Assembly (NCBI GenBank): GCA_038065415.1 | Contig: JBBTRA010000005.1 | Span: 8,079-72,078, forward strand | Direction: 5' to 3' | DNA from: Patescibacteria group bacterium | GTDB lineage: Bacteria > Patescibacteriota > Minisyncoccia > Phycocordibacterales > PALSA-1337 | Length of the DNA stretch: 64,000 nt | Translations under genes and position numbers: made by a program | Notes under the pieces: model-generated | The model's database searches: none | What the model was told of the DNA's origin: nothing | What the model saw: the letters and a program-made list of their open reading frames with translations, nothing else | Shown here: positions 1 through 64,000 of the stretch, one piece after another | Layout of the letters: each line of letters starts with the position of its first letter | Position numbering within the stretch: the first letter of the stretch is position 1

Positions 1-2
1 CT

Positions 3-1457
3 ATGCAGATAGCTTATGAAGGTCGTCTCACTGATTCTGGAGGTAATCCACTCGGCGGAACGGGCACGGTTTATTGTTACCGTTTTTCCATATATGACGC
101 AGCCACTTCAGGAAACAAGCTCTGGCCTGCGAGTACGCCCACACAGACGACAGCTACTACTACTGACGGCGTTTTCAATGCAATCATCGGACAAGCTGAT
201 ACGCTCAGCTCGACCATCTTCGATTTTTCTACGACATCCACAGCTTTCCTTCAGGTTGAGGTTAATACGACAACTTCTACCTGTGGAGGTAGTTGGGAAG
301 CGCTCTTGCCTCGTCAGAGCGTCCTGTCATCGGGCTACGCACTCCAGTCAGCCAATGTCTATGGCGCGCTCCTCAAGACTGACACGGTCAACAATCGTGT
401 ACAGATCGGTACTGGAGCAGGTACACCATCTCCAGTTTATCTTGGTCTCGACTTCCGTAACGCGGCGGACTATGTTGGACAGTCGTGTTCAACGAACGGT
501 CTCATGTGGTACAACTCCGCCACATCCCAAGCACTTATTTGTGAAGCAGGTACGATCCAGAAGATAGGATCAACAGGAACGACGACGATCTCAGCTATCA
601 ATGCGAACTCAGGCACCCCAGCGAGCGCAGGAACGATCAACTTCGACAATGCGAATGGTGTGACATTCGGTATCAATGGTAATACGGTTACTGCGAGCGT
701 CAATGCGGGTGGGGGAGGTGGTAACATGACTAGATATATTCCTGTGTATCAGGGAAGTTCGGCGAGTCAAACACTCGGCGCGATGGGAGTCACCAGCGGA
801 TCAGCGATGTTCTATCCGATAAATATTTCCACAAATATCGCGTTCAATGTGGTCAATCTTGTTGAAAACGTATCGTATGCAACTTCATCGATCTCTGGTC
901 AACAGACCATAAGTAGCCGATTTGGTATCTACTCGAACAATGCAGGGACACTCTCCTTGATTTCAAGCAATAGCTACTCTTTTGCTGTAACTAATAGTAG
1001 CGTTTCAGCGACATTGTCGTATCCATCTGCGACAGGTACGGCGGGGTATACGTATACCACAGTGAGCGCCTCCACCACTGCGCAGATCCACTCACTGTTT
1101 GGTACTGTCGGCTCGCGTATATTCGGTCTACAGTTCGGTAACAGCATGAGCTTGAGTCAGGGCATGTACTGGCTCGGTATTCATGAACGTAGATCATCCT
1201 CAAGCGCGAACGTAGGTCTCTCAGCCGGTCTTGTGGGAAATGTTGTCAACTTTAATGTTGCAGGACGTCTCGGTAGTGGTTCGACAGCATATACGGGTAA
1301 CTATTCTCACCATCAGCCATTTTTTGGATTCGGTCCTTATACAAGTACAGCGTCGGCTGGGTATGGGGGTACGAACATACCGACATCAGCGTTTCTCTCT
1401 GGATTTGCCCACACGGCAACTATATTGCCGATGATGACCTTTGCGAGCACGACATAA
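3..1457 (+). CDS. Ser/Thr/Gly-rich surface protein, 5'-truncated fragment (window edge)
   Basis: The ORF runs to the window start. Composition is extremely biased (T, S, G, A, N) with low-complexity repeats. It lies upstream of a surface-protein cluster. No recognisable catalytic motif. Confidence 0.45.
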   Translation: MQIAYEGRLTDSGGNPLGGTGTVYCYRFSIYDAATSGNKLWPASTPTQTTATTTDGVFNAIIGQADTLSSTIFDFSTTSTAFLQVEVNTTTSTCGGSWEALLPRQSVLSSGYALQSANVYGALLKTDTVNNRVQIGTGAGTPSPVYLGLDFRNAADYVGQSCSTNGLMWYNSATSQALICEAGTIQKIGSTGTTTISAINANSGTPASAGTINFDNANGVTFGINGNTVTASVNAGGGGGNMTRYIPVYQGSSASQTLGAMGVTSGSAMFYPINISTNIAFNVVNLVENVSYATSSISGQQTISSRFGIYSNNAGTLSLISSNSYSFAVTNSSVSATLSYPSATGTAGYTYTTVSASTTAQIHSLFGTVGSRIFGLQFGNSMSLSQGMYWLGIHERRSSSSANVGLSAGLVGNVVNFNVAGRLGSGSTAYTGNYSHHQPFFGFGPYTSTASAGYGGTNIPTSAFLSGFAHTATILPMMTFASTT

Positions 1458-2202
1458 TTCATACGCTGACATGCAACAACCAGCCGTTATCACACAGAAT
1501 CTCAATCTCGGCATCCATAATGCTGATTTGCAGGCATCTATTGAGCGTCTCGATAAAGGGAAGACCTACCGAGATCTTTCGACGATCATTGTTTGTCCGA
1601 CGCGCGGGGTCATATCAGATCGTGTGGTTCAGGCGTGGATGGGACTCATTCGTCCGATGAATCAAAAGTGTATAGGTCCTATATTTTTTCGCGGGTACGA
1701 GGTAGGTCAGGCCTATAACATGGCTTTCAATTTTGTGCTCAACAATCCAGATCTTTCCCAATGGAAATATGTCCTCACTATTGAAGAAGACAACCTTCCT
1801 CCCCCTGATGGCCTGCTCAAATTGTACGAAAGCATGGATACCTACGATGTTGTTGGTGGCCTCTACTGGACCAAAGGAGAAGGTGGTCAACCAATGATCT
1901 ATGGTGATCCGGCAGTGGAGCCCGTCAACTTCATCCCGCAAAAACCGATACCCGATACTGTGCAGCCGGCGCGCGGGCTCGGCATGGGATTTAACCTGTT
2001 CAAAATCGATATGTTCAAAAATCCGAAGCTTATCCAGCCGTGGTTTGAGACACGACAGGAGTATACGGCAGGAGTTGGTGCAAAAATGTATACTCAAGAC
2101 CTTCATTTCTATGAAAATGCAGGCAAGCTCGGGTACAAGTTCGCATGCGATACGCGGATCAAGGTGGGACATCTTGATACAACGACGGACATCATCTGGT
2201 AA
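1441..2202 (+). CDS. Putative GT-A-fold glycosyltransferase-like protein (hypothetical)
   Basis: Continuous ORF. An acidic 'TIEEDNLPPPDG' segment resembles a DxD-like motif, and 'IIVCPTRG' resembles an N-terminal nucleotide-binding strand. No signal peptide. The call is tentative; the alternative start is ATG 1471. Confidence 0.35.
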   Translation: MRARHNSYADMQQPAVITQNLNLGIHNADLQASIERLDKGKTYRDLSTIIVCPTRGVISDRVVQAWMGLIRPMNQKCIGPIFFRGYEVGQAYNMAFNFVLNNPDLSQWKYVLTIEEDNLPPPDGLLKLYESMDTYDVVGGLYWTKGEGGQPMIYGDPAVEPVNFIPQKPIPDTVQPARGLGMGFNLFKIDMFKNPKLIQPWFETRQEYTAGVGAKMYTQDLHFYENAGKLGYKFACDTRIKVGHLDTTTDIIW

Positions 2203-2214
2203 GATATTACTTTT

Positions 2215-3195
2215 ATGAAAAAAATAATTATTATACAAGTGTCATTGATCGTCATTCTGTCGATTATGTTCTTGGTCTACTCTCGTAAAACTCCGGAGCA
2301 GCAACCTACGGTAGCCATCATCCCGTCCACATCTCTATCAGCAGATCGTACCGGCTACGAACGGTTCACATTGGTGAACCCAGCTGTTCGTGCGGATCTA
2401 GACAAGCATTACATAATCAATTTCAAAGATCTTCGTCAGCAATTGATCAGCATCCATGATAGGCAGAAGCATAAATCCTTTTTATATTTTGCGTATCTCA
2501 ACAATTCCTCATGGATCGGTCTGGAAGAAAAGGAGCTATTCCCCGCAGCAAGTACCGTGAAGGTACCTCTCGCCATGGCCATGTATCGCATGGAAGAGCA
2601 GGGAAAGATTGATCTTACGAAGACATATACACTCTCTGAACTCGATCTTGACGAGAATTTTGGCCAACTGTACAAAATAGGTTCTAATCAGAGTATTGCA
2701 GTGGAAGAACTCATCAGCATCATGCTTAAGTATTCTGACAATACTGCCATGAAAGCTGTTATCAGTGTTGCAGAACTTATCGGTATCAAAGATCCGCTCA
2801 AGGATGTATATGCTGCGATGGGGTGGGAATATAGCGATGTAACGAGCGATCAGGTTACATACATCAAGATCAATCTCAAGACGCTCTCGAATATGTTTAT
2901 TGCCCTGTATAATGCAAGTTATGTGAACATTGAGCATTCGCAACTGATCCTGGATCATCTGGCGAATACTGATTTTGATGAGATGATTGTTGCGGGTGTA
3001 CCGCAAAATATTACCGTTACCCATAAGATAGGAGTCAATGATCTCGAGTTGGCGTATTCTGATTGTGGGATAGTCTATGCTCCAAATCGTCCTTATATTA
3101 TGTGTGCGGGATCGTGGGGAGCACCCCCGAAAGATGCTCATAAGTTTATGAGTGAGTCATCCAAGGCTGTGTATGAATATGTTATAAATAATTGA
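2215..3195 (+). CDS. Membrane-anchored class-A beta-lactamase-fold serine hydrolase / PBP-like protein
   Basis: N-terminal TM helix. S-x-x-K motif in 'AASTVKVPLAMAMY'. S-D-N motif in 'KYSDNTA'. K-[TS]-G-like 'HKIGVND' triad motif. Confidence 0.6.
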   Translation: MKKIIIIQVSLIVILSIMFLVYSRKTPEQQPTVAIIPSTSLSADRTGYERFTLVNPAVRADLDKHYIINFKDLRQQLISIHDRQKHKSFLYFAYLNNSSWIGLEEKELFPAASTVKVPLAMAMYRMEEQGKIDLTKTYTLSELDLDENFGQLYKIGSNQSIAVEELISIMLKYSDNTAMKAVISVAELIGIKDPLKDVYAAMGWEYSDVTSDQVTYIKINLKTLSNMFIALYNASYVNIEHSQLILDHLANTDFDEMIVAGVPQNITVTHKIGVNDLELAYSDCGIVYAPNRPYIMCAGSWGAPPKDAHKFMSESSKAVYEYVINN

Positions 3196-3224
3196 CGATA
3201 CCAGTAAGTATATCCAGAAATAGC

Positions 3225-3773
3225 ATGAATAACCCATTCAAGAAAACAGAATCAAAAGGCATAAAGCTCGATGTCGCATGTGGGCAGAATAAGCGTGAAG
3301 GATTCGTTGGTGTGGATATTGCTCCGGGTCCTGGGGTGGACTTTGTATGGGACCTGGAAAAATATCCGTGGGAGCCGTTCAAAGACAATAGCGTTAAGGA
3401 GATCAATGTGGCTCATTATGCGGAGCACACCAAGGACTTGATGAAATTCATGGATGAGATTTATCGTATTTGTGAAGATGGGGCAAAGGTTACTATACAT
3501 GGACCATACTACACCTCTATCCGTTGTTGGCAGGACCCGACGCATACACGAGCTCTCTCAGAGGCGACCTGGCTCTACTATCAGAAGGGGTGGCGCGAAG
3601 CGAATAAGCTCTCGCACTATCCGATAGTGTGTGATTATGAGGTGACTAACATGGTGCTCTACTTCAATGAACCGTGGAACCAAAAATCAGAGGAGGCGAA
3701 GCAATTTGCAATCAAGCATTATTGGAATGTAGTTAGTGATATTATGGTCGAGCTCAAGGTGAAGAAGATATAG
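3225..3773 (+). CDS. Class I SAM-dependent methyltransferase
   Basis: Motif I 'LDVACGQN' (a DxGxGxG-like glycine loop) is followed by the acidic 'VGVDIAP' motif II. The ATG at 3225 lies inside the longer TTG-initiated ORF 3192-3773. Confidence 0.6.
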   Translation: MNNPFKKTESKGIKLDVACGQNKREGFVGVDIAPGPGVDFVWDLEKYPWEPFKDNSVKEINVAHYAEHTKDLMKFMDEIYRICEDGAKVTIHGPYYTSIRCWQDPTHTRALSEATWLYYQKGWREANKLSHYPIVCDYEVTNMVLYFNEPWNQKSEEAKQFAIKHYWNVVSDIMVELKVKKI

Positions 3774-3811
3774 CGTGAATAGTCCATGATCAAGAGAGAA
3801 TAACCAAGTAG

Positions 3812-4324
3812 ATGAGAAGAATTACCAAAAAAATAGAGGCACTGATTCGTACAAATACAGCACTCTTCTTTTTGTGCATCATTTCGATCGGTGTGTTGGT
3901 TTTGATATGGCGAGGACAAGGAGCGGGGGACAGACTAGAAAGTAATCAGGACTCTACAGCTCAAGTTCCTGTCGTCGCGGCTCTCAATGCTGGAGACCAG
4001 AAAAACGAGCAGGTTATCGCACCTGCTTTCAAGGGTATGCCCGACCCCGAGTCGTATACTTCGTTTGTGTACGAAGGTGAAGAGAGTCTGTCGGTGTCAA
4101 TCAAGTGTACTGATGATTTCAGTGTGGTGATGATATTCCCGATGGAGGTAGATTATCGTTCCGATGTGTTGTCAGCTCGGTACAATTCTGCGGAACCTTG
4201 TGTGAAAGGAGTGGCACGAACAGGGAAGATATCGATTCGTGGTTTTGGTCTTGAAGAGGGACATGAGTACTATGTAGTCAAAGCGAGTCAAGGAAAGAAG
4301 GGGATGTGGCACGATCCATACTAA
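3812..4324 (+). CDS. Hypothetical N-terminally membrane-anchored protein
   Basis: ORF with a single N-terminal hydrophobic helix (ALFFLCIISIGVLVLIW). No recognisable domain. Confidence 0.4.
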   Translation: MRRITKKIEALIRTNTALFFLCIISIGVLVLIWRGQGAGDRLESNQDSTAQVPVVAALNAGDQKNEQVIAPAFKGMPDPESYTSFVYEGEESLSVSIKCTDDFSVVMIFPMEVDYRSDVLSARYNSAEPCVKGVARTGKISIRGFGLEEGHEYYVVKASQGKKGMWHDPY

Positions 4325-4394
4325 CCCTTGATTGTGTGGCAAACTTGTGCGCGAGATATGCACTGAGGATACTCATGCTATATAATGAGAAGCA

Positions 4395-6386
4395 ATGAAA
4401 TCGAAAATCTTGCTCACCAGCTCTTTTCTTGCAGTATTCTGCGCTCTCGCTCTACCGTTCTCAGCGAAGGCAGCCATAACTGTAGGCAATGTATCGAGTT
4501 CGGGGGATCATTTTGGAGCATCATCGAGAACATGGGCCCATACTCACGCGGCCGGGTCTGATGGTGTGCTTATTGTGACATGTTCGACTTTTGGTACTGG
4601 AGGGGCGATGACCGCGACATTCAACGGAGAATCCATGACAGAGATTGGTCAGGCGCGCATAGGATCGCAGGAAGGAGTCATTGTATTCGTGCTGTTCAAT
4701 CCGTCAGTGACGACTGCGAACATCGTTTTCACTATACCTGATGGGGGTGACGGGGTTTGTGCGGGGCTGTCGGCATATGGTGTTTCCAACTCTGTCGATG
4801 CGTCTAATATCACGACGATAGGTAGCGCGGTCTACCCGATGACAGTTTCAGCATCGGCCTCGTCGCCGAGCAGTCTCGTTGTATCCATCTTCCAGTCAGT
4901 TGTATCTCCCAACGTGAGCGTACCAGGGTCTCAAACGGAGTTCGGTCTCGGGTGTGGTAATGATGGTAACAACTACTGCTTAAGCTCATATTCGTTGTCT
5001 TCTAGCGCAGGGACTCAGACTCATACATATAACAATGGTGCGGCGAGTGCTGACACGGGCGCTATTGGCATGATAATTCTCAAGGAGAGCGGTCAGTCAA
5101 CGCTACCGCCTCCATACGCTTCTTCAACGAGTTTCTTCATTACACATAGGATGCTGAATATTGCCGGCGGTAATCCTGCCAACTCTTTCAGTAGCTCGAC
5201 TACCTTCAGGCTTTTGGGTGCGGGAGGACAGACCGCTATCGGATCATCGACATCATCGACATTCGGTATCGAGAGCGGTTTTTTGAGGAACCTCTACAAA
5301 GGACCTGCGCCAATTTATACCCAGATGCACTATCATTGGCGCAATGATGATGGGTCCGAGACTACCGCCACTTCGAAGACTAGTGGTTCACAGGATGCTG
5401 TACTCAGTACACTCGATGAATCTACGGGTGTGCGACTCCGTCTACTGATAAGCAACGAAGGAGGGACTCGATTGGCATATGCACAACAGCAACTTCGACT
5501 CGAGTACGGTTTGAAGTCGACGACGTGCGCGGCGATATCATCATGGACTGACGTCGGGGGAGTTGGTGGGGATTGGGATATGTTCAGCTCCGCAAATCTC
5601 ACCGAAGGAGGAAATACAACCAACATAGCTGTGGCCACGGGGGGTGTCGCAAATGAGAATGCCACATTCGTGGCTTCCAATGGCGGCATCCGAGACACTA
5701 CGAGCCAAACCTCGTCTGTGCCGGTATCTAGTGATTCCTATATCGAGCTTGAATATTCGATTCAGGCACTTACCGCGGCGACCGATAATGGCACCTATTG
5801 TTTCCGGGTCACCAATGCGGGAAGTGCGACCAACTATGCCTATCGGGTATACCCTGAAGCGACGATATCTTCACCTCTATCACTTACATTTGTTGTAGAT
5901 GGAGCATCTCAAGCATTTTCAGCGGTAACTCCGGGCACGCTTGCCGCGACCTCGAGCATACTGACGGTCAAGACGACAAATCCAACCGGATTCATAGCTA
6001 CGGTGGAAAGATCCGATGCGACCGGCACAATGTCTTCAGGTGCATTCTATATCCCTGATAAGACGGCATGGGTTCCTGGTGTGGCGACGACGACGCCAGG
6101 TAATGCCACTGCATCAACGACTCAACCGCTAACTTTGCAGTTTCGTGTCCGACAAACGGGGACTGATGTACCGAATTACGCTTCTTCATGGTGGGGGACA
6201 GCAGATACCACAGCGAGCGCTCTCTTCGCTGGGTTCCCCTCAACAGCAAGCACAATAGTTAACAGGTCGACCCCGGCGGCCGCCACAACTACATCGTATG
6301 TGCTCTACAACTTGAATGTTCCAGTCACTCAGCAAACAGGGACATATTCTGGTGACATCATCTACACAGTGACTGCAAATCCATAA
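4395..6386 (+). CDS. Secreted Ser/Thr/Gly-rich surface protein with a C-terminal WxL-like/SCPU-like beta domain
   Basis: Clear signal peptide MKSKILLTSSFLAVFCALALPFSAKA. Low-complexity S/T/G-rich body. The C-terminal ~150 aa ('AWVPGVATTTPGNA...SWWGTADTTASALFAGF...TGTYSGDIIYTVTANP') is paralogous to the C-terminus of the next ORF. Confidence 0.6.
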   Translation: MKSKILLTSSFLAVFCALALPFSAKAAITVGNVSSSGDHFGASSRTWAHTHAAGSDGVLIVTCSTFGTGGAMTATFNGESMTEIGQARIGSQEGVIVFVLFNPSVTTANIVFTIPDGGDGVCAGLSAYGVSNSVDASNITTIGSAVYPMTVSASASSPSSLVVSIFQSVVSPNVSVPGSQTEFGLGCGNDGNNYCLSSYSLSSSAGTQTHTYNNGAASADTGAIGMIILKESGQSTLPPPYASSTSFFITHRMLNIAGGNPANSFSSSTTFRLLGAGGQTAIGSSTSSTFGIESGFLRNLYKGPAPIYTQMHYHWRNDDGSETTATSKTSGSQDAVLSTLDESTGVRLRLLISNEGGTRLAYAQQQLRLEYGLKSTTCAAISSWTDVGGVGGDWDMFSSANLTEGGNTTNIAVATGGVANENATFVASNGGIRDTTSQTSSVPVSSDSYIELEYSIQALTAATDNGTYCFRVTNAGSATNYAYRVYPEATISSPLSLTFVVDGASQAFSAVTPGTLAATSSILTVKTTNPTGFIATVERSDATGTMSSGAFYIPDKTAWVPGVATTTPGNATASTTQPLTLQFRVRQTGTDVPNYASSWWGTADTTASALFAGFPSTASTIVNRSTPAAATTTSYVLYNLNVPVTQQTGTYSGDIIYTVTANP

Positions 6387-6481
6387 TAATCATGGCATGT
6401 GGATAAGTTATGTCCGAATTTTTCGTTACAAGCGTGCTATAATTGCGGTATTGTATTATAAATAGCTATTTTATCATCCTC

Positions 6482-7168
6482 ATGTCACTCTACACGTTCT
6501 TTTCCCGCAAGAGCTTAGCTCGCGATATCGTCACTTCGTTCGTGGTTACAGCGACCCTGTTCTCATCGATCATCTATGCAGTACAGGTCAACGCTGCAGC
6601 GGTCACTCTCACGGCGACGGTCTCTACCTCGCTCACCTTCACGACCTCGTCCAGCCAGTTCGGTACTGTGACACCGGGAACGATCGCATGGGCAACCACG
6701 ACGCTGGATGTGCTCACGAACGACACTGCGGGATGGTTCGTCACCCTCTCTGGTGACAACAAAACATCGGTTAACAATAACCTCCAGACTGTTGGTAACG
6801 CAGCCTCCTTCACCGATCAGACAGAGTGGGTTCCTGGAGCCGCTACTACCACGACTGGTAACGCTGTTGTCCGCGCATCTCTCGTCAACTCGGGCAATGT
6901 CCTCGCATTCCGCGTCATGACGGCATCGAGCTCGAATGGAACAGTCTTCACGGCTCCGAGCTGGTGGGGAACAACCGATGCTGATGGTACAGCTCGATTC
7001 GCGGGTATATCAAGCTCGACTGTTCAGCGTCAGATTGGTTACGCGGGAACAGGTTCATACAGCGCATCGAACCATATCAACACCGTACAGTACTATCTCC
7101 TTGCTTCAGCTAGCCAGCCAACCGGCTCGTACAGTGCGCCCTTGACATATACTGCCACAGGCAACTAA
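6482..7168 (+). CDS. Small secreted protein carrying the same C-terminal WxL-like/SCPU-like domain
   Basis: Signal-peptide-like N-terminus (start chosen at ATG 6482 inside the longer ORF 6443-7168). 'EWVPGAATTTTGNA...SWWGTTDADGTARFAGI...TGSYSAPLTYTATGN' aligns with the C-terminus of 4395-6386. Confidence 0.55.
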   Translation: MSLYTFFSRKSLARDIVTSFVVTATLFSSIIYAVQVNAAAVTLTATVSTSLTFTTSSSQFGTVTPGTIAWATTTLDVLTNDTAGWFVTLSGDNKTSVNNNLQTVGNAASFTDQTEWVPGAATTTTGNAVVRASLVNSGNVLAFRVMTASSSNGTVFTAPSWWGTTDADGTARFAGISSSTVQRQIGYAGTGSYSASNHINTVQYYLLASASQPTGSYSAPLTYTATGN

Positions 7169-7178
7169 ACTGCACCTT

Positions 7179-8114
7179 ATGACACTACGCTCCGCTTTCT
7201 CTGGTGTTCTGGTCGCCGGCATCGTCGGCTTGCTCTCCTTGGCGTTCATCTCGGTGCCTCAGTATGCACATGCGGGGACTGGCTTGACGATACAGCCGAT
7301 CAAGATATCTCAGACCATGAAACCGGGCGACTCCGTTTCGGGTAAGATACTCCTTTCCAATGCGAGTGAGGATGATGTGGTTGTGGACATATCCATACAG
7401 GACTTCATCCCGACAGCTGGCACAGAGACTTTCCAGTTCGTTGGAAGGGCACCAGGTGTCACCACGGTGCGCGATTGGATCAGCTTCGATGGGACCAAGG
7501 ATCAGTTCATATTCAAGAAAGGGGAGGCGCGCGAGATACCGTATACGATCCAAGCGCCCGCGAGCGCAGAGCCAGGTAGTCATTTTGGAGTACTCTTCTT
7601 CAAGGCTACTCGCGTACAGGATGCTGAAGCTCAGATCAAGGTTGGCACTCAGGTGGGTGTGCTCGTATTCGTGACTGTTCCAGGAAAATTCGAGCAGAAG
7701 GGCACGATCACCAAGTTCGGGGTACCATCGTTCGTGCAGTCAGGACCAGTTCCTTTCACGATGACATTCGAGAATCAGGGTACGGTCCATTTTGAGCCAA
7801 AAGGTACCATCGAAATTACGAATACATTTGGTACGAAGGTCGGATCAGTTCCTATCGAGGGATATGCGGTGCTTCCTACGGGAATAAAGGCAATGAATTT
7901 TGGTTGGCATGTGAATGGTCTTTTGCTCGGTAGATACAATGCAACAGCATCCGTGTATGATGTCGACGGCAATCTCTTGTCGACCGCATCCGCAAATTTC
8001 TATGCAGTGCCTATCTGGTACATGGTTGGATTTATCGTCACACTTCTTGTCATCTTCTTCCTCATCAGATTTGTTAAGACTCGACTCAAATTCAGCATCA
8101 GCCTCAAAAAATAG
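7179..8114 (+). CDS. DUF916/DUF3324-like cell-surface protein with C-terminal TM anchor (putative partner of WxL-like proteins)
   Basis: Signal peptide (…SVPQYAHA). A beta-rich ectodomain. A C-terminal hydrophobic helix 'WYMVGFIVTLLVIFFLI' is followed by the basic tail 'RFVKTRLKFSISLKK'. It sits immediately after the two paralog-domain genes, as in Gram-positive WxL loci. Confidence 0.45.
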   Translation: MTLRSAFSGVLVAGIVGLLSLAFISVPQYAHAGTGLTIQPIKISQTMKPGDSVSGKILLSNASEDDVVVDISIQDFIPTAGTETFQFVGRAPGVTTVRDWISFDGTKDQFIFKKGEAREIPYTIQAPASAEPGSHFGVLFFKATRVQDAEAQIKVGTQVGVLVFVTVPGKFEQKGTITKFGVPSFVQSGPVPFTMTFENQGTVHFEPKGTIEITNTFGTKVGSVPIEGYAVLPTGIKAMNFGWHVNGLLLGRYNATASVYDVDGNLLSTASANFYAVPIWYMVGFIVTLLVIFFLIRFVKTRLKFSISLKK

Positions 8115-8126
8115 CCTTGATTATGG

Positions 8127-9611
8127 ATGAAAAAACTCGCTTCACTCATTATCATAGCCGCGGTACTGATACCCCTCAGTCTGTACGCAAATAGTTTCAA
8201 CCTGACCCTCACCTTCTGTAACGGTCTTGATTGTGGAGATGTGACTGCGCCAAGTACTCCGACAAACCTCGAAGCAGAAGCGGTATCAACCTCGCAGATC
8301 AATCTCTCGTGGGATGCATCCATCGACCCTGGATTTCCGGCGCTGGGAATTCTTGGGTACAAGATATACCGCAACGGAGGGGGGACGGAGGTGGCGACTA
8401 CTACAGGTCTTTCATATTCGGATACAGGACTCGCTGATGGGACGCTTTACACATATACAGTGAGTGCGTTCGATGGTGCGTATAATGAAAGCGCTCAGAG
8501 CTCGAGTGTTTCTACTACTACACTATCTGTCCCTTCGGTCGCTCCAAATGCTTCGAATGGATCTCCTTCGGGAACTTTTGCGGCGGGAACAACAGAAACA
8601 ACATTGTCTCTGGCCACTGATATCGCTGCGACATGCAAGTATGGCACAGTTGCTGATACCGCATATGCGGCATTACCAAATACATTCAGTACCACAGGCG
8701 GCACCGCTCATTCGAAGCTTCTCAGTGGACTGGCGAATGGAGTGACGTATACATACTATGTTCGCTGTCAGAGCACCACGAATGTGGCTATGACAAGTGA
8801 TTATACTATCTCCTTTGCGGTAGCATCTGCTCCCGTCAGAGTACCTGGAGGTGGTGGTGGAGACAAAGATGAGTTGCCCTTGAGCCAGGTCAATGTCATC
8901 GTGCGAGGTATCGCCTATCCTGGTAGTACGATCAATCTCCTCAAAGATGGCTTGGCTGTAGCTAGCACCCAGGCTGGGCCTGATGCAAATTTCGAGATTC
9001 AGCTCTCTGGTGTAGGTTCGGGCACATTTACATTTAGCGTTTGGGCTATGGATTCTCAAGGCGTTCGCTCGACACTCTATCCGTTCACTGTCACCTTGAC
9101 GAGCGGAGTTACAACTGTGATCGGCGGAGTTTTCATACCTCCGACGGTCAGTCTCGATCTCTCCACTGTCAAACGGGGAGACCCTCTGCGCGTGCTGGGA
9201 CAGACGGTACCCAATGCTACGGTTTCGCTCATATTCCATTCTGATACCGAGATCATAGATCAGGTGGCAGCAGATGCTCGGGGAGTCTGGAATTATGTCC
9301 TCGATACGCTCAAGCTGGAGTACGGAGATCATACAGCGCAAGCTCGAGCGGCAAAGGCTACGGATATCAGCACCCTCTCCAAGACGCTTTCATTCAAGGT
9401 CGGCACAGTGAATATTCCGGTCAAAAAAGAAACAAGCGCCTTAATAGGCGACTATAATGCGGACAAAAAGGTTGACCTCGTCGACTTCAGTATCATGTTG
9501 TACTGGTATAAGCGCCCACTTGCAACTACGGCGCCACCGGTTGATCTCAATCGTGATGGAAAGCTCGACCTCGTCGACTTCAGTATCTTTGCTTATCATT
9601 GGACGGGCTAA
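8127..9611 (+). CDS. Secreted fibronectin-III / Ig-like surface protein with C-terminal dockerin repeats
   Basis: Signal peptide. FN3 hallmark 'EAEAVSTSQINLSWDAS…YKIYRNG…YTYTVSAFDGAYNES'. Two Ca-binding dockerin-type repeats at the C-terminus: 'DYNADKKVDLVDFSIMLYW' and 'DLNRDGKLDLVDFSIFAYHW'. Confidence 0.6.
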   Translation: MKKLASLIIIAAVLIPLSLYANSFNLTLTFCNGLDCGDVTAPSTPTNLEAEAVSTSQINLSWDASIDPGFPALGILGYKIYRNGGGTEVATTTGLSYSDTGLADGTLYTYTVSAFDGAYNESAQSSSVSTTTLSVPSVAPNASNGSPSGTFAAGTTETTLSLATDIAATCKYGTVADTAYAALPNTFSTTGGTAHSKLLSGLANGVTYTYYVRCQSTTNVAMTSDYTISFAVASAPVRVPGGGGGDKDELPLSQVNVIVRGIAYPGSTINLLKDGLAVASTQAGPDANFEIQLSGVGSGTFTFSVWAMDSQGVRSTLYPFTVTLTSGVTTVIGGVFIPPTVSLDLSTVKRGDPLRVLGQTVPNATVSLIFHSDTEIIDQVAADARGVWNYVLDTLKLEYGDHTAQARAAKATDISTLSKTLSFKVGTVNIPVKKETSALIGDYNADKKVDLVDFSIMLYWYKRPLATTAPPVDLNRDGKLDLVDFSIFAYHWTG

Positions 9612-9615
9612 TACC

Positions 9616-10536
9616 ATGCACAAACTCCTTCTTCTTATCACTATACTTCTTGTTCCGCATGCTGCTTTTGCAGCTGTGATCTCTTTTGATCCACAGGAGA
9701 CCACGGTAGGGATGAGTACACCGTTCTTGGTCGGCATCACTATCGATTCAGACACACCCGTCAACACCATCCGTGGCGTCATCGATGTGCCCGAATCTAT
9801 GGAGGTGGTCGATGCGTCGGATGGAAATTCAATCATCAATCTTTGGATCGAACGTCCATATATCAACGATGCACGCCAACTGGTATTCTCAGGCATCGTT
9901 CCGGGTGGATTCGAGGGGTATCGCGGCAAGCTTCTTACACTCACCATCCAGGCAAAAAGGGAAGGTGTCGCCCGCTTCATCGTCAATCCGTCTTCACGCA
10001 TATATAAGAATGATGAATCCGCATCACCACAGCCCATAATATCGCGCCCGCTCGATCTCCGGGTGTCGGCAGGAAGGGATAATATATCGAATGAGATTCC
10101 TGATACCGCTTTGCCAGAACGATTCATGCCGGTGGTCGCTCTCATACCCGATGGGTCATCAGACACTCAGGCGACCTCGTCGATCGAGTCTGGACACTGG
10201 GCGGTCTCTTTTGTGGCTCAGGACAAAGGATCGGGCATCGCCGGGTATGCAGTAGCTGAATCCTTCTCCAGGATCGAACCTGCAGATGAACGGAAAGTTC
10301 GTCGGCTGTCCTGGAGAGATGCAGAGAGTCCGTATGTATTGGCAGATCAGAGACTTTCTTCGTATGTGTATGTGAAGGCGATCGACAAGGAGGGGAATGT
10401 CCGTATCGAACGCCTCGATCCTCAACAGCCACGCCCGTGGTATAGAACGGCGTTAGGTTATATACTTATAGCACTTATAGCTCTCATCATCCTCAATGCA
10501 CTCCGTACCCGCATCAATATCAGCCGAAGGAAATAG
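9616..10536 (+). CDS. Cohesin-domain protein, C-terminally membrane-anchored
   Basis: Signal peptide MHKLLLLITILLVPHAAFA. Start taken at ATG 9616, just after the stop of the previous gene; the ORF track's 9457 start overlaps that gene. Cohesin-like beta-sandwich segment 'ISFDPQETTVGMSTPFLVGITIDSDTPVNTIRGVIDVPESMEVVDASDGNSIINLWIERPY…'. C-terminal TM 'LGYILIALIALIILNAL'. Confidence 0.55.
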   Translation: MHKLLLLITILLVPHAAFAAVISFDPQETTVGMSTPFLVGITIDSDTPVNTIRGVIDVPESMEVVDASDGNSIINLWIERPYINDARQLVFSGIVPGGFEGYRGKLLTLTIQAKREGVARFIVNPSSRIYKNDESASPQPIISRPLDLRVSAGRDNISNEIPDTALPERFMPVVALIPDGSSDTQATSSIESGHWAVSFVAQDKGSGIAGYAVAESFSRIEPADERKVRRLSWRDAESPYVLADQRLSSYVYVKAIDKEGNVRIERLDPQQPRPWYRTALGYILIALIALIILNALRTRINISRRK

Positions 10537-11947
10537 GTCATCTATCAGTGCACTCCTCCGTCTCGTGGTGGGGGGTCTATGTGCTCTCATCATCGTCCTT
10601 AGCGGGTTTGTCCAAGCTGACGCCGCCACACTCACACTTTCCCCGGTGACGGGGGCTGATTCATATGGTGTCGGTACACTCTTTTCAGTGAATGTCATAG
10701 TTTCGACATCACAAGCGGAGTCCATGAATGCAGTCTCGGGCACAGTCTTGTACCCAAAAAATCTGCTCGAGCTAGTATCTGTCGATAAGATTGGGAGCAT
10801 CATCAATTTTTGGATTGGCGAACCAGTGTATTCCAATGCTACCGGTCAAGCTCAGTTTGAGGGAGGAGTATATAATCCAGGATTCACCGGAGCTCAGGGC
10901 AAGATTGTAACCATGCTCTTCAGAGCCAAGGCCGCAGGTACTGCGGACATATCATTTGAAAATGCATCCATTTTGGCCAATGATGGTTTGGGTACCAACA
11001 TACTCTCACAGAGTAAGCCTGTGCGTCTTTCGATCCGGGCTGCCGTCCAAGAACCGCGCATAGAGCCTGGCGTGACTATCGCTGTCCGTTCTGCGACGCA
11101 TCCTGATCAGTCTGTGTGGTATGCCTCGAACATGGCGCTATTCACCTGGACGGTACCCGCGGGTGTGACGGCGATTCGTACGAGTTATGATCAGAACTCG
11201 CAGTCGACACCAACCCAGTCGCAGAGCATCGATACTCCCGAGACGACAGTTACTCTGACGGATGGGACGTGGTATTTCCATATTCAAGGCCGTGATGCAA
11301 AAGGATGGGGTCCCGTAACTCATTATCGTGTGCAGATCGACATGAGTGCGGTCAATCCTCCGGTGTTCGATCGATTCCCCGCACTCCTTACCGAAGGTGA
11401 TGTATTGCTCATATCAGGATCGGCAGTGAAGAACTCTACGGTAAAACTCTATCTTCGAGGGGGTTCTGGTTATGCAGCTGAACAGAGTACTCGCACGGGT
11501 GAAGATGGTAGATTCCAGGCGGTCTGGAATGCACAGCTCGAAAATGACACCTATGCTCTCAGTGCTGATGTCACAACTTCTCGCGGCCTGATCAGCAAGC
11601 GCAGTGCAGATCGTCCGATCATGGTCCAACCGACGACACTCGAACGTGTCACCAAGCCTGTTCTCAACTACGCACTCATATTCGCTGTCCTTGTAGGTAT
11701 AGCCTTCCTCTGTGCGCTTTGGACTTGGTATCTCTTGCATGGGTTCGGTCGTTTCCGTAAGAAGATCAAGGCAGATGTCAGGAAGACCAACCAGCTCATC
11801 CATGTCGAGTTCAAGAAATTGCTCGAACGCGCACATAGCAGGCGTAAGTTGACAGCAGAAGAGGAGAGGATGATGTCGATCATACGGGAGAATATTCATG
11901 AAGCAGAAGAAGAGATTGAGAAGGATGTGAAGGAAATAGGGCAGTAA
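10496..11947 (+). CDS. Cohesin-domain protein, C-terminally membrane-anchored (paralog)
   Basis: Segment 'LTLSPVTGADSYGVGTLFSVNVIVSTSQAESMNAVSGTVLYPKNLLELVSVDKIGSIINFWIGEPVY' is paralogous to the 9616 and 25086 proteins. C-terminal TM 'ALIFAVLVGIAFLCALWTWYLL' is followed by a charged cytoplasmic tail. The true start may be the GTG at about 10564. Confidence 0.5.
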   Translation: MHSVPASISAEGNRSSISALLRLVVGGLCALIIVLSGFVQADAATLTLSPVTGADSYGVGTLFSVNVIVSTSQAESMNAVSGTVLYPKNLLELVSVDKIGSIINFWIGEPVYSNATGQAQFEGGVYNPGFTGAQGKIVTMLFRAKAAGTADISFENASILANDGLGTNILSQSKPVRLSIRAAVQEPRIEPGVTIAVRSATHPDQSVWYASNMALFTWTVPAGVTAIRTSYDQNSQSTPTQSQSIDTPETTVTLTDGTWYFHIQGRDAKGWGPVTHYRVQIDMSAVNPPVFDRFPALLTEGDVLLISGSAVKNSTVKLYLRGGSGYAAEQSTRTGEDGRFQAVWNAQLENDTYALSADVTTSRGLISKRSADRPIMVQPTTLERVTKPVLNYALIFAVLVGIAFLCALWTWYLLHGFGRFRKKIKADVRKTNQLIHVEFKKLLERAHSRRKLTAEEERMMSIIRENIHEAEEEIEKDVKEIGQ

Positions 11948-12000
11948 AAAACATAATCTAGCAAGTAGACATTGCAAAACCGTTCACATACAATAGCTTC

Positions 12001-13812
12001 ATGAAACGACGGGCGCGCCCGCAGAATGGCAGACATGGAAGCACCAAGGCGAAGAAACATTCGCAGCGCATATTGAAGCCCCACCACAAATACATATTCG
12101 TCGTCGGAGGTGTCATGTCCGGCGTGGGTAAGGGCGTGGCCACTTCGTCTATCGGTACACTCTTGGCCGCAAAAGGTTGGACGGTCAATCTTGCGAAGGT
12201 AGATCCATATCTCAATGTGGATGCCGGTACTATGAACCCGACCGAGCACGGGGAAGTCTTCGTGCTCGACAATGGTCTCGAGACTGATCAGGACATGGGC
12301 AACTATGAGCGCTTCCTCAACCGCGACCTGACGGGCGATGACTACATCACCAGCGGCATGGTCTACAAGCATGTGATCGAGAAGGAGCGTGCTCTCGGCT
12401 ATGGCGGCAAATGTGTTGAGGCCATACCTCATATCCGCGATGAGATCGTCAGACGTTTTGAACACAGTGCCAAGGTCAACAAATCCGACATCTCTATCAT
12501 CGAGATTGGGGGAACGGTGGGCGACTACCAGAACATCATGTTCATAGAAGCGGCTCGTGTGCTCAAGATCCGTCATCCCAATGATGTGATCTTTATTATG
12601 GTCTCGTATCTACCAGTGCCGGGTACGCTGGGTGAGATGAAGACTCGTCCGACCCAGAATGCCGTGCATCAGTTGGCTTCATATGGCGTGACTGCAGACA
12701 TCATCATCGCCCGTGCAGATATGCCGCTCGATGATCGCCGCAAAGAGAAGATCGCAGTCGCATGCAATCTTCCCGCAAAGAGAGTCATCTCGGCTCCTGA
12801 TATCGAGAGCATCTATGATGTGCCGATCAATTTTGAACGCGACCGTCTCGGTGATATTGTGCTCGAGGCTTTGAATGTGCCGTTCGGCGAGCGCTCGGGT
12901 GCGCTCAAGGATGAACCGCTCATCTCCATGGATGCATGGAAGAAGATGACCAAAGGTATCAAGAACTATGTCGATAAGCCACTCAAGATAGCAATCGTGG
13001 GAAAATATTTTAATACAGGAGATTTCGTGCTGACAGATGCATATATCTCAGTCTTGGAAGCAATCAAATTTTCGGGATATGCGGCACAGGTGAAGCCAAT
13101 CATTCATACTGTCAATGCGAGAGACTTCGAAAAGGGGTCTGTTGGCGATGCTGCATATGCCAAGCTCGACGAGATGGATGGGGTCATCGTTCCGGGTGGA
13201 TTTGGCGAGAGCGGTATCGAAGGTAAGCTCAATGTGATCAGATATTGCCGCGAAAACAAGATACCGTATTTCGGCCTTTGTTATGGTATGCAACTCATGA
13301 CTATCGAGTACGCCCGCAATGTACTTGGGCTCGCCGGTGCACACACAGCGGAAATAGACCCGAAGTCGCCGCATCTCATTATCGATATCATGCCCGATCA
13401 AAAGAAGAAGATTGCTACGGGAGACTACGGGGGCTCGATGCGTCTCGGTTTGTATCCTGCCAAGTTGACCAAAGGATCGGTTGCACAGGAGGCGTATTCA
13501 CAGTTTGCTGGCAAGCCGCTTCCGCGCCCGACGACGGTCATCAGGGAACGACATCGCCATCGCTATGAGGTCAATCCGAAGTATATCGATCGTATCGAAA
13601 AGGGAGGACTCGTATTCTCGGGCAAGTCTCCTGATGGAACCCTCATGGAGATTGCTGAGTTGCCGCGCACAGAACATCCGTTTTTCCTGGGCACCCAGTT
13701 TCACCCAGAATTCCTCGCTCGACCACTCATGCCACATCCGTTGTTCACCGAATTTTTGAAGGCAGCAAAGATAAAAAAGGGGAAGGTGGTTGTTACAGAA
13801 AATATCGGGTAA
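12001..13812 (+). CDS. pyrG: CTP synthase
   Basis: Canonical N-terminal synthetase motifs 'KYIFVVGGVMSGVGKGV…NVDAGTMNPTEHGEVFVLDNGLETDQDMGNYERFL'. C-terminal class-I glutamine amidotransferase domain with catalytic Cys in 'GLCYGMQ' and the GATase 'HPEF' motif. Unusual ~30-aa basic N-terminal extension; a TTG at ~12072 is an alternative start. Confidence 0.9.
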   Translation: MKRRARPQNGRHGSTKAKKHSQRILKPHHKYIFVVGGVMSGVGKGVATSSIGTLLAAKGWTVNLAKVDPYLNVDAGTMNPTEHGEVFVLDNGLETDQDMGNYERFLNRDLTGDDYITSGMVYKHVIEKERALGYGGKCVEAIPHIRDEIVRRFEHSAKVNKSDISIIEIGGTVGDYQNIMFIEAARVLKIRHPNDVIFIMVSYLPVPGTLGEMKTRPTQNAVHQLASYGVTADIIIARADMPLDDRRKEKIAVACNLPAKRVISAPDIESIYDVPINFERDRLGDIVLEALNVPFGERSGALKDEPLISMDAWKKMTKGIKNYVDKPLKIAIVGKYFNTGDFVLTDAYISVLEAIKFSGYAAQVKPIIHTVNARDFEKGSVGDAAYAKLDEMDGVIVPGGFGESGIEGKLNVIRYCRENKIPYFGLCYGMQLMTIEYARNVLGLAGAHTAEIDPKSPHLIIDIMPDQKKKIATGDYGGSMRLGLYPAKLTKGSVAQEAYSQFAGKPLPRPTTVIRERHRHRYEVNPKYIDRIEKGGLVFSGKSPDGTLMEIAELPRTEHPFFLGTQFHPEFLARPLMPHPLFTEFLKAAKIKKGKVVVTENIG

Positions 13813-13840
13813 TGCTATAGGCGTGTGCTAGAATACTCGC

Positions 13841-14722
13841 ATGACATCAGTCGGTATAGGAATACTTCTCTCGATCGTCGCGATGCTCTCATGGGGATTC
13901 GGCGATTTTTTGATCCAGAAGAATACCCGCAAGATAGGTAATTGGGAGACTCTCTTTTTCATAACATTTTTTGGTGCGGTGGTTCTGTTACCATTTTGTT
14001 TCAGGGAAGTCATCGCAGTACTCAGTGATCTGGGTAATGGCGGGATGACCCTACTTATTGCATGCGTCACTCTCTTTATTGCAGCAATTGTCGACTTCGA
14101 GGCTTTGAGACAGGGTAAGCTGGCGGTGATTGAACCAGTGTGGTCTTTTGAAATTCCTGTCACTTCAGCGTTGGCATTCTTTATTTTGGGTGAAAAGGTG
14201 ACAGTGCTCGAACTTATCTTGGTCGCCTTGTTGGTCGTTTTCCTCATACTTGTCTCATTCAATCAGAATAGATTTTCCAAGAAGTTTCTTCTCGAAAAAG
14301 GAGTCGTGCTCGCATTTGTCGGGGCGCTATTCATGGGGTCTGCGAACTTCTTCGTGGGATGGGGTGCGCGCCTCACAGATCCGGTCACCATCAACTTTAT
14401 CGTCGATGCATTCTTGATGCTTATTTGTCTGGCGGTATTGTTGTTTCGAGGCAATTACAAGAAGACGGTGTCTGATATGAAGAATAATCTCGGAACTTTG
14501 TTGCCTATGTCGATCGCAGACAAAGTCGCCTGGCTCGCATTTGCAGGAGCGATGGTGCTTGCGCCGATAGCGATATCGACAGCACTCAGTCAAAGCTACA
14601 TCATTATCGCGGTTATCCTCGGTATGACTATCAACAAGGAGAAGCTCTATCGTCATCAATGGCTGGGTATGTTCGGCGCCATTGCAACCGCTATTGCGTT
14701 GGCACTTATCACCTCTCACTAA
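13841..14722 (+). CDS. DMT-superfamily (EamA-like) transporter
   Basis: Ten predicted TM helices. Two EamA-type halves. The start 'MLSWGFGDFLIQKNTRKIG' is typical of the family. Confidence 0.65.
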   Translation: MTSVGIGILLSIVAMLSWGFGDFLIQKNTRKIGNWETLFFITFFGAVVLLPFCFREVIAVLSDLGNGGMTLLIACVTLFIAAIVDFEALRQGKLAVIEPVWSFEIPVTSALAFFILGEKVTVLELILVALLVVFLILVSFNQNRFSKKFLLEKGVVLAFVGALFMGSANFFVGWGARLTDPVTINFIVDAFLMLICLAVLLFRGNYKKTVSDMKNNLGTLLPMSIADKVAWLAFAGAMVLAPIAISTALSQSYIIIAVILGMTINKEKLYRHQWLGMFGAIATAIALALITSH

Positions 14723-14748
14723 AAAACCCGCTCAGGTGAGCGAGTTCG
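14723..14748 (-). terminator. Rho-independent terminator for the minus-strand gene 14766-15392
   Basis: The hairpin CGCTCAcctgAGCG reads on the minus strand as a stem followed by TTTTTT. It sits between convergent genes. Confidence 0.4.
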
Positions 14749-14765
14749 GTTCATTCAGGGCTTCT

Positions 14766-15392
14766 TCAGATATCCTTCCAGAGAAAGACCTCTTTCTTTT
14801 TCTTCACGGCGTCGAGGTGGATATAGCCTTCAGGATTGTACAGCTCTGGGCCGATGACGCAGTGCATCCGGTAACGGTGATATATGTCCGTGAGTCCGAG
14901 GCGCTTGTCTGAAGGCGTGGGTGGCGATGTCTCCCAGGTGCTGCCTTGCCACTTGGAGAGCTCGTAGAGGGAGGTGTCACACCAGTCGAGCTCTTCGCGG
15001 AGGCCGCGCTCTATTGCCGTGCGCCCGTTCTCGATCCGACCGTCCCAATACCTCTGCATGGTCTCGCCGAGAGACCCTTCGAACGGCCTGCTCTTGTAGT
15101 GGACACGTCCTAGGTGCGCACTGTCGAGGTTGAGCTGGTAGGCCTCATAGAGCTCATGCATGCGCTCGTCAATGTATCCGATGTAGGGTACGGCGACCAT
15201 GATGTGGAGCGTGAGGCGGCCATTCTCCCAGTGGAGTGTTACGGCTTCCTCGCGAATCATAGTCAAGAAGTCTTCCAAGGCGCCATTCTCGGTCTGGGGC
15301 CACTTGTGCACGGGTATCCGTGCTTTGACGAGAGCTGCGGGTATGTCTGCGACACCGATTCCGGGTGAACTGACAGGTATCAATATGTCCAT
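14766..15392 (-). CDS. Conserved hypothetical protein (function unknown)
   Basis: Start set at ATG 15392 (MDILIPVSS…). The ORF-track extension to 15593 runs antisense across the tRNA-Gln gene and is rejected. No diagnostic motif was recognised. Confidence 0.45.
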   Translation of the reverse strand: MDILIPVSSPGIGVADIPAALVKARIPVHKWPQTENGALEDFLTMIREEAVTLHWENGRLTLHIMVAVPYIGYIDERMHELYEAYQLNLDSAHLGRVHYKSRPFEGSLGETMQRYWDGRIENGRTAIERGLREELDWCDTSLYELSKWQGSTWETSPPTPSDKRLGLTDIYHRYRMHCVIGPELYNPEGYIHLDAVKKKKEVFLWKDI

Positions 15393-15501
15393 ATGTCGAT
15401 CCTTTGGTTGTGCGTTGTGCCTGCGTTTGCTTGTTTTATACTCTTTTTTGGGGTATTCTGCAAGGTACGCCGTTTCGGGCTTTTTTACATATATAGATAT
15501 T

Positions 15502-15570
15502 GCGGGATCGTCTAATGGTAGGACACAGCTCTCTGAAAGCTGGTATCTTGGTTCGAGTCCAAGTCCCGCA
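15502..15570 (+). tRNA. tRNA-Gln (anticodon CTG)
   Basis: Cloverleaf folded by hand. Acceptor GCGGGAT pairs with GTCCCGC, with discriminator A. D-arm TCT/GGA. Anticodon stem CAGCT/AGCTG with loop CTCTGAA, giving anticodon CUG. T-arm CTTGG-TTCGAGT-CCAAG. No CCA is encoded. Confidence 0.8.
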
Positions 15571-15993
15571 GCACGTAGACAAAGTTCGAACATGAACTAG
15601 GCATGCCCACATGCTGCAGTCACTCAGAATCGAATCTATTTAGATACTTTTCTGGTCTTTATCCTCTCATTCATTCTCATCATTTTGGCTATGTACGTCA
15701 CCTTGCGGTATATCGCTCCAAGCCCTTTCATCATGGCTTCTATTTGGCTCATGATCTCTATTGGAGATGCGTCGCTGGGAATGTAAGACATCGTTTGTGT
15801 TGTTTACCCGCTCGCAGTTCGACTAGCTCTGCGAGCACAGCTCGTGCGGTGATATGGGCTGTGCGGGAGATAGTGTATTCTGTAGAAGAGGGGGATGGTA
15901 GACGGGTAGATTTGCCGGGAGTGGTAAGTTCACGAGTCTATGTACTTTCAGGAAAATAGGGTATAGAATCATCACTATTCACCAACCTCTAAA

Positions 15994-16887
15994 ATGATTC
16001 AATTTGCAACGAGTACAATAAATGCAATGGATTTGATTACACTCTCACAAAGTATTGCACAGCTTAATTTAGGCTATCTTGGAATATCGGTAGCTATTCT
16101 GGGTGTACTGGGCGGAGTGTTTGTTTATTTTAATATAAGACCTTTAAAAGAAACTCTGGAGAAGCAAGAAAAGAAGATTGAAGAATTAAAGAAAGAAGCA
16201 CAGGGTCTGTTAAAACAGTCTTTAGAACAATCCTCAGTAACCTTGGAAGCTTTTAAAAAACAACAGGTTGAACTGCTCTCGACAAGATTTAAACAGCAAG
16301 AACAAAATATTGCTCTTGAAACTACAAATAAGATTCAAGACTTGGAAAAAATACTTTTGATAACGATTGACAATGTGTCTGAAACTAAAGACACGAAACT
16401 AAGAGAGATTATATTGTCTAAGACCAATAACTTAATATCAGAAAAAGAGAAGGATTTAATAATGCAGATTACTAATACACGAGAATCTGTAACTAAGGAA
16501 ATTTCGCAAACCAACACAAGTATTGCGAGTTTGAGGGCACATTTTAAACAAGTTCACGAAAGAGTTAAGGAACTACAAGTTTATAAGTATAGCAAGGAAG
16601 GAAAAATGGGTGCCGTAATTTTTTCAACCGAGCTGCTCAAAGATGCAATCGACGATTATTTTAACTTGAGAAAGACCACGCCTTCTGTTGATAAGAATTT
16701 AGGTGGTTGGAAGATAGAGTTGAGATTAGATGAATTGTTGAAGGAAATTGGAGACAATATAATGGAGGGGGAATATGCGTCAGAAATCCTCGCTCAACTT
16801 GATAGGCTTATGAATGAAAAAATATTTGCGGATAAAATTGAAAATATCAGGAAGATGTGTAAGCTGGAAAAACATCCACGGCTGTAA
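15994..16887 (+). CDS. Membrane-anchored coiled-coil protein (island gene)
   Basis: N-terminal TM helix 'LGYLGISVAILGVLGGVFVYF', then about 250 aa of K/E/Q/L-rich heptad-like sequence. AT-rich codon usage differs from the flanking genes. Confidence 0.45.
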   Translation: MIQFATSTINAMDLITLSQSIAQLNLGYLGISVAILGVLGGVFVYFNIRPLKETLEKQEKKIEELKKEAQGLLKQSLEQSSVTLEAFKKQQVELLSTRFKQQEQNIALETTNKIQDLEKILLITIDNVSETKDTKLREIILSKTNNLISEKEKDLIMQITNTRESVTKEISQTNTSIASLRAHFKQVHERVKELQVYKYSKEGKMGAVIFSTELLKDAIDDYFNLRKTTPSVDKNLGGWKIELRLDELLKEIGDNIMEGEYASEILAQLDRLMNEKIFADKIENIRKMCKLEKHPRL

Positions 16888-16978
16888 ATTAAATCGCGTA
16901 GATGGTTAAACGAGAAGGTCCTGAAATATGGCCATTACTGTCTTAACTTTAAAACCCCTTCATTACTCGCGGCTCACC

Positions 16979-17416
16979 TCACTTTTTCCAATTGATTCCC
17001 GTGATGATAATAGAAGCCAGAACAATGAGTGGAACAGAAAGCATAAGTATAAAGGAAACAATAGTTGAACCGCCCCAGAAGTAAACTTGCCATCCAGAGA
17101 GGGTATTGTTCTGGGTTGAGAGTGCTGCAAGGGTGAGAGGGATAATGTAGGAAGCAATTCCGATGACGACCCAAGTATTGGTGAATTTTAGTGCACGTTC
17201 ACTCAGTTTATCTCCCAATATGGCAAAGAAAATATAGTCGACAACATAAGCAACAACGATAATACAACCCGATAGTGAAATATTCTGGTTGATGGATAGG
17301 GCCAGAAATAGAACGAGAATGGTGATCGTAAACTGAAGTCGAGTCTCAATCCTATCTATAAGCCTATCCTTACTTACTGTCATGTTGGTGATCTGGCTTA
17401 AAGAGAGTAGCTTCAA
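16979..17416 (-). CDS. Small polytopic membrane protein (island gene)
   Basis: Four predicted TM helices. The real start may be the internal ATG at 17383 (MTVSKD…). Confidence 0.4.
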   Translation of the reverse strand: MKLLSLSQITNMTVSKDRLIDRIETRLQFTITILVLFLALSINQNISLSGCIIVVAYVVDYIFFAILGDKLSERALKFTNTWVVIGIASYIIPLTLAALSTQNNTLSGWQVYFWGGSTIVSFILMLSVPLIVLASIIITGINWKK

Positions 17417-17537
17417 TCTCTGGATGTTTCTCGGCCATGCGGATAGCCTCCTTTACGGCATTAATATTGCGCTGACCTCGGGTCTTTCCAGGCATCTTTG
17501 TTGCGTCTACTACATTGTATATTACCCTCGGCTTCAT
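17370..17537 (-). CDS. Possible small protein (55 aa), unannotated
   Basis: ATG…TAA ORF 'MKPRVIYNVVDATKMPGKTRGQRNINAVKEAIRMAEKHPEIEATLFKPDHQHDSK', with GGAAG 12 nt upstream. It lies below the 60-aa track cut-off and its stop overlaps the start of the next minus-strand gene. Confidence 0.25.
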   Translation of the reverse strand: MKPRVIYNVVDATKMPGKTRGQRNINAVKEAIRMAEKHPEIEATLFKPDHQHDSK

Positions 17538-17776
17538 GCGCCTATTTTACTTCCTATGCGAAATAGTTGCCACTCCTGGCAAATCCACCCCTCTTCACTC
17601 AGTTCCACATATCATCGATACTACCGGAATGATATAACAGGAACCAATCAGACAAGGTGAAGGAAGGGGACATACAGACGCTTCGAAAGAAGTGGTAGAT
17701 TGCTCTTATCAATTTATCATTTGTATTGTATAATGTTCGAACGTCGTCCTTATAACCCAGCCAACTTGAGATAGGT

Positions 17777-18367
17777 TTGGAGTCCGAGAAGCATATTATG
17801 GACAGCGATATATATAAACAACAAATAGATTTCTACACTCTTGAGTTAGAGAAGATTGGGAAAATCCTTTCGGATCAGACTGCTGGAACAGGCACCTTGC
17901 TTACAATTGTCGGTCTCTTGTCTTTTCTCCCTCAGCTACTGATTACAAATAATGAATACATCTCATACTTTTTACTTTGGACATTTTGGATTCTAATAAT
18001 AGCTATTGCTACTTACTGGCCAGCTTCTCTCAGAGTTTCCTCAATTGTAAAAGGACACCCTTTTGCTAGCACTGGTTCATCATTGGAAATTGAAATTCTA
18101 AAAAACAGAAATGACTATTTTGATATAGTTTGGAAAAAGTCTGTTGAGAATCATGATGCTGTCCTATTTTGGAATAGTGTGAGTAAGTCCTTGCTGTATG
18201 CGTATTTATTCTCGCTCGTATCGAACTTTTATGTGTTCGTTTTCCATGGAACTCCAGATTTTTGTACTTCGTTGACACTACTCACAATCTCTGTAATTAT
18301 TGCTTTGCTTCTTTTTTGGATACCGCGAATGAAGTCACAGAAAGGTAGAGTTATAGGTGATAAATAA
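17777..18367 (+). CDS. Polytopic membrane protein (island gene)
   Basis: At least four hydrophobic helices. No recognisable domain. It is 114 nt upstream of the AlbA_2-like gene. Confidence 0.4.
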   Translation: MESEKHIMDSDIYKQQIDFYTLELEKIGKILSDQTAGTGTLLTIVGLLSFLPQLLITNNEYISYFLLWTFWILIIAIATYWPASLRVSSIVKGHPFASTGSSLEIEILKNRNDYFDIVWKKSVENHDAVLFWNSVSKSLLYAYLFSLVSNFYVFVFHGTPDFCTSLTLLTISVIIALLLFWIPRMKSQKGRVIGDK

Positions 18368-18481
18368 TCCATTCCGAGGAGCATCAAAGTGCTATAATTA
18401 GTTTCATCAAAATAACCTTGTGGGGTAAGGCATAGAAATGTCCGAATCCGATGAGGTCAGCACTTAAATTAAGTTATTACT

Positions 18482-19447
18482 ATGTCCCAAAGTTCGCAAA
18501 AAATTTATGAGAATTTACGTAGTATAGATGATGTTAATAGATTAATTGTAGAAAAAACAACAGAGGGATTGTATTTAGAATTCAAAGAAAAAAGTAATAA
18601 ATCACAACCAGATCTGAGTAACTCTGATAAAGAGAATTTTAGTGAAGCGTTATCTCAGTTTGCAAACTCAGACGGTGGAGTTTTAATTTTTGGAGTTAAA
18701 ACATCTAAGCCAAATGATTATGCTTCAGAATTATCTCCCATAATAAATCCGAAGGAGTTTCTTCATAGACTTTTAGATTTCGCATTGTATGCTGTACAAC
18801 CAAGTGTTGATGAGTTAGAAGGGAAAGTAATTGATAATGACGACAAGTCCGGATTTGTCATATTTCTGATACCTGCTAGTCTGAAGACTCCACATCGATC
18901 ACTTGTTACTAGGGAGTATCTTAAAAGAGGTCAAAATGGTAAATATAAAATGGAACATTTTGACCTTGAGGATATGTTCGGTAGAAGACAAAAACCATCT
19001 TTGTCTATCGAATTAATACCAGTTACTAAAAAGAAGTTATCACTTTTACATGAAGATAAAAGTGTAATTGGGTATTTAGGGTCACTTGAATATGATATTT
19101 TTATTCATAACGATGGTAGAGCTGTTGCAAAAAACTCACTTCTCATACTAACCTCGTCCAGTGATAAACTTGCAAAGTTCGAGGTAGTCCCTACACATGG
19201 TTCAGGTGCTGTTGTATCTAATATTTCAACCATTCGATTAGGGACGCCCACAGTTCAAATCTCTCTTGTAAATTCAATCTTTTACCCTACTGTAGCTGGA
19301 AGAATAGCAACACTTAAACTGAGAATAAGTATTTCTGATTTTGATTCTATGAATAATGTCCCAATTTCGTGGGCTGTGTATGCTGAAGATATGGCAAGTA
19401 AAATAGGTGTTGTTAATGTTGAATTCAAAAATCAAATCGAATTCTAA
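18482..19447 (+). CDS. AlbA_2 / Schlafen-like (divergent AAA-4 'putative DNA-binding') domain protein with an unknown beta-rich C-terminal domain
   Basis: The N-terminal ~130 aa carry the family hallmark 'TTEGLYLEFKEKS…' (E-x-x-x-L-E-F-K) followed by 'DGGVLIFGV'. The C-terminal 190 aa have no recognisable motif. Confidence 0.5.
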   Translation: MSQSSQKIYENLRSIDDVNRLIVEKTTEGLYLEFKEKSNKSQPDLSNSDKENFSEALSQFANSDGGVLIFGVKTSKPNDYASELSPIINPKEFLHRLLDFALYAVQPSVDELEGKVIDNDDKSGFVIFLIPASLKTPHRSLVTREYLKRGQNGKYKMEHFDLEDMFGRRQKPSLSIELIPVTKKKLSLLHEDKSVIGYLGSLEYDIFIHNDGRAVAKNSLLILTSSSDKLAKFEVVPTHGSGAVVSNISTIRLGTPTVQISLVNSIFYPTVAGRIATLKLRISISDFDSMNNVPISWAVYAEDMASKIGVVNVEFKNQIEF

Positions 19448-19729
19448 TGATATACTTACCTTATAAATCCCTGAATGCGGAAAGTGTAAGGACTTTGAAA
19501 TACAGATAAATTTTCCTTACCAGTTTCCTTCTTTTTTGCGTTAAGGTTCTTACGTCGTCTAAGTCCTGCAGTAGTCATGGTCGGTGGTCATCAGACCACG
19601 ACACATCAAGTAAACAAAGGATATTTTGGAAGCGCTAAATTAGTGTCCTAGACGGGTCATTTCGCGTTCTATATTTTAGGCCACGAAATCGATTCGAATC
19701 TCAGAGGGTTTTTCGCTATACTTATACCT

Positions 19730-20101
19730 ATGAAGCCTCCAAGTGAAGCAACACTCAAGCGCGTATACGGGTACATCTTTGCCAAGGTATATCCGATGTA
19801 TATCGCTAAGGCAGAGAAGAAAGGTCGAACCAAAGAAGAAGTCGACGAGGTCATTCGCTGGCTCACGGGATACACTCAAAGCAAGCTGAATGCGCAGATC
19901 AAGGAAGAGGTGAACTTCGAGATGTTCTTCAATGAGGCGCCCAAGCTCAACCCTTCGCGCAAGCTCATTACCGGCATGATCTGTGGTGTTCGGGTGGAAG
20001 AGATTGAAGACAAAATCATGCGCGAGGTTCGGTATCTCGATAAGTTGGTTGACGAGCTCGCTAAGGGAAGACCGATGGAGAAAGTTCTGCGTAAGTCATA
20101 A
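19730..20101 (+). CDS. DUF2200-like conserved hypothetical protein
   Basis: '[30 protein letters not shown]' matches my memory of the DUF2200 family consensus. This was not verified by a search. Confidence 0.45.
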
Positions 20102-20112
20102 TACCTACATAT

Positions 20113-20883
20113 ATGCACGAATTCCTCCTATTTGGTCTCAAGCAAGCCCGCGCGGCCATATTTGCCGGCTCTTTCTTTTTGCTACTTTTCCTTTCGAACT
20201 ACATCCCGCTCTTCGGTTTGGCTCGGTATGACTTCTTGTTCATTGCTGCGGTGTTGATCCAGGCAATTTTGTACTTCACGAAGCTGGAGACCAAAGATGA
20301 GGTGAAGGTTATTTTCTTATTCCATATCATCGGCCTTATCCTCGAATTGTACAAAACAAGTCCAGGTGTTGGTTCCTGGAGCTATCCCGAGGATGCGTTT
20401 TTCAAGATCATGACCGTGCCTCTCTACAGTGGTTTTATGTATGCGGCAGTCGGGAGTTACATCAGTCAGTCTTGGAAAATTTTGAAACAGTATGTTACCA
20501 ACTACAACCACTATGGATGGAGTGTCGTGCTCGCCGCACTCATCTACCTCAATTTTTTCACCAATCATTACATATATGACTTCAGGATATTCCTGATCAT
20601 TGCAGTCTTTGCGCTCTTTTGGAAGACAAGGATATATTTCACAGTCATGACCAAGGTTCGTTGGATGCACTTGAATACAGGATTCCTCCTAGTCGCTTTT
20701 TTCATCTGGATAGCGGAGAATATATCGACATATCTCGGTGCATGGCAGTATCCAGATCAGATTCATGTGTGGAGTGTTGTTTCTACGAGCAAGATAACTT
20801 CGTGGTTCCTGATGGTTATTATCAGCTTTATTTTGGTTGCATATCTGAAGCATTTTAAAAAAGATGTGTTGAAGAAGTCGTAG
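20113..20883 (+). CDS. Integral membrane protein (DUF817-like?)
   Basis: Seven or eight predicted TM helices. The family assignment is from memory only. Confidence 0.45.
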   Translation: MHEFLLFGLKQARAAIFAGSFFLLLFLSNYIPLFGLARYDFLFIAAVLIQAILYFTKLETKDEVKVIFLFHIIGLILELYKTSPGVGSWSYPEDAFFKIMTVPLYSGFMYAAVGSYISQSWKILKQYVTNYNHYGWSVVLAALIYLNFFTNHYIYDFRIFLIIAVFALFWKTRIYFTVMTKVRWMHLNTGFLLVAFFIWIAENISTYLGAWQYPDQIHVWSVVSTSKITSWFLMVIISFILVAYLKHFKKDVLKKS

Positions 20884-20981
20884 ATATATATGACTATTGA
20901 AGCTATACTTTATACACACGGGAACTTGACCAAAAACTCCGCTTTGTATATAGTGTAATTATCACACTAATTAAATATATT

Positions 20982-21680
20982 ATGGCGTATACCAAAGTGA
21001 AAAGACTATTAGGAACCAAGAAGGAACATATCGAACAATTAAAGGTGGGAGTGATTATGTTTGCAGCCACTACGGTATACGTCCTTCTGTCAAAATACTT
21101 CGTTCCCAATTATAGTTTGAATGTATTTGAGTTTATTGGGACCTGGGCGGGTCTTATATGCGTATGGCTTTCACGCACAAGGAACATTCTTTGCTGGCCA
21201 TGGGGAATAGTCAGTTCACTTGCGCTCGGAGTATTTTTTAGTCAGATTGGTTTACCTGGCCAACAGTGGCTCAATTGGGGCTATTTCGTAATAATCCAAT
21301 TATGGGCTTGGCCGCATTGGGCATTTGGTGGAAAAGAGGATACCGAACTTCCTGTCACCGTGTTATCGTGGAAAGGAAGAATCCTGACTTTGGTATTCAT
21401 GGTCTTGGGGACCGTACTAGCATATTCCCTTATTGATGTTTTCGTTCCAGGTTCTTTGTACCCGTGGCTAGATGCTTTGGTTGTAACTTCGAGCGTGATT
21501 GCCCAGTTTCTTCTAGGAAGAAAGAAAGTCGAAAGCTGGATACTTTGGCTTGGTCCGGTGAACTTGGTCTCGATCGCCCTATTCTTCTTAGCAGGTGCTT
21601 ATACGCTTACCGCCTTGTATGTCGCCTTCTTTATTCATGCCGCTTTTGCTCTTACTACGTGGACTAAAGTTAATAAATAA
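20982..21680 (+). CDS. pnuC: Nicotinamide riboside transporter PnuC
   Basis: 7-TM protein with the PnuC signature Trp-rich helices (…CWPWGIVSSL…, …WAWPHWAFGGK…). It is followed directly by nadR. Confidence 0.75.
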   Translation: MAYTKVKRLLGTKKEHIEQLKVGVIMFAATTVYVLLSKYFVPNYSLNVFEFIGTWAGLICVWLSRTRNILCWPWGIVSSLALGVFFSQIGLPGQQWLNWGYFVIIQLWAWPHWAFGGKEDTELPVTVLSWKGRILTLVFMVLGTVLAYSLIDVFVPGSLYPWLDALVVTSSVIAQFLLGRKKVESWILWLGPVNLVSIALFFLAGAYTLTALYVAFFIHAAFALTTWTKVNK

Positions 21681-21688
21681 GCAAGTAT

Positions 21689-22678
21689 ATGTTTCATCGA
21701 GGAATTGTTATTGGAAAATTCTACCCGCCTCATCGAGGCCATAAGTATTTAATTGATACGGCTCGCTCGCAGTGTGAACAGCTTACCGTAATTGTCTGTT
21801 GGAAAAAATCACAATTTATCTCTGGAGTAGAGCGGGCTCGTTGGATCCAAGAAATTCATCCTGACGTTCAGGTAAAACTTCTTGATGACGATCGTCTCGC
21901 AGATGATGACTCAGAAGGGTGGGCAAAAAACACGTTGGATGTGTTGGGATTTACGCCTGATGCTGTATTTACATCTGAATCATACGGCGATCCATATGCG
22001 TCTTTTATGGGATGTGTCCATGTGTTGGTTGATAAGGCGCGTACGTATATTCCTATCTCGGCAACAATAGTACGAAGCGATCCTACGAAATATGCACAAT
22101 TTCTCGAACCGTGTGTTCGAGCATCGTTTGCTCGACGTGTATGCATTCTGGGTGCAGAATCCACAGGTACTACGACCTTATCCAAGGATCTTGCAAAACA
22201 CTATAAGACAACATGGGTGCCTGAATATGGGCGTTTGTATTCAGAAGGAAAGATGTTTGGCGATGAAAATGCCGCATGGCGAACGGATGAATTCATCAAA
22301 ATAGCAAAAGCTCAAGGTATTCTTGAAGATGCCTTGGCAGAAGCATCAAATGGTTTGGTCATTTGTGATACGGATGCATTTGCCACCGGAGTTTGGCATG
22401 AAAGATATCTAGGTAAACGATCGGCTCAAGTTGAAGCCATTGCTGCCCGAAGAAAATATGACCTGTATATCTTAACGGGGGATGAAATTCCTTTTGAGCA
22501 AGACGGAACAAGGGATGGAGAACATATTCGTCATGATATGCAAAAACGATTTGTTGAACGTCTTACTGAAGATGCAAAGAATTATATTATCGTATCAGGA
22601 AACAGGGAGGAACGTTTGCAAAAGGCCATAGCGGCTATTGATGCTATACAGCCAATGGTCGTGGATAATGCCAAATAA
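21689..22678 (+). CDS. nadR: NadR-type bifunctional NMN adenylyltransferase / ribosylnicotinamide kinase (no HTH domain)
   Basis: N-terminal nucleotidyltransferase motif 'GKFYPPHRGHKYLI' (HxGH). C-terminal P-loop 'LGAESTGTTTLSKDLA' in the NRK position. The P-loop lysine is replaced by Thr. Confidence 0.75.
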   Translation: MFHRGIVIGKFYPPHRGHKYLIDTARSQCEQLTVIVCWKKSQFISGVERARWIQEIHPDVQVKLLDDDRLADDDSEGWAKNTLDVLGFTPDAVFTSESYGDPYASFMGCVHVLVDKARTYIPISATIVRSDPTKYAQFLEPCVRASFARRVCILGAESTGTTTLSKDLAKHYKTTWVPEYGRLYSEGKMFGDENAAWRTDEFIKIAKAQGILEDALAEASNGLVICDTDAFATGVWHERYLGKRSAQVEAIAARRKYDLYILTGDEIPFEQDGTRDGEHIRHDMQKRFVERLTEDAKNYIIVSGNREERLQKAIAAIDAIQPMVVDNAK

Positions 22679-22779
22679 TCAAAGAGAAACCTTCGCCTTG
22701 TACTCTTCCGAAATTGTTTTATACTGGATATATATGACGATCTTCCATTCAAAATATAAGCTCATACATCATACATACC

Positions 22780-23571
22780 ATGAATAAAATAATCCTTGTT
22801 ATAGCCATCCTCGCTCTCGTTGCTGGTGGCATATATTACACATCGGACCGTCCTGGCACCATGACCAACGTCGACATGCTCGACACGGGTGATAAGACCC
22901 CACTCATCGTGGAGACTGATGTTGCATACTTCCTAGGAGCAAAAGGATATTTTGTTCGCCCTGCAACAGAAGCCGTCTATCCGGGCGTGGTCATGATCCA
23001 TGAGAACCGTGGTCTCCGACCTGAGACGCGCGCTGCAGCTGATCAGCTCGCTCGCGAAGGGTACATGGTACTCGCCGTCGATCTCCTCGGGGGAATTGGT
23101 GAGACGCAGGAAGAAGCTCGTGCACTGACATCAAAATTCAAGCAGGCAACAGGTACCGCCAATATGCGTGCCGCCGCCGCGTATCTCAAATCCAAAGGTG
23201 CGCCGAAGATTGCTAGTCTCGGCTGGTGTTTTGGGGGCAGACAGTCTATAGAGCTCGCGATTTCCGGAGAGAAGCTCGATGCGACGATCGTCTATTATGG
23301 AGGTGGTATGGCGACGACCACAGAACGGCTCGCCCCGATCTCATGGCCAGTGCTCGGCATCTTCGGCGAGGCAGATCAGGCGATCAGTACGACCACGGTG
23401 CGTGTATTTGAGACATCGCTCAATACTCTTGGAGTCGAAAATCAGATCTACATATATCCAGGAGTCGGTCACGCCTTCGCCAATCCGTCAGGCATGAATT
23501 ATGCACCAGAGGAAACAAAGGATGCCTGGGCGAAGACGGTCGCATTCCTTGAGAGACATCTCAAACAGTAA
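22780..23571 (+). CDS. Dienelactone hydrolase family protein
   Basis: Nucleophile elbow 'GWCFGG' with Cys. C-terminal 'GVGHAF' with His. N-terminal membrane anchor. Typical size. Confidence 0.75.
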   Translation: MNKIILVIAILALVAGGIYYTSDRPGTMTNVDMLDTGDKTPLIVETDVAYFLGAKGYFVRPATEAVYPGVVMIHENRGLRPETRAAADQLAREGYMVLAVDLLGGIGETQEEARALTSKFKQATGTANMRAAAAYLKSKGAPKIASLGWCFGGRQSIELAISGEKLDATIVYYGGGMATTTERLAPISWPVLGIFGEADQAISTTTVRVFETSLNTLGVENQIYIYPGVGHAFANPSGMNYAPEETKDAWAKTVAFLERHLKQ

Positions 23572-23582
23572 CCCGGGATTTT

Positions 23583-24479
23583 TTGTTGCAATATGATATA
23601 GTAACGCATCATATGCAACCATCGGATTATATCGTCATATTGTTCTATAGCTTCCGGCAGATCGCAGATCCTCGTGCGGTCGCTGAGGCGCATCGGCAGA
23701 AATGTACGGAGCTCGGTCTGAGAGGGCGCATGATCGTGGCAGAAGAAGGCGTCAATGCAACCTTCGAGGGTACACGCGAAGCTATCGAAGCATACAAAGC
23801 ATTTGCTCTGGCTGATCCTGTGCTTACGGGTATTGCTATCAAGGAGAGCGCTGGTACAGGTTTTGCTTTTCCACGTCTCACAATCAAAGTGCGCGACGAG
23901 ATTGTGACTCTGGGGGCTGGCAGATTCGATGTGGCTCGGGAGACTGCAACTCAGTTGCCGGCGTCTGAATTGCAAAAATGGTATGAGAATGGAGAAGATT
24001 TCGTGGTGCTCGATCTGCGCAATAGCTATGAGATCGCCAGTGGGAAGTTCGATAAGACGGTTGATCCGGGACTCTCCAATTTTAGAGATCTACCTGCGAA
24101 GGTGAAAGAACTGTCTCAACTCAAAGACAAAAAAGTAGTGACGGTCTGCACGGGTGGTATTCGCTGTGAAAAAGCGACTTGTCTCCTCAAGAAAGAGGGA
24201 TTTTCTGATATCTATCAGCTCAAGGATGGTATTCATACCTATATGCAGGAATATCCCGGAGCGCATTTCAAGGGAACGCTCTTCGTTTTTGATAACCGCA
24301 TGACAACAGACGTGGTTCCGGTGCACGGCAAAGAAATCATTGGTTCGTGCTCATTCTGTGGAACAGCTACGGAGAACTATTGTGCCGATGACAGTGTCCG
24401 TCCGTCACGCAAAGTTCTGTGCTGTGCATCTTGTGAAGTTGTTCAAGGTGCTACTCTTCGCGGCATGGCTCAGCGTTGA
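23583..24479 (+). CDS. Rhodanese-domain protein of the UPF0176 / TrhO (YceA) tRNA U34 hydroxylase family
   Basis: N-terminal UPF0176 region 'ILFYSFRQIADPRAVAEAHRQ…RGRMIVAEEGVNATFEG'. Rhodanese active-site loop 'CTGGIRCEK'. C-terminal Cys cluster 'CSFCG…CC'. The likely start is ATG 23613. Confidence 0.7.
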   Translation: MLQYDIVTHHMQPSDYIVILFYSFRQIADPRAVAEAHRQKCTELGLRGRMIVAEEGVNATFEGTREAIEAYKAFALADPVLTGIAIKESAGTGFAFPRLTIKVRDEIVTLGAGRFDVARETATQLPASELQKWYENGEDFVVLDLRNSYEIASGKFDKTVDPGLSNFRDLPAKVKELSQLKDKKVVTVCTGGIRCEKATCLLKKEGFSDIYQLKDGIHTYMQEYPGAHFKGTLFVFDNRMTTDVVPVHGKEIIGSCSFCGTATENYCADDSVRPSRKVLCCASCEVVQGATLRGMAQR

Positions 24480-25117
24480 TCGAGCATCTCTTTCAGTACA
24501 GGTTCAATTTTGTCGGCTATGAGGGCGTAGCCGGCGCTATTCGGATGAATCGCATCTGACATGTAACGACTGTCACCAATCAGTCCATCGAGGACATTTG
24601 GCACAAAGCCGACTCGATGTTCTTCCGCGAATTCCTCGAAACGTTCATTGTATGTATCCCTGAGGAGGCCGCCGCGGACGCCCAGAAGGAGCACAGCTGC
24701 ACCACTTTCGTGGATTCGCTGTATGATCGTGCCGAGATTTTCGAAGGTCGTATCTATGGGGACGCGTTTGAGATAATCATTGCCACCGAGCAGGATGATG
24801 ACAAGGCGGGGGTCTTCGTCGAGCACGCTCTGTAGGCGAGAGAGCGCGGCTTCTGTCGTGTCTCCGCTGACTCCGAGGTTCACTATGGGTTGGCCGATGC
24901 GATCGGAGAGTAGGGAAAAGATGTCACGCCCTGCGGTCGATCCGACTCCTTGGACGAGACTATCGCCGAAGGCAACGATGGTTGTTCCGGAGGAATCAAG
25001 ATTGCGAATGTCTGGTCCTGAAAGCCATGACCAAGAAAGATATCCAGCCACGCCGATCAGGATGATTCCGAGAAGTAGTGTGCGGTTATTTTTGTTCATC
25101 GTCTTCGAGTTTCTCAA
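24470..25117 (-). CDS. SGNH/GDSL hydrolase (arylesterase/lipase-like), secreted or membrane-anchored
   Basis: Block I 'IVAFGDSLVQG', block III 'LLGGNDYL' and block V 'DAIHPNSAG'. N-terminal hydrophobic helix. Confidence 0.7.
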   Translation of the reverse strand: MRNSKTMNKNNRTLLLGIILIGVAGYLSWSWLSGPDIRNLDSSGTTIVAFGDSLVQGVGSTAGRDIFSLLSDRIGQPIVNLGVSGDTTEAALSRLQSVLDEDPRLVIILLGGNDYLKRVPIDTTFENLGTIIQRIHESGAAVLLLGVRGGLLRDTYNERFEEFAEEHRVGFVPNVLDGLIGDSRYMSDAIHPNSAGYALIADKIEPVLKEMLDQR

Positions 25118-26393
25118 GCCTCTTGCGATCAGTGATGAGTCGCCAGATAGCGCTCACGTGCCGCGCGATATGGTGGCCGAAGAAATAATGTAGTACGAAT
25201 CCTGCCATCATAAGGATAAGCAGGGTCAGCAGGAGTGCGACTGCGTGGTCGCGGATGAACTTGGTAGGAAGAAAGGGAAGACTCACGTCGATAGAGGCGT
25301 CACGCACGTTACCGGCCTTGTCAAAAGCACGGACGATGAGTCGGGAATGGTCGATGGATTCGAAGGGAACCTGATATGGACTCTCGCTTCTCACGAAAAC
25401 GGGTGACTCGGTGGCGGGTTTGGATTTGTCGATGAGACCTACCTCATAGCGATCGAGTCCGGAGAGGGCATCGGTTGTGAAGAAGGAGATCAGGGCTCGA
25501 CTGATGACGGCTGCAGTGATGTAGTTGATGCGTGGTTCAAAATCTGCCGGAGGTGCAGTGTCGATCTTGAGGGCGAAGTCCGTGGATGCACCCCATACGC
25601 CGTTTTTCAAAGCCTTGATATGGAAATACCACGCACCGTCAGGTTGTTCTTGATATGAGCGTGCAGTGCTCTCGGTGTCGACCGTATTGTCTGGTATTGT
25701 GTTGGGCTTGTCATCGAGGATCATGCTGTATCCGCTCACACCGGGTTCAGGGGTCCATGCGAGCGAGATTGTCGGGTTGTTGTACCAGTGGTCACGAAGG
25801 GGATGAGTTTCGGAGAAGACGACTACTCCTCCAGGAGGTCGGGATACAATAGTATAGACAGCACGGTTGGCGGTGTGATTTGCAGGGGATCCGACACCAT
25901 CATTGAGGAGTATGCGCGTGTCGTCCTGTATTCTGACAGAAGCTGGGCCGGCACTCTTTGCTTGGAACGTGATGTTGGCGAGTAATCCTGATTCCGTGGT
26001 GATGCCGTTGGGAATGCCTCCAACGAGGGTGATGGTGCCGCGTGCATTGTCATAGCTAGGTGCTTCGATCCATAGACCGATCACCGATGAGCCCCCTGAG
26101 GGTTTGACTACAGAAAGTGTTTCCGCATCGAATCGTATGCGGAGTTCTATCGCGCCAATGCTGCTACCTTTTGTGTTGATGTATATCGGAACCTCAAAAG
26201 TTGATCCTTGTGTGAATGTTCCCGACGGTGGGCTGATCAGTATCTCAGTTTTTGGTATGAGATCGGGTCCGCTCAAGTTCACGGTCGATTGGGCATGAAC
26301 TTGAATTCTGCTACTAGCTATGATGGCGAGCGCGATGAGAATACAGGAGAAGGTGGCGCGGAGAGCCTTCGTTGGGACGTGATGGGTATGCAT
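25086..26393 (-). CDS. Cohesin-domain protein, C-terminally membrane-anchored (third paralog)
   Basis: Signal peptide. 'ILISPPSGTFTQGSTFEVPIYINTKGSSIGAIELRIRFDAETLSVVKPSGGSSVIGLWIEAPSYDNARGTITLVGGIPNG…ANITFQAKSAGPASV' parallels the 9616 and 10496 proteins. C-terminal TM 'ALLLTLLILMMAGFVLHYFF'. Confidence 0.55.
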   Translation of the reverse strand: MHTHHVPTKALRATFSCILIALAIIASSRIQVHAQSTVNLSGPDLIPKTEILISPPSGTFTQGSTFEVPIYINTKGSSIGAIELRIRFDAETLSVVKPSGGSSVIGLWIEAPSYDNARGTITLVGGIPNGITTESGLLANITFQAKSAGPASVRIQDDTRILLNDGVGSPANHTANRAVYTIVSRPPGGVVVFSETHPLRDHWYNNPTISLAWTPEPGVSGYSMILDDKPNTIPDNTVDTESTARSYQEQPDGAWYFHIKALKNGVWGASTDFALKIDTAPPADFEPRINYITAAVISRALISFFTTDALSGLDRYEVGLIDKSKPATESPVFVRSESPYQVPFESIDHSRLIVRAFDKAGNVRDASIDVSLPFLPTKFIRDHAVALLLTLLILMMAGFVLHYFFGHHIARHVSAIWRLITDRKRLEKLEDDEQK

Positions 26394-26401
26394 GGGTATG
26401 G

Positions 26402-26842
26402 TTAGCGCTTCATCGGATGCATGTGTGCGGCGATACCGATGGCTGCGGCGATGATGAGGATATTCTTGATGATGTACTGACCCTCAAGTGTTGGGATGAG
26501 GAATCCTGACCAGGTTGCGGCTGGAATGACGAAAAGTGGCATGATGGTCGTGATCATGTGCAAGAAGAGGAGAGGGATGACGACACGCTCGGTTCCACGA
26601 ATCAAGAAAAGGATGCCGATTACGCATTCGAAGAGGCCGAAAAGCACGATGAATGTGCTGAACGGCATGAATGATATTGTATGACTGAAAAGCTCTTCGA
26701 CCAGTGGGCTGGCCGGCGACATGCCGATGACTTTGAGGATGCCAAACCAGAAAAAGACAGTGAAGAGGCCGATACGAGCGATGGGAACGCTCAGTTTCCT
26801 GAATACGTGAATGAGCTCGAGGTCAATGGTGCGGAGAGACAT
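26402..26842 (-). CDS. DoxX-family membrane protein
   Basis: Four TM helices. Size and hydropathy pattern typical of DoxX/DUF417. Confidence 0.5.
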   Translation of the reverse strand: MSLRTIDLELIHVFRKLSVPIARIGLFTVFFWFGILKVIGMSPASPLVEELFSHTISFMPFSTFIVLFGLFECVIGILFLIRGTERVVIPLLFLHMITTIMPLFVIPAATWSGFLIPTLEGQYIIKNILIIAAAIGIAAHMHPMKR

Positions 26843-27130
26843 GGATGAATTATATCATGTTTCTTTTGTGTGGTGCTGTGAGTGTGGGCTGGGCTGACTG
26901 AAGAGAAATAAGGGCGAAACAAAGAAATGGTAAATGGGGAGAGGTGCTGAAAACCTCAGGTACAGCAAACGCGAAAGATTTGCATTTGGAACTTAGAAAA
27001 GATAGGATGATCGATAGGTAAACGCGAAAGATTATCGTTTTAGGTACCCTCTGAAAAGGACATACTGCTTCCCCTTAGGTTGTCGCGCTTTATGCACTCG
27101 TGATTAGAAACAAACATTATCTACAAAACC

Positions 27131-27589
27131 ATGAATAGAAAAAAGATAGAAGAACCCGAGATATATGGAACGGAAGCCCAGCACCTTCTTTGGTCTGTAC
27201 ACCTCAAGGCCACGCCCGGAAGAGTTGCGCTTCTCGATCTCTTGAATGAGGAGAAACACCCTGTCTCCATCGCTCACCTAGAGAGTCGGCTCAGAAAAAT
27301 CTCTGCGGGTCTTGCCGCTGCGAGCATATATCGAGCCCTCGATTCTCTTGTGTCGGTTGGCTTGGTCAATCGCATAGATACGGGTACGATTCATGCCACC
27401 TATGAGATCAGGGTTGGTCGTCGCCATCATCATCACTTGATCTGCATGGGTTGTGGAGATATAGAAGATTCTGAAAAGTGTCTTCCGAAAGGGATCGAAC
27501 ACACTGTTCTGGCTGATTCGAAAAAGTTCGCGTCACTTTCACGCCATTCCCTGGAGTTCTTCGGTACTTGTATCAAATGCGCTAAATAA
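27131..27589 (+). CDS. Fur-family metalloregulator, probably Zur
   Basis: Winged-HTH N-terminus. Metal-site motifs 'HHHHLICMGCG' and 'CIKC'. Immediately upstream of a ZIP transporter gene. Confidence 0.75.
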   Translation: MNRKKIEEPEIYGTEAQHLLWSVHLKATPGRVALLDLLNEEKHPVSIAHLESRLRKISAGLAAASIYRALDSLVSVGLVNRIDTGTIHATYEIRVGRRHHHHLICMGCGDIEDSEKCLPKGIEHTVLADSKKFASLSRHSLEFFGTCIKCAK

Positions 27590-27624
27590 AACAGACAGTA
27601 ATCTATTATAGTAAGTACATCATT

Positions 27625-28353
27625 ATGACCATATTTATTTCCATCCTCGCTTCGCTCGCAGCTTTCGCTGGTGGCCTCATAGCACTCCGTTTTAGAGACA
27701 AATTGCATATTATCCTAGGCCTCTCTGCCGGAGCAGTGATCGGCGCAGCTCTCTTCGATCTCATTCCCGAGGCAATAGAGCTCGGATCAGCAGTTTTCCA
27801 TCCCGAAGAATTGACAGCGTTCACGGCAGTTGGATTCTTGACCTACTTGATCCTCGATAGAGTTTTTTCATTCCATGCGCACGGCCACAGTGATGAACAA
27901 GATACTGATCATACCCCTGTGCGCGGCTCGCTCGGTGCTGCTAGCTTCTGTTTGCACAGTTTGATCGACGGTATCGCGATCGGTCTAGCTTTTCAGGCGT
28001 CTGCAGCAGTAGGACTTATCGTCGGTATCGCTGTGCTTGCTCACCGTTTCTCTGACGGGATCAATACTGTCGGTGTCATACTTAAGCATCGTGGTAATGA
28101 TCGTCGAGCATGGGCATGGCTTACTGCTGTAGCAGCAGCACCTATTGTGGGCACCGTATCGACATTCGCGTTTTCTGTGGCAGACCATACACTGGCCGTC
28201 ATCCTCGCCGTGTTCGCTGGATTTTTCCTCTATATCGGAGCCAGCGATCTCATTCCTGAGGGTCACCACAGTCATTCCAAAGCCCTGACGACGGTCATGA
28301 CCATACTCGGCGCGGTTCTGCTCTATCTCATCGTGCATCTTGCGCACGCCTGA
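27625..28353 (+). CDS. ZIP-family zinc transporter (ZupT-like)
   Basis: Eight TM helices. Metal-binding motifs 'HSLIDGIAIGLAF' and 'HRFSDGINTV'. His-rich loop 'HAHGHSDEQDTDH'. Confidence 0.75.
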   Translation: MTIFISILASLAAFAGGLIALRFRDKLHIILGLSAGAVIGAALFDLIPEAIELGSAVFHPEELTAFTAVGFLTYLILDRVFSFHAHGHSDEQDTDHTPVRGSLGAASFCLHSLIDGIAIGLAFQASAAVGLIVGIAVLAHRFSDGINTVGVILKHRGNDRRAWAWLTAVAAAPIVGTVSTFAFSVADHTLAVILAVFAGFFLYIGASDLIPEGHHSHSKALTTVMTILGAVLLYLIVHLAHA

Positions 28354-28391
28354 TAGGGGACATCGCTTTCGAGTCGTGTTAAAATAAACCC

Positions 28392-29699
28392 ATGTTGAAA
28401 CCGCACATTTTGATACTTGGCGCAGGCTTCGGTGGCACCTATGTCGCTAAACGCCTTGCCCCGTATGTCAAAAGCGGTAAGATCGAGGTCACGCTCGTCA
28501 ATCGCACGAACTATTTTCTCTTCACGCCACTCTTGCATGAAGTAGCCACAGGAGCACTTTCACCAACAAGTGTTGCTGAGCCGTTGCGTGAGATATTCCA
28601 CGGTACGGGAGTCCGTATTGCCCAGGGAACAGTAGAGTCCGTGGATCTTGTGGCGAAAAAGGTCAAACTCAATGGATCGACTTCTTGTACACTGTCGTAT
28701 GATCATGTGGTTATTGCGACCGGAGCCGAGACCAATTATTACGGCATATCAGGTGCGGACAAGTTCACTTATCCACTCAAGGATCTCGCCGATGCCGCCC
28801 GTATCCGCTCGCAGGTTATAGATGCATTTGAGCGAGCGCTCCTCATTTCCGATCCGGTTGAGCGAGCGCGACTGCTCTCGTTCGTCGTAGTTGGTGGGGG
28901 AGCTACGGGCGTAGAGACTGCGGCAGAGCTCGCAGAGTTCGTACATGGTATGGTCAAGCGGTATTATGGTGTTACCAAGAACTGTGCCCCAAATGACTCT
29001 CGTACCTGCAAACCAGAAGAGCCACTTGTCACTCTCATACATACCGGACCAGAAATCTTACAAATGTTCGCACCCTCACTTCGCGTCGCAGCAGAGAAAA
29101 GGCTGCGCCGGAGTGGTGTGGAGCTTAGTCTCAATGCGACTGTCACAGAAGTTACCAGCCAAGGCATCAAGCTTTCATCAGGAGCATCGATACCGTCGTC
29201 TACCGTTATTTGGGCAGCTGGGGTCAAGGCGATCATTCCACATTTTGAAGGTGCCATGCCGGTTGTGGCTGGAGGCCGACTTGTAGTTGACGAGTATTTC
29301 CGTCTTGGCGGCGATTCGTCTGTATTTGCGCTGGGGGATGTGGCAGGATATCTCGATCCGGTAGCTCGCGCCGCTGATCCGACCAAAGCCAAACCACTTC
29401 CTATGTTGGCGCAAGTAGCCTCACAAGAAGCTCGGATGGTCGCAGATAATCTCAGCGCAGTCATACGTCGTCGTACACTCAAGAGCTTCAGTTACCACTC
29501 CAAGGGTAGTATGGTCTCCGTAGGGCAGTGGTTCGCTGTAGGTGAGATCCTCTCACTCAAGATTGCTGGCCGACTGACCTGGTGGGTCTGGCGTACGATA
29601 TATCTTTTCAAGTTTGCTTCATGGAAGAAGCGTCTGCGCATTGCATTTGAATGGACGCTCGAGATATTCTATCCGCGCGATATTACCAAGCTTACATAA
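28392..29699 (+). CDS. Type II NADH:quinone oxidoreductase (NDH-2) / pyridine nucleotide-disulfide oxidoreductase
   Basis: Two dinucleotide-binding GxGxxG motifs ('ILGAGFGGTY', 'VVVGGGATGVE'). C-terminal amphipathic membrane-anchor region (WWVWRTIYLFKF). Confidence 0.75.
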   Translation: MLKPHILILGAGFGGTYVAKRLAPYVKSGKIEVTLVNRTNYFLFTPLLHEVATGALSPTSVAEPLREIFHGTGVRIAQGTVESVDLVAKKVKLNGSTSCTLSYDHVVIATGAETNYYGISGADKFTYPLKDLADAARIRSQVIDAFERALLISDPVERARLLSFVVVGGGATGVETAAELAEFVHGMVKRYYGVTKNCAPNDSRTCKPEEPLVTLIHTGPEILQMFAPSLRVAAEKRLRRSGVELSLNATVTEVTSQGIKLSSGASIPSSTVIWAAGVKAIIPHFEGAMPVVAGGRLVVDEYFRLGGDSSVFALGDVAGYLDPVARAADPTKAKPLPMLAQVASQEARMVADNLSAVIRRRTLKSFSYHSKGSMVSVGQWFAVGEILSLKIAGRLTWWVWRTIYLFKFASWKKRLRIAFEWTLEIFYPRDITKLT

Positions 29700-29737
29700 A
29701 AAGCCCCGCAGAGATGCGGGGCGTGCTTTTTCAAGGA

Positions 29738-30631
29738 TCAGAACCGAAATTCTGCCATGAAATTCCAGAATGGGCCCTGGGACGAGGATGCGACGCCGAC
29801 GGAGAAGAGACTCTCGCGCCAGAACGTCTCAAAACGGACTGAGGCCTGTGGTTTGTACTGAAGCTCGTTCTCGAACGGGTACGCGTACCCACCGACGACG
29901 AGTTGTGACCGTCGCGCCAAAGTAATGATGGCGCTTGCTTCGGTCTTGATCATACCGAAGCTATTGGGGCGGAGGTATCCATAACAACGCATCTCTGTAC
30001 GGATGAATTGTCGTCCCTGATGGTGACCGAGGTTACTGTTCAGGTAGACGTATGGGTTGTCCCGCCATGGCCGCCAACCGTATTCGCCGCTCCAGGGATC
30101 TTTGGAATCATTCCATTCGAAGTTCACGATATGTCGCAAACTGTTGTAGGAAGGGGTCGCAGATACTGTCTGCATGTCCTCTTCAGCGGTATTGCCGATC
30201 GATCCGCGAAAGAGGCCTCCGAAGAACTTGGTTACCCTGTGGCCGAGATTCCTACCCATGTCCTCGTACTCTCCGACCGGGAAGGTTTCTACAGCGGCTT
30301 CGCGTGCCGCGGCTCCCATGATCTTGTAGATGGTTTTACCTCCATAGGTGTTCATGTATTCATGAATACCATAACCCTGTGCGCTCTGTAGCTGCATCCA
30401 ACTCAGGGATGATGGTGAACCGAAGCGGTCATAGAAGATACGCGATCCGGCGGGGACGAGCTCTTCCCTCCATCGTGGCGTAAATCTGGTGCTACTGATG
30501 GTTTGGGTAATATGGAGCTCATTGGTATTCCGTGTGAGCGTCGGAGGCTCCCGATTGGTACTTTCCGAAGCATGGACCGTCTCAAGGAAGAGACAGCCCG
30601 CTATCCCGAAGGACCAGAATGCCTTGTTCAT
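29738..30631 (-). CDS. Secreted beta-rich protein with outer-membrane-beta-barrel-like C-terminus (ends …AEFRF)
   Basis: Signal peptide MNKAFWSFGIAGCLFLETVHA; start at the internal ATG 30631. Aromatic-rich alternating pattern. The C-terminal Phe is reminiscent of LpxR/MipA-type outer-membrane proteins. Confidence 0.35.
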   Translation of the reverse strand: MNKAFWSFGIAGCLFLETVHASESTNREPPTLTRNTNELHITQTISSTRFTPRWREELVPAGSRIFYDRFGSPSSLSWMQLQSAQGYGIHEYMNTYGGKTIYKIMGAAAREAAVETFPVGEYEDMGRNLGHRVTKFFGGLFRGSIGNTAEEDMQTVSATPSYNSLRHIVNFEWNDSKDPWSGEYGWRPWRDNPYVYLNSNLGHHQGRQFIRTEMRCYGYLRPNSFGMIKTEASAIITLARRSQLVVGGYAYPFENELQYKPQASVRFETFWRESLFSVGVASSSQGPFWNFMAEFRF

Positions 30632-30756
30632 AGAGGGCCTTTCCGTTGAATTGTGGTTGTGTGTACTGTGAAGCTCTGGCAAGTATAGACCCAAAATGCC
30701 GGCGCGCAAGCGACGGGAAAATCAGGTAACAGTATCTATAATATGGCAAATAAGAG

Positions 30757-31263
30757 CTATTTTCTGCGACCACTGAGGATGTTGATCCCTTCGGCGGTTA
30801 TCGTAGCAGTTGCCGCATCGAGAGTTCCTGTGACGAGGACTCGTGCACCAGGGGCAAGGTCAGTGACTGAGTCGAGTTTCCCGTCGCGCATGTATACTGT
30901 AGAAGCTGAAGTCGCAACGACATAGGTGCTCTGAGCAGTGCTCGAAGCGTGTCTGCCGTACGCCCCACGACGCATCATGAAGCCGTCGGCATTCAAAGAA
31001 ACGACTTCGCCCACATGTTTGAGTGACATGACGCCTTGTTTGAGTCGTACGGCGTCACCACGCTCTTTTTTCTTCCTAAATTCAGGAGTGGATGAAGCTG
31101 GCCGTTCTCGGGTGGGGCGGCTTATGGATATATTTGTATTGTCTTTGACTCGTGTACCCCAAGTGACGGGGGTAGTGCTGGCTGCGAAGGTGGTGCTACT
31201 CCATGCGAGTGAGCCCATGACTGCTAGATTGGCGATAATGCGTGTGCGTTTGTATTTTTTCAT
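30757..31263 (-). CDS. Secreted hypothetical protein
   Basis: Signal peptide MKKYKRTRIIANLAVMGSLAWSSTTFA. Beta-rich C-terminal part. No motif recognised. Confidence 0.4.
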   Translation of the reverse strand: MKKYKRTRIIANLAVMGSLAWSSTTFAASTTPVTWGTRVKDNTNISISRPTRERPASSTPEFRKKKERGDAVRLKQGVMSLKHVGEVVSLNADGFMMRRGAYGRHASSTAQSTYVVATSASTVYMRDGKLDSVTDLAPGARVLVTGTLDAATATITAEGINILSGRRK

Positions 31264-31415
31264 GGAATGCGTTGAAAGGTATTAGGCCCATAAATGAAGC
31301 TCTTTCGTATGCTCGCGGGTTAGGCTCATAATCTTCGACCGTTCGTATATGCATACGATTCGCTCGCGAATTTTGGTGCACGTGGTTTGAATTTTTGCAG
31401 GGTCGCTTACGAGAA

Positions 31416-31447
31416 ATCGGGCCGCTCCAGAGAAGGAGCGGCCCGAT
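31416..31447 (-). terminator. GC-rich hairpin (13-bp perfect stem) downstream of the minus-strand gene 31466-31852
   Basis: ATCGGGCCGCTCC-agagaa-GGAGCGGCCCGAT. A weak U-tract (TTCTCGT) follows on the minus strand. Confidence 0.4.
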
Positions 31448-31465
31448 AGGGACTGAGACACAGAC

Positions 31466-31852
31466 TTACGCGGTGAGGCCTGCTTGTGCAGCGCGCCGGC
31501 GTTCGTAGAGTGCAAGGAGCTTCGGAGGCGCTTTCATGGTGGATCCAACGCGAGGGCCGATTGTGTTCATGCTGACTGCCAAGTTATCTCCGATCTGCCG
31601 TTCGGCGAGCTCGAGGATGCGTTGTTCAGACATCTCCACGGGAGGTTTCATCGTTGTTCTTCGCCAACCTGCGCTTGGGACACTCTCTTGGACCAGCCAT
31701 ATCTTGCCTGGCTTATCGATGAGGCGCCCTTTGACGCAGAAGCAGACATTGCCATCTTTGAACCGCAAGTCTTTCTTGACCAGTAACGTTGTACTCATAG
31801 TATCGTGTATACCGAATCGTCTTTTGTATGTGAATGCGAGTTTTGCGAACAT
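31466..31852 (-). CDS. Hypothetical protein
   Basis: ORF. The probable start is the internal ATG (MSTTLLVKKDLRF…). No motif recognised. Confidence 0.35.
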   Translation of the reverse strand: MFAKLAFTYKRRFGIHDTMSTTLLVKKDLRFKDGNVCFCVKGRLIDKPGKIWLVQESVPSAGWRRTTMKPPVEMSEQRILELAERQIGDNLAVSMNTIGPRVGSTMKAPPKLLALYERRRAAQAGLTA

Positions 31853-31880
31853 GCTAACCCGGGCGTACTATAATATAAAA

Positions 31881-32315
31881 ATGGGTGCAGGTCAATGCAT
31901 ACTTCAGACATGCTACAATCTGTGCATGGTATCTGATGAATTCTCATCGCTGGTGGCACATATCAGATGGTCTCCTGTGCCCGAGCGCTTTCGTAGTCTT
32001 ATCTCTAATGTAGCATTGTTGATTGAAGATGAGCCCACACTCGAGACGCGCCAATCCTTGGATCTTTCTGAGGGAGAAACATTGCTCGGTTTGTATCATG
32101 GTATACCTCGTACTGCGCGTGGAGAGAGTTATGGTGTTGGTATGGTTCTACCTGATACGATCACGCTCTATCGTTTACCCATTCTCGCGGCAGCTGCGGA
32201 AGATGGTATATCTGTGCGTCAGGTGGTCGAGGATACGATCTGGCATGAAGTCGCCCATCACTTCGGATTGGATGAGAACGAAGTAGGGAGGCGAGAGGCT
32301 GAGCGAAATGCATAG
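31881..32315 (+). CDS. Zincin-like metallopeptidase-fold protein (HExxH)
   Basis: C-terminal 'DTIWHEVAHHFGLDE' HExxH motif. About 140 aa, typical of the small 'metallopeptidase family protein' group. The 5' part of the ORF track 31536-32315 overlaps the upstream gene and is rejected. Confidence 0.55.
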   Translation: MGAGQCILQTCYNLCMVSDEFSSLVAHIRWSPVPERFRSLISNVALLIEDEPTLETRQSLDLSEGETLLGLYHGIPRTARGESYGVGMVLPDTITLYRLPILAAAAEDGISVRQVVEDTIWHEVAHHFGLDENEVGRREAERNA

Positions 32316-32514
32316 AGTTGGCCGGACACCTCAATTGAGATGTCCGGCCGGTATGGGCCCCCGCAAGGGCCACTGTTCTCGTCGTACCCGTCCTGCTTGG
32401 CGTTACCGCATGCAAGCGCGGTTCAACGAGCACTCTAGCATGCACACGCTCAGGTAGCAAGGTTTTCGCGGGTTCGCTTCCTAATATCTCAAAAATGTTG
32501 TAATGTAGACATTC

Positions 32515-34077
32515 ATGGCAAAAAAGTCAGTACAATCAGTTTCTCCGACCAAAGCCTTCTCCGGTGACACCATCGTGCGTTTTGAGGATGTGTCGTTCGA
32601 GTACAGCCCCAACAAACCCATTCTCGAGGAAGTTTCTTTCAATGTGCGCCGCGGAACCAAGGTTACCATCATGGGACAGAATGGTGCAGGCAAAAGTACA
32701 CTCTTCGGTCTCATTCTCGGAGCTGAGCATGATGGCAACACCACAGAAGGTCATACTCCGGAATCCGGTGAGATCCATATTGCAAAAGGCTCTACGGTCG
32801 CCACTGCTCGCCAAGTTATTCCTCGCGGACAGCTCGAGCTCACCGTGCGTGAATTCTTTGCATCATGTTTCGCTGAGAAGAAATACGACCTCGATCCGAA
32901 AATTGATGAGATCCTCGAGGTAGTCAATCTGAATGTGCCTACACCTGGTAAGGCAGGGGTGACTGATGTGAAGGATCGTCTGGTGAAAACATTTTCCGGA
33001 GGACAGCAGGCGCGTCTCTTGCTCGCTTCGGCGCTCATACAAGATCCCGACATCCTGCTTCTCGATGAGCCGACCAACAATCTGGACAAGGCGGGTATCG
33101 AGCATCTTACTGACTTCCTCATCAACTACCAGAAGACCTGTCTCGTGATTTCCCACGATGCGGATTTCTTGAATGCATTCACGCACGGGGTCCTCTATCT
33201 CGATGTGCATACGCACAAGGTTGAGCAGTATGTAGGTGACTACTTTGATGTGGTGGAGCAGATCAGTGCACGCATCGACAAAGAGAATATGAAGAACGCT
33301 CAGCTCGAAAAGCAGATCCAAGCCAACAAAGATCAGGCCAATATGTTCGCGATGAAAGGTGGTCAGATGCGTCTTGTGGCAAAGCGTATGCGTGAGCGTG
33401 CCGAAGAGATGGAGGAAGAGATCGTTGATGTGCGCAAGGAAGACAAGACCATCAAGCCGTTCACCATCCCTTCACAGCCAGATCTCACGGGTGAAGTGAT
33501 CAAGATTGAGTCATATACCATAATGGATCCGGAGAAACATAAGATCGTGAAGAGGACCTGTTCGATCGCGCTTCGCAAGAGGAATCACCTCATCCTTTCT
33601 GGCCCCAACGGCATTGGTAAATCGACTCTTCTCGAAAAGATCGTGAATGGTGCTGAGGGTGTGACCATCTCGCCAGGTGTCCGCGTCGGATATTACCGCC
33701 AGGACTTTTCGATGATGGATTTCAATGATACCGTGTATCAGTCGCTCGAGAAGATCATCCGCGCCAGCCAAGGCCATCTTGTTGAGACTGAGCTGCGAGC
33801 CACGGCCGCAAGTTTTCTTATAGGTGCTGATGCTATACATACCAAGATCGGCTCGCTCTCAGAAGGGCAGAAAGGTCTAGTTGCCTTTGCTCGCCTCGTT
33901 CTTCAGAAGCCTGGTCTCCTCATTCTCGATGAGCCAACCAACCATATCAATTTCCGTCATTTGCCTGTGATCGCTAAGGCACTCGATAGTTACGAAGGAG
34001 CCATGATACTCGTCTCGCATGTCCCGGAATTCGTGAAGCAGATCAGGATCGACGAGGTGCTCGAGCTCGGTAAGTAG
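32515..34077 (+). CDS. ABC-F family ATPase (tandem ABC domains, no TM domain)
   Basis: Walker A 'GQNGAGKSTL' and 'GPNGIGKSTL'. Signatures 'FSGGQQARLLLA' and 'LSEGQKGLVAFA'. D-loops 'LLLDEPTNNLD' and 'LILDEPTNHIN'. A charged linker lies between the two domains. Confidence 0.85.
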   Translation: MAKKSVQSVSPTKAFSGDTIVRFEDVSFEYSPNKPILEEVSFNVRRGTKVTIMGQNGAGKSTLFGLILGAEHDGNTTEGHTPESGEIHIAKGSTVATARQVIPRGQLELTVREFFASCFAEKKYDLDPKIDEILEVVNLNVPTPGKAGVTDVKDRLVKTFSGGQQARLLLASALIQDPDILLLDEPTNNLDKAGIEHLTDFLINYQKTCLVISHDADFLNAFTHGVLYLDVHTHKVEQYVGDYFDVVEQISARIDKENMKNAQLEKQIQANKDQANMFAMKGGQMRLVAKRMRERAEEMEEEIVDVRKEDKTIKPFTIPSQPDLTGEVIKIESYTIMDPEKHKIVKRTCSIALRKRNHLILSGPNGIGKSTLLEKIVNGAEGVTISPGVRVGYYRQDFSMMDFNDTVYQSLEKIIRASQGHLVETELRATAASFLIGADAIHTKIGSLSEGQKGLVAFARLVLQKPGLLILDEPTNHINFRHLPVIAKALDSYEGAMILVSHVPEFVKQIRIDEVLELGK

Positions 34078-34167
34078 CTCAGTTGACTTATTAACCCATT
34101 TGTGGTTATCTGAAATCAGATACACACTGAACGCCGTTTATCGGCAACACAACACAAAGGGAGACAG

Positions 34168-34782
34168 ATGCTTGATAAGATACTAAAATTCCTGAAAGCG
34201 GCTGAGAACCGCGAAACATTCTTCCGGCGGATCGCCGTGTACTATCCCAAATCAGACATGCGCTATCGCGAGATCGAACGCGCATACAACCTGGTCAAAG
34301 ATGAGTTCCGCGGCAAGACTCGCGAAGGGGGAGGAAGATACTTCGAGCACATCCGTGCCGCAGCACTCATCCTCATCGAGTACCTTCGGGTGAAGGATTA
34401 CCGGTTGATCATCGCTATCCTGCTCCATGACCTCGTCGAGGATATCCCCGCGTGGACGATCGAGCGAGTTCGGCAGGAGTTTGGCGACTACATCGCCATG
34501 CTGGTCGACTACATGACCAAGCCGAGCAAGAAGGAATATCCTGACAAGAGGGAACGTGAACGCGTCTACCATACCCGTTTCCGCTTCGCTCCGCGCGAGT
34601 TCTTCATGCTCAAGCTTCCAGATCGTCTCCATAATGTGATCACATTGCCCGGATGCGCCAAGGAGAAGCGTCTGCGCAAAATCGCCGAGACACGTGAGCA
34701 CTATCTGCCGTACGCGGAGGAGCAGATGATCCTGCTTCATGAGCTCGAGGAGGCTCTGGAGATTGCCGAGAAGGCGGCCTGA
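34168..34782 (+). CDS. HD-domain protein of the RelA/SpoT hydrolase type (small alarmone hydrolase-like)
   Basis: 'YFEHIRAAALIL…AILLHDLVEDI' (H…HD…ED) matches the (p)ppGpp hydrolase HD motif. Single-domain protein of 204 aa. AAGGGAG ribosome-binding site upstream. Confidence 0.6.
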   Translation: MLDKILKFLKAAENRETFFRRIAVYYPKSDMRYREIERAYNLVKDEFRGKTREGGGRYFEHIRAAALILIEYLRVKDYRLIIAILLHDLVEDIPAWTIERVRQEFGDYIAMLVDYMTKPSKKEYPDKRERERVYHTRFRFAPREFFMLKLPDRLHNVITLPGCAKEKRLRKIAETREHYLPYAEEQMILLHELEEALEIAEKAA

Positions 34783-34862
34783 GCCGCTCGAGGTTCTGCT
34801 AAGCACTAACACAGCCGACATTTCGTCGGCTTTTTATATACCCGTCGGTAGCTGGGAGAGTT

Positions 34863-34891
34863 TTGACAAATATAAAAAAATATGTTTATAT
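34863..34891 (+). promoter_or_regulatory. Sigma-70-type promoter: TTGACA – 17 nt – TTATAT
   Basis: −35 TTGACA at 34863-34868 and −10 TTATAT at 34886-34891, 21 nt upstream of ATG 34913. Confidence 0.5.
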
Positions 34892-34912
34892 ACCTCCAGA
34901 TTCTTTCACAAT

Positions 34913-36154
34913 ATGAACACACACAATCGATTGGAACCACACGCTATGAATATGACCAACCAGCATGCTAGTCATGCATTCCGTATTATTGGGCAAGTCT
35001 CTGAGGCATATGCCGAATCAGACATGTCCGATGTCCTCCTCCTATCCTGTCAGCATCTCCTGGCTCCGCAACTTGCGATGTTCAGCTCCTTCTTTGGGGC
35101 CGGACTCAAGCCGGAGAACTGCTTGATTGCAGGCAAGAACTACTCGACCAATGCAGATGTCGTCGCAGAATTGCGCCGAGCGCGCTGCGTCGTAGCTCCG
35201 TTCAGCGATCAGTTCGATCCACTCATAAGCTTCGACAAATGGTTCACGCCTCGGCTCGCCGCATGGGTCAAGGAGATCTTGATCGAGCGCAACCTCGGTC
35301 TGATCCGCAGGATCATCGTGCTTGATGACGGTGGTCATATGCATGAGGCGGTGAACTCATTCTTGGGACATGATCCTCGTATCGCTGGCGTGGAGCAGAC
35401 CTCATCCGGCAAAGCGCGCATCGAGCGACTCAAGATACGCTTCAACCGCCACATGGTGGCCACGAGTGTCTACAAGCAACGCGACGAGGCATACTTCATC
35501 GGCGCCTTGGGTGCAGACCGAATCATGAGTCAGATCGCTCGTCGAGGAGCTCCGTCTTCTCGTATCTTGGTCCTTGGCCTCGGCACAATCGGTCGGAACA
35601 CGGCGCTCCGCCTGTATCTCAATCATGGGATGGAGGTCAGGGTCGCCGATCCTGGATATCGTGATCCGAGTCGGAAGCTCTGGACAGAGCGCGCAAATCA
35701 GATGTTCGAAGCCAGAGGGGTATTCTTGGAATACGGCGAAGCAATGACTAGTCTCGAGGACTATGATGTCATCATTGGCGCGAGCGGTTCGCAAGTTCTG
35801 AGTGCTCGTCAAGTCCATGAACGGCTGCATCCCCGAGCCTTGCTCATCAGCATGTCGTCGGGGGATGGGGAATTCCCAGCAACAGAGTTCCGGAAGCGCT
35901 ATCACACGGTCCACAGCGACTGCGTCATGGAGCATCGGTGCTTGGCAAATGCAGGATTCCCGATCACATTCCGTGGAGCGATGCATGAGATTCATCCGCT
36001 GCAGATCGAGCTGACTATGGCACTTCTCCAGGCATCCGTTATGGATCTGTCCACACATGAAGACGGTCGTAGCCCTGGTCTCGGCTATGTGGTTTCTCAG
36101 GCTCATGCGAGCTGGCGTCGCGAGCTCGCCGAAGAAGGCTTCGTGAGTGTCTAG
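34913..36154 (+). CDS. Divergent S-adenosyl-L-homocysteine hydrolase (AdoHcyase)-family Rossmann protein
   Basis: 'RRIIVLDDGGHMHEAV' resembles the SAHH 'LDDGGD' motif. 'GVEQTSSGKARIERL' resembles the SAHH 'EETTTGV.RL' motif. NAD-binding 'VLGLGTIGRNTA' (GxGxxG). Length about 413 aa from ATG 34913. The 5' part of track ORF 34739-36154 overlaps the HD gene. Confidence 0.45.
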   Translation: MNTHNRLEPHAMNMTNQHASHAFRIIGQVSEAYAESDMSDVLLLSCQHLLAPQLAMFSSFFGAGLKPENCLIAGKNYSTNADVVAELRRARCVVAPFSDQFDPLISFDKWFTPRLAAWVKEILIERNLGLIRRIIVLDDGGHMHEAVNSFLGHDPRIAGVEQTSSGKARIERLKIRFNRHMVATSVYKQRDEAYFIGALGADRIMSQIARRGAPSSRILVLGLGTIGRNTALRLYLNHGMEVRVADPGYRDPSRKLWTERANQMFEARGVFLEYGEAMTSLEDYDVIIGASGSQVLSARQVHERLHPRALLISMSSGDGEFPATEFRKRYHTVHSDCVMEHRCLANAGFPITFRGAMHEIHPLQIELTMALLQASVMDLSTHEDGRSPGLGYVVSQAHASWRRELAEEGFVSV

Positions 36155-36177
36155 ACTGTGTGACAGCTCCTTTGCGT

Positions 36178-36206
36178 AATCCCTGCATCCGTGTGGGGAT
36201 TTTTTA
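36178..36206 (+). terminator. Rho-independent terminator after the SAHH-like gene
   Basis: The hairpin AATCCC…GGGATT is followed by TTTTT. Confidence 0.5.
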
Positions 36207-36237
36207 TATTCAAGAAGGCGGTAGTAGGAGGAAATGT

Positions 36238-36266
36238 TTGACAAAAATACAAAATAATGTTTAGAT
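36238..36266 (+). promoter_or_regulatory. Sigma-70-type promoter: TTGACA – 17 nt – TTAGAT (near-identical to the 34863 promoter)
   Basis: The two promoters match at 23 of 29 positions: TTGACAAAAATACAAAATAATGTTTAGAT versus TTGACAAATATAAAAAAATATGTTTATAT. Confidence 0.45.
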
Positions 36267-36301
36267 AGCTATCTATATCATTATCAATCTATTCAACACA
36301 C

Positions 36302-36754
36302 ATGGCAGGATTCAAAAACACAGGCGGTAAGAGGGGTTTCAAGGGCGCTCCCCGAGGAAGTTTTGGAGGTGGCTTTGGCGGTGGCAAGAAATTCGGAGGC
36401 CCAAAGAAGTTCGGCTCCAAGCCATTTAAGAAATTCGATCGTGATGATCGCGAACAAGTGATGCATGCTGCTGTCTGTAGTACATGCAAGAAGCCGTGTC
36501 AGGTCCCATTTCCGCCATCTGCCGACAAGCCAGTCTATTGCCGTGATTGTTTTGCTGGCCGCGCTGCTCTCGGTGGTGATCGTTCGTTCCACAAGGAGCG
36601 TAAGTTTCCGCTTGCAGCTGGACGTACTCCTCAGCCAGCACCAAAGTATGAGAGTGGGGAGGGTCACAGTCTCAAGAAGCAGGTAGATGCTATGAATATC
36701 AAGCTCGATAGACTGATAGAGGTTGTCGAAGCTTTCCTTTCTAGAAACCAGTAA
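36302..36754 (+). CDS. Gly/Arg/Lys-rich protein with a CxxC-x17-CxxC zinc-ribbon domain
   Basis: RGG/GGF-type low-complexity N-terminus. 'CSTCKKPCQVPFPPSADKPVYCRDC' gives exactly C-x2-C-x17-C-x2-C. Coiled C-terminus. Confidence 0.6.
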   Translation: MAGFKNTGGKRGFKGAPRGSFGGGFGGGKKFGGPKKFGSKPFKKFDRDDREQVMHAAVCSTCKKPCQVPFPPSADKPVYCRDCFAGRAALGGDRSFHKERKFPLAAGRTPQPAPKYESGEGHSLKKQVDAMNIKLDRLIEVVEAFLSRNQ

Positions 36755-36845
36755 TACTTTCACTGGATTTCAGATAATAAAAAACGGCTCGCATACGCGG
36801 GCCGTTGTGGTTTGTTTTCTGATTTCTGGAGCATGAAGCGATGCT

Positions 36846-37853
36846 TTAGCGGTGAAGCAGCGCTTCCAAGAGACTGGATCCGCCGGGCATGCCACGGATG
36901 ATGGTGGCGCCCCCGAAGAGTTCCTCGAGAGGATTTTCTTCTGGTTCGGGCTCGCCCAGAGCGATCTTCCAGCCGTCGCGAAGAGCGATTGATTGCGGGT
37001 CCTTGTCTCCCAGGCATGTGTCACGAACTGCACGCCAGGCCAGTTTTTGGAGCACTTCGGTGGCCTTTCTCAACTCGTTCAAGATGACCGTGATGGCTTC
37101 CGCATCGTTTTCCGACTGTTTGCGCAGCCAGCTGATCATTTTTGCGGGGTCCAGATTTTCCAGGCGGTCATTTTCCGGCCACGGCATGTCCGTCGGTAAG
37201 ACCTTGCGGGCCGACATACGGAGTTCTTGTGACAAGGTGAAGAGCGCTTGAATGCGAGGATCTGTGACCTCACCGATGACTTCTTCGGTATCGCCGACCT
37301 CGGGCAGGCCTTCAATGGAGCTGCTCGGCGGAGGTTCCTGGAAGATGCTCGCGATGCGAGACATGAGATTCCGCGAGAGAGCGTCGTTGCCCAACTTGAT
37401 AGTGCTCGGGTTTGGCTCGGTAGGTTCTTGGGACCGTCGTGGCGCAAGAGCCACGAATGTCCATCCATCGCGGAGGCCAGTGCCCTTGATGCGAGGATCG
37501 AACGATGCGGGGTGTTCTTCCTTCATCGCCTGCCAGCGCAAGTCGTCGATGATTTGGATACGTTCCTGCAGCGTGCCCGCGCGTTTGCTGAACTTCTCAC
37601 AGGTATGTTCGCCGGTGGGACCCAGTACGCAATTGTGGAACTTCTCGTGCTCAGCGATCATCTCGGCGAGTGCGGACCGGAGAGTGCCGAATGCCGTCCA
37701 GAGGCCACGGCCGATAGGGGACGTGATGAGGCCGTATGCGTTCTCGCCCGGCATGATCTTCATCGTGGATCCTTCGCCATCAGGCAAGGCCCGATTCTTC
37801 AGGATCGCCTCAACGAGCGTCAGGATGTTATCCGTCGGTATGGTTTGGTTCAT
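36846..37853 (-). CDS. Hypothetical protein
   Basis: Long ORF with its own upstream TTGACA promoter. The terminator of the preceding gene lies just above it. The overlapping plus-strand ORFs 37248-37937 and 37252-37914 are judged spurious. Confidence 0.4.
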   Translation of the reverse strand: MNQTIPTDNILTLVEAILKNRALPDGEGSTMKIMPGENAYGLITSPIGRGLWTAFGTLRSALAEMIAEHEKFHNCVLGPTGEHTCEKFSKRAGTLQERIQIIDDLRWQAMKEEHPASFDPRIKGTGLRDGWTFVALAPRRSQEPTEPNPSTIKLGNDALSRNLMSRIASIFQEPPPSSSIEGLPEVGDTEEVIGEVTDPRIQALFTLSQELRMSARKVLPTDMPWPENDRLENLDPAKMISWLRKQSENDAEAITVILNELRKATEVLQKLAWRAVRDTCLGDKDPQSIALRDGWKIALGEPEPEENPLEELFGGATIIRGMPGGSSLLEALLHR

Positions 37854-37966
37854 GCGCTATTCTCTGTGCTTTCTATGGTTTTGTGTTTGTACTGCTGTTC
37901 ATTTCGGGCTTTGAAGCCCAAATCCATTCAAGGATGACATTACCATAATATGGCTATTTGTCAATA

Positions 37967-37995
37967 AAAAAACTGCACGACTAGTCGTGCAGTGG
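37967..37995 (-). terminator. Rho-independent terminator for the minus-strand gene 38016-38837
   Basis: The palindrome CTGCACGAC-ta-GTCGTGCAG is followed on the minus strand by TTTTTTT. Confidence 0.55.
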
Positions 37996-38015
37996 GTGCT
38001 CATATGCAAAGATCA

Positions 38016-38837
38016 TTATTCGGGAATATGTTTGGCCTGGAGGAAGTCCGTGACGAGTTGCCGCACGTCCGGCCGGTCCATGAATGGATCAAGACACCTT
38101 TTGGGATCATCGCAGTAGATGTGGCCGAGGATGAATGCTACAACACTCTCGCAGAGCTCTTCGCCGACACGTTCGATGAATTTGGGGTCTCCGGTACTCG
38201 TGGGCAATGGCCGGTACGCCGCAGCGTAGTGCGAGATCGCCGGATACTTCGACGCTGCCAAGACGAACTTGGCGAAGAACATCCGGGCATCCATGGGGAC
38301 AAGGCCGGGCATCTTGATCATGTATAGGCGACCCAGGCTGTACCACATCGGATTGATGATTGTATGTACATACTCATGGATCAAGGCGTGCACCTGCATG
38401 TAGCGGGCGATATCTGGAGGTGTCTGACCGAGATGGTACAGTCTAATCCATTGCTCCTGAAGATCAGTGGTCCATGTATTGGGCGCGCTGTATCCCGGCA
38501 CTATCGCGCGGGGCGAGAGCGCTTCTTCGGCCACCTGCGTCGTCTCGGGTTTTGCAAAAGTGGTACCTTTGGCGAACCAGGTGAATGGCATGCCGATGAT
38601 CTTGGTCAGGACTGAGCGATCACGCGCGCTCTGTGGGAAGCGCATCAAGGCGTTGCTGATCTCATGGCTACTGAGGTGAAGATGCTCGGCACCTTCTATG
38701 GCCTCATAGCGGACTTTGATATCCGTGTCGAGCCAATGGAGATTTTTGCTGACGGCGGCGCGATTGGCGGTGAGCCAGTCGATGACAGGTCCGAGATCGA
38801 ATCCGGCGAGGGGGTCGGGGGCGGTGTGTGCGTTCAT
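38016..38837 (-). CDS. Hypothetical HExxH-motif protein (putative metallopeptidase-like)
   Basis: 'MQVHALIHEYVHTI' contains HExxH. No other recognisable signature. Confidence 0.4.
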   Translation of the reverse strand: MNAHTAPDPLAGFDLGPVIDWLTANRAAVSKNLHWLDTDIKVRYEAIEGAEHLHLSSHEISNALMRFPQSARDRSVLTKIIGMPFTWFAKGTTFAKPETTQVAEEALSPRAIVPGYSAPNTWTTDLQEQWIRLYHLGQTPPDIARYMQVHALIHEYVHTIINPMWYSLGRLYMIKMPGLVPMDARMFFAKFVLAASKYPAISHYAAAYRPLPTSTGDPKFIERVGEELCESVVAFILGHIYCDDPKRCLDPFMDRPDVRQLVTDFLQAKHIPE

Positions 38838-38890
38838 AGGGGGGCTTTCAATGGTTCAGGTTCCTGATGACCATACCATGATGTGGGGTT

Positions 38891-38920
38891 TTGTCAATAA
38901 CATCTCTCTGCTGGTATAAT
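38891..38920 (+). promoter_or_regulatory. Promoter TTGTCA – 18 nt – TGgTATAAT, 6 nt before ATG 38927 (leaderless transcript)
   Basis: −35 at 38891-38896. Extended −10 at 38912-38920. The predicted transcription start coincides with the A of the start codon. Confidence 0.45.
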
Positions 38921-38926
38921 CGCCGC

Positions 38927-39394
38927 ATGAGCACGACAAAGAACTATTGGCTGATCAAATCCGAAGCCACCTGCTACTCGATCGATGACTTGGCTCGCGA
39001 TAAGGTGGCGCCTTGGACGGGCATTCGTAATTTCCAGGCGCGCAACTATATTCGTGACGGTATGCGTCCCGGTGATCGCGCGCTCTTCTATCACTCGAGC
39101 GGCACCCCAACGGCTCCTTCAGGTGTCTATGGTATCGCTGAGGTGGTGAGCGAGCCCTATCTCGATCCGACAGCTCTGGATGTACGGGATGAACACTATG
39201 ATCCAAAGGGTGCTGACTGGGTAGCCGTAGACATGAAGTTCGTCTCCAAACTAGACCGCCCGGTGACGTTGGCGGATATCAAGAAGGATCCGCTCCTCCG
39301 TAAGATGCTGGTGGCCAAGCAGGGGCAGAGATTGAGTGTGATGCCAGTGACGAAGGAGGAGTTTGAGGGGGTGGTGGGGAGGTGGGAAAAATAA
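38927..39394 (+). CDS. EVE-domain (PUA-like) protein
   Basis: 'YWLIKSE…W.GIRNFQARNYIRDGMRPGDRALFYHS…GVYGIAEVV' is the classical EVE/Thy28 pattern. Confidence 0.7.
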   Translation: MSTTKNYWLIKSEATCYSIDDLARDKVAPWTGIRNFQARNYIRDGMRPGDRALFYHSSGTPTAPSGVYGIAEVVSEPYLDPTALDVRDEHYDPKGADWVAVDMKFVSKLDRPVTLADIKKDPLLRKMLVAKQGQRLSVMPVTKEEFEGVVGRWEK

Positions 39395-39426
39395 AAACCC
39401 CGCAAGAAAGCGGGGGTACGACATGG

Positions 39427-40107
39427 TCAAGCTGCGACAGCAGAATTCAACTGGAGAAGATCCAGTAATTCATGGATTTCTGCCTTCTTCGATTCGACAT
39501 CCTCGAGACTGAAGAACTGTTGCGCCCAGGTGGTGTGGTACTCCAGTTTTTCGAGGAACTCCAGTTGTTTCTGAAGAACGTCGATCGGCTTTTGATTCCA
39601 TTCACCAGCGAGCCCAAATATCACTTGTTGTATCCAGGCGACACTGAAACCTTGACTGAGGTCAGCGTCGCGTATGATCTGACTAGAAAGTCCGGGGCTC
39701 CGCGAATGCACGATGTGTGGATATTCAGTGGCCCGGATCAGTTGTGATATGTCCGTCAGATGAGCACGGTCTTCGGTTTGGATGTACTTTTCCAGTCCTC
39801 GTAACGCGCGCAAGACATTCAGATCATCGCCACCGGTCATGCCGGAATGGTCGAAATCATGGAACATCGCAGCGAGGAGCAGATTGCGCATCTGTCGGGG
39901 GCTTAGCTCCTTCTTGTAGAAGATGCATGCCTGGTAGCACAGCCAGACCACATGGAACATGTGGCGGAAGTTGTGGTACGGGTGGTTGAGGTTCTGCGCG
40001 TTGTTGAAGACCGCCTGGAAGTAGGGAACGAGGTTACCGGCGTACAATCCGTCGTCATTACGCATGATTGATGCGAGGCTACCGCGTACAGCATTGCTGG
40101 GTTTCAT
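39427..40107 (-). CDS. HD-domain phosphohydrolase
   Basis: 'YHNFRHMFHV…AAMFHDFDH…IIRDADL' gives the H…HD…D metal-binding residues. Confidence 0.55.
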   Translation of the reverse strand: MKPSNAVRGSLASIMRNDDGLYAGNLVPYFQAVFNNAQNLNHPYHNFRHMFHVVWLCYQACIFYKKELSPRQMRNLLLAAMFHDFDHSGMTGGDDLNVLRALRGLEKYIQTEDRAHLTDISQLIRATEYPHIVHSRSPGLSSQIIRDADLSQGFSVAWIQQVIFGLAGEWNQKPIDVLQKQLEFLEKLEYHTTWAQQFFSLEDVESKKAEIHELLDLLQLNSAVAA

Positions 40108-40229
40108 AAAGATAGAGACCTTTCGTTTTATTTAGTTTTTTCTGCTACCATTCAGATTACTTTTTAACATTTGAAATATAAGTTGTCAATTATAAGGGAG
40201 AAATGACCATAAGCTATCCCAAATAAAAC

Positions 40230-40247
40230 CCCCGTCATCTAACGGGG
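40230..40247 (-). terminator. Rho-independent terminator for the minus-strand gene 40267-40623
   Basis: CCCCGT-catcta-ACGGGG, followed on the minus strand by TTTTATTT. Confidence 0.5.
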
Positions 40248-40266
40248 TATGGGAGCCAGGTGCGGC

Positions 40267-40623
40267 TCAGTTCTTCCAATTCTTCTCAGGGTCACCGCCG
40301 AGATCGGGGGCCGGGATAGGCTCCCATTTTTCGACGCAGAGCTCTTTCCAGTCTTCCCGGTAATCAGTCAGGAATGTCGCTTCGGTGGTACGTCCGTCGC
40401 GGTATTGAATGTATGCCCGGAAGATCGTGCCGCGGATTCCGTCTTGGCATCCTCCCTTGAAGTCGGTGGCCATCGAAGCGGTGAATTCGCTCTTTGAGGA
40501 TCCCTCGAAGGGCAGGTAACGGGCCTCCGTTTCGAACATGTACTGAGCCATGGTGAAGAGGATCCTTCTCAGATTCTCGTCTGGGCGCTCGCCGACGCGG
40601 AGTAGTACGCAGATGTCAGTCAT
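40267..40623 (-). CDS. Hypothetical protein
   Basis: ORF with a downstream terminator. No recognisable motif. Confidence 0.4.
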   Translation of the reverse strand: MTDICVLLRVGERPDENLRRILFTMAQYMFETEARYLPFEGSSKSEFTASMATDFKGGCQDGIRGTIFRAYIQYRDGRTTEATFLTDYREDWKELCVEKWEPIPAPDLGGDPEKNWKN

Positions 40624-40708
40624 ATGAGCCTTGATGTGTGGTGAACTACGCGATACGCGGCTATTATGACAAAAAACACGCCAGAGTCAATTCCGCTATA
40701 ATAGTCGC

Positions 40709-40954
40709 ATGCACTACGCATACATCCTTCACTGTGCCGACGGTACCTACTATGTCGGCTATACCACTGATCTTGAGCGTCGCTTGCATACGCACAATCA
40801 CCTCAAATCTGGCGCCCACTACACCAAGATCCGTCGCCCGGTCGTCATGGTCTACAGCAAGAAGTTTCGCACGCTCGCCAAGGCGCGAGCAAAAGAAGCA
40901 GAGTGGAAACGGCTGACGAGGGCAGAGAAGCGAGAGATGATCGAAAGAGGATAG
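40709..40954 (+). CDS. GIY-YIG nuclease-domain protein (UPF0213 / YhbQ-like)
   Basis: '[28 protein letters not shown]' is the GIY-YIG core. 81 aa. TATAAT lies 6 nt before the ATG, suggesting a leaderless transcript. Confidence 0.75.
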
Positions 40955-41034
40955 GTGCTACCTTCTTTTGACTTTTGATGTGATTGTGGTACTTTGAAAA
41001 TAGACACAAACAACCAAACAGAAAGAGAAAGAAC

Positions 41035-41940
41035 ATGAACAAACCAATACCGTATGGCCCCGCCAATGAGCACCTCATCGGCACAGCCTTGAAAGAAATC
41101 GTCAGACGCGTCATGAATGAAATCTGGCGCCGGCGTATCGGATTCGTCGGGCAGGAGAAGATCAATGAACACAAGCCGGACAAACAAGACCGCGTCACAG
41201 ATGCTGACTTCGCTGCGCAGGAGATCTTCGTGCGCAAACTCACTGAGTGCTTCCCAGGCTATGGCATCGTCGCCGAAGAACACGGATTCAGCAGGCAATG
41301 TACGCTGGAGGGTGTGAACCTCTTCTTCACCGTTGATCCGCTCGATGGTACCAAGGCATTCGAGCGCCGGCAGTCGCAGGGCTTCGGTCCGATGCTCTCG
41401 CTGTGTACGGATGAGAAGGTCATCGCTGCGTTCGTTGGAGACTCCATGACACAGGAACTCTACTACTACCGGCCCGGATCGGACCGGGTGCATCGTCTGA
41501 ATTTCGGCGATCATCAGCATGAACTCCTTTCAACCGGAGGATCTGGGAAGCTCGCGGATCAGTATGTTTTGCTCCGGGATAATCCTCTGAATCTTCCACG
41601 CATCTATAGCAATATCGCCCAGTCGCTGAAGCATGGTGGAATGTTCAAGGAGATCGAGATTGCTGGTGGCGGCATCGGCACAGGAATGGCACGCCTCTGG
41701 AAAGGAGAAGTCGGAGGGTATGTCATCAAAGGTGGCATTCAACAGCCCTGGGATCTCTGGCCAGTATGGGGTATATCGGAGAAGCTCGGCTTCGTCTGGA
41801 TGCGTCATGATGGGTTGGAATGGAGATCTCGGGAGATGGGCCCCTCGATGACTCCCTCAATGTTCGCTGAACCCTCCATCATCATTCATGGTAGTCAGAA
41901 GAACAACTTCTTGTGGGCTGCAAAGGGCTACTCCTTTTAG
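41035..41940 (+). CDS. Inositol monophosphatase / CysQ-family phosphatase
   Basis: 'DPLDGTKAF' (the DPIDGT metal-binding motif), and the 'GIVAEE' and 'WD' motifs of FIG-superfamily phosphatases. Start at ATG 41035, inside track ORF 40984-41940. Confidence 0.7.
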   Translation: MNKPIPYGPANEHLIGTALKEIVRRVMNEIWRRRIGFVGQEKINEHKPDKQDRVTDADFAAQEIFVRKLTECFPGYGIVAEEHGFSRQCTLEGVNLFFTVDPLDGTKAFERRQSQGFGPMLSLCTDEKVIAAFVGDSMTQELYYYRPGSDRVHRLNFGDHQHELLSTGGSGKLADQYVLLRDNPLNLPRIYSNIAQSLKHGGMFKEIEIAGGGIGTGMARLWKGEVGGYVIKGGIQQPWDLWPVWGISEKLGFVWMRHDGLEWRSREMGPSMTPSMFAEPSIIIHGSQKNNFLWAAKGYSF

Positions 41941-41959
41941 TTTTCAGTTGAGTACACGC

Positions 41960-41986
41960 GCATGGCTACCGTCATGCGCTTTTTAA
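41960..41986 (+). terminator. Terminator for the IMPase gene
   Basis: GCGCATG-gctaccgt-CATGCGC, followed by TTTTTA. Confidence 0.45.
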
Positions 41987-41998
41987 TACATAAAAATC

Positions 41999-42020
41999 CC
42001 ATTCGTGAGAATGGGATCGA
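41999..42020 (-). terminator. Terminator for the convergent ligase gene
   Basis: ATCCCATTC-gtga-GAATGGGAT, followed on the minus strand by TTTTATGTATT. Confidence 0.45.
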
Positions 42021-42030
42021 GGTGACAGAG

Positions 42031-43836
42031 CTACTTCTTTTTGGTAGTACGTTTCGGCTTCTTGACCGTGTACTTGCGGGCAAAGACGAAGACCGTCTCA
42101 TAGTCCGTGGTGATGGACTTGTCCAGCCGCAGACGCTCGGGGTAGCTGTTGCTGAAACAGAATGACTGCGCATACCACGAATGGAAACCGGCAGGGTAGG
42201 GTGAGACGCCCCACTTGATGTCGAAGGTTTGGATCTCGATGATGACTGGGTCACCACCGATCAGGATATCAGGTTGTTTCATCTTGGCTGAGGTCGCCTT
42301 GATCGCCTTGCTCTTGGAGAAGTAGTCTAGGAAGGTCTTCTCCGAGCGTTTGTCCAGTCGCGCGATGATCCCGAAGATCGGGGCATACAGTGCGATGAAC
42401 TTTGACCGGGCCGTACCTTTGGTCGAGGCCTTCTTCGTGAGGTCGGGTGGAGATGTTTTGTACTCCTCATACAGTGATACCAGATCTGCGCCTCGCGGGA
42501 TATCATCCAACATGGCCGTAATCTGATGCTTTATCGCTGCAAATGCGGGGGAGAGGTAGCCGAGCTTCTTGGCACCTTGCATGATGAATGCATCGTGCAG
42601 TGTTAGTACTTTGCCGAACTGTGCCCGATCCTTCACGGCTACCGCGATGATGTGACGCCGTAGGTCGATGAGACGCTTCCGCTGTTCGTCGAGCTTGATC
42701 TGTGGGCCATTGGGATCGAGATTGACCTTGGTGACTGGCAGATAGGCGCCGAGCGATACATCATACAGACCGACGAGTGCCCCGGTGATGTTATCGGCCG
42801 TGCACCCCGCCTTCTTGTCGGCGAGGTAGAGTCCCATGAGTTTAGCATCGAAGGTTTCATATGCTTTGACCTTGGTGCTGCGGCCCATAGAGACGCGCCG
42901 TCCGTTACCATCCCAGCCTGATTGCACGATGCAGACACCTTCATGTCCCTGTCGCTCCTTCTCCTCGATGTATGCTTCGAGCTGGTGTTGGTTGGACAGT
43001 GGAGTCCGCTCAACGGTTCGTAGAGGCAACTCCTTTTGATTGAGGAATGCTTGAAGCTCGTCGAGTAGCTCGTCCACGAGCTGGTAGTTGATCGGCAGAT
43101 GACAGAGTGTGATCATCCGATCCAACTGTTGTTGCCGCGGCAGACCCCACGTTTTGGGGTGAGCGATGGCGAACAGGCCGTGGAAAGCCAGTGTGAGTGT
43201 GTGGTCGGGGAGAGGGATGCCCCATTTCATGACACCGACATTATCAAGCTCGGCAAGGTGGGCTTTGAGAGCATCGTCATCGATGAGTCCCTCTCCGGGC
43301 CGTGGCCACAGGCGTGGATTGGCCGGGAGGCGGACCTGGACGCGGTTGAAGCCGGCCAGATGTCGGTACTTCGCATTGATGAGTTCCGTATCACCGATCA
43401 TGATAGGCAAGACCTTGGTGAGTTTGGGCAACTCCGGCATCATGCGCCAGTCATACTGACTGAACTGCCGGGTGAAGCCGAGTTCACTCACGGTCCCCAC
43501 ATGGAGTTGGAGCCGGTATCCATTTTCTTTGACCGAGCCGCGCGTATAGACGCGGCCGTCGGGCAGCGAAAATGGTAGCGATGCAATCGATCCGACGAAG
43601 CTCGGGTTGAGAGACGCCATCGGCCGACCGATGGTTGGCATCGTTCCTTGCAGATAGACTCTGCGGTGATACTCCATCCAGCCAGCGATTTCGGCCGGTG
43701 TTCTGCTGGCGAGTTGGGGGATGTAGCGAGTGAGTTCCTCCATGAGCATGTGCTCGGTAGGAGACTCTGCGGTGAATGATCCGAACATGAGGTTGCGGAC
43801 GCGAGCCTCGGTATCAGGGCTGATATGACGGGACAT
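42031..43836 (-). CDS. ATP-dependent DNA ligase (Lig1/archaeal-eukaryotic type)
   Basis: Motif I 'SVKENGYRLQLH' (compare KYDGQRAQIH). Motif III 'MIGDTELI' (compare ILDTEAV). Motif IV 'EGVCIVQ'. Motif V 'TFDAKLMGLYLADKKAGCTADNITGALVGLYD'. 601 aa, with an N-terminal DNA-binding region. Motif I has Asn in place of the usual Asp. Confidence 0.65.
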   Translation of the reverse strand: MSRHISPDTEARVRNLMFGSFTAESPTEHMLMEELTRYIPQLASRTPAEIAGWMEYHRRVYLQGTMPTIGRPMASLNPSFVGSIASLPFSLPDGRVYTRGSVKENGYRLQLHVGTVSELGFTRQFSQYDWRMMPELPKLTKVLPIMIGDTELINAKYRHLAGFNRVQVRLPANPRLWPRPGEGLIDDDALKAHLAELDNVGVMKWGIPLPDHTLTLAFHGLFAIAHPKTWGLPRQQQLDRMITLCHLPINYQLVDELLDELQAFLNQKELPLRTVERTPLSNQHQLEAYIEEKERQGHEGVCIVQSGWDGNGRRVSMGRSTKVKAYETFDAKLMGLYLADKKAGCTADNITGALVGLYDVSLGAYLPVTKVNLDPNGPQIKLDEQRKRLIDLRRHIIAVAVKDRAQFGKVLTLHDAFIMQGAKKLGYLSPAFAAIKHQITAMLDDIPRGADLVSLYEEYKTSPPDLTKKASTKGTARSKFIALYAPIFGIIARLDKRSEKTFLDYFSKSKAIKATSAKMKQPDILIGGDPVIIEIQTFDIKWGVSPYPAGFHSWYAQSFCFSNSYPERLRLDKSITTDYETVFVFARKYTVKKPKRTTKKK

Positions 43837-43949
43837 TGGTTTCCTTTGGTTTCGTGGTTGCAGTTTTCAAATTTCTCTCCTCACTTGGTAACATTTTTTT
43901 GGCTGTATGTCAAACTTATCTGCCTGAGAATCGCGCTATACTAGTCCAC

Positions 43950-44516
43950 ATGCTCGAGTATCCACTACATTCAGCCGCAGGTATTTCATACACGCTCATT
44001 CGCCGCCGCAAACGGTCTATCAGCGTCTCAGTGCGCCATACTGGTGAGGTCATCGTGAGTGCGTCTCCGCTTGTGCCAATGATGCTCATCGAGCGGTTCG
44101 TCGGGAAGAAAGCGTCATGGATCCGTGAGAAGCAGGTATATTTTGCCGCACATCCTGTAAGTGCCTATAGTCTGCTGCTGCATAAAAGAGACCGCCGCGA
44201 ATTCAAATCACTCAAAGAAAAGGCGCTCGTCGTGCTGACGGAGCGACTCGAACATTTCAATAAGATGTACGGCTTCGTTTACGGACGCATCTCCATCCGC
44301 GACCAGCACTCGCGCTGGGGTTCGTGCTCCGCAAAAGGGAACATCAATTTCAACTACAAGCTCATCTTGTTGCCTGACGAGTTACGTGACTATGTGGTGG
44401 TGCATGAGCTCTGCCATCTCGGTGAGCTCAATCATTCGAGAAAGTTTTGGGCGCTCGTAGAGCGGGCTGTTCCTGAATACAAGAAATTGCAGAAAAAGTT
44501 GAGAGGGTTGGACTAG
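43950..44516 (+). CDS. YgjP-like (DUF45/SprT-like, M48-related) metallopeptidase-fold protein
   Basis: 'YVVVHELCHLGELNHSRKFW' contains the HExxH…NHS motif typical of the family. Start at ATG 43950, inside track ORF 43836-44516. Confidence 0.6.
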   Translation: MLEYPLHSAAGISYTLIRRRKRSISVSVRHTGEVIVSASPLVPMMLIERFVGKKASWIREKQVYFAAHPVSAYSLLLHKRDRREFKSLKEKALVVLTERLEHFNKMYGFVYGRISIRDQHSRWGSCSAKGNINFNYKLILLPDELRDYVVVHELCHLGELNHSRKFWALVERAVPEYKKLQKKLRGLD

Positions 44517-45892
44517 TTCGCTGAGCTCCCCGCAACCCACCCCGTCGTCCAACAGAGTTGCAAACTATATCCTCCTGATGGTCTATCAATATCGAGCAGA
44601 TCGCCGACGATGTGGAGATTCGGAACGAGGCGTGAACGCATTGTTTTCCAGTCGATTTCATCAAGGGAAACGCCGCCCGAAGTGATGATTGCTTTGTCGG
44701 CCCCGAGGAGTCCTGTCGGATGTATTGGTACACCTTTGAGGAGCTTCACCAATGCCAGACGCTCCTCGCGGGTGACGCTGTGACATGCAACTTCTTCGTC
44801 GATACCTGATTGTGTGACGATTGTTGACACCAATGATGAAGGGATGAGTGCTGACAATGCATTCTTGAACTTCTTGTTACTCTGCTTCTTGAAAAGCTTC
44901 TGCAGGGCTTCGTTGAGAGTGGCATAGTCATGTGCAGGGAGGAGATCGAGCGAGAGGACCACCTCGCCGTATTTGAGGAGCTCGTCGATCTCTGAGCTCA
45001 TATTGAGGACAGCGGGTCCCGAGAGTCCGAAGTGGGTGAAGAGGACCTTGCCTTTTTTGACTGACTGCTTGCCAGGTACTTTAGCGCCATTCTGGAAGAG
45101 AGTGATTTTAGCCTGTGGCAATGAGAAGCCAGAGAGATCTCTGACCCACTCATCGCTAACCTTCACGGGGACGAGCGCAGCGCGCGGCTCAGAAACTACA
45201 TGACCCATTTGGGCGAGCCACTTGAATCCATCACCTGTTGATCCGGTTTCAGGATGCGATTTGCCGCCGGTCGCTAGGACAAAGTTCTTTGCACGGATCA
45301 GTGAGCCGTCTTTGAGCTTGAGCGCGGTGATTTTTTTCTGTCCACCTACCCCTTGTTCGTTTCTTTCTATTTCTTGTTCCATAACAAACCCAACGACCGC
45401 CGCATTTGACTTCACAGTTACTGAACCGGACTTCATATACTCGACGAGTACGTCCCAGACGGATTGGGCTTTGTTGGACAGAGGGAACACACGCTTCTCC
45501 GCCTCTACTTTTGTCGGCATGTTGCGGCTATGAAAAAAATCGAACGCATCGGCGACGCCGTATTGAGAGAATGTTGAGAAGAGATATTTGTCACTATCCT
45601 TGAATTTTGCGAGAAGCGTGCGCGTATCAGTTTCGGCGTTGGTTACATTACAGCGACCTCCACCGGTGATGAGAAGTTTCCTTCCGAGGCTGTCATTTTT
45701 CTCGAGTAGAACAACCTTAAGTCCGCGTTCGGCTGCACGTCCAGCCGCCATCATCCCCGCAGGGCCGCCGCCGATCACGGCGACATCGTAGAGAGCGTCA
45801 GCTGTAGCTGTTTCGGGTACGACAGGACTGCTGTTTTCATGAGCGTTTCGGAGGGTTTCAGGTGTCAGTGCTTGGAGGGGAGTGCGTTTCAT
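44513..45892 (-). CDS. HI0933-family NAD(P)/FAD-dependent flavoprotein (BaiN/aminoacetone-oxidase-like)
   Basis: 'YDVAVIGGGPAGMMAAGRAAERGLKVVLLEKNDSLGRKLLITGGGRCNVTN' is the family N-terminal signature. The ORF continues to 45988 with alternative upstream starts. Confidence 0.75.
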   Translation of the reverse strand: MKRTPLQALTPETLRNAHENSSPVVPETATADALYDVAVIGGGPAGMMAAGRAAERGLKVVLLEKNDSLGRKLLITGGGRCNVTNAETDTRTLLAKFKDSDKYLFSTFSQYGVADAFDFFHSRNMPTKVEAEKRVFPLSNKAQSVWDVLVEYMKSGSVTVKSNAAVVGFVMEQEIERNEQGVGGQKKITALKLKDGSLIRAKNFVLATGGKSHPETGSTGDGFKWLAQMGHVVSEPRAALVPVKVSDEWVRDLSGFSLPQAKITLFQNGAKVPGKQSVKKGKVLFTHFGLSGPAVLNMSSEIDELLKYGEVVLSLDLLPAHDYATLNEALQKLFKKQSNKKFKNALSALIPSSLVSTIVTQSGIDEEVACHSVTREERLALVKLLKGVPIHPTGLLGADKAIITSGGVSLDEIDWKTMRSRLVPNLHIVGDLLDIDRPSGGYSLQLCWTTGWVAGSSAN

Positions 45893-46022
45893 GCGAGCAT
45901 CGTAGCATTTTGACACAACATTGTCTATTATGTTGTGATTTTTTGCATATCGCTCTGGCATAACCTTGGATATTAAAAAGCGCAGCATCCCCTAGAGGAA
46001 CGCTGCACTGGTGGCTGGTCGA

Positions 46023-47282
46023 TCAATCAGCCTTTGGATAGAACACCGAGAGGTGTTTGTGCCATTTCTTGAGGAGCTCGATCAAAGTCCCCTGGAATCC
46101 CGGCTCCTTGCAGAGCTCAGCAAGATGCCTCCGCAAAGGCTCTTCGCGGTGATGAGGCCGGTTCTCGGAACAGATATCCACGACACCGGGGAAGAACTCC
46201 TCTGCATAGCGACTCGCAGCCAGGATGACTGCGCGGTCTACTCGCACCGTCTCCGTAATGAATCTCCTGATGAGCTCATCGGTGACGCGGCAGGGGCGTA
46301 CATTCATGGTCTGGTATCGGTTCCAGAAGAAGGTTCCTTCGGTCCGGAGTCCGTAGTACGCCGCCAGACTTTTCATGGTGAAGCCTGTGTTCGCAAGCTC
46401 CACGTCTGTCGTCTCGAACAGGTCGGATGGTAGTTCTCCGCTCTGCACCTCGAACACATCGGGAGATATGATGCCCATGCTGATGAGCGTATAATCTCCG
46501 ATCGTGTTCATGAATGCCTCTTCGAAGTCTGCTGCGCTACTCTGGTATCGTGCTCGTTGGAACCGCTTCACAAAACGCCGGTAGAGGCGCTCCGAGAGGA
46601 GGAAGTCCAATTGTTTGAGCACAACCGAGTCGAGGCAGAAGTCCCTGAGGATAGGGCGTCCCGAATCATCTTTCTGCGCGAGCAGATAGAGGAGTCCGTA
46701 CTGAATGGATTCAATCGCCGGTGTGACCGCCTCGACGATTGCGAGTGCATCCGACATCTCGTTGACCGAGAGGAAGGACACGGATCGTTTCCGCGCGATG
46801 TTTTTGAGACGCTCCTGTTCTACCACGAGCTCATTTTTGAGTCCTTCGCGGTCACGATAGGCTTGACCGAAGAGTTGCCGGGTCGTCTTGAACGGCTCGG
46901 TACTCGGTCTGTCTGCAACATTGATGGCGTGTATGAACACACCGTCAGCGGTGCTCGTGTGATAGAGGAGGTCGAGCGTGAAGTCCATCACGGTACGCTG
47001 CGTCGGCGCTGCGAAGGCGTCGGGGCGCAGGATGATCTGGTTCCGGATGCTCTCTTCGGTGAACGTTGCGGTGATCGCTTGTTTGAGAGGACCTTCTGGG
47101 ATGCGAGCGAGTATGACCCCGATGACATCCTTGAGTAGGTCTGGAGGATTGCCTCCTCCCTCCTTTCGCAGGAGAGCGATCGTTTGAGCGAGCCCCTGAG
47201 CGAATTCCACGCGCAGGTCGAGCTCGAGAGAGTGGCTCTGGGTGAGGCCGTGTGACATGCTGAGGTGAAGTCCCAAGCTCAT
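46023..47282 (-). CDS. Hypothetical protein (419 aa)
   Basis: Long ORF in the GC-rich segment with a divergent promoter region. No recognisable catalytic motif. The internal plus-strand ORFs are judged spurious. Confidence 0.4.
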   Translation of the reverse strand: MSLGLHLSMSHGLTQSHSLELDLRVEFAQGLAQTIALLRKEGGGNPPDLLKDVIGVILARIPEGPLKQAITATFTEESIRNQIILRPDAFAAPTQRTVMDFTLDLLYHTSTADGVFIHAINVADRPSTEPFKTTRQLFGQAYRDREGLKNELVVEQERLKNIARKRSVSFLSVNEMSDALAIVEAVTPAIESIQYGLLYLLAQKDDSGRPILRDFCLDSVVLKQLDFLLSERLYRRFVKRFQRARYQSSAADFEEAFMNTIGDYTLISMGIISPDVFEVQSGELPSDLFETTDVELANTGFTMKSLAAYYGLRTEGTFFWNRYQTMNVRPCRVTDELIRRFITETVRVDRAVILAASRYAEEFFPGVVDICSENRPHHREEPLRRHLAELCKEPGFQGTLIELLKKWHKHLSVFYPKAD

Positions 47283-47367
47283 CGTATTTTCCTTTGGTAG
47301 TGGGTATAGGGTGTTTTCAAGTCTGAAATCATTATAGCACCCTTATTTATAGCCGTCAATAGCTATA

Positions 47368-47397
47368 TTGACAAATAGGTACCATATATGCTATAAT
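47368..47397 (+). promoter_or_regulatory. Promoter TTGACA – 18 nt – TGcTATAAT
   Basis: −35 at 47368-47373 and extended −10 at 47389-47397, oriented toward the 47486 gene. Confidence 0.45.
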
Positions 47398-47485
47398 ATA
47401 CTATAGAGTAGGGTAATCGTGCCGCCTCGGGCGAATCACGGCCAACCTATGATAGACAGGTACACACAACGACGGAACTTTTAGA

Positions 47486-48565
47486 ATGAAAACACACACA
47501 AACTCACAGGTTCGCCACCTCGTGGCATACGTTGGTAACTTCGACACCTCTCCGGGGAAAAAGAAAGGATTCGCGCTCGTGCAGGGAGACCCGCATGAAT
47601 TCGTCCTTACCGCAGAGAGCGGGCCGAAGTTCATCATCGCCGGTAAACAGTCGCCCGCGTTCCACCCGGACCGTCGCGCGACTCGGATTCCGTGCCCAGG
47701 GGATGAGATCATCCTCCGGGTCTCGGGCACAGGCGGTGACCAGAAGGTCATCGCCTGGGGATTCAATGAGTTCTGGCAACAGGCTCAGAAGTTCATCGAC
47801 GCCCAGCCCAAGCCCGCGCCGAAGCTCCATATCAACCACCTCACCGTCTTCCGCATCCTGCGGCAGACCAAAGTGAATGGCAAGATCGTGGGCACCGAAG
47901 GTTCCACGCAGGCCGTCGGCGCGAGCAAGGAAGAGACGGCCTTCACCGGCACGCTCCAGCAGATGCTCGCTGTGTCTCAGCGTGATGGTCTCCGGACTAG
48001 CACGGTGGACAAGTTCGCCCCGACGTATGTCGCTCCCGGCAAGCTCGGTATCATCGTGTACAATCGCTTCCAGGTGCGTGACCACAAAGGCGCATGGATC
48101 GATTGGCGCGACCCGCGGGCATTCCCGCTGGGCACGGTGTACCAGCTGGTCCTGGTCAGGGGCAAGAGTCGCGAGGTGCTCATGACGGGGACGGCTCTCG
48201 AGATCGCCTGGAAGTATCCGCGCGATGAACGGGACCCGCTCCGCAAGTACGCGTCGTCAGGTGGCCACCAGGGGTATGTCGAATGGTTCCGTCGGGAACC
48301 GGACGGCAGGACGACCCGGGAGATCAGTATCGAGACGGGCAAGCCTGTCCAGCAAGGCATCGTTGCCAAGTGGACGGAATGCCGCGATCCTCGTCCTGAC
48401 GAGGTTGCGGCAAAGAAGCCGGTCACGGTCAGGACTGCAACGAGTGCTTCGAGCGCACCGATCGCTCAGAAGGACGTTGCCCAGAAGCCTGCGGCGGCCA
48501 AGCCGTTGCGCACGGTCGTCGCCAACAGCCTCGATAATCTGCACTTGGCGATCGTTCCGCAATAA
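47486..48565 (+). CDS. Hypothetical protein with repeated small beta-domains and an Ala/Lys/Pro-rich tail
   Basis: ORF co-oriented with the downstream helicase and 69 nt upstream of it. GC-rich codon usage. The overlapping minus-strand ORFs 47504-48085 and 47977-48426 are rejected. Confidence 0.4.
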   Translation: MKTHTNSQVRHLVAYVGNFDTSPGKKKGFALVQGDPHEFVLTAESGPKFIIAGKQSPAFHPDRRATRIPCPGDEIILRVSGTGGDQKVIAWGFNEFWQQAQKFIDAQPKPAPKLHINHLTVFRILRQTKVNGKIVGTEGSTQAVGASKEETAFTGTLQQMLAVSQRDGLRTSTVDKFAPTYVAPGKLGIIVYNRFQVRDHKGAWIDWRDPRAFPLGTVYQLVLVRGKSREVLMTGTALEIAWKYPRDERDPLRKYASSGGHQGYVEWFRREPDGRTTREISIETGKPVQQGIVAKWTECRDPRPDEVAAKKPVTVRTATSASSAPIAQKDVAQKPAAAKPLRTVVANSLDNLHLAIVPQ

Positions 48566-48634
48566 TCGGAAGTTCAGATTCACAAGCCCAGCCGGCAATC
48601 GGCTGGGCTTCTTCATTTCTGGTATACTTCCCGC

Positions 48635-50482
48635 ATGACGCAAACGCATGCACTCGATATTTTGAAGACGGGCAAGAATGCTTTCATCACTGGGCCTGCG
48701 GGCTCGGGTAAAACCTACGTAGTCAATCAATATATCCGGTATCTCAAGGATCACGGCGTGCCGCTCGGCATTACCGCCTCGACAGGTATCGCCGCTACTC
48801 ATATGGGAGGAGTTACTATACATTCATGGTCAGGCATCGGTATCAAGGATAGTCTCGGCATCCACGATCTGCAGGAGTTGTCCGAGCGTGCCCAAGTACG
48901 CCGCAAGATCGAAGAAGCAAAAGTTCTCATCATCGATGAGGTATCTATGCTTCATCATTTCCGTCTCGATCTCGTGGATCAAGTGCTCAAACATATCAAG
49001 AAAACAGAAGCACCCTTCGGGGGTATCCAGGTGGTGCTCTGCGGAGATTTTTTTCAACTGCCCCCAGTTTCGCGTATGGGAGAGCCCGCGGCGCGGTTCG
49101 TCTATAACTCCGATTCATGGAAGCGGGGCAATTTCGCTATTTGCTATCTTTCTGAGAACTATCGCCAAGGTGTCGATGAGGCGGTGAATATCCTCAATGA
49201 GATCCGGAGTGGAGAAGTTTCTGAGCAGTCATACGAGCTCCTCATGACGAGGCACGCAGGGAAGCGTGTCAATGAAGAGTGGTCTGAGCCCGTTGTCGGA
49301 GATGCGGCTGACGATCTTTTGAGTGAGAAGGCAGCATCAGCAGATGCTGGCACTGTTGCTCCAGAGATGGAACCGACGCGTCTCTATACGCATAATATAG
49401 ATGTCGATAGCATCAATGAGCGCGAGATCGGCAAGATATCTGGCACAGAGTGTGTCTATGAGATGATCACCAAGGGTAAGAAGCCGCTCATCGAAACGCT
49501 CAAGAAATCCTGTCTCGCCCCGGAAAAACTCCGCCTCAAAAAAGGCGCTCGTGTCATGTGTGTCAAGAATAATTTTGAAGAAGGGTATGTGAACGGTACG
49601 CTTGGCGTGGTCGTCTCGTGTGGCTGGGGTATCGACCCGGTCATCCGCACAGCTTCTACGCCAGATCATCCGGAAGGGAGAGATGTCACTATTAAGACTG
49701 TTGACTGGACTATCGAGGATGATGGCAGGATCATCGCACAGATTACCCAGTATCCGCTTCGTCTGGCATGGGCTATCACGGTACACAAGAGTCAAGGTAT
49801 GTCGCTCGATGCTGTCGAGGTCGACCTGTCAAAATCATTTGAGCCAGGTATGGGGTATGTCGCTCTCTCTCGTGTTCGTACGCTTGCTGGACTCTCCATC
49901 CTCGGCATGAATGACCAAGCGCTTCGTGTGCATCCGGAAGTCCTGGAGCAGGATGCGCGTCTTCGCGATCTTTCTGACAAAGCCGAGAGTATCATAGAGT
50001 ATACTGATAGTACTGAGATCAAAAGGGCTCATGATGAATTTCTAGCGAAGGTAGCGCCTCTCCACTACATGAAGCCGGGAGTTGGAGGTCGGAAGAAAGG
50101 GGTGTTGGGTGGATCCGAGCTCGCGCAGAAAGTTTCGACACTGGAAAGAACGGTTGCCCTTGTTAGGAACGAGAAAACCATCAAAGAGATGGCGGAAGCA
50201 CGAGACATGGTTCCTGAAACGATTATCAGTCATATCGAGAAGCTTATCGAGCTCGGTCCAGAGAGCGGGGGGCTTTCTCAGAGTGACATCGCGTATTTGA
50301 GAAAAGATATCTCCAATCCTCATTTTGCGAAGATAGAGAAAGCGTTGCAAGAAGTTGCTGACAAACAGACAGACGGCAAGCCACCGCTCCTCTCTCCGGT
50401 CAAAGGTAGGATCAAGGGCGCGAGCTCATTCCGTGATATTCAGTTGGCACGGGTACTGCTTGGGTATATCAAGAAGAAATAA
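48635..50482 (+). CDS. Pif1/RecD-family SF1 helicase with C-terminal helix-turn-helix extension
   Basis: Walker A 'GPAGSGKTYV'. Walker B 'LIIDEVSM'. 'VLCGDFFQLPPV' (Pif1 motif III). C-terminal section 'VHKSQGMSLD' (SF1 motif V/VI). An extra C-terminal domain of about 170 aa. Confidence 0.75.
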   Translation: MTQTHALDILKTGKNAFITGPAGSGKTYVVNQYIRYLKDHGVPLGITASTGIAATHMGGVTIHSWSGIGIKDSLGIHDLQELSERAQVRRKIEEAKVLIIDEVSMLHHFRLDLVDQVLKHIKKTEAPFGGIQVVLCGDFFQLPPVSRMGEPAARFVYNSDSWKRGNFAICYLSENYRQGVDEAVNILNEIRSGEVSEQSYELLMTRHAGKRVNEEWSEPVVGDAADDLLSEKAASADAGTVAPEMEPTRLYTHNIDVDSINEREIGKISGTECVYEMITKGKKPLIETLKKSCLAPEKLRLKKGARVMCVKNNFEEGYVNGTLGVVVSCGWGIDPVIRTASTPDHPEGRDVTIKTVDWTIEDDGRIIAQITQYPLRLAWAITVHKSQGMSLDAVEVDLSKSFEPGMGYVALSRVRTLAGLSILGMNDQALRVHPEVLEQDARLRDLSDKAESIIEYTDSTEIKRAHDEFLAKVAPLHYMKPGVGGRKKGVLGGSELAQKVSTLERTVALVRNEKTIKEMAEARDMVPETIISHIEKLIELGPESGGLSQSDIAYLRKDISNPHFAKIEKALQEVADKQTDGKPPLLSPVKGRIKGASSFRDIQLARVLLGYIKKK

Positions 50483-50552
50483 AAATCCCCTCAGACACGG
50501 GATGTCTAAGGGGAGATGAAGGGGTTCACTCTCTGCTCAAGGAGCTCAACGG

Positions 50553-51071
50553 TTAAAAGGCCAGCCGCTCTTCGAGACGTTCTCGGTAGAGCTTCCGGAG
50601 TTCTTCCGGTGTGATGGTTTCTGGCGAGAGTCGCCATGTGAGCTTCGGGAACAGGGAGGGCTCTTCGGCCGCCTGCTGATCGATGGTGAGCATGATGCTA
50701 CATCCGCCGATGCTGAGTTCGAATACGTATCCGTTGACATGGTGGCGCAGCTCCTTGCGGAAATGCGTCTTCATTTTGCAGAACCAGTCGTTCACGATGA
50801 ACGTGGTTTCTGAGACTTTGGATTTGACCATCTCGGCCGCTTTGATGAGCGCCTCGACGATAACCTGTTCCAGCTTCTGGTTTTTCAACTTGTGAGGCAA
50901 GTTGTTGCCCAGTGTGCAATCTACGAGCGGTCGTTGCGGGACCGCCGACAGTGCTTTTTTAGTCTTCATACGATATACGATCTTCTTGTGTTTTGTGTGT
51001 TCTGTGTTTTCTGCAGTACGACGGATACGAATATCCTGAAGGAGTTTACCACTGTATATTTGAGGTGTCAA
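50553..51071 (-). CDS. Hypothetical protein
   Basis: ORF. The probable start is the internal ATG (MKTKKALSAV…). No motif recognised. Confidence 0.35.
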   Translation of the reverse strand: MTPQIYSGKLLQDIRIRRTAENTEHTKHKKIVYRMKTKKALSAVPQRPLVDCTLGNNLPHKLKNQKLEQVIVEALIKAAEMVKSKVSETTFIVNDWFCKMKTHFRKELRHHVNGYVFELSIGGCSIMLTIDQQAAEEPSLFPKLTWRLSPETITPEELRKLYRERLEERLAF

Positions 51072-51143
51072 TCATTTGAGATGATTCTGATGAGTATAAA
51101 AAAGCCCCGGATAATCTCCGGGGTGTAAGGGTCGAATACATGG

Positions 51144-51782
51144 TCACGCAGCTCTTCGCATGGACTCTCGCGGCTGAACATCGGGGACCGATGGGCCGCG
51201 CGCCTGGGCGAATTTGATCGGAGAACGGCGGAGGAGGGTGCCGAGGCAGAAGTCTGCGAGCGGCAATACCACGTTGAAGTTCTTCGTCATATAGCGGTGA
51301 TGGAGCAAATGATGACCGTTGATCATCCGGAATACTTGGTACCGCTCGATCAGACGCTGTTTGGGTGCGCGCGGCAGATGCATGCACCAATGCGTGTATT
51401 CATAGGTCGCATAATAGACCGAGAAGGCGCCGAAGATGCCGAACACTGCGGCGGTGGCTGACCCTAATGGTATGAGCCACGAACCGTGGATGAGGTTGAT
51501 CGCGGTGATCGGGATGATCGCCCATAGCAGGGTATTGATGAGGATGAGCACGGGGCCATTCCACCAAGCCATGGGTATGGTCCACTTGTCCTCCTCTTGG
51601 ATGAGGTGGTATGTGTGGTCAGCCTTGAAGGTCTGATGATGAACGACGGCGTGTGCCTTGAAGGCATAGTCGAATTTCCCGAGGGGCCGGTGCATGACGT
51701 ATCGATGCAGGACCCACTCGAAGAAAGACGCTATGCAGATGCCCACGCAAAACGTGAGCCCGAAGATGAGTATCGGATGCAT
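51144..51782 (-). CDS. Fatty-acid hydroxylase superfamily membrane protein (desaturase / hydroxylase-like)
   Basis: Four TM helices. Histidine boxes 'HAVVHHQ', 'HWCMH' and 'HHLLHHRY'. Confidence 0.65.
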   Translation of the reverse strand: MHPILIFGLTFCVGICIASFFEWVLHRYVMHRPLGKFDYAFKAHAVVHHQTFKADHTYHLIQEEDKWTIPMAWWNGPVLILINTLLWAIIPITAINLIHGSWLIPLGSATAAVFGIFGAFSVYYATYEYTHWCMHLPRAPKQRLIERYQVFRMINGHHLLHHRYMTKNFNVVLPLADFCLGTLLRRSPIKFAQARGPSVPDVQPRESMRRAA

Positions 51783-51842
51783 ATGTTCCTTATGTGTTGA
51801 GTTTTGAAATGACCAAATTCAGGCATAAGTATAGCATGGGGT

Positions 51843-51950
51843 CCCCAGAGGTGTGCGCATGTATTCTGCAATACATCGTTGTGTCGGTACACGAAACTTT
51901 AGGCAACCGTTCTGCGATGTATTGCAGAATACATGCGCACACCTCTGGGG
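51843..51950. repeat. Perfect 36-bp inverted repeat with a 36-nt spacer, in the divergent promoter region between the desaturase and DEAD-box helicase genes
   Basis: Arm 1 at 51843-51878 is CCCCAGAGGTGTGCGCATGTATTCTGCAATACATCG. Arm 2 at 51915-51950 is its exact reverse complement. The two mirror-image ORFs in the track (51794-51991 plus, 51790-51987 minus) are artefacts of the palindrome. Confidence 0.9.
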
Positions 51951-52055
51951 ATCGTGTATTTTGTAGAATATTGACTTTTTCCACCAAGTAGTTTATAGTA
52001 TATACCTAATAGATTTCTCATTGTTTGCCTCTGTATCGAATATATAGGCCTATCG

Positions 52056-53462
52056 GTGGGAGTAAGCCCACAGGGCATATATCATATGTATAACAAGCAT
52101 TCTAGCGGTGCGGGCCATAGTGGCTCGAACCGATCGTTTAGTCATAATAAGCCAGCCGGGCATAGTTCACGCCCAGGAAGTCATTCAGCGCGTCCGGCAA
52201 GTTCTGGCGGTTATCAGGGTCACAATCCTCGTAGCGCCGCGAGCCGCTTCGGCGGTTCTCATGGTCACTCGGGATCTCGCGGTCCGAGCCGCTTCGGTGG
52301 CAATCGTGGCGGGGGTAACCGCGGAGGTGGTTCTCGTGGCGGTAGGGGCGGAGGATTTTCGAAATATATCGACATCAGCAAGTTCGTCAATAAGGCTGTC
52401 ATTACCGAGACGGTCGACAATTTCGTGCCTGATCATGCGTTCGTTGATTTTCACATCGAGGCGCGTCTCAAGGCGAACATTGTCACCAAGGGATATATCA
52501 CCCCAACTCCGATCCAGGACAAGGCCATTCCGCATGTCCTTCGCAACGTAGATCTCGTCGGTATCGCTAACACGGGTACCGGTAAGACTGCAGCATTCCT
52601 CATTCCGCTCATCAACAAGATTCTCCTCAATCCTAAGGAGAAGATCCTCGTCGTCGTTCCTACACGCGAGCTCGCTCAACAGATCGAGGAGGAGCTCAAG
52701 GGGTTCACGAAGAACCTTCCGATCTGGTCTGTCTGTTGTGTCGGAGGTGCGAGCATCGTACCCCAACTCAAGGGTCTCTCACGACAGAATCAGTTCGTCA
52801 TCGGTACACCAGGACGTCTGCGCGATCTCATCGAACGCGGTCGTATCCGTCTTGCCGAGTACAACACGGTTGTTCTCGATGAGGCTGATCGTATGCTTGA
52901 TATGGGATTCATTACTGACATCAAGTTCATGATCGCCGGTATGCCCAAGGTTCGTCAGACACTCTTCTTCTCAGCGACCATGTCGAAGGAGATCGAGGCA
53001 CTCATCGGCCAGTTCCTCACCGATCCAGTCAAGATATCCGTGAAGACTGCTGATACTGCAGCATCTGTAGATCAGGACATTATCCGTGTTCCACCAGGAG
53101 CGAACAAGCTCGACATCCTCGTCGATCATCTCAATCAGCCTGGCTTCACCAAGGTTATTATCTTCGGAAAAACCAAGCATGGTGTGCAGAGGCTCGCTGA
53201 AGATCTCGTCAAACGCAAGATCATGTCAGAGGCTATCCATGGCAACAAGAGCCAGGGCCAGCGCATGCGTGCACTCCGTGCGTTCAAGGAACACTCAGTC
53301 AAAGTACTCGTAGCGACCGATGTGGCCGCTCGCGGTCTCGATATCTCCGGCGTCACGCACGTCATCAACTTTGATATTCCTGCTACCTACGAGGACTACG
53401 TCCATCGTATCGGTCGTACAGGCCGTGCCGGCAAGAAGGGGAAGGCGCTTACGTTCGTGTAA
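52056..53462 (+). CDS. DEAD-box ATP-dependent RNA helicase with Gly/Arg-rich (RGG) N-terminal extension
   Basis: Q-motif region 'GYITPTPIQDKAIP'. Motif I 'ANTGTGKTAAF'. 'VLDEADRMLD' (DEAD). 'FSAT' (SAT). 'HRIGRTGRAG' (motif VI). The N-terminal ~100 aa are low-complexity GGSRGG/RGG. Confidence 0.85.
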   Translation: MGVSPQGIYHMYNKHSSGAGHSGSNRSFSHNKPAGHSSRPGSHSARPASSGGYQGHNPRSAASRFGGSHGHSGSRGPSRFGGNRGGGNRGGGSRGGRGGGFSKYIDISKFVNKAVITETVDNFVPDHAFVDFHIEARLKANIVTKGYITPTPIQDKAIPHVLRNVDLVGIANTGTGKTAAFLIPLINKILLNPKEKILVVVPTRELAQQIEEELKGFTKNLPIWSVCCVGGASIVPQLKGLSRQNQFVIGTPGRLRDLIERGRIRLAEYNTVVLDEADRMLDMGFITDIKFMIAGMPKVRQTLFFSATMSKEIEALIGQFLTDPVKISVKTADTAASVDQDIIRVPPGANKLDILVDHLNQPGFTKVIIFGKTKHGVQRLAEDLVKRKIMSEAIHGNKSQGQRMRALRAFKEHSVKVLVATDVAARGLDISGVTHVINFDIPATYEDYVHRIGRTGRAGKKGKALTFV

Positions 53463-53463
53463 A

Positions 53464-53520
53464 TCCTAAACTCTAAGTTCTAAATCCTGAACTCTATATG
53501 AGGGTTTAGGATTTTTTGCT
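53464..53520 (+). terminator. Rho-independent terminator after the DEAD-box helicase gene
   Basis: ATCCTAAAC … GTTTAGGAT stem followed by TTTTTT. Confidence 0.5.
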
Positions 53521-53568
53521 ATACTGCCCCCACATTACCAAGGGTCGTTTTAACATACATACAAACAT

Positions 53569-53955
53569 ATGGAAATCGCATTCATCATCGGCCGTATCAT
53601 TTTCGGGGGATATTTCCTCAAGAATGCCTACAACCATATCTTCAAGTCGGCCCATCTTGTTGGATATGCTCAGTCCAAGGGGGTCAAATCACCCAAGATA
53701 GCCATCATCGGTTCAGGCATCCTGCTCGCGTTCGGCGGCCTGTCGATGATCCTTGGCGTTTGGACTATCTGGGGAGCGGTGGCACTCATCGCTTTCCTTA
53801 TCCCTGTGTCACTCAAGATGCATGACTTCTGGAAGATTCAGGATCCTATGGCTCGCATGGGCGAGAGGATCTCATTCGAGAAGAACATGGCTTTGGCAGC
53901 AGCGGCCCTCATAACCATGGCCATCTCAACTCCGTGGATATACTCCGCATTCTAG
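53569..53955 (+). CDS. DoxX-family membrane protein (second copy)
   Basis: Four TM helices. 'IIGRIIFGGYFLKNAYNH' is typical of DoxX. Confidence 0.5.
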   Translation: MEIAFIIGRIIFGGYFLKNAYNHIFKSAHLVGYAQSKGVKSPKIAIIGSGILLAFGGLSMILGVWTIWGAVALIAFLIPVSLKMHDFWKIQDPMARMGERISFEKNMALAAAALITMAISTPWIYSAF

Positions 53956-54020
53956 TTGATTCGGATCGAATATAAAAAAGCGTCTCCTTGCCGGTTGGCG
54001 GAAGGGGACGCTTTTGCGCG

Positions 54021-54467
54021 TTAGGAGGCGATCTCGACTGGTGCTGGCTGAGTCGGTATCTTGCCGCTCGCACCAAATTCCAAGACGCCGGTCAGGTAAT
54101 CCATGATGACCTCGCAGGCTTCGTTGAATGTTTCGATATCGAGATTTCGGCAGAGCGCGTGAGATAGGTCGACGCCGATACAACGCGCACTCACGAAGTC
54201 ATCGACGTCGTCGTCACCAGCCTTGATTTTCATGGGATACTTTTGGCATGCCATGACGAGCATCGATATAAGTACGAACTTGTAATACCGGAGACGGAAC
54301 TCGGGGTCATGGTCATGACGGGCCAAGAGGTCCATCGTGTACCATGAAGGGTCCCATGCGGAGCCCTGGCCTTTGATGCGGGCGAGGTACTCTTTCTGTT
54401 TTACCTCGATTTGATCAGAGAGTTCCAGGGCTTTTGCCACAGGGAACTCGATGGTTGATATTTCCAT
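54021..54467 (-). CDS. Hypothetical protein
   Basis: Start set at ATG 54467, preceded by AGGAGA 5 nt upstream. The track ORF extends to 54587 without a ribosome-binding site. Confidence 0.4.
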   Translation of the reverse strand: MEISTIEFPVAKALELSDQIEVKQKEYLARIKGQGSAWDPSWYTMDLLARHDHDPEFRLRYYKFVLISMLVMACQKYPMKIKAGDDDVDDFVSARCIGVDLSHALCRNLDIETFNEACEVIMDYLTGVLEFGASGKIPTQPAPVEIAS

Positions 54468-54533
54468 AGATCTCCTGTGGTTGTTTCTGGCGATAATACT
54501 ATGCTCATTTGGGATGAAGTCAAGGAATAAAAA

Positions 54534-56180
54534 ATGCGGTATACTTCTTCCATGATCGATCTCAAAAAGCTCAAATCCATCATCCATGGTGATGTTGATG
54601 TTTCAGATGAAGCTCTCCACGCAGCGAGTCATGACGCGAGTGTATTCGAAATCAAGCCTGAAGTAGTTGTCAGGCCCAAGAATGTAGAGGATCTGAAGTC
54701 TCTGGTGAGATTTGCCACTGAGCATCAGGGAGTGTATCTTGCGGCGCGCTCGGGCGGTACCGATATGTCCGGTGGTCCACTCACAACATCAGTCGTTGTC
54801 GATTTTTTGAAATATTTTGATCAGATCAAGAAAATTGGTGAAGGGTACGCAATCACTCAGCCAGGTGTCTACTATCGAGATTTTGACAAAGCTACACTCG
54901 AAAGTGGGTATATCATGCCTAGTTACCCAGCTTCCCGCGAGATATGCACGGTGGGTGGTATGGTGGCGAACAATTCCGGCGGCGAAAAAACACTTACCTA
55001 TGGCAAGACAGAAAGATATGTACGTCGTCTTAGAATGGTCTGTGCTGATGGTAACGAATATGAATTCAAGTCACTTTCAAAAAGTGAGTTAGAGGCAAAA
55101 AAGAAATTGTTAGGATTTGAAGGGGATCTGTATCGTAGGATGAGCGACCTTATTTCAGATAACAAAGATATCATTGAGAAAGCTCGCCCTATCGTTTCCA
55201 AGAATTCCTGCGGCTATTATTTATGGAATGTAAGAGATGTTTCCGGCGAAACCTTTGATCTGACCAAGCTCATCGTTGGTTCACAGGGGACCCTTGGCTT
55301 GATAACTGAGATCGAATTTGGCCTCGTGAAGCCAAAGAAACATGCGCGCCTACTCATCGTATTCCTCAAAGATCTGAAACTTCTTGGTGAGACAGCGACA
55401 CACATCCTGAAATTTAAACCCGAGAGCTTCGAGTCGTATGATGATCATACGTTCAAGATTGCCATCAAATTCTTGCCACAACTCATCAGACAGATGGGAG
55501 GAAACATCTTCAAGCTCGGCCTCGGATTCATTCCTGAAATGTTTGCCGTATTGACGGGCGGTGTTCCCAAGCTGGTTCTCATGGCTGAGTTTACCGCCGA
55601 TACTCCAGAAGAGGCGGTGAAGATGGCTGAAGAAGCCAAGGATTCTCTGAAGGGGTTGCATGAGAAATCTCGCGTCACAGAAACCGCTGAGGATGCCCAC
55701 AAGTATTGGGTCATACGCCGTGAGAGTTTCAACATGCTCCGCCATCATGTGAAGGAACTCCGTACGGCACCATTCATCGACGATTTTGCGGTGCTTCCCG
55801 AGAAGTTGCCCGAGTTTCTTCCGCGTCTGTACTCTATTCTTGATGAATACAAGCTGACGTATACCATCGCAGGACATGTGGGTGATGGTAATTTCCACAT
55901 CATTCCGCTGATGAATCTCCACGATCAACATTCACATGATGTCATAAAGGAGCTCTCGGTTAGAGTGTATGAACTCGTTCACGAGTTCAAGGGGACCATC
56001 ACGGCTGAGCACAACGATGGACTCATCCGCACGCCATTCGTCAAGATGCAATTTGGCGAGGAGGTTTACAAACTTTTTGAGCAGACCAAGAAGATCTGGG
56101 ATCCGCAGGGGATATTCAATCCAGGCAAGAAAGTAGGAACGACCTGGGAACAGGCGGTGGGGAAGATAGCGCACAAATAA
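54534..56180 (+). CDS. FAD-linked oxidase (GlcD / D-lactate dehydrogenase-like)
   Basis: The FAD_binding_4 N-terminal pattern 'VVVRPKNVEDLKSLVRFATEHQGVYLAARSGGTDMSGG' plus a C-terminal FAD-oxidase_C-like half. Confidence 0.7.
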   Translation: MRYTSSMIDLKKLKSIIHGDVDVSDEALHAASHDASVFEIKPEVVVRPKNVEDLKSLVRFATEHQGVYLAARSGGTDMSGGPLTTSVVVDFLKYFDQIKKIGEGYAITQPGVYYRDFDKATLESGYIMPSYPASREICTVGGMVANNSGGEKTLTYGKTERYVRRLRMVCADGNEYEFKSLSKSELEAKKKLLGFEGDLYRRMSDLISDNKDIIEKARPIVSKNSCGYYLWNVRDVSGETFDLTKLIVGSQGTLGLITEIEFGLVKPKKHARLLIVFLKDLKLLGETATHILKFKPESFESYDDHTFKIAIKFLPQLIRQMGGNIFKLGLGFIPEMFAVLTGGVPKLVLMAEFTADTPEEAVKMAEEAKDSLKGLHEKSRVTETAEDAHKYWVIRRESFNMLRHHVKELRTAPFIDDFAVLPEKLPEFLPRLYSILDEYKLTYTIAGHVGDGNFHIIPLMNLHDQHSHDVIKELSVRVYELVHEFKGTITAEHNDGLIRTPFVKMQFGEEVYKLFEQTKKIWDPQGIFNPGKKVGTTWEQAVGKIAHK

Positions 56181-56189
56181 TCTGCTTGT

Positions 56190-57002
56190 ATGACCGCTGA
56201 TTCCCGCATCTCCGTCAAGAATCTCACCAAGAAATATGGGAAGCTCGCTGCTGTAGACGATGTTTCTTTTGATGTTCCCGCAGGAAGCACCTTTGCTTTT
56301 CTTGGACCAAACGGTGCAGGTAAAACTACGACCATCAAGATGCTCACGACACTGGTTCCTCCGACATCTGGCACTATCATGGTGAACGGATTTGATCCCG
56401 CTATAGATTCTCATGGTGTGCGCCGCTCATTCGGCATCGTCTTTCAGGATCCTTCACTCGACGACGAACTCACTGCCTATGAGAATATGTTCTTCCATGC
56501 GGGTCTCTATGGTGTGCCGCGTGTCGAGACACCGGGAAGGATTAAGGAGATGCTCGAATTCGTCGAGCTCTGGGATCGTAAAGACAGTCAGACCAAGACT
56601 TTTTCGGGAGGAATGAAACGCCGCCTCGAGATTGCTCGTGGACTGCTTCATACGCCGAGCGTTCTGTTTCTCGATGAGCCGACCGTAGGTCTCGATCCAC
56701 AAACGCGCAACCATATCTGGTCCTATATCAAGAAGCTCAATACTGAGCGCGGTCTCACGGTTTTCTTCACCACCCACTATATGGAGGAGGTCGAGAAGAC
56801 AGCTGATCGTGTGGCAATCATCGATCATGGCAAGCTCGTAGCTATAGACACTGTTGAAGGGATCATCACTCAGGCGGGCACAACTTCTCTTGAAGAAGCC
56901 TTCATCAAGCTCACTGGACACACTATCCGAAGCGATGAGGCCAGCTCGGCTGAGAATTTCCGCCAAATGAGTAAGGTGTGGCGTGGTGCATCTCGACGAT
57001 AA
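56190..57002 (+). CDS. ABC transporter ATP-binding protein (ABC-2/DrrA type)
   Basis: Walker A 'GPNGAGKTTT'. Signature 'FSGGMKRRLEIA'. Walker B 'LFLDEPTVGLD'. Confidence 0.85.
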   Translation: MTADSRISVKNLTKKYGKLAAVDDVSFDVPAGSTFAFLGPNGAGKTTTIKMLTTLVPPTSGTIMVNGFDPAIDSHGVRRSFGIVFQDPSLDDELTAYENMFFHAGLYGVPRVETPGRIKEMLEFVELWDRKDSQTKTFSGGMKRRLEIARGLLHTPSVLFLDEPTVGLDPQTRNHIWSYIKKLNTERGLTVFFTTHYMEEVEKTADRVAIIDHGKLVAIDTVEGIITQAGTTSLEEAFIKLTGHTIRSDEASSAENFRQMSKVWRGASRR

Positions 57003-57006
57003 TTTT

Positions 57007-57765
57007 ATGAAATCGAATACTTTCTATATCATATACATCCTCTGGCTTCGTCAGATTAAACGCTATTTTAGGTCGAAGTCGCGCATTATTGGCTCTCTCG
57101 GTCAGCCCATCCTTTTCTTGGTCGCCCTCGGCTTCGGTCTTGGTCCGGTGTATGCCAAAGCTGGCGGAGGAGACTATATACAATTCCTCGCACCGGGCGT
57201 CATCGCCATGGGCATATTATTCACTTCCATATTTTCTGGTATCGAGATCATCTGGGACCGTCAGTTTGGCTTCCTCAAAGAAACACTTGTGGCTCCGGTC
57301 TCGCGACTCTCAATCATGTTAGGTAGAACGCTCGGTGGCGCGACCGTCGCGTGTCTCCAAGGTCTTGCGGTCTTGGCCATATCGTTCATTGCCGGTTTTC
57401 GCCCCGAACTGGCAATGCTTCCACTGGCCGTCGCTTTCATGATCGGTATCGCACTCGTTTTCACAGCGCTTGGTACGGCTATTGCCTCGGTCCTCGAAGA
57501 TATGCAAGGCTTCCAGCTCATCATGAATTTCGTGGTCATGCCGATTTTCTTCCTGTCAGGAGCACTCTTTCCCCTGGAGAGTTTGCCGGCAGCTATCAAA
57601 TTCCTCGTCAACATCAATCCGCTCAGCTATGGCGTCGACGGCCTCCGCTATGCACTTCTCGGTGCGTCTCACTTTAATTTGGGTACAGACATCGCTGTCT
57701 TATCCGGGTTCATCGTCGCTTTTGTTGGGGTAGGTGCATGGCTGTTCTCAAGGATCAAGGCGTAA
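57007..57765 (+). CDS. ABC-2 type transporter permease
   Basis: Six TM helices. It directly follows the ATPase gene. Start at ATG 57007, inside track ORF 56983-57765. Confidence 0.7.
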   Translation: MKSNTFYIIYILWLRQIKRYFRSKSRIIGSLGQPILFLVALGFGLGPVYAKAGGGDYIQFLAPGVIAMGILFTSIFSGIEIIWDRQFGFLKETLVAPVSRLSIMLGRTLGGATVACLQGLAVLAISFIAGFRPELAMLPLAVAFMIGIALVFTALGTAIASVLEDMQGFQLIMNFVVMPIFFLSGALFPLESLPAAIKFLVNINPLSYGVDGLRYALLGASHFNLGTDIAVLSGFIVAFVGVGAWLFSRIKA

Positions 57766-57787
57766 TCGAGGCGGTTAGCGTGCCGCA

Positions 57788-58258
57788 TTGAAAGCAGATT
57801 TTTTTAGTGGTAGCATGACTTCTAGTATGAGATGCGCATATTGTGAACTACCAGAAATAAAAGCTCGCGAAATCACCGGTAATGATCTGGCGTGGGTTTT
57901 TCCGACCAATATCCCGATTGTTCCCGGTCATATCCTGATTGCGCCCCGTCGGTGTGTGGCGAAGTACGAAGATCTGACGAGAGATGAAAAAGACGCGATT
58001 GAGTCATTGAGGGTATCTCTGGTGAAAGCACTCACGAAGCTCTTTGGTGCCGAAGGATTCAACTTTGCCTGGAATGATGGCAAACTCGCCGGACAATCGG
58101 TACCGCACTTCCATCTGCACGTACTTCCACGGAAGATGGGAGATGCGGGGATCTGGCAGTATGAACCGCGCCAATTTCTCTATCGCCCCGGAGAGCGAGA
58201 AGCTACCCCTGAAGCAGAACTTCTTGGGGTTGCCGAAAGTATTCGTGCTGCATTGTAA
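57788..58258 (+). CDS. HIT-family (histidine triad) protein
   Basis: 'VPHFHLHVLPR' (H-x-H-x-H-x-x). N-terminal 'CAYC' zinc-binding motif. The alternative start is ATG 57815. Confidence 0.7.
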   Translation: MKADFFSGSMTSSMRCAYCELPEIKAREITGNDLAWVFPTNIPIVPGHILIAPRRCVAKYEDLTRDEKDAIESLRVSLVKALTKLFGAEGFNFAWNDGKLAGQSVPHFHLHVLPRKMGDAGIWQYEPRQFLYRPGEREATPEAELLGVAESIRAAL

Positions 58259-58304
58259 CATCTGAGCCGCTCTCTGAGCGGATTTTTAATGGTAAAATTG
58301 TTCT

Positions 58305-58814
58305 ATGAAAAAAGTTACCGTCAATGATCGAATGCAGAAAGGATATGTCTACGAACTGACTGAGCCAGTCGGTCAGAACTTCCATCCTGACTTCAAGCCG
58401 CACCTTACGCCACAGGAGATGCTGGAGGTAGGTGTCTTCGGGGGGATATATATGCGTGACTGTCGGGATGAATTTCCAGTGGAATGGTTCGAGAAGGCGA
58501 AATTAGCCCCAGGGGGTAGTATGAAGCATGATCCGAAGATTAATTTCTTCGGCGTGAATGCGAGTCAGTCTCTCTCGGTCTGGAAAGCGAAAGGATGGAT
58601 ACATCCTGACGATCCGCGAGGGTGGTTTCAGTGGTATTGCAGGTATCATATGGGCCGCCGGCATGTTGATGACAAGAGGCAAATCAAGCGTTGGAAGAAT
58701 ATGGTCCGTCATGTCGCACAGATCGTCAACAAGTGCCGGCCTCGGGATTATTCCTGCAATACGCGACAGCGTCAGGCACTTCTCCACTGGGCATACGACA
58801 GTCGCAAGCTCTGA
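58305..58814 (+). CDS. Conserved hypothetical protein (Trp/Arg-rich)
   Basis: ORF containing 'GWIHPDDPRGWFQWYCRYHMGRR'. No family confidently recognised. Confidence 0.4.
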   Translation: MKKVTVNDRMQKGYVYELTEPVGQNFHPDFKPHLTPQEMLEVGVFGGIYMRDCRDEFPVEWFEKAKLAPGGSMKHDPKINFFGVNASQSLSVWKAKGWIHPDDPRGWFQWYCRYHMGRRHVDDKRQIKRWKNMVRHVAQIVNKCRPRDYSCNTRQRQALLHWAYDSRKL

Positions 58815-58843
58815 TATGGTATAATCCAACCATTGAAAAATAT

Positions 58844-59197
58844 ATGACTCCCGACCAATACGAACTCATCCTCATATTCATCTCCGTCATCGTCGGTGTC
58901 ATCACTGCCGCCTACTTCTATATATCAGCGGAATCATTCCCGCGCTTGCGCCTTTTCCAGAGCTCGCTCAAATATATTGCTCTCGGCATGTTCGTCATTG
59001 CGAGTGGCGTTCTTCTGGCAGCATTCATCTCATATGAAGCTAAGCAAGGGTTTGATCTCTTCTTGTACGGGATTCCGTTGCAAGCATTCTTCTATGTTCT
59101 CTATATTTTCGGTTCCATCTCTATTCTCATCGGTGCGCGCAAATTCACTGCACGACCCAAGGAGTCGGTTGTCGACGTATCTCTGCAGGCGCACTAA
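58844..59197 (+). CDS. Small membrane protein (117 aa)
   Basis: Three hydrophobic helices. Extended −10 'TGgTATAAT' at 58817-58825 upstream. The 5' part of track ORF 58691-59197 overlaps the previous gene. Confidence 0.4.
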   Translation: MTPDQYELILIFISVIVGVITAAYFYISAESFPRLRLFQSSLKYIALGMFVIASGVLLAAFISYEAKQGFDLFLYGIPLQAFFYVLYIFGSISILIGARKFTARPKESVVDVSLQAH

Positions 59198-59201
59198 GGT
59201 A

Positions 59202-59885
59202 TTACCACGGATACTTTTCTCCTTTGAACCAGAATTGTCCTGTTTCAGGATTTGAGACGGCGAGCTCATAGATGTGTCCGGCAGCTTCTTCGGGTGTCAT
59301 TGGCGCCTCATCGCCGCCCATATCCGTCTTGACCCAGCCCGGATGAACTGATGAGACGGTGAGGTTCTTGGCATCATTCGCCATGCGCGTGGCAAGGGTT
59401 CTCGTGTACATATTGATAGCTGCCTTTGATATCTTGTATGCGGGATAGTGGTAGGGGTAATGCGAAGTGCGGAGGTCTGCAGCACCTTCGAGAGAACCTG
59501 CAGATGAGGATATCTGCAGAATGTGCCCACCTGTATTCATGAGTGGGATGATGCGTTCCGTGAAATCAGTGGTCCCGATGAGGTTCACATCCAGTGTTTG
59601 TCTTAGTTTCTCGACAATAACGCTGGTGTCGTCGTTGTCTATCAGGATGCCTGCATTGTTGATGAGGATATCGAGCTTTGTTCCTGTCGCGGCTATTGAC
59701 CGTACGCATGATTCTATCGAATCTGTTTTGGAGAGATCCAGTGGATATGATGTTAGTTGATCATGAGTGTAGTCGAGCACCTCTCTGAGATATGTACCAA
59801 TAACCGCATGCCCTTCGGTCAGGAATTTTTGAGCTAAGGCCTTGCCGATACCGCGCCCGCTGCCGGTGATGAGGATTGTTTTCAT
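59202..59885 (-). CDS. SDR-family short-chain dehydrogenase/reductase
   Basis: 'ILITGSGRGIGKA' (TGxxxGxG). 'NNAG'. Catalytic 'YPAYKISKAA' (YxxxK). Confidence 0.8.
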   Translation of the reverse strand: MKTILITGSGRGIGKALAQKFLTEGHAVIGTYLREVLDYTHDQLTSYPLDLSKTDSIESCVRSIAATGTKLDILINNAGILIDNDDTSVIVEKLRQTLDVNLIGTTDFTERIIPLMNTGGHILQISSSAGSLEGAADLRTSHYPYHYPAYKISKAAINMYTRTLATRMANDAKNLTVSSVHPGWVKTDMGGDEAPMTPEEAAGHIYELAVSNPETGQFWFKGEKYPW

Positions 59886-59923
59886 GCTTGAATTATAGGG
59901 GATTGTCAGTATAATAGAAAGAC

Positions 59924-60092
59924 AATCTCATATATCCAGAGTGCAGGGAGGGAACTAGCCCCATGATCTGCCAGCAACCCTTTCATATCGGCCCGTTCAC
60001 GGAATCTGATGTGGAAGAAGGTGCTCCATCTAGCCCTTGCGGGAAAGATAATATACTCAATTATCAACCTCTTTCTCCTCGGGAAAGAGGTT
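59924..60092 (+). ncRNA. SAM-I (S-box) riboswitch with Shine-Dalgarno-sequestering hairpin
   Basis: P1 'CTCATATATC…'. 'AGAGTGCAGGGAGGGAACTAGCCCCATGATCTGCCAGCAACC' matches the S-box core (AGAGaGGcaGAGGGAcUGGCCCgAuGAagCCCGGCAACC). 'GGTGCTCCATCTAGCCCTTGCGGGAAAGAT' matches the P4/P1-3' region. A 10-bp hairpin AACCTCTTTC/GAAAGAGGTT at 60066-60092 pairs the GAAAGAGG ribosome-binding site 13 nt before ATG 60104. Confidence 0.65.
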
Positions 60093-60103
60093 GTGCTTAT
60101 ATT

Positions 60104-61225
60104 ATGAAAGGAAATGAACCAGTCGCGCCTATACTCGTGCGCAGTAAGACATACCGTTGGCCGGGTATTGATGCGGATCCACCCTACAAGTATTCACGAG
60201 GCGCGAATCCGACGAGGACTATTCTCGAAGAAGCGCTTATTAAAAATGAGGGTTTCTCAGGAAAGCTTCATGCTGCAACATTCGCTTCGGGAATAGCTGC
60301 TGAATCAGCATTCTTCCTATCGCTTTCACCGGGTGATAGGGTGTTGCTGTGTGATGAGATATATGGTGGCACATATCGTTTGTTCGATAAGGTACTCAAG
60401 CGGTTCGGTATCGAATGTGATTTTGCGGATTTCAATGATGTCGATCAGGTGCGCGCGAAAATCACGCCGAAGACCAAATACTTTTTTGTGGAGCCAATGA
60501 GTAATCCATCCCTTGTAGTTACTGATATGCAGAAAGTCTCGTATCTGTCACAGGAGACAGGTATTCCATTCGTAGTTGACGGCACATTCTGCCCAGCTCC
60601 TACATTCAATGCTTTTGAATACGGTGCCGAAGCGGTCATCTATAGTCTGAGCAAATATTTTTCAGGTCACAACGATGCGCTTGGCGGAGCAGTGTTAACG
60701 AAGAATGAAGTATTGCAGACGCATCTCAGGTTGATGCAGACAACACTCGGTGCAGTTCTTTCGCCCGACGAATGTTACCGAATCATCCAAGGGATGAAGT
60801 CACTACCGATCAGGTGGAGACATACCTCTGAAAGCGCACTTCAAGTCGCAGGATGGCTCAATGTGCACCCGAGCATAAAAAAAGTTTCATACCCAGATTT
60901 ACCTTCACATCCTCACCATGAGATTGCTCGTGCGCAGTTCCCGCGAGGTTGTGGAGCGGTGATCGCTTTTGAGCTAGTGGAAACTGAGAAATCAAAAATC
61001 TCAGCTTTTGTTGACAGGATTATTTCGACGGGATGTGTGGTATTCGGTGAAAGCCTTGCAAGTCCGGAGACGATATTGGCGTATCCGCGTATCATGAGCC
61101 ATAGGAGTCTTTCTGATGAACAACGCGCGGCGCTTGGTATCAGCGATGGGTCGTTCAGGTTGTCGGTTGGATTTGATGAATCAGAAAAAGTGATCGGGAG
61201 TTTCAAACAAGCTTTGGAAACCTGA
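60104..61225 (+). CDS. Cys/Met-metabolism PLP-dependent enzyme (cystathionine gamma-synthase/lyase or O-acyl-homoserine sulfhydrylase family)
   Basis: PLP-lysine motif 'YSLSKYFSGHNDALGG'. Fold-type I overall pattern. Preceded by a SAM riboswitch. Start at ATG 60104, inside track ORF 59963-61225. Confidence 0.8.
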   Translation: MKGNEPVAPILVRSKTYRWPGIDADPPYKYSRGANPTRTILEEALIKNEGFSGKLHAATFASGIAAESAFFLSLSPGDRVLLCDEIYGGTYRLFDKVLKRFGIECDFADFNDVDQVRAKITPKTKYFFVEPMSNPSLVVTDMQKVSYLSQETGIPFVVDGTFCPAPTFNAFEYGAEAVIYSLSKYFSGHNDALGGAVLTKNEVLQTHLRLMQTTLGAVLSPDECYRIIQGMKSLPIRWRHTSESALQVAGWLNVHPSIKKVSYPDLPSHPHHEIARAQFPRGCGAVIAFELVETEKSKISAFVDRIISTGCVVFGESLASPETILAYPRIMSHRSLSDEQRAALGISDGSFRLSVGFDESEKVIGSFKQALET

Positions 61226-61237
61226 TATACTATAGGC

Positions 61238-61744
61238 ATGTCGCAGACTCGTCTCGCCAAAGCATCGTATCTCCGTAGCTTCATCTTCGGGGTTGAAGAT
61301 AGCCTCGTCTCTACTGTTGGCCTCCTATCGGGTATTGCCATGGCTGGCGTCGCGCGTGGAACAATATTGACGACGGGTATTATCCTCATACTCGTCGAAG
61401 CGTTCTCAATGGCTGCAGGAAGTTTCCTCTCCGAAACATCGGTAGAGGAGTATCAGGGTATTTCACCCAACAGGGTGCCACTCATTGATGGGAGTATCAT
61501 GTTCATGTCATATGTTCTAGCAGGACTTGTCCCTCTTGTTCCGTATATGTATTTTGAGACTGACATAGCGTTTGAGATATCTATCGGACTCGCGCTTCTT
61601 GCGCTGTTGGTGCTCGGGATGTTCGGGGGTATGTATTCCAATTCTGCGAAGAAAAATGTTTTCCGACGAGGCATGAGGATGCTTCTCATTGGTGGAGTCG
61701 CTATCGTGGTCGGTGTTGTTGCAGGGAAGATTACAGGATTCTAA
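61238..61744 (+). CDS. VIT-family (CCC1-like) membrane protein
   Basis: 'FGVEDSLVSTVGLLSGIA' matches the VIT1/DUF125 signature. Five TM helices. Confidence 0.65.
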   Translation: MSQTRLAKASYLRSFIFGVEDSLVSTVGLLSGIAMAGVARGTILTTGIILILVEAFSMAAGSFLSETSVEEYQGISPNRVPLIDGSIMFMSYVLAGLVPLVPYMYFETDIAFEISIGLALLALLVLGMFGGMYSNSAKKNVFRRGMRMLLIGGVAIVVGVVAGKITGF

Positions 61745-61746
61745 TA

Positions 61747-62985
61747 CTACTCGTATCGGAGTGCCTCGATAGGATTGAGCTTTGATGCTCGCCGAGCAGG
61801 GTAATAGCCAAATACGATACCGATGAGTGCGGATACCCCGAAGGCAAGGGCAATCGATGTCGGGGATATTTGTGTCTGGAGGATACCGAGCGTGGTCACT
61901 ATGTACGCAGCAGACCAGCCGAGGATCACGCCGATAGTTCCACCGATCAATGTCAGCGCGACTGCCTCTACGAGGAATTGTGTATTGATGTCATGACGTT
62001 TTGCGCCGATAGCTTTGCGTAGACCGATTTCCTTGGTTCTTTCGGTCACAGTAGTGAGCATCATGTTCATGATACCGATACCTCCGACCAGGAGGGATAT
62101 CCCTGCAACTGCTGCAAGGAGTACGGTGAATGTACTCGTGACGCTTGAAGCTGCGGAGACGATATCGGCCTGGTTCAGCACATTGAAATCAGCATCTGCA
62201 GGGGTGTCGATGCGATGTCGTGCCAAGAGCAGTGCAGTGATATCGGTCTGCACCTGGGTCATGGCATCAGCCTCGCTTGCAGATATACTGAGGGATGTCA
62301 CATAGCTCGAATCTCCGATGAGGAACAGTTGTGCTGTTGAGAGAGGTATATAAATAGTATCGTCTTGGTTACCGAATCCTCCGCTACCTTTTGATGCGGC
62401 AAGACCAATAACTTTGAACTCCATGCCGTTGATGCGGATACTCTGACCGACGACTTGTGAGTCTCCGTCAACTTGTGAACCGAAAAGATCATCTCGTACG
62501 GTTGGACCGATAACAGCAACCTTTGACTTGCTGGCGACATCTTGATCTGAGATGAATGACCCTTCTTCTATAGATACATTATGCACGGTTGTATAGTCGG
62601 GTCGCGAACCAATAACAGATGTATTGGTGTTGGTGCCTTTGGCTGTGACTTGGTAGCGACCACTTACTTCAGGAGATATAGCACTTATATTCGCAACTTC
62701 AGTCTCGATCGCCTCAACATCCTTCATAGTGAGAGTCTTCGCAGCTCCTCGACCCGTTGATGCTCCGTAGCCAAAACTTCGAGTTGCACCAGGAGATACA
62801 ATGATGAGATTTGATCCGATAGACTGGATACTTGTCTGGATAGCGCTCTGAGCACCTTGGCCGATGGCTACCATGGTGATCACCGAACTGATACCGATGA
62901 TGATGCCCAGCATGGTGAGTGCCGTACGAACTTTATTCGCGGTCAGCGCAGAGAATGTTTCATGAAGGATGTCATTGGTTGTCAT
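61747..62985 (-). CDS. MacB/FtsX-type ABC transporter permease
   Basis: N-terminal TM helix, a large periplasmic domain, and a C-terminal three-TM FtsX domain. Its start is 2 nt after the stop of the ATPase gene (no overlap), giving a macA-macB-like order. Confidence 0.8.
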   Translation of the reverse strand: MTTNDILHETFSALTANKVRTALTMLGIIIGISSVITMVAIGQGAQSAIQTSIQSIGSNLIIVSPGATRSFGYGASTGRGAAKTLTMKDVEAIETEVANISAISPEVSGRYQVTAKGTNTNTSVIGSRPDYTTVHNVSIEEGSFISDQDVASKSKVAVIGPTVRDDLFGSQVDGDSQVVGQSIRINGMEFKVIGLAASKGSGGFGNQDDTIYIPLSTAQLFLIGDSSYVTSLSISASEADAMTQVQTDITALLLARHRIDTPADADFNVLNQADIVSAASSVTSTFTVLLAAVAGISLLVGGIGIMNMMLTTVTERTKEIGLRKAIGAKRHDINTQFLVEAVALTLIGGTIGVILGWSAAYIVTTLGILQTQISPTSIALAFGVSALIGIVFGYYPARRASKLNPIEALRYE

Positions 62986-62986
62986 A

Positions 62987-63691
62987 TCAGTTTTTGATGA
63001 TGCGCTTGGCGTGCTTCTTGCTGTCTTCTACTATCTCACCATCTTTTATGTGTATGATGCGATCAGCATGTTCAGCTACGTCTTTTTCATGAGTGATGAG
63101 TACGATGGTCCGGCCGAGTTCCTTGTTGAGTCTCTGGAATGTTCCGAGTACTATATTTCCTGTTTGCGAATCGAGGTTTCCAGTCGGTTCGTCGGCGAGG
63201 ATGAGAGTCGGATCGTTCACGAGTGCTCGTGCAATGGCGACGCGTTGTATCTGACCGCCGGAAAGTTGATTGGATTTGTGGTTGAATCGATCCTCGGTCA
63301 GTCCGGCGCTGGCGAGCGCCCGGTATGCGCGTGCTTCACGTTCATGTGGAGCTACTCCTGCATATATAAGAGGCAGAGTGACATTGCGGAGCACGGTGGC
63401 GCGGGGCAGGAGATTGAATGCTTGGAAGACGAAGCCGATACGATCTCGTCTGATCTCGGCAAGCTCATCATCTGAGAGTTTGGAGACGTCATGACCGTCG
63501 AGTTTATAGTGTCCCGAAGTTGGAGTATCGAGGGCGCCAAGGATGTGCATGAGTGTTGATTTGCCCGATCCGGAAGGTCCCATGATAGCTACAAACTCTC
63601 CATCCTCTATGGTGAAAGATACCCCGCGCAGTGCGTGCGTGGCGTTGTCTCCGCTCATATAGGTTTTTGTTATATTCTTTACTTCGATCAT
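62987..63691 (-). CDS. ABC transporter ATP-binding protein (MacB/LolD type)
   Basis: Walker A 'GPSGSGKSTL'. Signature 'LSGGQIQRVAIA'. Walker B 'ILADEPTGNLD'. Confidence 0.85.
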   Translation of the reverse strand: MIEVKNITKTYMSGDNATHALRGVSFTIEDGEFVAIMGPSGSGKSTLMHILGALDTPTSGHYKLDGHDVSKLSDDELAEIRRDRIGFVFQAFNLLPRATVLRNVTLPLIYAGVAPHEREARAYRALASAGLTEDRFNHKSNQLSGGQIQRVAIARALVNDPTLILADEPTGNLDSQTGNIVLGTFQRLNKELGRTIVLITHEKDVAEHADRIIHIKDGEIVEDSKKHAKRIIKN

Positions 63692-63708
63692 GGGGATGGC
63701 GTATGAAG

Positions 63709-64000
63709 CTAACGGGTGATCATGCGTGTATTTCCGCCCGCTGCGCCTCCGCGATTTCCACCGATGCTGCTCAGGATATTCGGTGTCGTTGCGGTGCTTG
63801 CACTGCCTGCCGCAATAGTGCGGGTTACGACTAGTTGTCCAATTTCGAGTCCACTCAAAATCTCTATGCCTGTATCGTCACTTTCGCCTATGGTCACTGT
63901 GACTTGGGTTGGCGGCGTCGCTGAGGTTATAGTCATCGACCGTCCTGTCATGGGAGTTCCATCAAATTGTCGGGTGCTACTCGAGATGGTTCCTGGTAGC
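63709..64000 (-). CDS. Efflux-system periplasmic adaptor (MacA/HlyD-family), C-terminal part; gene continues beyond the window
   Basis: The frame is open to the window edge, with no stop between 63952 and 64000. The C-terminal beta-domain is 'VTVTIGESDDTGIEILSGLEIGQLVV'. It heads the macAB-like operon. Confidence 0.55.
   Translation of the reverse strand, partial: LPGTISSSTRQFDGTPMTGRSMTITSATPPTQVTVTIGESDDTGIEILSGLEIGQLVVTRTIAAGSASTATTPNILSSIGGNRGGAAGGNTRMITR

What the first reader, a model, noticed from the sequence alone, without database searches (positions are those of the whole stretch)
4395..8114. WxL-locus-like trio: two secreted proteins share a novel C-terminal domain, followed by a DUF916-like C-terminally anchored protein
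The 663-aa and 229-aa secreted proteins end in clearly paralogous domains of about 140 aa. Both carry E/AWVPG(A/V)ATTT(T/P)GNA, SWWGT(A/T)D, a (A/R)FAG(F/I) motif, and a final [LI]-x-Y-T-x-T-x-N strand. The next gene encodes a signal-peptide protein with a single C-terminal TM plus a basic tail. This large-WxL / small-WxL / DUF916 arrangement is the canonical Firmicutes WxL surface-complex locus. Here the WxL motifs are replaced by W-W-G and Y-T-x-T, and the genome context does not look Firmicutes-like. It may be a previously undescribed, distant WxL-type or SCPU-like non-covalent cell-wall-binding system.
Basis: partly seen in the sequence, partly recalled or inferred. Interest (0 to 1): 0.65.

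Follow-up and report, generated by a model that had tools for sequence, protein, structure and literature searches.

The report
Divergent usher-less Pam-type pilus operon
This is a conserved six-gene surface-fibre operon of an ultrasmall groundwater bacterium (Patescibacteria): a stripped-down relative of the newly described "Pam" pilus, and its membrane-anchored helper protein turns out to belong to the same family as the WxL-interacting proteins of Firmicutes.

Summary
The 663-aa and 228-aa secreted proteins share a paralogous C-terminal domain of about 175 aa (E = 3e-15). The next gene encodes a protein with a signal peptide, two Ig-like domains and a C-terminal TM helix.

The "DUF916-like" call is right. 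The third protein is a remote homolog of Firmicute WxLIP (hhalign 96-99%). 88 of 124 relatives hit PF06030, and Foldseek matches the WxLIP crystal structure and PapD-type pilus chaperones at about 1e-10.

The shared domain is not detectably a WxL domain (hhalign 1-8%, control level). It is homologous to the C-terminal pilin domain of the CPR "Pam" pilus (hhalign 96%; weak NCBIfam NF058581 hits in 106 of 119 members). A relative of the third protein sits beside a bona fide PamT and Pam pilin.

Best reading: a minimal, usher-less, chaperone-assisted donor-strand-exchange pilus, with a variable large tip protein, a small shaft pilin carrying a conserved AVTLTVTV donor strand, and a membrane-anchored chaperone.

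The conserved unit is six genes (4395-11947). It also holds a dockerin protein with the same N-terminal strand motif and two membrane cohesin proteins, a plausible anchor.

This is a new variant of a very recently described kind. No assembly step has been shown experimentally or by structural modelling.

The parts
4395..6386 (+). Large secreted protein (663 aa), the candidate tip or adhesin subunit. Signal peptide 4395-4472. N-terminal module with no family match 4473-5876. C-terminal Pam-pilin-like domain 5877-6383.
   Evidence: ORF. Domain shared with the small protein: BLASTP E = 3e-15, family HMM E = 1.9e-23. No Pfam or NCBIfam family. In related loci the equivalent protein varies from about 340 to 1500 aa but keeps the C-terminal domain. 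It lacks the conserved alternating strand before the domain, as the published tip subunit PamT does.
6482..7168 (+). Small secreted protein (228 aa; the longest ORF starts at TTG 6443), the candidate shaft pilin. Signal peptide 6482-6595. Candidate donor strand AAVTLTATVSTS 6596-6631. Pam-pilin-like domain core 6632-7165.
   Evidence: NCBIfam NF058581 CPR_Pam_pilin_C at E = 1.8e-5, covering model positions 2-147 of 148 but below the cutoff. 106 of 119 family members hit it. hhalign against bona fide Pam pilins gives 96-97.5%, E = 1.6e-9 to 2.9e-11, over 158 columns. The N-terminal strand is conserved (V41 97%, L43 98%, V47 94%) and aligns to the Pam pilin linker region. AF2 pLDDT 82.5. The best Foldseek hits are weak but are donor-strand-exchange fibre subunits.
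7179..8114 (+). Membrane-anchored two-Ig-domain partner (311 aa), of the WxLIP / PamC-PamD / PapD-like chaperone type. Signal peptide 7179-7274. Domain 1 7275-7688. Domain 2 7689-8009. TM helix 8013-8084. Basic tail 8085-8111.
   Evidence: AF2 pLDDT 91. Foldseek: CfaA chaperone 7e-11, WxLIP 8e-11 and 2e-10 (best TM-scores, 0.45/0.52), Caf1M/FimC/CsuC 1e-9 to 1e-7. hhalign against Firmicute WxLIP 96.2% and 99.3%. Relatives hit PF06030. A relative (P0340) lies next to a bona fide PamT and Pam pilin.
8127..9611 (+). Secreted 494-aa protein: pilin-like N-terminal strand (NSFNLTLTF), fn3, Big_6/Ig domains and a C-terminal dockerin. Candidate pilus terminator and anchor adaptor.
   Evidence: Pfam fn3 at 1e-8, Big_6, Dockerin_1 at 18.6 bits. 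Homologs pass the Dockerin_1 cutoff at 29.0 and 25.9 bits against 22.9. Conserved directly after the partner gene in 25 of 28 loci. The mature N-terminus of homologs is x-T-L-T-V-T-V in 26 of 38, the same motif as the small pilin's N-terminus (101 of 119), against a background of 0.03 per 100 aa.
9616..10536 (+). 306-aa protein: signal peptide, cohesin-like domain, second domain and a C-terminal TM helix. Candidate membrane anchor for the dockerin protein.
   Evidence: N-terminal domain paralogous to the next gene's cohesin domain: 31% identity over 156 aa, E = 8e-12. Conserved in 25 of 28 loci. Start taken from the public gene call and the Met at 9616.
10496..11947 (+). 483-aa protein: signal peptide, cohesin domain, Big_13 Ig domain, TM helix and a charged cytoplasmic tail. 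Candidate membrane anchor. It overlaps the previous gene by 41 nt.
   Evidence: Weak Cohesin and Big_13 hits in the window protein. Homologs pass the Cohesin cutoff (36.3 bits against 24.1) and Big_13. Conserved in 25 of 28 loci.

Best explanation
The cluster 4395-11947 most likely encodes a minimal, divergent Pam-type pilus of a Parcubacteria/Paceibacteria-like CPR bacterium. This is an usher-less surface fibre built by chaperone-assisted donor-strand exchange.

Proposed mechanism (all steps inferred):
1. All six products are exported by Sec.
2. The 311-aa protein stays in the membrane through its C-terminal helix. Its two Ig-like domains cap the incomplete Ig-like pilin domain of newly exported subunits by lending a beta-strand.
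3. The 228-aa protein is the shaft subunit. Its conserved mature N-terminus (A-V-T-L-T-V-T-V) replaces the chaperone strand in the groove of the preceding subunit, so subunits polymerise head to tail.
4. The 663-aa protein has the acceptor domain but no conserved donor strand, and its N-terminal module is lineage-variable. It would therefore sit at the tip as the adhesin.
5. The 494-aa protein has the donor-strand motif but no acceptor domain. It would end the fibre and tie it, through its dockerin, to the two membrane-anchored cohesin proteins, a role analogous to PamR.

Shown here: the homologies, the domain architectures, the conserved gene order and the conserved strand motifs. Not shown: strand donation, polymerisation, the order of subunits and the dockerin-cohesin anchoring.
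For: Pilin domain:
- NF058581 'Pam pilus system pilin subunit' is the only consistent NCBIfam hit. It covers the full model length, in the window protein and in 106 of 119 homologs.
- hhalign of the family against 70 bona fide Pam pilin/PamT sequences gives 96-97.5%, E down to 2.9e-11, over 158 columns.
- Foldseek's best hits, though weak, are TasA fibre, Fim/Csu pilins and cannulae.

Partner protein:
- PapD-like chaperones and WxLIP match at E about 1e-10.
- It has a C-terminal TM helix, as described for PamC/PamD (bioRxiv 10.64898/2026.03.03.709456).
- Its relative P0340 (E = 2e-44 to the family profile) lies immediately downstream of a PamT equivalog (306 bits against a cutoff of 240) and a Pam pilin (174 bits against 55).

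Donor strand:
- The alternating hydrophobic N-terminus is conserved in small proteins only.
- It aligns with the inter-domain linker of a Pam pilin.
- It is absent from PamT and from the large proteins.

Operon:
- Synteny holds in 33 of 33 loci upstream and 25 of 28 downstream.
- Intergenic gaps are 10-12 nt around the partner gene.
- The same strand motif sits at the N-terminus of the dockerin protein.
- Dockerin and cohesin assignments pass Pfam cutoffs in homologs.
- An ATP synthase operon follows the cluster in L005, matching the published Pam neighbourhood.
Against: - The window proteins do not reach NCBIfam's curated cutoffs (24.9 bits against 55), and the large protein has no direct Pam hit.
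- The small pilin has one domain, whereas the structurally characterised PamA/PamB have two.
- There is only one chaperone-like gene and no RbmA-like TM terminator.
- In the monomer model the proposed donor strand is not assigned as a strand by DSSP, although its pLDDT is about 92.
- Foldseek matches of the pilin model are individually non-significant (best E = 8e-3, TM 0.3-0.5).
- No filament has been seen in any organism carrying this subfamily.
- The partner protein also resembles RbmA (E = 7e-10, but TM only 0.25/0.32), so an anchor role rather than a chaperone role is not excluded.
- The basic residues conserved in the close family (K42, R90, K142) are not conserved across the wider family. 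That differs from the invariant Arg8/Lys112 of PapD-type chaperones (own knowledge).
Confidence: 0.68

Rival explanations
1. A WxL-type, non-filamentous surface-display complex. The 311-aa WxLIP homolog, fixed in the membrane, binds the shared C-terminal domain of both secreted proteins by strand insertion and simply tethers them, and the variable N-terminal module of the large one, at the cell surface. There is no polymerisation.
For: - The partner is homologous to Firmicute WxLIP over both domains (99.3%), and its structure matches WxLIP best by TM-score.
- The gene arrangement (one large, one small, one WxLIP-like) is the commonest WxL cluster type (PMC10599100).
- The weak collinear alignment of the pilin domain with WxL domains puts the GW.L and LTW.L motifs opposite GW.V and LTYTA.
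Against: - The shared domain is significantly related to Pam pilins, which do form filaments, and not to WxL domains.
- The small protein and the dockerin protein share a conserved N-terminal strand motif. This model gives that motif no role.
- CPR cells lack the thick wall that WxL domains are thought to bind (own knowledge).
Confidence: 0.17
2. A Pam-type pilus with the roles swapped. The small single-domain protein is a PamT-like tip cap, and the large protein (N-terminal module, linker and C-terminal domain, as in PamA/PamB) is the polymerising shaft subunit.
For: - Published Pam shaft pilins have two domains, and the published tip pilin PamT has one domain of similar size.
- One member of the small-protein family weakly hits the PamT model.
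- Large proteins keep a faint hydrophobic pattern before the domain (positions 43 and 47).
Against: - PamT lacks the alternating strand that the small protein has.
- The small protein's strand aligns with the linker of a Pam shaft pilin.
- Large proteins vary from about 340 to 1500 aa, and the corresponding segment is poorly conserved or gapped.
- The small gene is the near-universal one (32 of 33 loci against 27 of 33).
Confidence: 0.1
3. The shared domain is an unrelated beta-sandwich, for example a carbohydrate-binding or wall-binding module. The neighbouring two-Ig membrane protein is functionally independent, and the resemblance to pilus systems is coincidental.
For: Some Foldseek hits of the small-protein model are to glycoside-hydrolase accessory domains at E = 0.09-0.3. 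No curated family cutoff is passed by the window proteins themselves.
Against: - Profile-profile homology to Pam pilins is 96-97.5%, while reversed controls give 0.2-0.3%.
- Synteny with the partner holds in 33 of 33 loci.
- A homologous partner sits in a bona fide pam operon.
Confidence: 0.03

Closest known systems
Pam pilus of Candidatus Mycosynbacter amalyticus and other CPR bacteria (bioRxiv 10.64898/2026.03.03.709456; NCBIfam NF058579 PamT, NF058581 CPR_Pam_pilin_C)
   Same: - CPR-restricted and Sec-exported, with no usher.
- The pilins end in a truncated Ig-like C-terminal domain homologous to the domain shared here (hhalign 96-97.5%).
- The chaperone-like protein has two Ig domains and a C-terminal TM helix, and it is homologous to the one found next to a bona fide PamT and pilin.
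- A conserved strand precedes the C-terminal domain.
- ATP synthase genes are adjacent in a related locus.
   Different: - The shaft candidate has a single domain (strand plus C-terminal domain, no 9-strand N-terminal domain).
- There is one chaperone-like gene instead of PamC plus PamD.
- There is no PamT equivalog and no RbmA-like TM terminator.
- The tip candidate carries a large, lineage-variable module.
- A dockerin protein and two cohesin membrane proteins are conserved in the operon, and the preprint does not mention such proteins.
- Scores fall below the NCBIfam cutoffs.
- The lineage is Parcubacteria/Paceibacteria-like, whereas the preprint found Pam mainly in Saccharimonadia and Microgenomatia.
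WxL clusters of Firmicutes (two WxL proteins plus WxLIP = DUF916/PF06030 + DUF3324/PF11797 + TM helix; PMC10599100; PDB 9i1y, 9i25)
   Same: - The partner protein is a remote homolog of WxLIP over both domains, with the same signal peptide, two Ig domains and C-terminal TM architecture.
- The gene logic is the same: one large and one small secreted protein sharing a C-terminal domain.
- AlphaFold2 predicted that a WxLIP strand inserts into the WxL domain, which is the same principle as chaperone strand donation.
   Different: - There is no detectable WxL domain (no PF13731 hit; hhalign at control level).
- The NQIDKxxxYFDLK motif is absent, and the first ~20 positions of PF06030 are never matched.
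- The organism is a CPR bacterium.
- The small protein carries a conserved N-terminal donor-type strand.
- The extra dockerin and cohesin genes are present.
Chaperone-usher pili of Gram-negative bacteria (Fim, Pap, CFA/I, Caf1, Csu/SCPU)
   Same: - The partner protein has the PapD-like two-Ig-domain fold (Foldseek E = 7e-11 to 1e-7).
- The pilin model's best matches include FimA/F/G/I and CsuE.
- The two-domain tip adhesin and the shaft pilin with an N-terminal extension follow the same logic.
   Different: - There is no usher and no outer membrane.
- The chaperone is membrane-anchored.
- There is no Pfam PapD_N, PapD_C, Fimbrial or SCPU hit.
- No invariant basic pair is evident across the wider family.
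Usher-independent donor-strand fibres (Bacillus TasA, PDB 8aur; Pyrodictium cannulae, PDB 9h8b)
   Same: The TasA fibre is the top Foldseek hit of the small-protein model (E = 8e-3), and cannulae are in the top ten. They are extracellular fibres held together by strand complementation without an usher.
   Different: The matches are weak (TM about 0.3). As far as I know (own knowledge), those systems have no membrane-anchored two-Ig chaperone. There is no sequence relationship.
Cohesin-dockerin anchoring (cellulosome-type)
   Same: A secreted protein with a C-terminal type I dockerin is encoded next to membrane-anchored cohesin-domain proteins.
   Different: There are no glycoside hydrolases. 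The dockerin protein starts with a pilin-type strand motif. The cohesin carriers are anchored by a TM helix rather than by SLH domains or sortase.

Membership tests
Pam pilus system (CPR) | The pilin C-terminal domain passes the curated NCBIfam model NF058581 (CPR_Pam_pilin_C, cutoff 55 bits). | tested here: not met
   Small protein: 24.9 bits, E = 1.8e-5, model positions 2-147 of 148. Large protein: no hit. 106 of 119 homologs hit, but the best E-value is only 2.8e-7.
Pam pilus system (CPR) | The pilin C-terminal domain is homologous to bona fide Pam pilins (profile-profile comparison). | tested here: met
   hhalign A2 against A5 gives 96.0% (E = 4.6e-9). Trimmed alignments give 96.3% and 97.5% (E = 1.6e-9 and 2.9e-11) over 158-159 columns. 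The reversed control gives 0.2-0.3%.
Pam pilus system (CPR) | A conserved donor (linker) strand lies immediately N-terminal to the C-terminal domain. | tested here: met
   In the small protein, A-V-T-L-T-V-T-V is conserved at 94-98% at the hydrophobic positions. It aligns to residues 188-196 of a 364-aa Pam pilin, ahead of that pilin's C-domain. This is sequence-level evidence only. Actual strand donation was not tested.
Pam pilus system (CPR) | Shaft pilins have two domains (a 9-strand N-terminal sandwich plus the C-terminal domain). | tested here: not met
   The small protein has a single domain (AF2). The large protein has an N-terminal region, but that region is unrelated and variable between loci.
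Pam pilus system (CPR) | A FimC/PapD-like chaperone with a C-terminal TM helix is encoded in the operon. | tested here: met
   AF2 shows two Ig domains plus a TM helix. Foldseek matches CfaA, Caf1M, FimC and CsuC at 7e-11 to 1e-7. A homolog lies next to a PamT equivalog and a Pam pilin.
Pam pilus system (CPR) | A PamT tip pilin and an RbmA-like TM terminator (PamR) are present. | tested here: not met
   The window proteins give no PamT hit. There is only one two-Ig TM paralog per locus. A dockerin protein carrying the strand motif may substitute for PamR, but this is inferred.
Pam pilus system (CPR) | The subunits assemble into extracellular filaments by donor-strand exchange. | not testable with these tools
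   This needs multimer prediction, cryo-EM/ET or biochemistry.
WxL cluster (Firmicutes) | A WxLIP is present: DUF916 (PF06030) + DUF3324 (PF11797) + TM helix. | tested here: met
   This holds by remote homology only. The window protein itself has no Pfam hit at E <= 1. hhalign against 52 Firmicute WxLIPs gives 96.2% (close family) and 99.3% (wider family) over both domains. 88 of 124 relatives hit PF06030, and P0328 reaches 32 bits against a cutoff of 27.3. Foldseek matches 9i1y and 9i25.
WxL cluster (Firmicutes) | The conserved N-terminal motif NQIDKxxxYFDLK is present in DUF916. | tested here: not met
   The window protein has GLTIQPIKISQTMKPGD at that place. PF06030 positions 1-20 are not matched in any of the relatives inspected.
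WxL cluster (Firmicutes) | At least two proteins carry a WxL domain (PF13731, dual W-x-L motif). | tested here: not met
   There is no PF13731 hit at E <= 1 in the window proteins or in neighbours of relatives. There are no W-x-L motifs at the expected places, which hold GW(F/N)V and LTYTA instead.
WxL cluster (Firmicutes) | The shared domain is remotely homologous to the WxL domain. | tested here: inconclusive
   hhalign gives 0.9-7.9% probability, with P = 0.06 (window family) and 0.005 (Pam pilins), against 0.24-0.57 for reversed controls. The alignments are collinear over 135-141 columns with three motif blocks in register. The WxL chain of 9i25 is not among the top 50 Foldseek hits.
WxL cluster (Firmicutes) | Non-covalent binding to peptidoglycan. 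| not testable with these tools
   This needs biochemistry.
Chaperone-usher pili | A PapD-like chaperone (Pfam PapD_N/PapD_C) and an outer-membrane usher are present. | tested here: not met
   Fold similarity only. There are no PapD Pfam hits. None of the six conserved genes hit any usher family in Pfam or NCBIfam, and CPR cells have no outer membrane (own knowledge).
SCPU / Csu pilin (PF05229) | A match to the SCPU domain model. | tested here: not met
   No hit at E <= 1. There is only a weak Foldseek match to CsuE (E = 0.035).
Cohesin-dockerin pair | Dockerin_1 (PF00404) and Cohesin (PF00963) domains are present in adjacent genes. | tested here: met
   The window proteins are below the cutoffs (18.6 bits against 22.9; 11.2 against 24.1). 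Their syntenic homologs pass: Dockerin at 29.0 and 25.9 bits, Cohesin at 36.3 bits. The two membrane proteins share the cohesin domain (E = 8e-12). Binding itself was not tested.

The most novel reading that the evidence does not exclude
The WxL clusters of Firmicutes and the Pam pili of CPR bacteria are two branches of one ancient monoderm system. In it, a membrane-anchored two-Ig protein (WxLIP = PamC/D type) completes, by strand donation, the incomplete fold of secreted subunits that share a C-terminal domain. On this reading the WxL domain is a diverged Pam-type pilin domain, and WxL proteins are assembled or anchored by donor-strand complementation. In the Parcubacteria branch, the fibre is additionally terminated by a protein that carries the donor strand at one end and a dockerin at the other, and that plugs into membrane cohesins. 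This mode of pilus anchoring has not been described.
Probability: 0.35. Interest if true: 0.8.

Novelty: new variant of a known kind. Interest (0 to 1): 0.58.

Why it matters
- CPR/Patescibacteria are thought to live attached to host cells, and the Pam pilus, first described in 2026, is one of the few surface structures known for them at molecular level. This locus shows that a stripped-down version is widespread in Parcubacteria-type lineages, where curated models do not detect it. The partner-protein family has 11,875 representatives at 50% identity.
- The variable large protein is a natural candidate for host-recognition specificity.
- The membrane-anchored Pam-type chaperone belongs to the same family as WxLIP (DUF916/DUF3324). 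No paper in the searchable library makes that link. It offers a concrete, testable mechanism, strand complementation, for WxL clusters, whose assembly is still poorly understood.
- The conserved dockerin protein with a pilin-type strand, together with two membrane cohesins, suggests a new way of anchoring a fibre to a cell that has no outer membrane.

Tried and rejected
- Direct Pfam scans for WxL (PF13731), DUF916 (PF06030), DUF3324 (PF11797), SCPU (PF05229) and PapD found nothing at E <= 1 in the window proteins.
- Single-sequence and profile searches against PDB sequences found nothing meaningful.
- Literature searches for 'Pam pilus', 'PamA' and 'PamT' found nothing. The preprint was found through 'donor strand' plus 'Candidate Phyla Radiation'.
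- The promoter and terminator scan of 3500-12500 was at chance level (11 found against 9.5 expected; 6 against 5.2). It says nothing about operon boundaries.
- The third protein as an RbmA-like PamR was considered and ranked lower, because TM-scores to RbmA are 0.25/0.32 against 0.45/0.52 for WxLIP and 0.36/0.48 for CfaA.
In the only, weak, alignment the first WxL motif lies opposite GW(F/N)V.
- A carbohydrate-binding-module reading was rejected (see rivals).

Full report
**1. Observation**

BLASTP of the first two gives 36% identity over about 175 aa, E = 3e-15, and shows all the listed motifs. A profile of 119 small-protein homologs (alignment A2) finds the C-terminus of the large protein at E = 1.9e-23. 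The shared region runs from the strand 'SLTF' (aa 495 of the large protein, aa 51 of the small one) to the C-terminus. That makes it about 170-180 aa rather than 140. The window is a Patescibacteria contig from Hainich groundwater.

**2. The third protein**

Direct Pfam and NCBIfam scans find nothing. The AF2 model (mean pLDDT 91) has a signal-peptide helix, two beta-sandwich domains and a C-terminal TM helix.

Foldseek against the PDB gives 469 hits at E <= 1e-3. The list is headed by the CFA/I chaperone CfaA (7e-11) and the crystal structures 'WxLIP from Enterococcus faecium' 9i1y and 9i25 (8e-11 and 2e-10; best TM-scores, 0.45/0.52). Then come RbmA (7e-10, TM only 0.25/0.32) and many PapD-type chaperones (Caf1M, FimC, SfaE, CsuC).

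An exhaustive profile search shows a very large family: 11,875 representatives at E <= 1e-3 and 6,450 at <= 1e-10. Of 124 members at 23-45% identity, 88 hit PF06030 (WxLIP_PGBD, formerly DUF916). The best E-value is 4.9e-11, and one member passes the gathering cutoff. The hits always cover profile positions about 21-119 and never the first 20. UniRef already calls a CPR2 member 'DUF916 domain-containing protein'.

I fetched 68 genuine Firmicute loci using the published WxLIP motif NQIDKxxxYFDLK (PMC10599100) and extracted 59 WxLIP and 84 WxL proteins. hhalign of the window family against these WxLIPs gives 96.2% (E = 2.5e-9, 222 columns). The wider CPR family gives 99.3% (E = 1.6e-20, 228 columns over both domains). 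Cross-controls give 0.1-3%.

**3. The shared domain**

The only family signal is NCBIfam NF058581 'CPR_Pam_pilin_C, Pam pilus system pilin subunit'. In the window protein it scores E = 1.8e-5 and 24.9 bits against a cutoff of 55, but it covers the full model length. 106 of 119 homologs hit the same model.

The system behind that model is described in a 2026 preprint (bioRxiv 10.64898/2026.03.03.709456):
- Cryo-EM of Ca. [quoted passage not shown]
- PamT is a single-domain tip pilin without a linker strand.
- PamC/PamD are FimC/PapD-like chaperones that, unusually, carry a C-terminal TM helix.
- PamR is an RbmA-like, TM-anchored terminator with an extra N-terminal strand.
- There is no usher, and ATP synthase genes lie nearby.

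I tied the window to this system in two ways.

First, P0340, a relative of the third protein (E = 2e-44 to its profile), lies directly downstream of a PamT equivalog (306.5 bits, cutoff 240) and of a pilin with CPR_Pam_pilin_C (174.5 bits, cutoff 55). Other distant loci show weaker Pam hits in the same positions, and two or three paralogs of the partner.

Second, an alignment of 70 bona fide Pam pilin/PamT sequences (A5) matches the window family at 96-97.5% (E down to 2.9e-11, 158 columns). The reversed control gives 0.2-0.3%.

The AF2 model of the small protein (pLDDT 82.5) has only weak PDB matches, but they are the TasA fibre, Fim/Csu pilins and Pyrodictium cannulae.

Against real WxL domains there is no Pfam hit. 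hhalign gives 0.9-7.9% (P = 0.06 and 0.005), against 0.24-0.57 for reversed controls. The alignments are collinear and put three motif blocks in register. I call this suggestive but inconclusive.

**4. Donor strand and roles**

In the small-protein family the mature N-terminus is A-V-T-L-T-V-T-V. V41, L43 and V47 are 94-98% conserved and alternate with Thr. Mean column entropy there is 1.07 bits, against 2.66 in the signal peptide.

hhalign places this segment opposite 'QITVSASV' of a 364-aa Pam pilin. That segment lies between the pilin's N-terminal domain and the start of NF058581, which is the linker region. PamT has nothing comparable before its core strand, and neither do the large proteins. 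In the large proteins the equivalent positions are poorly conserved and often gapped.

The large proteins also vary from about 340 to 1500 aa. One reaches 1108 aa in L004, and giants of more than 3000 aa sit at the same place in L005 and L010. The small gene is nearly universal (32 of 33 loci).

I therefore take the small protein as the shaft pilin and the large one as a tip adhesin. This is the arrangement known from FimH/PapG-type adhesins (own knowledge). It is inference.

**5. The unit is six genes**

In 33 of 33 evaluable metagenome loci, a gene with the shared domain lies directly upstream of the partner gene. In 25 of 28 loci, homologs of the next three window genes follow in the same order, whereas the upstream genes are never conserved (0 of 24).
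- The 494-aa protein has fn3 and Big_6 domains and a dockerin. Homologs pass the Dockerin_1 cutoff.
- The 483-aa protein has a cohesin domain (homologs pass the cutoff), an Ig domain, a TM helix and a charged tail.
- The 306-aa protein shares the cohesin domain (E = 8e-12) and also ends in a TM helix.

Unexpectedly, the mature N-terminus of the dockerin-protein family is x-T-L-T-V-T-V. Column frequencies are L 33/38, T 29/38, V 24/38, T 31/38 and V 26/38. This is the same motif as the small pilin's N-terminus (strict motif in 26 of 38 and 101 of 119; background 0.03 per 100 aa).

A protein with a donor strand but no acceptor domain is what a terminator should look like. PamR is described with the same logic: an N-terminal strand, FnIII domains and a membrane anchor. 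Here the membrane anchor would be supplied in trans by dockerin-cohesin binding. The preprint mentions neither dockerin, cohesin nor DUF916. This part is a hypothesis.

**6. Comparison and novelty**

The locus works most like a Pam pilus and is homologous to it in both the pilin domain and the partner. It still fails several features of the described system: the curated score cutoffs, two-domain shaft pilins, two chaperones, PamT and PamR. I file it as a new variant of that kind.

It is not a WxL cluster, because it has no WxL domain and no NQIDK motif. Its partner protein, however, is a true remote WxLIP homolog. That homology also implies that the chaperone-like proteins of pam operons belong to the WxLIP/DUF916 family. 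I found this link in no searchable paper.

The unifying reading, in which WxL and Pam systems share ancestry and mechanism, remains open. The partner homology, the gene logic and the published AlphaFold2 prediction of WxLIP strand insertion into WxL speak for it. The lack of significant subunit-domain similarity speaks against it.

**7. Limits**

Noticed in passing
window 8127-11947: Three genes downstream of the reported trio are conserved with it in the same order in 25 of 28 related loci: a dockerin protein with fn3/Big_6 domains and two TM-anchored cohesin proteins. The dockerin-protein family starts, after its signal peptide, with the same L-T-V-T-V motif as the small pilin.
   Followed up: yes
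L005 11633-16918: In a related locus, the F-type ATP synthase operon follows the cluster directly. This matches the ATP synthase neighbourhood reported for pam operons. In the window itself CTP synthase (12001-13812) follows instead.
   Followed up: partly
L008 1678-7311; L011 4465-7928: More distant CPR loci carry two or three tandem or nearby paralogs of the WxLIP-like partner (516, 488 and 362 aa; 354 and 310 aa). This recalls PamC/PamD/PamR, whereas the window's subfamily has only one.
   Followed up: partly
window 15501-20100: A low-GC stretch (0.37-0.38 against about 0.50) begins right after the only tRNA gene in the window, tRNA-Gln(CTG) at 15501-15572. It encodes a coiled-coil membrane protein, small membrane proteins and a 321-aa protein of unknown function. 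It may be an integrated island.
   Followed up: no
window 3-1457 (540 aa in full on L001 2657-4279) and L001 218-1972: Upstream lie large Gly/Ser/Thr-rich secreted-looking proteins with no family match. Further genes between them and the cluster include a class A beta-lactamase-like gene (2215-3195; PF13354 on L001). None of the upstream genes tested (3192-4324) is conserved next to the cluster in related loci.
   Followed up: partly
window 10496-10536: The 306-aa and 483-aa cohesin genes overlap by 41 nt if the longest ORF of the second gene is used. The true start of the 483-aa gene may lie further downstream.
   Followed up: no
L096 4819-7056: In one related locus, the stop-to-stop ORF holding the cohesin gene also carries, in frame at its 5' end, a 23S rRNA-intervening-sequence protein (bAvd-like) domain (PF05635, E = 4.5e-37). 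It is probably a separate small gene inserted there.
   Followed up: no
L009 6059-6817; L007 258-1349; L010 9070-9837: The N-terminal part of PamT-like proteins has repeated S-x-N-Y/G-rich segments. It gives partial PamT-model hits (6e-10 and 4e-11) in otherwise different proteins of distant loci, so it may be a separate, mobile N-terminal module.
   Followed up: no

Follow-up and report, generated by a model that had tools for sequence, protein, structure and literature searches.

Here, we report that the AT-rich stretch beside tRNA-Gln(CTG) in a 64-kb stretch of patescibacterial DNA (hereafter the window) is a genuine, decayed, integrase-less mobile island. It is probably the remnant of two insertions that carries a prokaryotic Schlafen (pSlfn) protein built like pSlfn5 and acting in defence as a single polypeptide, with the membrane proteins as co-resident cargo. 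The Schlafen gene would then be a member of the recently described bacterial anti-phage nucleases and not part of the new sensor-plus-membrane-effector system that an earlier note on this DNA had proposed. The coordinates of all features are collected in Table 1.

Table 1. Features of the island and its flanks, in window coordinates
Feature	Position	Strand	Basis
tRNA-Gln(CTG), integration target	15501-15572	+	ARAGORN; Rfam tRNA 60.3 bits
Conserved left-end segment of element, 45.7% GC, with decayed small minus-strand ORF	15574-15930	.	L011 homology
Left inverted-repeat arm, 28 nt	15900-15927	.	24/28 complementary to 17567-17594
297-aa protein, N-terminal TM helix (~24-49), coiled-coil/apolipoprotein-like helical region	15994-16887	+	hydropathy, homologues
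145-aa ORF (134 aa in source record), ~four TM segments	16979-17416	-	hydropathy
Soluble, basic 55-aa protein; its gene lies upstream of the 145-aa gene and overlaps it	17370-17537	-	ORF list
Non-coding right end of module A, conserved, holding the right inverted-repeat arm	17562-17730	.	L013 homology
attR1, decayed tRNA-Gln 3' end copy after element-arm motif TAATGTTCGAACGTCGTC	17731-17762	+	motif, alignment
196-aa ORF (189 aa from ATG at 17798), four-TM membrane protein	17777-18367	+	hydropathy, model
321-aa prokaryotic Schlafen protein	18482-19447	+	Pfam, model, homologues
Slfn/AlbA_2 nuclease domain, residues 1-170	18482-18991	+	model, Pfam
Catalytic motif E28-x4-E33-x-K35	18563-18586	+	sequence
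C-terminal Ig-like beta-sandwich, residues 174-321	19001-19444	+	model
attR2, distal island boundary, TAAGGTTCTTACGTCGTC then TAAGTCCTGCAGTA	19542-19573	+	tRNA-end copy, arm motif
Ancestral flank resumes, DUF2200 upstream region and gene (19730-20101)	19655-20101	+	homology to L012

An island at the tRNA-Gln site

A horizontally acquired island at tRNA-Gln had been proposed before, and three lines of evidence bear this out: the base composition is deviant, the tRNA end is directly repeated, and a relative has an empty site; the ORF set also agrees with the earlier description. The GC content is 37.5% across 15574-19573 and 50.7% in the remaining window, which places the island at z = -6.6 against 4-kb windows outside 15.5-22.8 kb (mean 51.3%, sd 2.1, minimum 45.9). 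The drop is real but, contrary to what had been stated, not immediate, since the initial ~420 bp 3' of the tRNA (15574-15993) still have 45.7% GC; the sharp fall is therefore placed at ~15.9-16.0 kb. The recovery that had been seen near 19.7 kb is partial at 19.6 kb and complete only at ~22.8 kb, with 42.8% GC at 19574-22800.

In the relative L012 (pyrG 82% identical) the site is empty, tRNA-Gln being followed 83 bp later by DUF2200. The DUF2200 protein in the window is 83% identical to this copy and the DNA homology detected by blastn begins at 19693, while a common GTCATTTCG at 19657-19665, noticed by eye, suggests that the ancestral flank resumes near 19655. In L011 (pyrG 87% identical) other cargo, including a Fic/DOC gene, occupies the same site, and the left end is shared with the window island, as is a homologous attR. 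The left-end segment has 81-88% DNA identity to L011 13629-13930, directly 3' of the L011 tRNA-Gln, and is not present in L012. Its minus-strand ORF is intact in L011 (83 aa) and decayed in the window to a 51-aa remnant (15636-15791), the upstream part being severed by an in-frame stop.

The tRNA-Gln gene is the sole tRNA in the window, and it follows pyrG in at least 28 relatives. Large serine recombinases adjoin it in at least seven relatives, and the site is therefore a lineage-wide hotspot. A 17-bp repeat is not normally left by such recombinases. The listed island ORFs, among them those of 118 aa and 51 aa at the left end, gave no integrase match with Pfam or NCBIfam, and tblastn with the serine recombinases from the tRNA-Gln site of relatives was negative across the island. 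The missing integrase reported earlier is thus corroborated, and with it the suggestion of an old or degraded insertion.

Two proposed successive insertions

The attL core is the 3' end of the tRNA gene itself (15557-15573, GTCCAAGTCCCGCAGCA). The degenerate direct repeat of this end, for which the earlier note had recommended a search, is present at 19557-19573, where GTCTAAGTCCTGCAGTA matches in 14/17 positions; it is the only further match with up to three mismatches on either strand of the window (0.12 expected). This 17-mer of attR2 lies exactly 4000 bp from the original tRNA-Gln 3' end, and attR2 is homologous to the attR of L011 over ~45 nt, with the same derived changes in both. The motif GTTCNNNCGTCGTC occurs in the window only at 17735 and 19546 (0.00 expected), and it is found also at the L011 attR. 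The first of these positions belongs to attR1, which together with the next 30 nt, upstream of the 189-aa gene, aligns with genuine tRNA-Gln 3' termini and the junction sequence downstream of them in L091 and L096. On these alignments attR1 marks the border between a module A and a module B, and the island is composite.

The stretch 15574-19573 would thus be the 4.0-kb integrase-less remnant of two successive, related integrative elements in the tRNA-Gln(CTG) 3' end of a Paceibacteria-type genome. Module B would have been inserted first, at tRNA-Gln, and module A later into the regenerated tRNA, so that module B and the older tRNA-end copy (attR1) were displaced outward in the direction of attR2. 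The cargo of module A is flanked by the arms of a 28-nt inverted repeat, for which we estimate a chance expectation of ~1e-3 for the region. Its right-end segment is 73.7% identical over 137 nt to L013 16649-16784, situated 1.05 kb downstream of the L013 tRNA-Gln, and the alignment runs through the att-like site.

Cargo of the two modules

Module A encodes the 297-aa TM/coiled-coil protein, the 145-aa four-TM protein and the 55-aa protein. The 297-aa family is restricted to Patescibacteria (69 homologues, 32-57% identity). The protein itself has one TM segment by simple hydropathy and no PADLOC or PHROG assignment or significant Pfam match, and its top PDB sequence match is apolipoprotein A-I (E = 0.004); within the family, DUF948 is matched by 19/59 members and ATP-synt_B by 24/59, although the similarity is weak. 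It resembles DUF948/YtxH-type membrane-anchored helical proteins in having one N-terminal TM helix and long amphipathic helices, and differs from them in ~100 aa of extra C-terminal region without assignment. The 145-aa ORF gave no significant family match in Pfam, NCBIfam, PADLOC or PHROG. The 55-aa protein has no TM segment by simple hydropathy, and family searches with it gave no match.

Module B consists of the genes for the 189-aa four-TM protein and the 321-aa protein. The former belongs to a narrow and highly conserved family in Patescibacteria (37 homologues at 56-88% identity). Its AF2 model (pLDDT 82) has four long helices, structural matches to it were all at E = 0.3 or worse, and Pfam and PDB profile searches were without match.

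The Schlafen protein

The 321-aa protein is the only island gene product with an inferable function. Residues 28-157 match PF04326 SLFN_AlbA_2 (E = 7.6e-7, 30.1 bits against a gathering cut-off of 25.3 bits), so that the AlbA_2/Schlafen assignment made earlier from a short hallmark motif holds in an HMM search. The motif is E28-GLYL-E33-F-K35, and E28, E/D33 and K35, the Schlafen Ex4(E/D)xK motif, are kept in 88/88 homologues, which argues for an enzymatic function. The family profile matches SLFN8/12/5/14/11 and, weakly (E = 0.054), the bacterial Schlafen protein CbCash; a PADLOC (2023) search gave no match. Simple hydropathy predicts no TM segment.

The C-terminal half had been considered unassignable, but in the model (pLDDT 95.5) the Schlafen nuclease domain is followed by an Ig-like beta-sandwich, the kind of module that serves as sensor in published pSlfn5 proteins, with integrin ectodomains as top Foldseek matches. 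Mean identity among homologues is 46% in the N-terminal and 19% in the C-terminal domain, and this much faster evolution is what would be expected of an arms-race sensor. With the C-terminal domain alone as query, 12 proteins were matched among 1.84 billion representatives: seven full-length members of the 321-aa family that had been found earlier, three short ones, possibly fragments (78-162 aa), and two longer ones with weak repeated matches.

By analogy with RorSlfn5 from Raoultella ornithinolytica, we infer for the 321-aa protein a nuclease activity, a tRNA substrate, a phage-protein trigger and a defence phenotype. Once a phage structural or assembly protein had bound to the Ig-like domain, the Schlafen RNase with its intact Ex4(E/D)xK site would be freed; the freed nuclease would cleave tRNA anticodon arms, translation would stop and phage yield would collapse. 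The defence role suggested in the earlier note is plausible.

Alternative explanations

It is quite unlikely that the island genes jointly encode a single abortive-infection system, with the Schlafen protein as sensor of nucleic acid and the 189/196-aa, 145-aa and possibly 297-aa proteins as membrane-disrupting effectors. Such a system would fit the position of the 189-aa gene, which shares strand and module with the Schlafen gene and lies 114 bp upstream of it, and the weak match of the 189-aa product to a PADLOC '2TM effector' (E = 0.018). It would also fit L092-L095, where a 189-aa homologue follows 3 nt after an 817-aa protein with an NPPY methyltransferase motif, and L099, in whose DpnI/AbiEii/T5orf172 island the end of a 297-family gene (52% identical) and the 315-aa SLFN_AlbA_2 gene that follows are 56 bp apart; from this adjacency, the Schlafen gene may be functionally linked to one membrane protein. 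However, of ~30 homologue loci whose flanks are usable, a membrane protein gene is present in the window and L099 only, and tblastn detected no homologues of the 297-, 145-, 55- and 196-aa proteins in seven Schlafen loci (L004-L010, five distinct homologues) or in 80 metagenome loci. Conversely, 189-aa homologues occur without a Schlafen gene in L092-L095 and, directly 3' of tRNA-Gln, in L091 and L096, as do 297-family genes in L097 and L181. Within the island attR1 parts the 297-, 145- and 55-aa genes from module B, and neither fold nor profile searches linked the 189-aa protein to known effectors. The Schlafen domain, cast earlier as the sensor, is the effector in every characterised case, a tRNA-cleaving nuclease in bacterial and human proteins alike, and pSlfn5 works as a single gene (PMC13056530). 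Schlafen homologues occupy many unrelated contexts, most of them without membrane protein genes and with no conserved partner gene; the reading as a multi-gene sensor plus membrane effector is therefore unsupported, and we regard the membrane proteins as co-resident cargo outside the Schlafen system.

It is likewise unlikely that the 321-aa protein is a nucleic-acid-binding or regulatory AlbA_2 protein, a passive passenger and no immune nuclease, although homologues are annotated in their source records as 'ATP-binding protein', 'putative DNA-binding domain' or 'HTH transcriptional regulator', 30.4% of pSlfn genes lie away from known defence genes, and the authors of that survey allow for non-immune roles (PMC13056530). 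Some close homologues are embedded among housekeeping genes, as in L010 and in L004, where the neighbours are GAPDH and housekeeping genes; the Schlafen gene by itself, but not the whole set, is thus found in a non-island context, a situation that the earlier note had named as counting against its proposal. Against a regulatory role, Pfam and the model reveal only the Schlafen domain and beta-sandwich, with no HTH or ATPase domain, the catalytic triad is invariant and the C-terminal domain diverges rapidly. The gene also recurs in mobile or defence-type neighbourhoods: several homologues adjoin serine recombinase/Rep, methylases, DpnI or AbiEii, and among 148 ORFs neighbouring 20 homologue loci PADLOC matched mad2 seven times, mad8 four times and many methyltransferase models four times each. 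Far less probable still is a purely compositional effect of AT-rich genes in a vertically inherited, locally variable region, even if the ordinary genes at 19.6-22.8 kb (DUF817, PnuC, NadR) are also lowish in GC and a further dip, to 43%, lies at 2-4 kb of the window. The empty site in L012 and the tRNA-end direct repeats exactly at the boundary effectively refute it, and the z-score, the different cargo between the same conserved ends in L011, and the occurrence in distant Patescibacteria of homologues of three cargo genes next to tRNA-Gln or, in one case, tRNA-Glu stand against it as well.

Comparison with known systems

The preferred reading, a two-insertion remnant with a single-gene Schlafen defence protein, has close parallels. 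The combination of genes had not been recognised in the earlier note, but single-gene Slfn plus Ig-like defence proteins were published in 2025-26 (PMC12330615, PMC13056530). In pSlfn5/RorSlfn5 (Perez Taboada et al., Nat Microbiol 2026, PMC13056530) a Schlafen nuclease is joined to an Ig-like sensor of phage proteins; pSlfn proteins protect against phage, with two of seven tested constructs protecting E. coli, and RorSlfn5 is a trigger-activated tRNase. The 321-aa protein is likewise a single polypeptide with an N-terminal Slfn domain (PF04326) bearing Ex4(E/D)xK and a C-terminal Ig-like beta-sandwich that, as in RorSlfn5, best matches integrin ectodomains, a likeness of fold that leaves homology of the two Ig-like domains putative. 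In both the nuclease is conserved and the C-terminal domain variable, no partner gene is obligatory, and the genes lie in mobile or variable regions. The present protein differs in its patescibacterial host, its size (321 aa, ~36 kDa, versus 43.1 kDa) and the position of the motif (E28/E33 versus E15/D20). A Schlafen protein from Enterococcus, an independent case, acts by abortive infection (PMC13552941). Human and mammalian SLFN11/13/14/5/12, which have the Schlafen nuclease core at the N-terminus, have two lobes, a linker and helicase domains, whereas the 321-aa protein has one lobe and a beta-sandwich. Cash (CbCash, PDB 9ylu; PMC13462974) is also a bacterial Schlafen tRNase of ~300 aa and an immune effector, but its fusion partner is a Csx15 Rossmann-like cA4 sensor in place of the Ig-like domain, and it needs type III CRISPR; in the present case no CRISPR genes are among the annotated genes within ~10 kb.

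The island itself is most reminiscent of the Prochlorococcus tycheposons and tRNA-proximal islands (bioRxiv 10.1101/2020.12.28.424599). It differs from these in phylum, in its tRNA-Gln target, in the recombinases of its neighbours, which where present are large serine recombinases, and in having neither replication module nor integrase; its mobility is putative. Common to both are a streamlined genome, integration at tRNA 3' ends, defence genes in the cargo, the piling up of degraded integrase-less remnants, and successive integrations that displace older elements outward with a partial tRNA copy between each.

An integrase-less island at tRNA-Gln

The AT-rich stretch downstream of tRNA-Gln(CTG) is confirmed as a composite island that lacks an integrase, carries att remnants and has its empty site in a relative. 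The window is taken from a contig of 141 kb (ENA ERZ1292624) that belongs to a Patescibacteria MAG recovered from Hainich groundwater; by pyrG, the nearest relatives of this MAG are Paceibacterota/Taylorbacteria-type MAGs. The GC content of the island is 37.5% against 50.7% in the remaining window, which gives a z-score of -6.6 relative to 4-kb windows elsewhere (mean 51.3%, sd 2.1). The earlier note described an abrupt fall immediately 3' of the tRNA and a recovery near 19.7 kb. The AT-rich insertion at tRNA-Gln is real, but its borders are less sharp than that: the initial ~420 bp 3' of the tRNA have 45.7% GC, so that the steep drop begins at about 15.9-16.0 kb, and the recovery at 19.6 kb is partial, GC beyond this point being only 42.8% and recovery complete at about 22.8 kb. 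A second, milder dip (43.4% versus about 51%) lies elsewhere in the window. The ORF content was reproduced by ORF calls as first described (see the table), a plus-strand ORF of 118 aa being rejected as a gene since it overlaps the conserved left end of the island and has no family match. The scan for promoters and terminators remained at chance level, and an Rfam scan of the island matched the tRNA alone.

Features of the tRNA-Gln island and of the loci compared with it (window coordinates unless a locus is named)
Feature	Position	Strand	Description
GC dip	2001-4000		milder than that of the island
275-aa ORF	14766-15593	-	as called, overlaps tRNA-Gln on the opposite strand
Internal Met of 275-aa ORF	15392	-	start of the 208-aa version
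tRNA-Gln(CTG)	15501-15572	+	sole tRNA of the 64-kb window
tRNA-Gln end	15557-15573	+	last 17 nt, GTCCAAGTCCCGCAGCA
Island	15574-19573		
Module A	15574-17730		297-, 145- and 55-aa genes
297-aa protein			one TM segment and coiled coil
145-aa protein		-	about four TM segments
55-aa protein		-	
Module A left end	15574-15930		
118-aa ORF	15603-15959	+	rejected
Inverted-repeat arms	15900-15927, 17567-17594		28 nt, 24/28 complementary
Module A right end	17562-17765		
attR1	17731-17762		boundary of modules A and B
Arm motif	17735, 19546		GTTCNNNCGTCGTC
Module B	17763-19541		189-aa and 321-aa genes
189-aa protein (196-aa ORF)			four TM segments
321-aa protein			soluble, Schlafen
attR2	19542-19573		distal boundary
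tRNA-end copy	19557-19573	+	GTCTAAGTCCTGCAGTA
DUF2200 gene	19730		
Plastic flank up to the Fur-Zip gene pair	19574-28353		
L012, empty site	13181-13252, 13335		tRNA-Gln, start of DUF2200
L011, cassette	13629-15512		1.9 kb; 224-aa TM protein and Fic/DOC
L005, element	3174-6966		apparently intact
L094, 817-aa and 189-family genes	3545-6570		example of L092-L095
L099, island	2635-9544		at tRNA-Gln(TTG)
Large serine recombinase	0 to -2 after tRNA-Gln	opposite to tRNA	L016, L021, L023, L024, L043, L065, L066; also L015, L053

A search for relatives with the 275-aa protein encoded upstream of tRNA-Gln found none, and pyrG was taken instead as the anchor with which 80 related loci were retrieved; at least 28 of these have tRNA-Gln downstream of the anchor gene. 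By tblastn, most of the 208-aa version of the upstream ORF aligns with relatives, which makes the internal Met its likelier start, and the protein is fast-evolving (26-34% identity in genomes whose pyrG is 72-87% identical). In the related locus L012 (pyrG 82% identical) an identical tRNA-Gln is followed, 83 bp on, by a DUF2200 gene 83% identical to the window copy, and this junction is the empty site. The corresponding insert in L011, the closest relative (pyrG 87% identical), is a different one, with genes for TM, Fic/DOC, YtxH-like and glyoxalase proteins, followed by DUF817; the 1.9-kb cassette at this site is delimited by the conserved left end that it shares with the window and by an attR (GTCTAAGTCCGGCAGCA) homologous to that of the window. 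The whole stretch between tRNA-Gln and the Fur-Zip gene pair is plastic among relatives, with a length of about 12 kb in the window, 6.7 kb in L011 and 2.9 kb in L012. L011 lacks DUF2200, L012 lacks DUF817, and the PnuC and NadR genes of the window (about 43% GC), found in neither, may therefore represent a further, older acquisition.

At least seven more relatives encode, on the strand opposite to tRNA-Gln and adjoining its 3' end, a large serine recombinase (Resolvase, Recombinase and Zn_ribbon_recom domains). These proteins are 440-517 aa long, their genes abut or overlap the tRNA end, and differing cargo follows each of them, which identifies the 3' flank of tRNA-Gln as an integration hotspot throughout the lineage. 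Our literature search found nothing specific on tRNA islands of Patescibacteria.

Att remnants and two modules

The degenerate direct repeat of the tRNA 3' end that the earlier note proposed to look for is present. When both strands of the window are searched with up to three mismatches, the terminal 17 nt of tRNA-Gln recur once, against 0.12 matches expected by chance. This copy, a 14/17 match in the same orientation, lies at the distal GC boundary and at a distance of exactly 4000 bp from the original. The same segment was aligned independently by MAFFT with the tRNA ends of two related loci (L012 and L034). The equivalent repeat in L011 lies 1.9 kb from the tRNA, and its attR is homologous to that of the window over about 45 nt, with shared derived changes. 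Repeats of the tRNA end are also present in L023, L033 and L068; the flanks available for L005, L009, L091, L096, L097 and L099 yielded none.

The arm sequence of the element is TAAKGTTCNNNCGTCGTC, and the arm motif located upstream of the tRNA-like part occurs at only two positions in the window (0.00 expected) and again at the attR of L011. This distribution marks the boundary between the modules as a second, more decayed attR. Alignment A6 pairs this site, together with the next 30 nt, with the authentic 3' terminus of tRNA-Gln and the sequence downstream of it in L091 and L096, two loci in which the first gene after tRNA-Gln is a homologue of the 189-aa gene (88% and 61% identical, respectively). 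Tandem accretion is the simplest reading: module B would have entered the tRNA-Gln site first, and module A would then have integrated into the regenerated tRNA.

Both ends of module A have counterparts elsewhere. The left end shares 81-88% identity with the DNA that follows the L011 tRNA, and the right end aligns with the related locus L013 about 1.05-1.27 kb after the tRNA, the att-like site included. Each conserved end contains one arm of an inverted repeat; the arms flank the three genes of the module with no evident target-site duplication, and could be recombinase-binding or regulatory sites. A small minus-strand ORF is intact in L011 (83 aa) and interrupted by an in-frame stop in the window copy.

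Origin of the island and its membrane proteins

No recombinase domain was found among the listed island ORFs, and tblastn with nine serine recombinases of relatives gave nothing below E = 0.07 across the window. Both the ORF scans and tblastn bear out the suggestion of an old or degraded insertion, and the island, in which neither a recombinase gene nor a trace of one was found, is therefore degraded or non-autonomous. Scans of viral contigs returned only distant matches to the Slfn N-domain and zero homologues of the membrane proteins, and so give no indication of a prophage origin. In L005, an apparently intact element carries a Schlafen-Ig homologue (43% identical) in the order tRNA-Gln(CTG), large serine recombinase, Rep protein (REP_ORF2-G2P/RepSA-like) and Schlafen, a layout suggesting that the vehicle is an integrative replicon of the rolling-circle type. 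A more far-reaching reading, which we regard as rather unlikely, is that Patescibacteria possess a family of small recombinase-less cargo cassettes at tRNA-Gln, with conserved ends, moved in trans and shuffling a shared gene pool in which the 189-aa and 297-aa families would be undescribed defence or accessory components. The ends of such cassettes would be the stretches of about 350 bp and 200 bp that hold the inverted-repeat arms, the large serine recombinases of relatives may be the movers, and the 297-aa protein might be a membrane-anchored partner of the Schlafen-Ig protein, as prompted by the adjacency of such genes in L099.

The degraded or non-autonomous remnant carries membrane proteins that had been proposed to form, with the Schlafen-like protein, a sensor and membrane-effector pair. 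Compared with abortive-infection systems built in this way (CBASS, Pycsar or Thoeris-type TM effectors, SLATT-like), the proposal found no support. PADLOC, NCBIfam and PHROGs gave nothing significant for the island proteins (the best PADLOC match, to a '2TM effector', had E = 0.018), no recognisable effector or sensor family of such systems emerged and the pairing is not conserved, so that the membrane proteins are to be seen as co-resident cargo. Among loci with Schlafen homologues, L004 has GAPDH on one side and housekeeping genes on the other, L010 has ribonucleotide reductase and FKBP as flanks, L009 has the gene directly after tRNA-Glu, L005 after tRNA-Gln, the serine recombinase and Rep, and L007 together with methylases and a serine recombinase. 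No neighbour is shared across L004-L010 or 80 metagenome loci, and homologues of the 297-, 145-, 55- and 196-aa proteins are absent from all of these. PADLOC matches among 148 neighbour ORFs from 20 homologue loci (seven to mad2, four to mad8 and four to each of many methyltransferase models) fit a defence-island habit.

For the 189-aa family, 37 homologues (56-88% identity) were retrieved; three of them carry organism names, all Patescibacteria. Members of this family stand alone after tRNA-Gln (L091, L096) or right after an 817-aa NPPY-motif protein (L092-L095). In the latter loci, exemplified by L094 with a homologue 72% identical, the gap between the two genes is 3 nt, the 817-aa protein bears an 'ENPPY' N6/N4 methyltransferase motif, and an AAA_14/DUF4143 ATPase, an N6_N4 methyltransferase and an rve transposase lie nearby. 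The 189-aa protein is modelled as a four-helix membrane protein; it had no match in Pfam, PDB or profile searches, and none better than E = 0.3 in the fold search. The 297-aa family (69 homologues) shows weak DUF948, ATP-synt_B and apolipoprotein-like features. One member directly follows tRNA-Gln(TTG) in L097, and the member in L181 has no tRNA context. In L099, the sole other locus that pairs the family with a Schlafen gene, 56 bp separate the family member from the Schlafen gene downstream of it, whose 315-aa product is 29% identical to that of the window. The L099 island, from another Patescibacteria genome, encodes T5orf172/MUG113, DpnI, the 290-aa member of the 297-aa family, the 315-aa SLFN_AlbA_2 protein and AbiEii. 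With two of four contexts linking the 297-aa family to Schlafen, and the shared hotspot as a confounder, the association is suggestive only.

The 321-aa Schlafen protein

The assignment of the 321-aa protein to AlbA_2/Schlafen holds above the Pfam gathering threshold: PF04326 (SLFN_AlbA_2) is matched at E = 7.6e-7 with 30.1 bits against a cut-off of 25.3, residues 28-157 aligning to profile positions 1-117 of 118, a full-length domain of more than 100 aa. A database search gave 162 homologues at E <= 0.001, mostly of 290-330 aa and aligned along most of their length, from Patescibacteria, other phyla and plasmids of the Bacillus cereus group; among the matches listed, nearly all have a precomputed PF04326 match. 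The plasmid collection gave no match from Enterobacterales. A profile built from 88 homologues finds, among solved structures, SLFN8, 12, 5, 14 and 11 and CbCash, a CRISPR-associated Schlafen. The motif E28-GLYL-E33-F-K35 corresponds to the catalytic Ex4(E/D)xK motif as defined for prokaryotic Schlafens (PMC13056530), with E at position 28 and K at position 35 in 88/88 homologues and E (77) or D (11) at position 33.

The AlphaFold2 model is of very high confidence (pLDDT 95.5, pTM 0.83) and predicts two domains: residues 1-170 form an alpha/beta domain folded like the Schlafen nuclease lobe, and residues 174-321 are all-beta. The C-terminal half, formerly deemed unassignable, is modelled as an Ig-like, sensor-type beta-sandwich, the best Foldseek matches being integrin alpha ectodomains. 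Mean identity to homologues is 46% in the N-terminal and 19% in the C-terminal domain, the pattern of a conserved nuclease joined to a rapidly diverging sensor. With the C-terminal domain as the sole query, 1.84 billion representative proteins gave only 12 matches, most of them members of the fused family itself or short, possibly fragmentary proteins.

Comparison with known systems

Patescibacteria are ultra-small and episymbiotic, and to our knowledge experimental work on their immunity and phages is very scarce. Our results place in this group a Schlafen-type gene for a putative defence tRNase, whose active site is intact and whose putative Ig-like sensor is private to it and evolves fast. 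What appears to be new is a tRNA-Gln cassette system of Patescibacteria and two unexplained membrane-protein families (189 aa and 297 aa), which are conserved and travel in the same hotspots. The tRNA-Gln hotspot of stacked, decaying cassettes illustrates how streamlined genomes retain a small flexible gene pool. The tycheposons of Prochlorococcus offer a parallel, the island having in common with them the stacking of elements, partial tRNAs between elements and decayed remnants (bioRxiv 10.1101/2020.12.28.424599).

As Perez Taboada et al. showed (PMC13056530; preprint PMC12330615), the Schlafens of prokaryotes are effectors of anti-phage defence to which a variety of sensors are fused. Among them RorSlfn5, with a conserved nuclease domain and a variable sensor, senses the T5 tail assembly chaperone and cuts tRNA anticodon arms (PMC13056530), and an independent study found that an Enterococcus Schlafen acts through abortive infection (PMC13552941). 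By analogy with these proteins, the 321-aa protein would cleave RNA or tRNA and protect against phage. A defence function of the island is accordingly plausible, as first proposed, with the roles changed: the Schlafen domain is the predicted nuclease effector and not the sensor. The idea of a novel system gives way to membership in a recently described defence class. As modelled, the 321-aa protein has the architecture of the now published pSlfn5 type, a single-gene one in which a Slfn domain is joined to an Ig-like sensor; it matches pSlfn5 in every testable architectural feature, the likeness being one of architecture and model.

Follow-up and report, generated by a model that had tools for sequence, protein, structure and literature searches.

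What kind of element is a long and perfect hairpin that stands between two divergent genes, and how did it come to lie there? The question is raised by a locus in a Patescibacteria MAG from Hainich groundwater, analyzed here within a single stretch of 64 kb (hereafter the window). The original prediction, made from the letters of this DNA, saw in the hairpin a possible shared cold-responsive operator or structured RNA, and named a miniature inverted-repeat element as a further candidate. The evidence assembled below makes it very probable that the hairpin is a lineage-specific insertion, and neither a conserved operator nor a leader RNA. A fuller statement, in which the hairpin is a young, single-copy, lineage-specific palindromic insertion of 110 bp that arose in one step by template switching and uncoupled two promoters, is offered tentatively, as a reading that is plausible but falls somewhat short of probable.

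The inverted repeat and its flanking genes

The layout of the locus is as originally described, with a fatty-acid-hydroxylase-superfamily gene (51144–51782, minus strand, 212 aa) and an RGG DEAD-box RNA helicase gene (52086–53462, plus strand, 458 aa) that diverge from a common intergenic region. Assignment of the former is based on its NCBI name, 'fatty acid hydroxylase [Patescibacteria group bacterium]', and on the presence of PF04116 in many of its homologues; the protein itself has no Pfam match above any threshold, and its NCBIfam match is sub-threshold. Homologues from a clade of unnamed metagenomic proteins (L012–L014) are 63–70% identical to it. Beyond this clade the named homologues, at 61–66% identity, all belong to Verrucomicrobiota, which suggests an old transfer of the gene between phyla into this Patescibacteria clade. 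Downstream of the hydroxylase gene is a 138-aa ORF (50553–50969, minus strand), an orphan that has no Pfam or NCBIfam match and matches only itself among 5.8 billion clustered proteins. The helicase carries an N-terminal low-complexity extension of about 115 aa, rich in Gly, Arg, Ser, and His (coded at 52086–52430, plus strand), the DNA of which holds imperfect 25-nt repeats at 52240–52339. In CshA, RhlE, and DeaD the basic extension is found at the C-terminus.

The perfect inverted repeat between these genes is in fact 1 bp longer on each side than the 36-bp arms first reported. A repeat search gives two 37-nt arms, 51842–51878 (arm 1, TCCCCAGAGGTGTGCGCATGTATTCTGCAATACATCG) and 51915–51951 (arm 2, the exact reverse complement of arm 1), which are 100% complementary and enclose a 36-nt spacer, or loop (51879–51914), without a match in anything searched. 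The whole element occupies 51842–51951, a length of 110 bp. Its boundaries are sharp, since the bases that adjoin the arms are noncomplementary both on the outside (G/T) and on the inside (T/G). Arm 1 contains an 18-bp sub-palindrome, ATGTATT-CTGC-AATACAT (7+4+7), at 51859–51876. The ATG of the hydroxylase gene, at 51782, is 59 nt from arm 1, in agreement with the distance of about 60 bp given earlier. The 104 bp given for the helicase applies to a GTG at 52056 but not to the conserved start, the ATG at 52086, which is 134 nt from arm 2.

The assertion that such a repeat is far beyond chance is amply justified, as only about 1.3e-15 perfect 37-nt inverted repeats would be expected from the base composition of 64 kb with spacers of up to 400 nt. 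When as many as 3 mismatches are allowed, the arm is found at just these two sites in the 64-kb window (0 of 100 shuffles matched), and the runner-up inverted repeat within the window has a length of 29 nt and a match of 76%. The computed fold of the element is −86.7 kcal/mol as RNA (z = −13.6) and −50.9 kcal/mol as single-stranded DNA (z = −13.9). The only ORFs that span it are two mirror-image frames of 65 aa, a by-product of the palindrome.

Amplification chimeras can yield inverted duplications, and k-mer graphs are broken by hairpins. An artefact of assembly or amplification, in the form of a chimeric fold-back, is nevertheless hardly credible at this locus. In a SPAdes-style ENA contig of 140,985 bp (L001; Hainich groundwater, 0.1 µm fraction), the hairpin is internal and has normal flanks. 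Two further sequencing runs independently gave both arm–flank junctions, with the expected overlap of k − 1: in one Logan contig (L002, ERR3858120) the outer 30 nt of the arm, neither more nor less, form the start and lead into the left flank, and another (L019, ERR3858121) likewise starts with the outer 30 nt and continues into the right flank. Breaks of this length (k = 31) are the behavior of a de Bruijn graph at a true inverted repeat, and the hairpin is therefore not an assembly artefact. The inverted repeat is real and perfect, and both of its junctions are seen in independent assemblies.

Promoters, leader, and empty sites in relatives

A sigma-70-like promoter for the helicase gene, TTGACT-17-TATAGT (51971–51999, plus strand), is assigned from prediction and conservation; its −35 hexamer is separated by 19 nt from arm 2, which lies to its left. 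For the hydroxylase gene a putative extended −10, TGcTATACT (51828–51836, minus strand), is assigned from its match to the consensus and from its conservation, being invariant in the window and in two relatives, L014 and L013. It lies 5 nt to the left of arm 1. None of these three sequences has a recognizable −35 at the hydroxylase promoter, which would rely on the extended −10. Between arm 2 and the helicase −35 is a 19-nt A+T-rich stretch, tcgtgtattttgtagaata (51952–51970), that is not conserved in relatives; it either came with the insertion or is left over from the ancestral spacer.

The helicase promoter is followed by a leader, delimited by alignment (52000–52085, plus strand), that measures about 80 nt and is predicted to fold into two helices. 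It is strongly conserved in eight loci with differing upstream neighbors, which are the window itself, L003 (5912–6000), L004 (5899–6000), L007 (5900–6000), L009 (60–144), L017 (216–303), L014 (64–152, minus strand), and L013 (360–450, minus strand). The conserved blocks include TCTCATTGTTyGCCT, ATAGGCC, and GGTGGGA..GCCCAC. In the RNAalifold model, which has 16 pairs, UCUCAUUG pairs with CGGUGGGA around an inner GCCU/AGGC helix; the pairing shows several one-sided G-U/G-C changes and zero compensatory changes. No Rfam family was found for the leader. It may represent a kind not yet described, with an autoregulatory or cold-responsive role in the expression of DEAD-box helicases in Patescibacteria. 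To judge from the alignments, the conserved noncoding feature of the locus appears to be the helicase promoter with its leader, not the hairpin. Elsewhere in the window, a SAM-I riboswitch (59930–60054, plus strand; 50.4 bits, above gathering) is situated upstream of, and overlaps, the called start of a 420-aa ORF (59963–61225), the true start codon of which is probably further downstream than called.

Helicase homologues with 79–86% protein identity gave a set of syntenic loci (L003, L004–L006, L007/L008, L009/L010, and L017). In a blastn comparison of the window with its closest relative, L003, homology is lost after the PIF1 helicase gene (50478) and is regained exactly at 51971. This position is the first base of the helicase −35, and homology to all of the relatives starts there. 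An alignment of six loci has invariant columns only from the −35 onward (the −35, the −10, and the leader of about 80 nt) and none upstream. Immediately upstream of the −35, L003 has an unrelated 108-aa ORF, L004 has a co-directional gene whose ordinary terminator abuts the −35, L007 and L017 have other genes, and L009 has a different palindrome. It appears from these comparisons that promoter, leader, and helicase gene behave as a fixed module beside a rearrangement hotspot.

The DNA directly upstream of the helicase −35 (50479–51970 in the window and 5336–5882 in L003, together with the corresponding regions of L004, L007, L008, and L017) differs in nearly all relatives in its genes, their orientations, and its length, and the breakpoint among the relatives falls exactly at the −35 hexamer. 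The palindrome in L009 is also met in L010. These Logan contigs, which come from different runs, begin (L009, 1–30; L010, 1–25) inside a perfect palindrome, CCCGAGTCGCACCTC/GAGGTGCGACTCGGG, that abuts the helicase −35. Because L009 begins exactly 15 nt, or (k − 1)/2, to the left of the palindrome center, the arms must be at least 16 nt long, and the contig start is a fold-back break of the graph. This palindrome is probably the terminator of the upstream gene, as in L004.

The most informative relatives are L014 and L013, in which the hydroxylase is 68% and 63% identical, respectively, to that of the window. Both have the same divergent hydroxylase–helicase pair, and neither has the hairpin. 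Both retain the helicase leader, −10, and −35, and on the opposite side the TGcTATACT, leader, and start of the hydroxylase gene. In an alignment of the three sequences, read on the hydroxylase-sense strand, AGTCAA is separated from TGCTATACT by 3 nt in L014 and by 28 nt in L013. The corresponding interval in the window is 134 nt, made up of 19 nt, the 110-bp hairpin, and 5 nt. L014 and L013 are thus natural empty sites with conserved sequence on both sides, from which it follows that the hairpin is extra DNA inserted between back-to-back core promoters. Removal of the 110-bp block from the window leaves a spacer of 24 nt, TATTCTACAAAATACACGA+CCCCA.

Two other accounts of the distribution were considered and set aside. 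Joint acquisition of the hydroxylase gene and the hairpin by horizontal transfer was suspected because L003 lacks the hydroxylase, and is ruled out by the presence of the gene pair without the hairpin in L014 and L013. Hairpins might also be a habit of the whole clade, but a search of about 70 kb from relatives, and of the upstream regions of five hydroxylase homologues, revealed no long inverted repeat.

Helicase −35 and hydroxylase extended −10 form a tight divergent pair in the empty-site relatives (150–200 in L014, 3 nt apart; 450–530 in L013, 28 nt apart). To judge from the sequences, this spacing is unusually tight and should force competition between two polymerases. The insertion would widen the distance from the 3 nt of L014 or the 28 nt of L013 to 134 nt. 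Since polymerase footprints would overlap on promoters that are 3 nt apart, the insertion should uncouple the promoters, such that two RNA polymerases that competed ancestrally for overlapping DNA could bind independently. The hydroxylase promoter would, in addition, have its upstream region occupied by new sequence. Formation of a cruciform under the negative supercoiling that results from divergent transcription is conceivable; an unpaired center of 36 nt makes extrusion of a cruciform unfavorable. The locus is a clean natural case: a long perfect palindrome has come to separate two overlapping divergent promoters, and relatives with empty sites are at hand for comparison. As such it is useful for the study of promoter-architecture change in the streamlined genomes of Patescibacteria and of the birth of perfect hairpins.

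Operator and RNA readings of the hairpin

An operator shared by two genes should be conserved with its gene pair. Comparison of orthologous intergenic regions, which the original prediction had proposed as a check, reveals that the hairpin is missing from L014 and L013 even though the same genes and promoters are present. The reading as a shared cold-responsive operator is therefore unsupported, and the locus gives no evidence for a cold-shock regulon or for a new regulatory RNA.

It is also unlikely that the hairpin is an operator peculiar to this lineage. In such a scheme the two inverted 18-bp palindromes, ATGTATT-N4-AATACAT, one in each arm, would serve as binding sites for a dimeric or tetrameric regulator of the hydroxylase promoter, the helicase promoter, or both. 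Palindromes of the 7+4+7 type are bound by dimeric regulators, arm 1 covers the expected −35 region of the hydroxylase promoter and starts 5 nt from the TG of the extended −10, and selection could underlie the perfection of the arms. Against this, the absence of the element from relatives with the same gene pair and promoters means that it is not the ancestral control. No regulator gene is adjacent, the neighboring 138-aa ORF being an orphan without family match. Moreover, 37 bp of perfect symmetry are unnecessary for an operator, and the outer parts of the arms have no internal symmetry.

A recurring operator motif was sought in the window and rejected. The sequence TGTATT-N4-AATACA, with up to 2 mismatches, is not enriched (4 matches vs. 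2.0 expected). The 9-mer GTATTGCAG occurs 6 times against an expectation of 0.57, but the four extra sites (2693, 58634, 58754 on the minus strand, and 60710) are all within long coding ORFs and have neither shared flanks nor a common context. This motif was noticed post hoc, and its excess is probably due to chance and ascertainment. Two of the GTATTGCAG sites, 97 nt apart, form a weak 16-nt inverted repeat (58634–58762).

A bolder version, which must be rated slightly less likely again, regards the hairpin as an old DNA element that is actively maintained. The sequence TCCCCAGA in L013 would then be the remnant of an earlier copy at the same site, and either selection or constant homogenization by template switching would preserve the perfect match of the arms. 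Acting as a tandem-inverted operator or as a supercoil-sensitive cruciform, the element would couple or insulate the promoters of the helicase and the membrane-lipid hydroxylase, and so provide this ultra-small groundwater bacterium with a switch, specific to its lineage, that responds to temperature or stress. Should transcript or binding data show a function, the hairpin would be a rare regulatory element datable to a single mutational event.

The proposal that the hairpin acts as a structured RNA fares worse. As a thermometer, an RNase III processing site, or a terminator/insulator, it would have to be included near the 5' end of either the hydroxylase or the helicase mRNA, which is very improbable. 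The fold is very stable, a perfect duplex of 37 bp would be a substrate for RNase III, and a moderately T-rich tract, TCGTGTATTTTGT, follows the stem when the plus strand is read. But both conserved promoter elements are downstream of the hairpin. Because it lies upstream of the helicase −35/−10 as well as of the hydroxylase extended −10, and hence of both likely transcription starts, at about 52006 on the plus strand and about 51821 on the minus strand, it should belong to neither mRNA, barring an unseen promoter, and no promoter-like site is predicted upstream of the hairpin on either strand within the intergenic region. On the basis of promoter prediction and conservation, then, the hairpin is probably not transcribed in either mRNA. 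Its distances from the start codons, 59 and 134 nt, are too large for it to mask ribosome-binding sites in the manner of a thermometer, and it is not conserved in L014 and L013. No Rfam family matches the hairpin at the gathering score; in the permissive E-value mode only eukaryotic miRNA-precursor models respond, with 39.7 and 17.4 bits vs. cut-offs of 100 and 80, which is what any long hairpin gives.

Origin of the insertion and its nearest known counterparts

Searches for other copies and for a source of the inserted DNA yielded nothing. The 64-kb window, to which the copy number refers, contains no further copy; more than 90% of the genome lies outside it. The outer and inner arm 22-mers have 0 exact matches in 185,579 species-representative genomes (GTDB, 596 Gb) and 0 in JGI metagenomes, collections that do not include the window's own genome. 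In IMG/VR, 20-mers from the loop and inner arm have 0 viral matches, and a single 19-mer match (L011), inside GC-rich repetitive coding DNA that has no inverted repeat, is a chance match. Neither the masked window nor 17 related loci contain a possible source above chance, and searches of plasmid and phage records found no similarity to the hairpin. No transposase, integrase, or RAYT is present among the annotated parts of the window. An island-like feature lies at some distance from the hairpin, where tRNA-Gln(CTG) (15501–15572) is followed by a stretch of low G+C (16000–22000; 37–43% vs. about 50%) that encodes several proteins without a family together with Schlafen/AlbA_2, DUF2200, DUF817, and an NMN transporter; no integrase or transposase was found in it.

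Several classes of element with inverted repeats are incompatible with what is observed. In an inverton, inverted repeats surround a promoter-bearing segment of a length that a site-specific recombinase can invert, and the recombinase gene is nearby; here the enclosed segment of 36 nt is below the minimum length for inversion, it contains no promoter-like site, and no recombinase is seen in the neighborhood. Integron attC sites are imperfect palindromes with extrahelical bases and with GTTRRRY / RYYYAAC core sites at their ends. The arms of the element are perfectly paired, and its ends, TCCCCAGAGG and CCTCTGGGGA, contain no GTTRRRY. Tn3-like ends and dif/Xer sites do not fit in end polarity, spacer length, or the perfection of the pairing.

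An origin in one step would be provided by a template switch during replication or repair, in which fold-back copying would write a perfect reverse-complement copy of neighboring sequence. Template switching produces perfect stems of tens of bases per event, and patterns of up to 59 bp (PMC8794818), and it homogenizes the arms of inverted repeats in Proteobacteria (PMC5941160). The expansion of inverted repeats near promoters has recently been described in yeast (PMC13100816). Such an origin is consistent with the perfect arms, with the single copy, and with the lack of a target-site duplication, no direct repeat of 2–12 nt being present for any symmetric choice of boundaries moved 0–8 nt inward. 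Also consistent is a 5-nt direct repeat at one junction, where TGGGG at the end of arm 2 (51946–51950) repeats the TGGGG of the left flank (51837–51841) in an asymmetric arrangement. The 28-nt spacer of L013 carries, in the same orientation, the terminal 8-mer of the arm, TCCCCAGA. The alignment of this spacer with the arm beats 1992 of 2000 shuffles, although the 8-mer by itself, which 94 of 2000 shuffles match, is not significant; the similarity was found post hoc and gives a weak hint that the arm may be related to the ancestral spacer.

Several observations weigh against a template switch. Only one arm would be copied, so that the second arm, the loop, and the flank of 19 nt, about 97 nt in all, must have existed beforehand, and no relative has so long a spacer. 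No microhomology was found at the inner switch point. The G+C content of the element is 50%, vs. 36% in the remaining intergenic region, and in this respect it resembles imported DNA more than native promoter-region sequence. The perfection of the arms could reflect selective maintenance instead of youth.

The same difference in composition is one of the attractions of the alternative origin, which is possible although on balance unlikely. Here the hairpin would be a solo non-autonomous mobile element of the hairpin type that landed in the promoter spacer. It might be a MITE whose terminal inverted repeats measure 37 bp, or else a doublet of the REPIN kind mobilized in trans, without target-site duplication, by an enzyme of the IS200/IS605 or RAYT type. 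The hairpin is a discrete block of 110 bp that is missing at the empty sites of L014 and L013, it has no coding capacity, and both its overall size and the length of its arms are those typical of bacterial MITEs, which are short and noncoding (about 50–500 bp) and bounded by terminal inverted repeats. A single copy is not prohibitive, since MITEAba12 is found in numbers down to 1 per genome (PMC10969869). A REPIN consists of two inverted REPs and a spacer that together form a hairpin, with inter-REP spacings of 71 or 110 bp in SBW25 (PMC3116915). The layout of the element is similar, each arm containing the small palindrome ATGTATT-N4-AATACAT and the arms being inverted, 73 bp apart from start to start.

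The absence of a target-site duplication speaks against a MITE, since arms so perfect imply a recent insertion, in which any duplication that was made should still be intact. The element is single copy and without a RAYT in 64 kb, the k-mer and similarity searches described above produced no exact match of 19–22 nt that can be counted and no link to a plasmid or phage, and no similar hairpins occur in the relatives. The earlier suggestion of a miniature inverted-repeat element thus survives as one of two candidate origins, though no duplication and no second copy support it. The available data slightly favor a template switch over a mobile element but do not separate them. Additional copies in the full genome would document a hairpin-type mobile element in this phylum, in which mobile elements are probably scarce.

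Comparison with known systems helps to place the element. With the palindromic operators of divergent promoter regions it shares a site between two divergent genes and dyad symmetry. Such operators are typically 14–30 bp long and are conserved with the genes that they control, whereas the hairpin extends over 110 bp, is mostly devoid of site-like substructure, and is missing in relatives. Bacterial MITEs such as Correia, RUP, ERIC, and Rickettsia palindromic elements are likewise noncoding and intergenic, often adjacent to promoters, about 100–150 bp in length, and able to form a long hairpin from long terminal inverted repeats. These families are multi-copy, usually have target-site duplications, and have an identifiable parent IS, none of which was found here. 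REPINs mobilized by RAYTs also consist of two inverted small-palindrome units and a spacer in a hairpin of about 100 nt, and no target-site duplication is expected of them. In contrast to the hairpin, which has an unpaired spacer and, within the window, occurs once and is accompanied by no RAYT, they are present in tens to hundreds of copies per genome along with a cognate RAYT.

Template-switch mutations of the quasi-palindrome or fold-back kind differ from the element in that about 97 nt of nonduplicated extra sequence also set the window apart from the empty sites, no ancestral state with one arm is seen, and the G+C content is above that of the local intergenic DNA. They correspond to it in being single-event, perfect reverse-complement copies, tens of bases long, that are present once, lack a target-site duplication, and have no associated genes (PMC8794818, PMC5941160). 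The nearest known kinds are thus the inverted repeats generated by template switching and the small palindromic mobile elements, namely MITEs, REPINs, and the Rickettsia palindromic elements.
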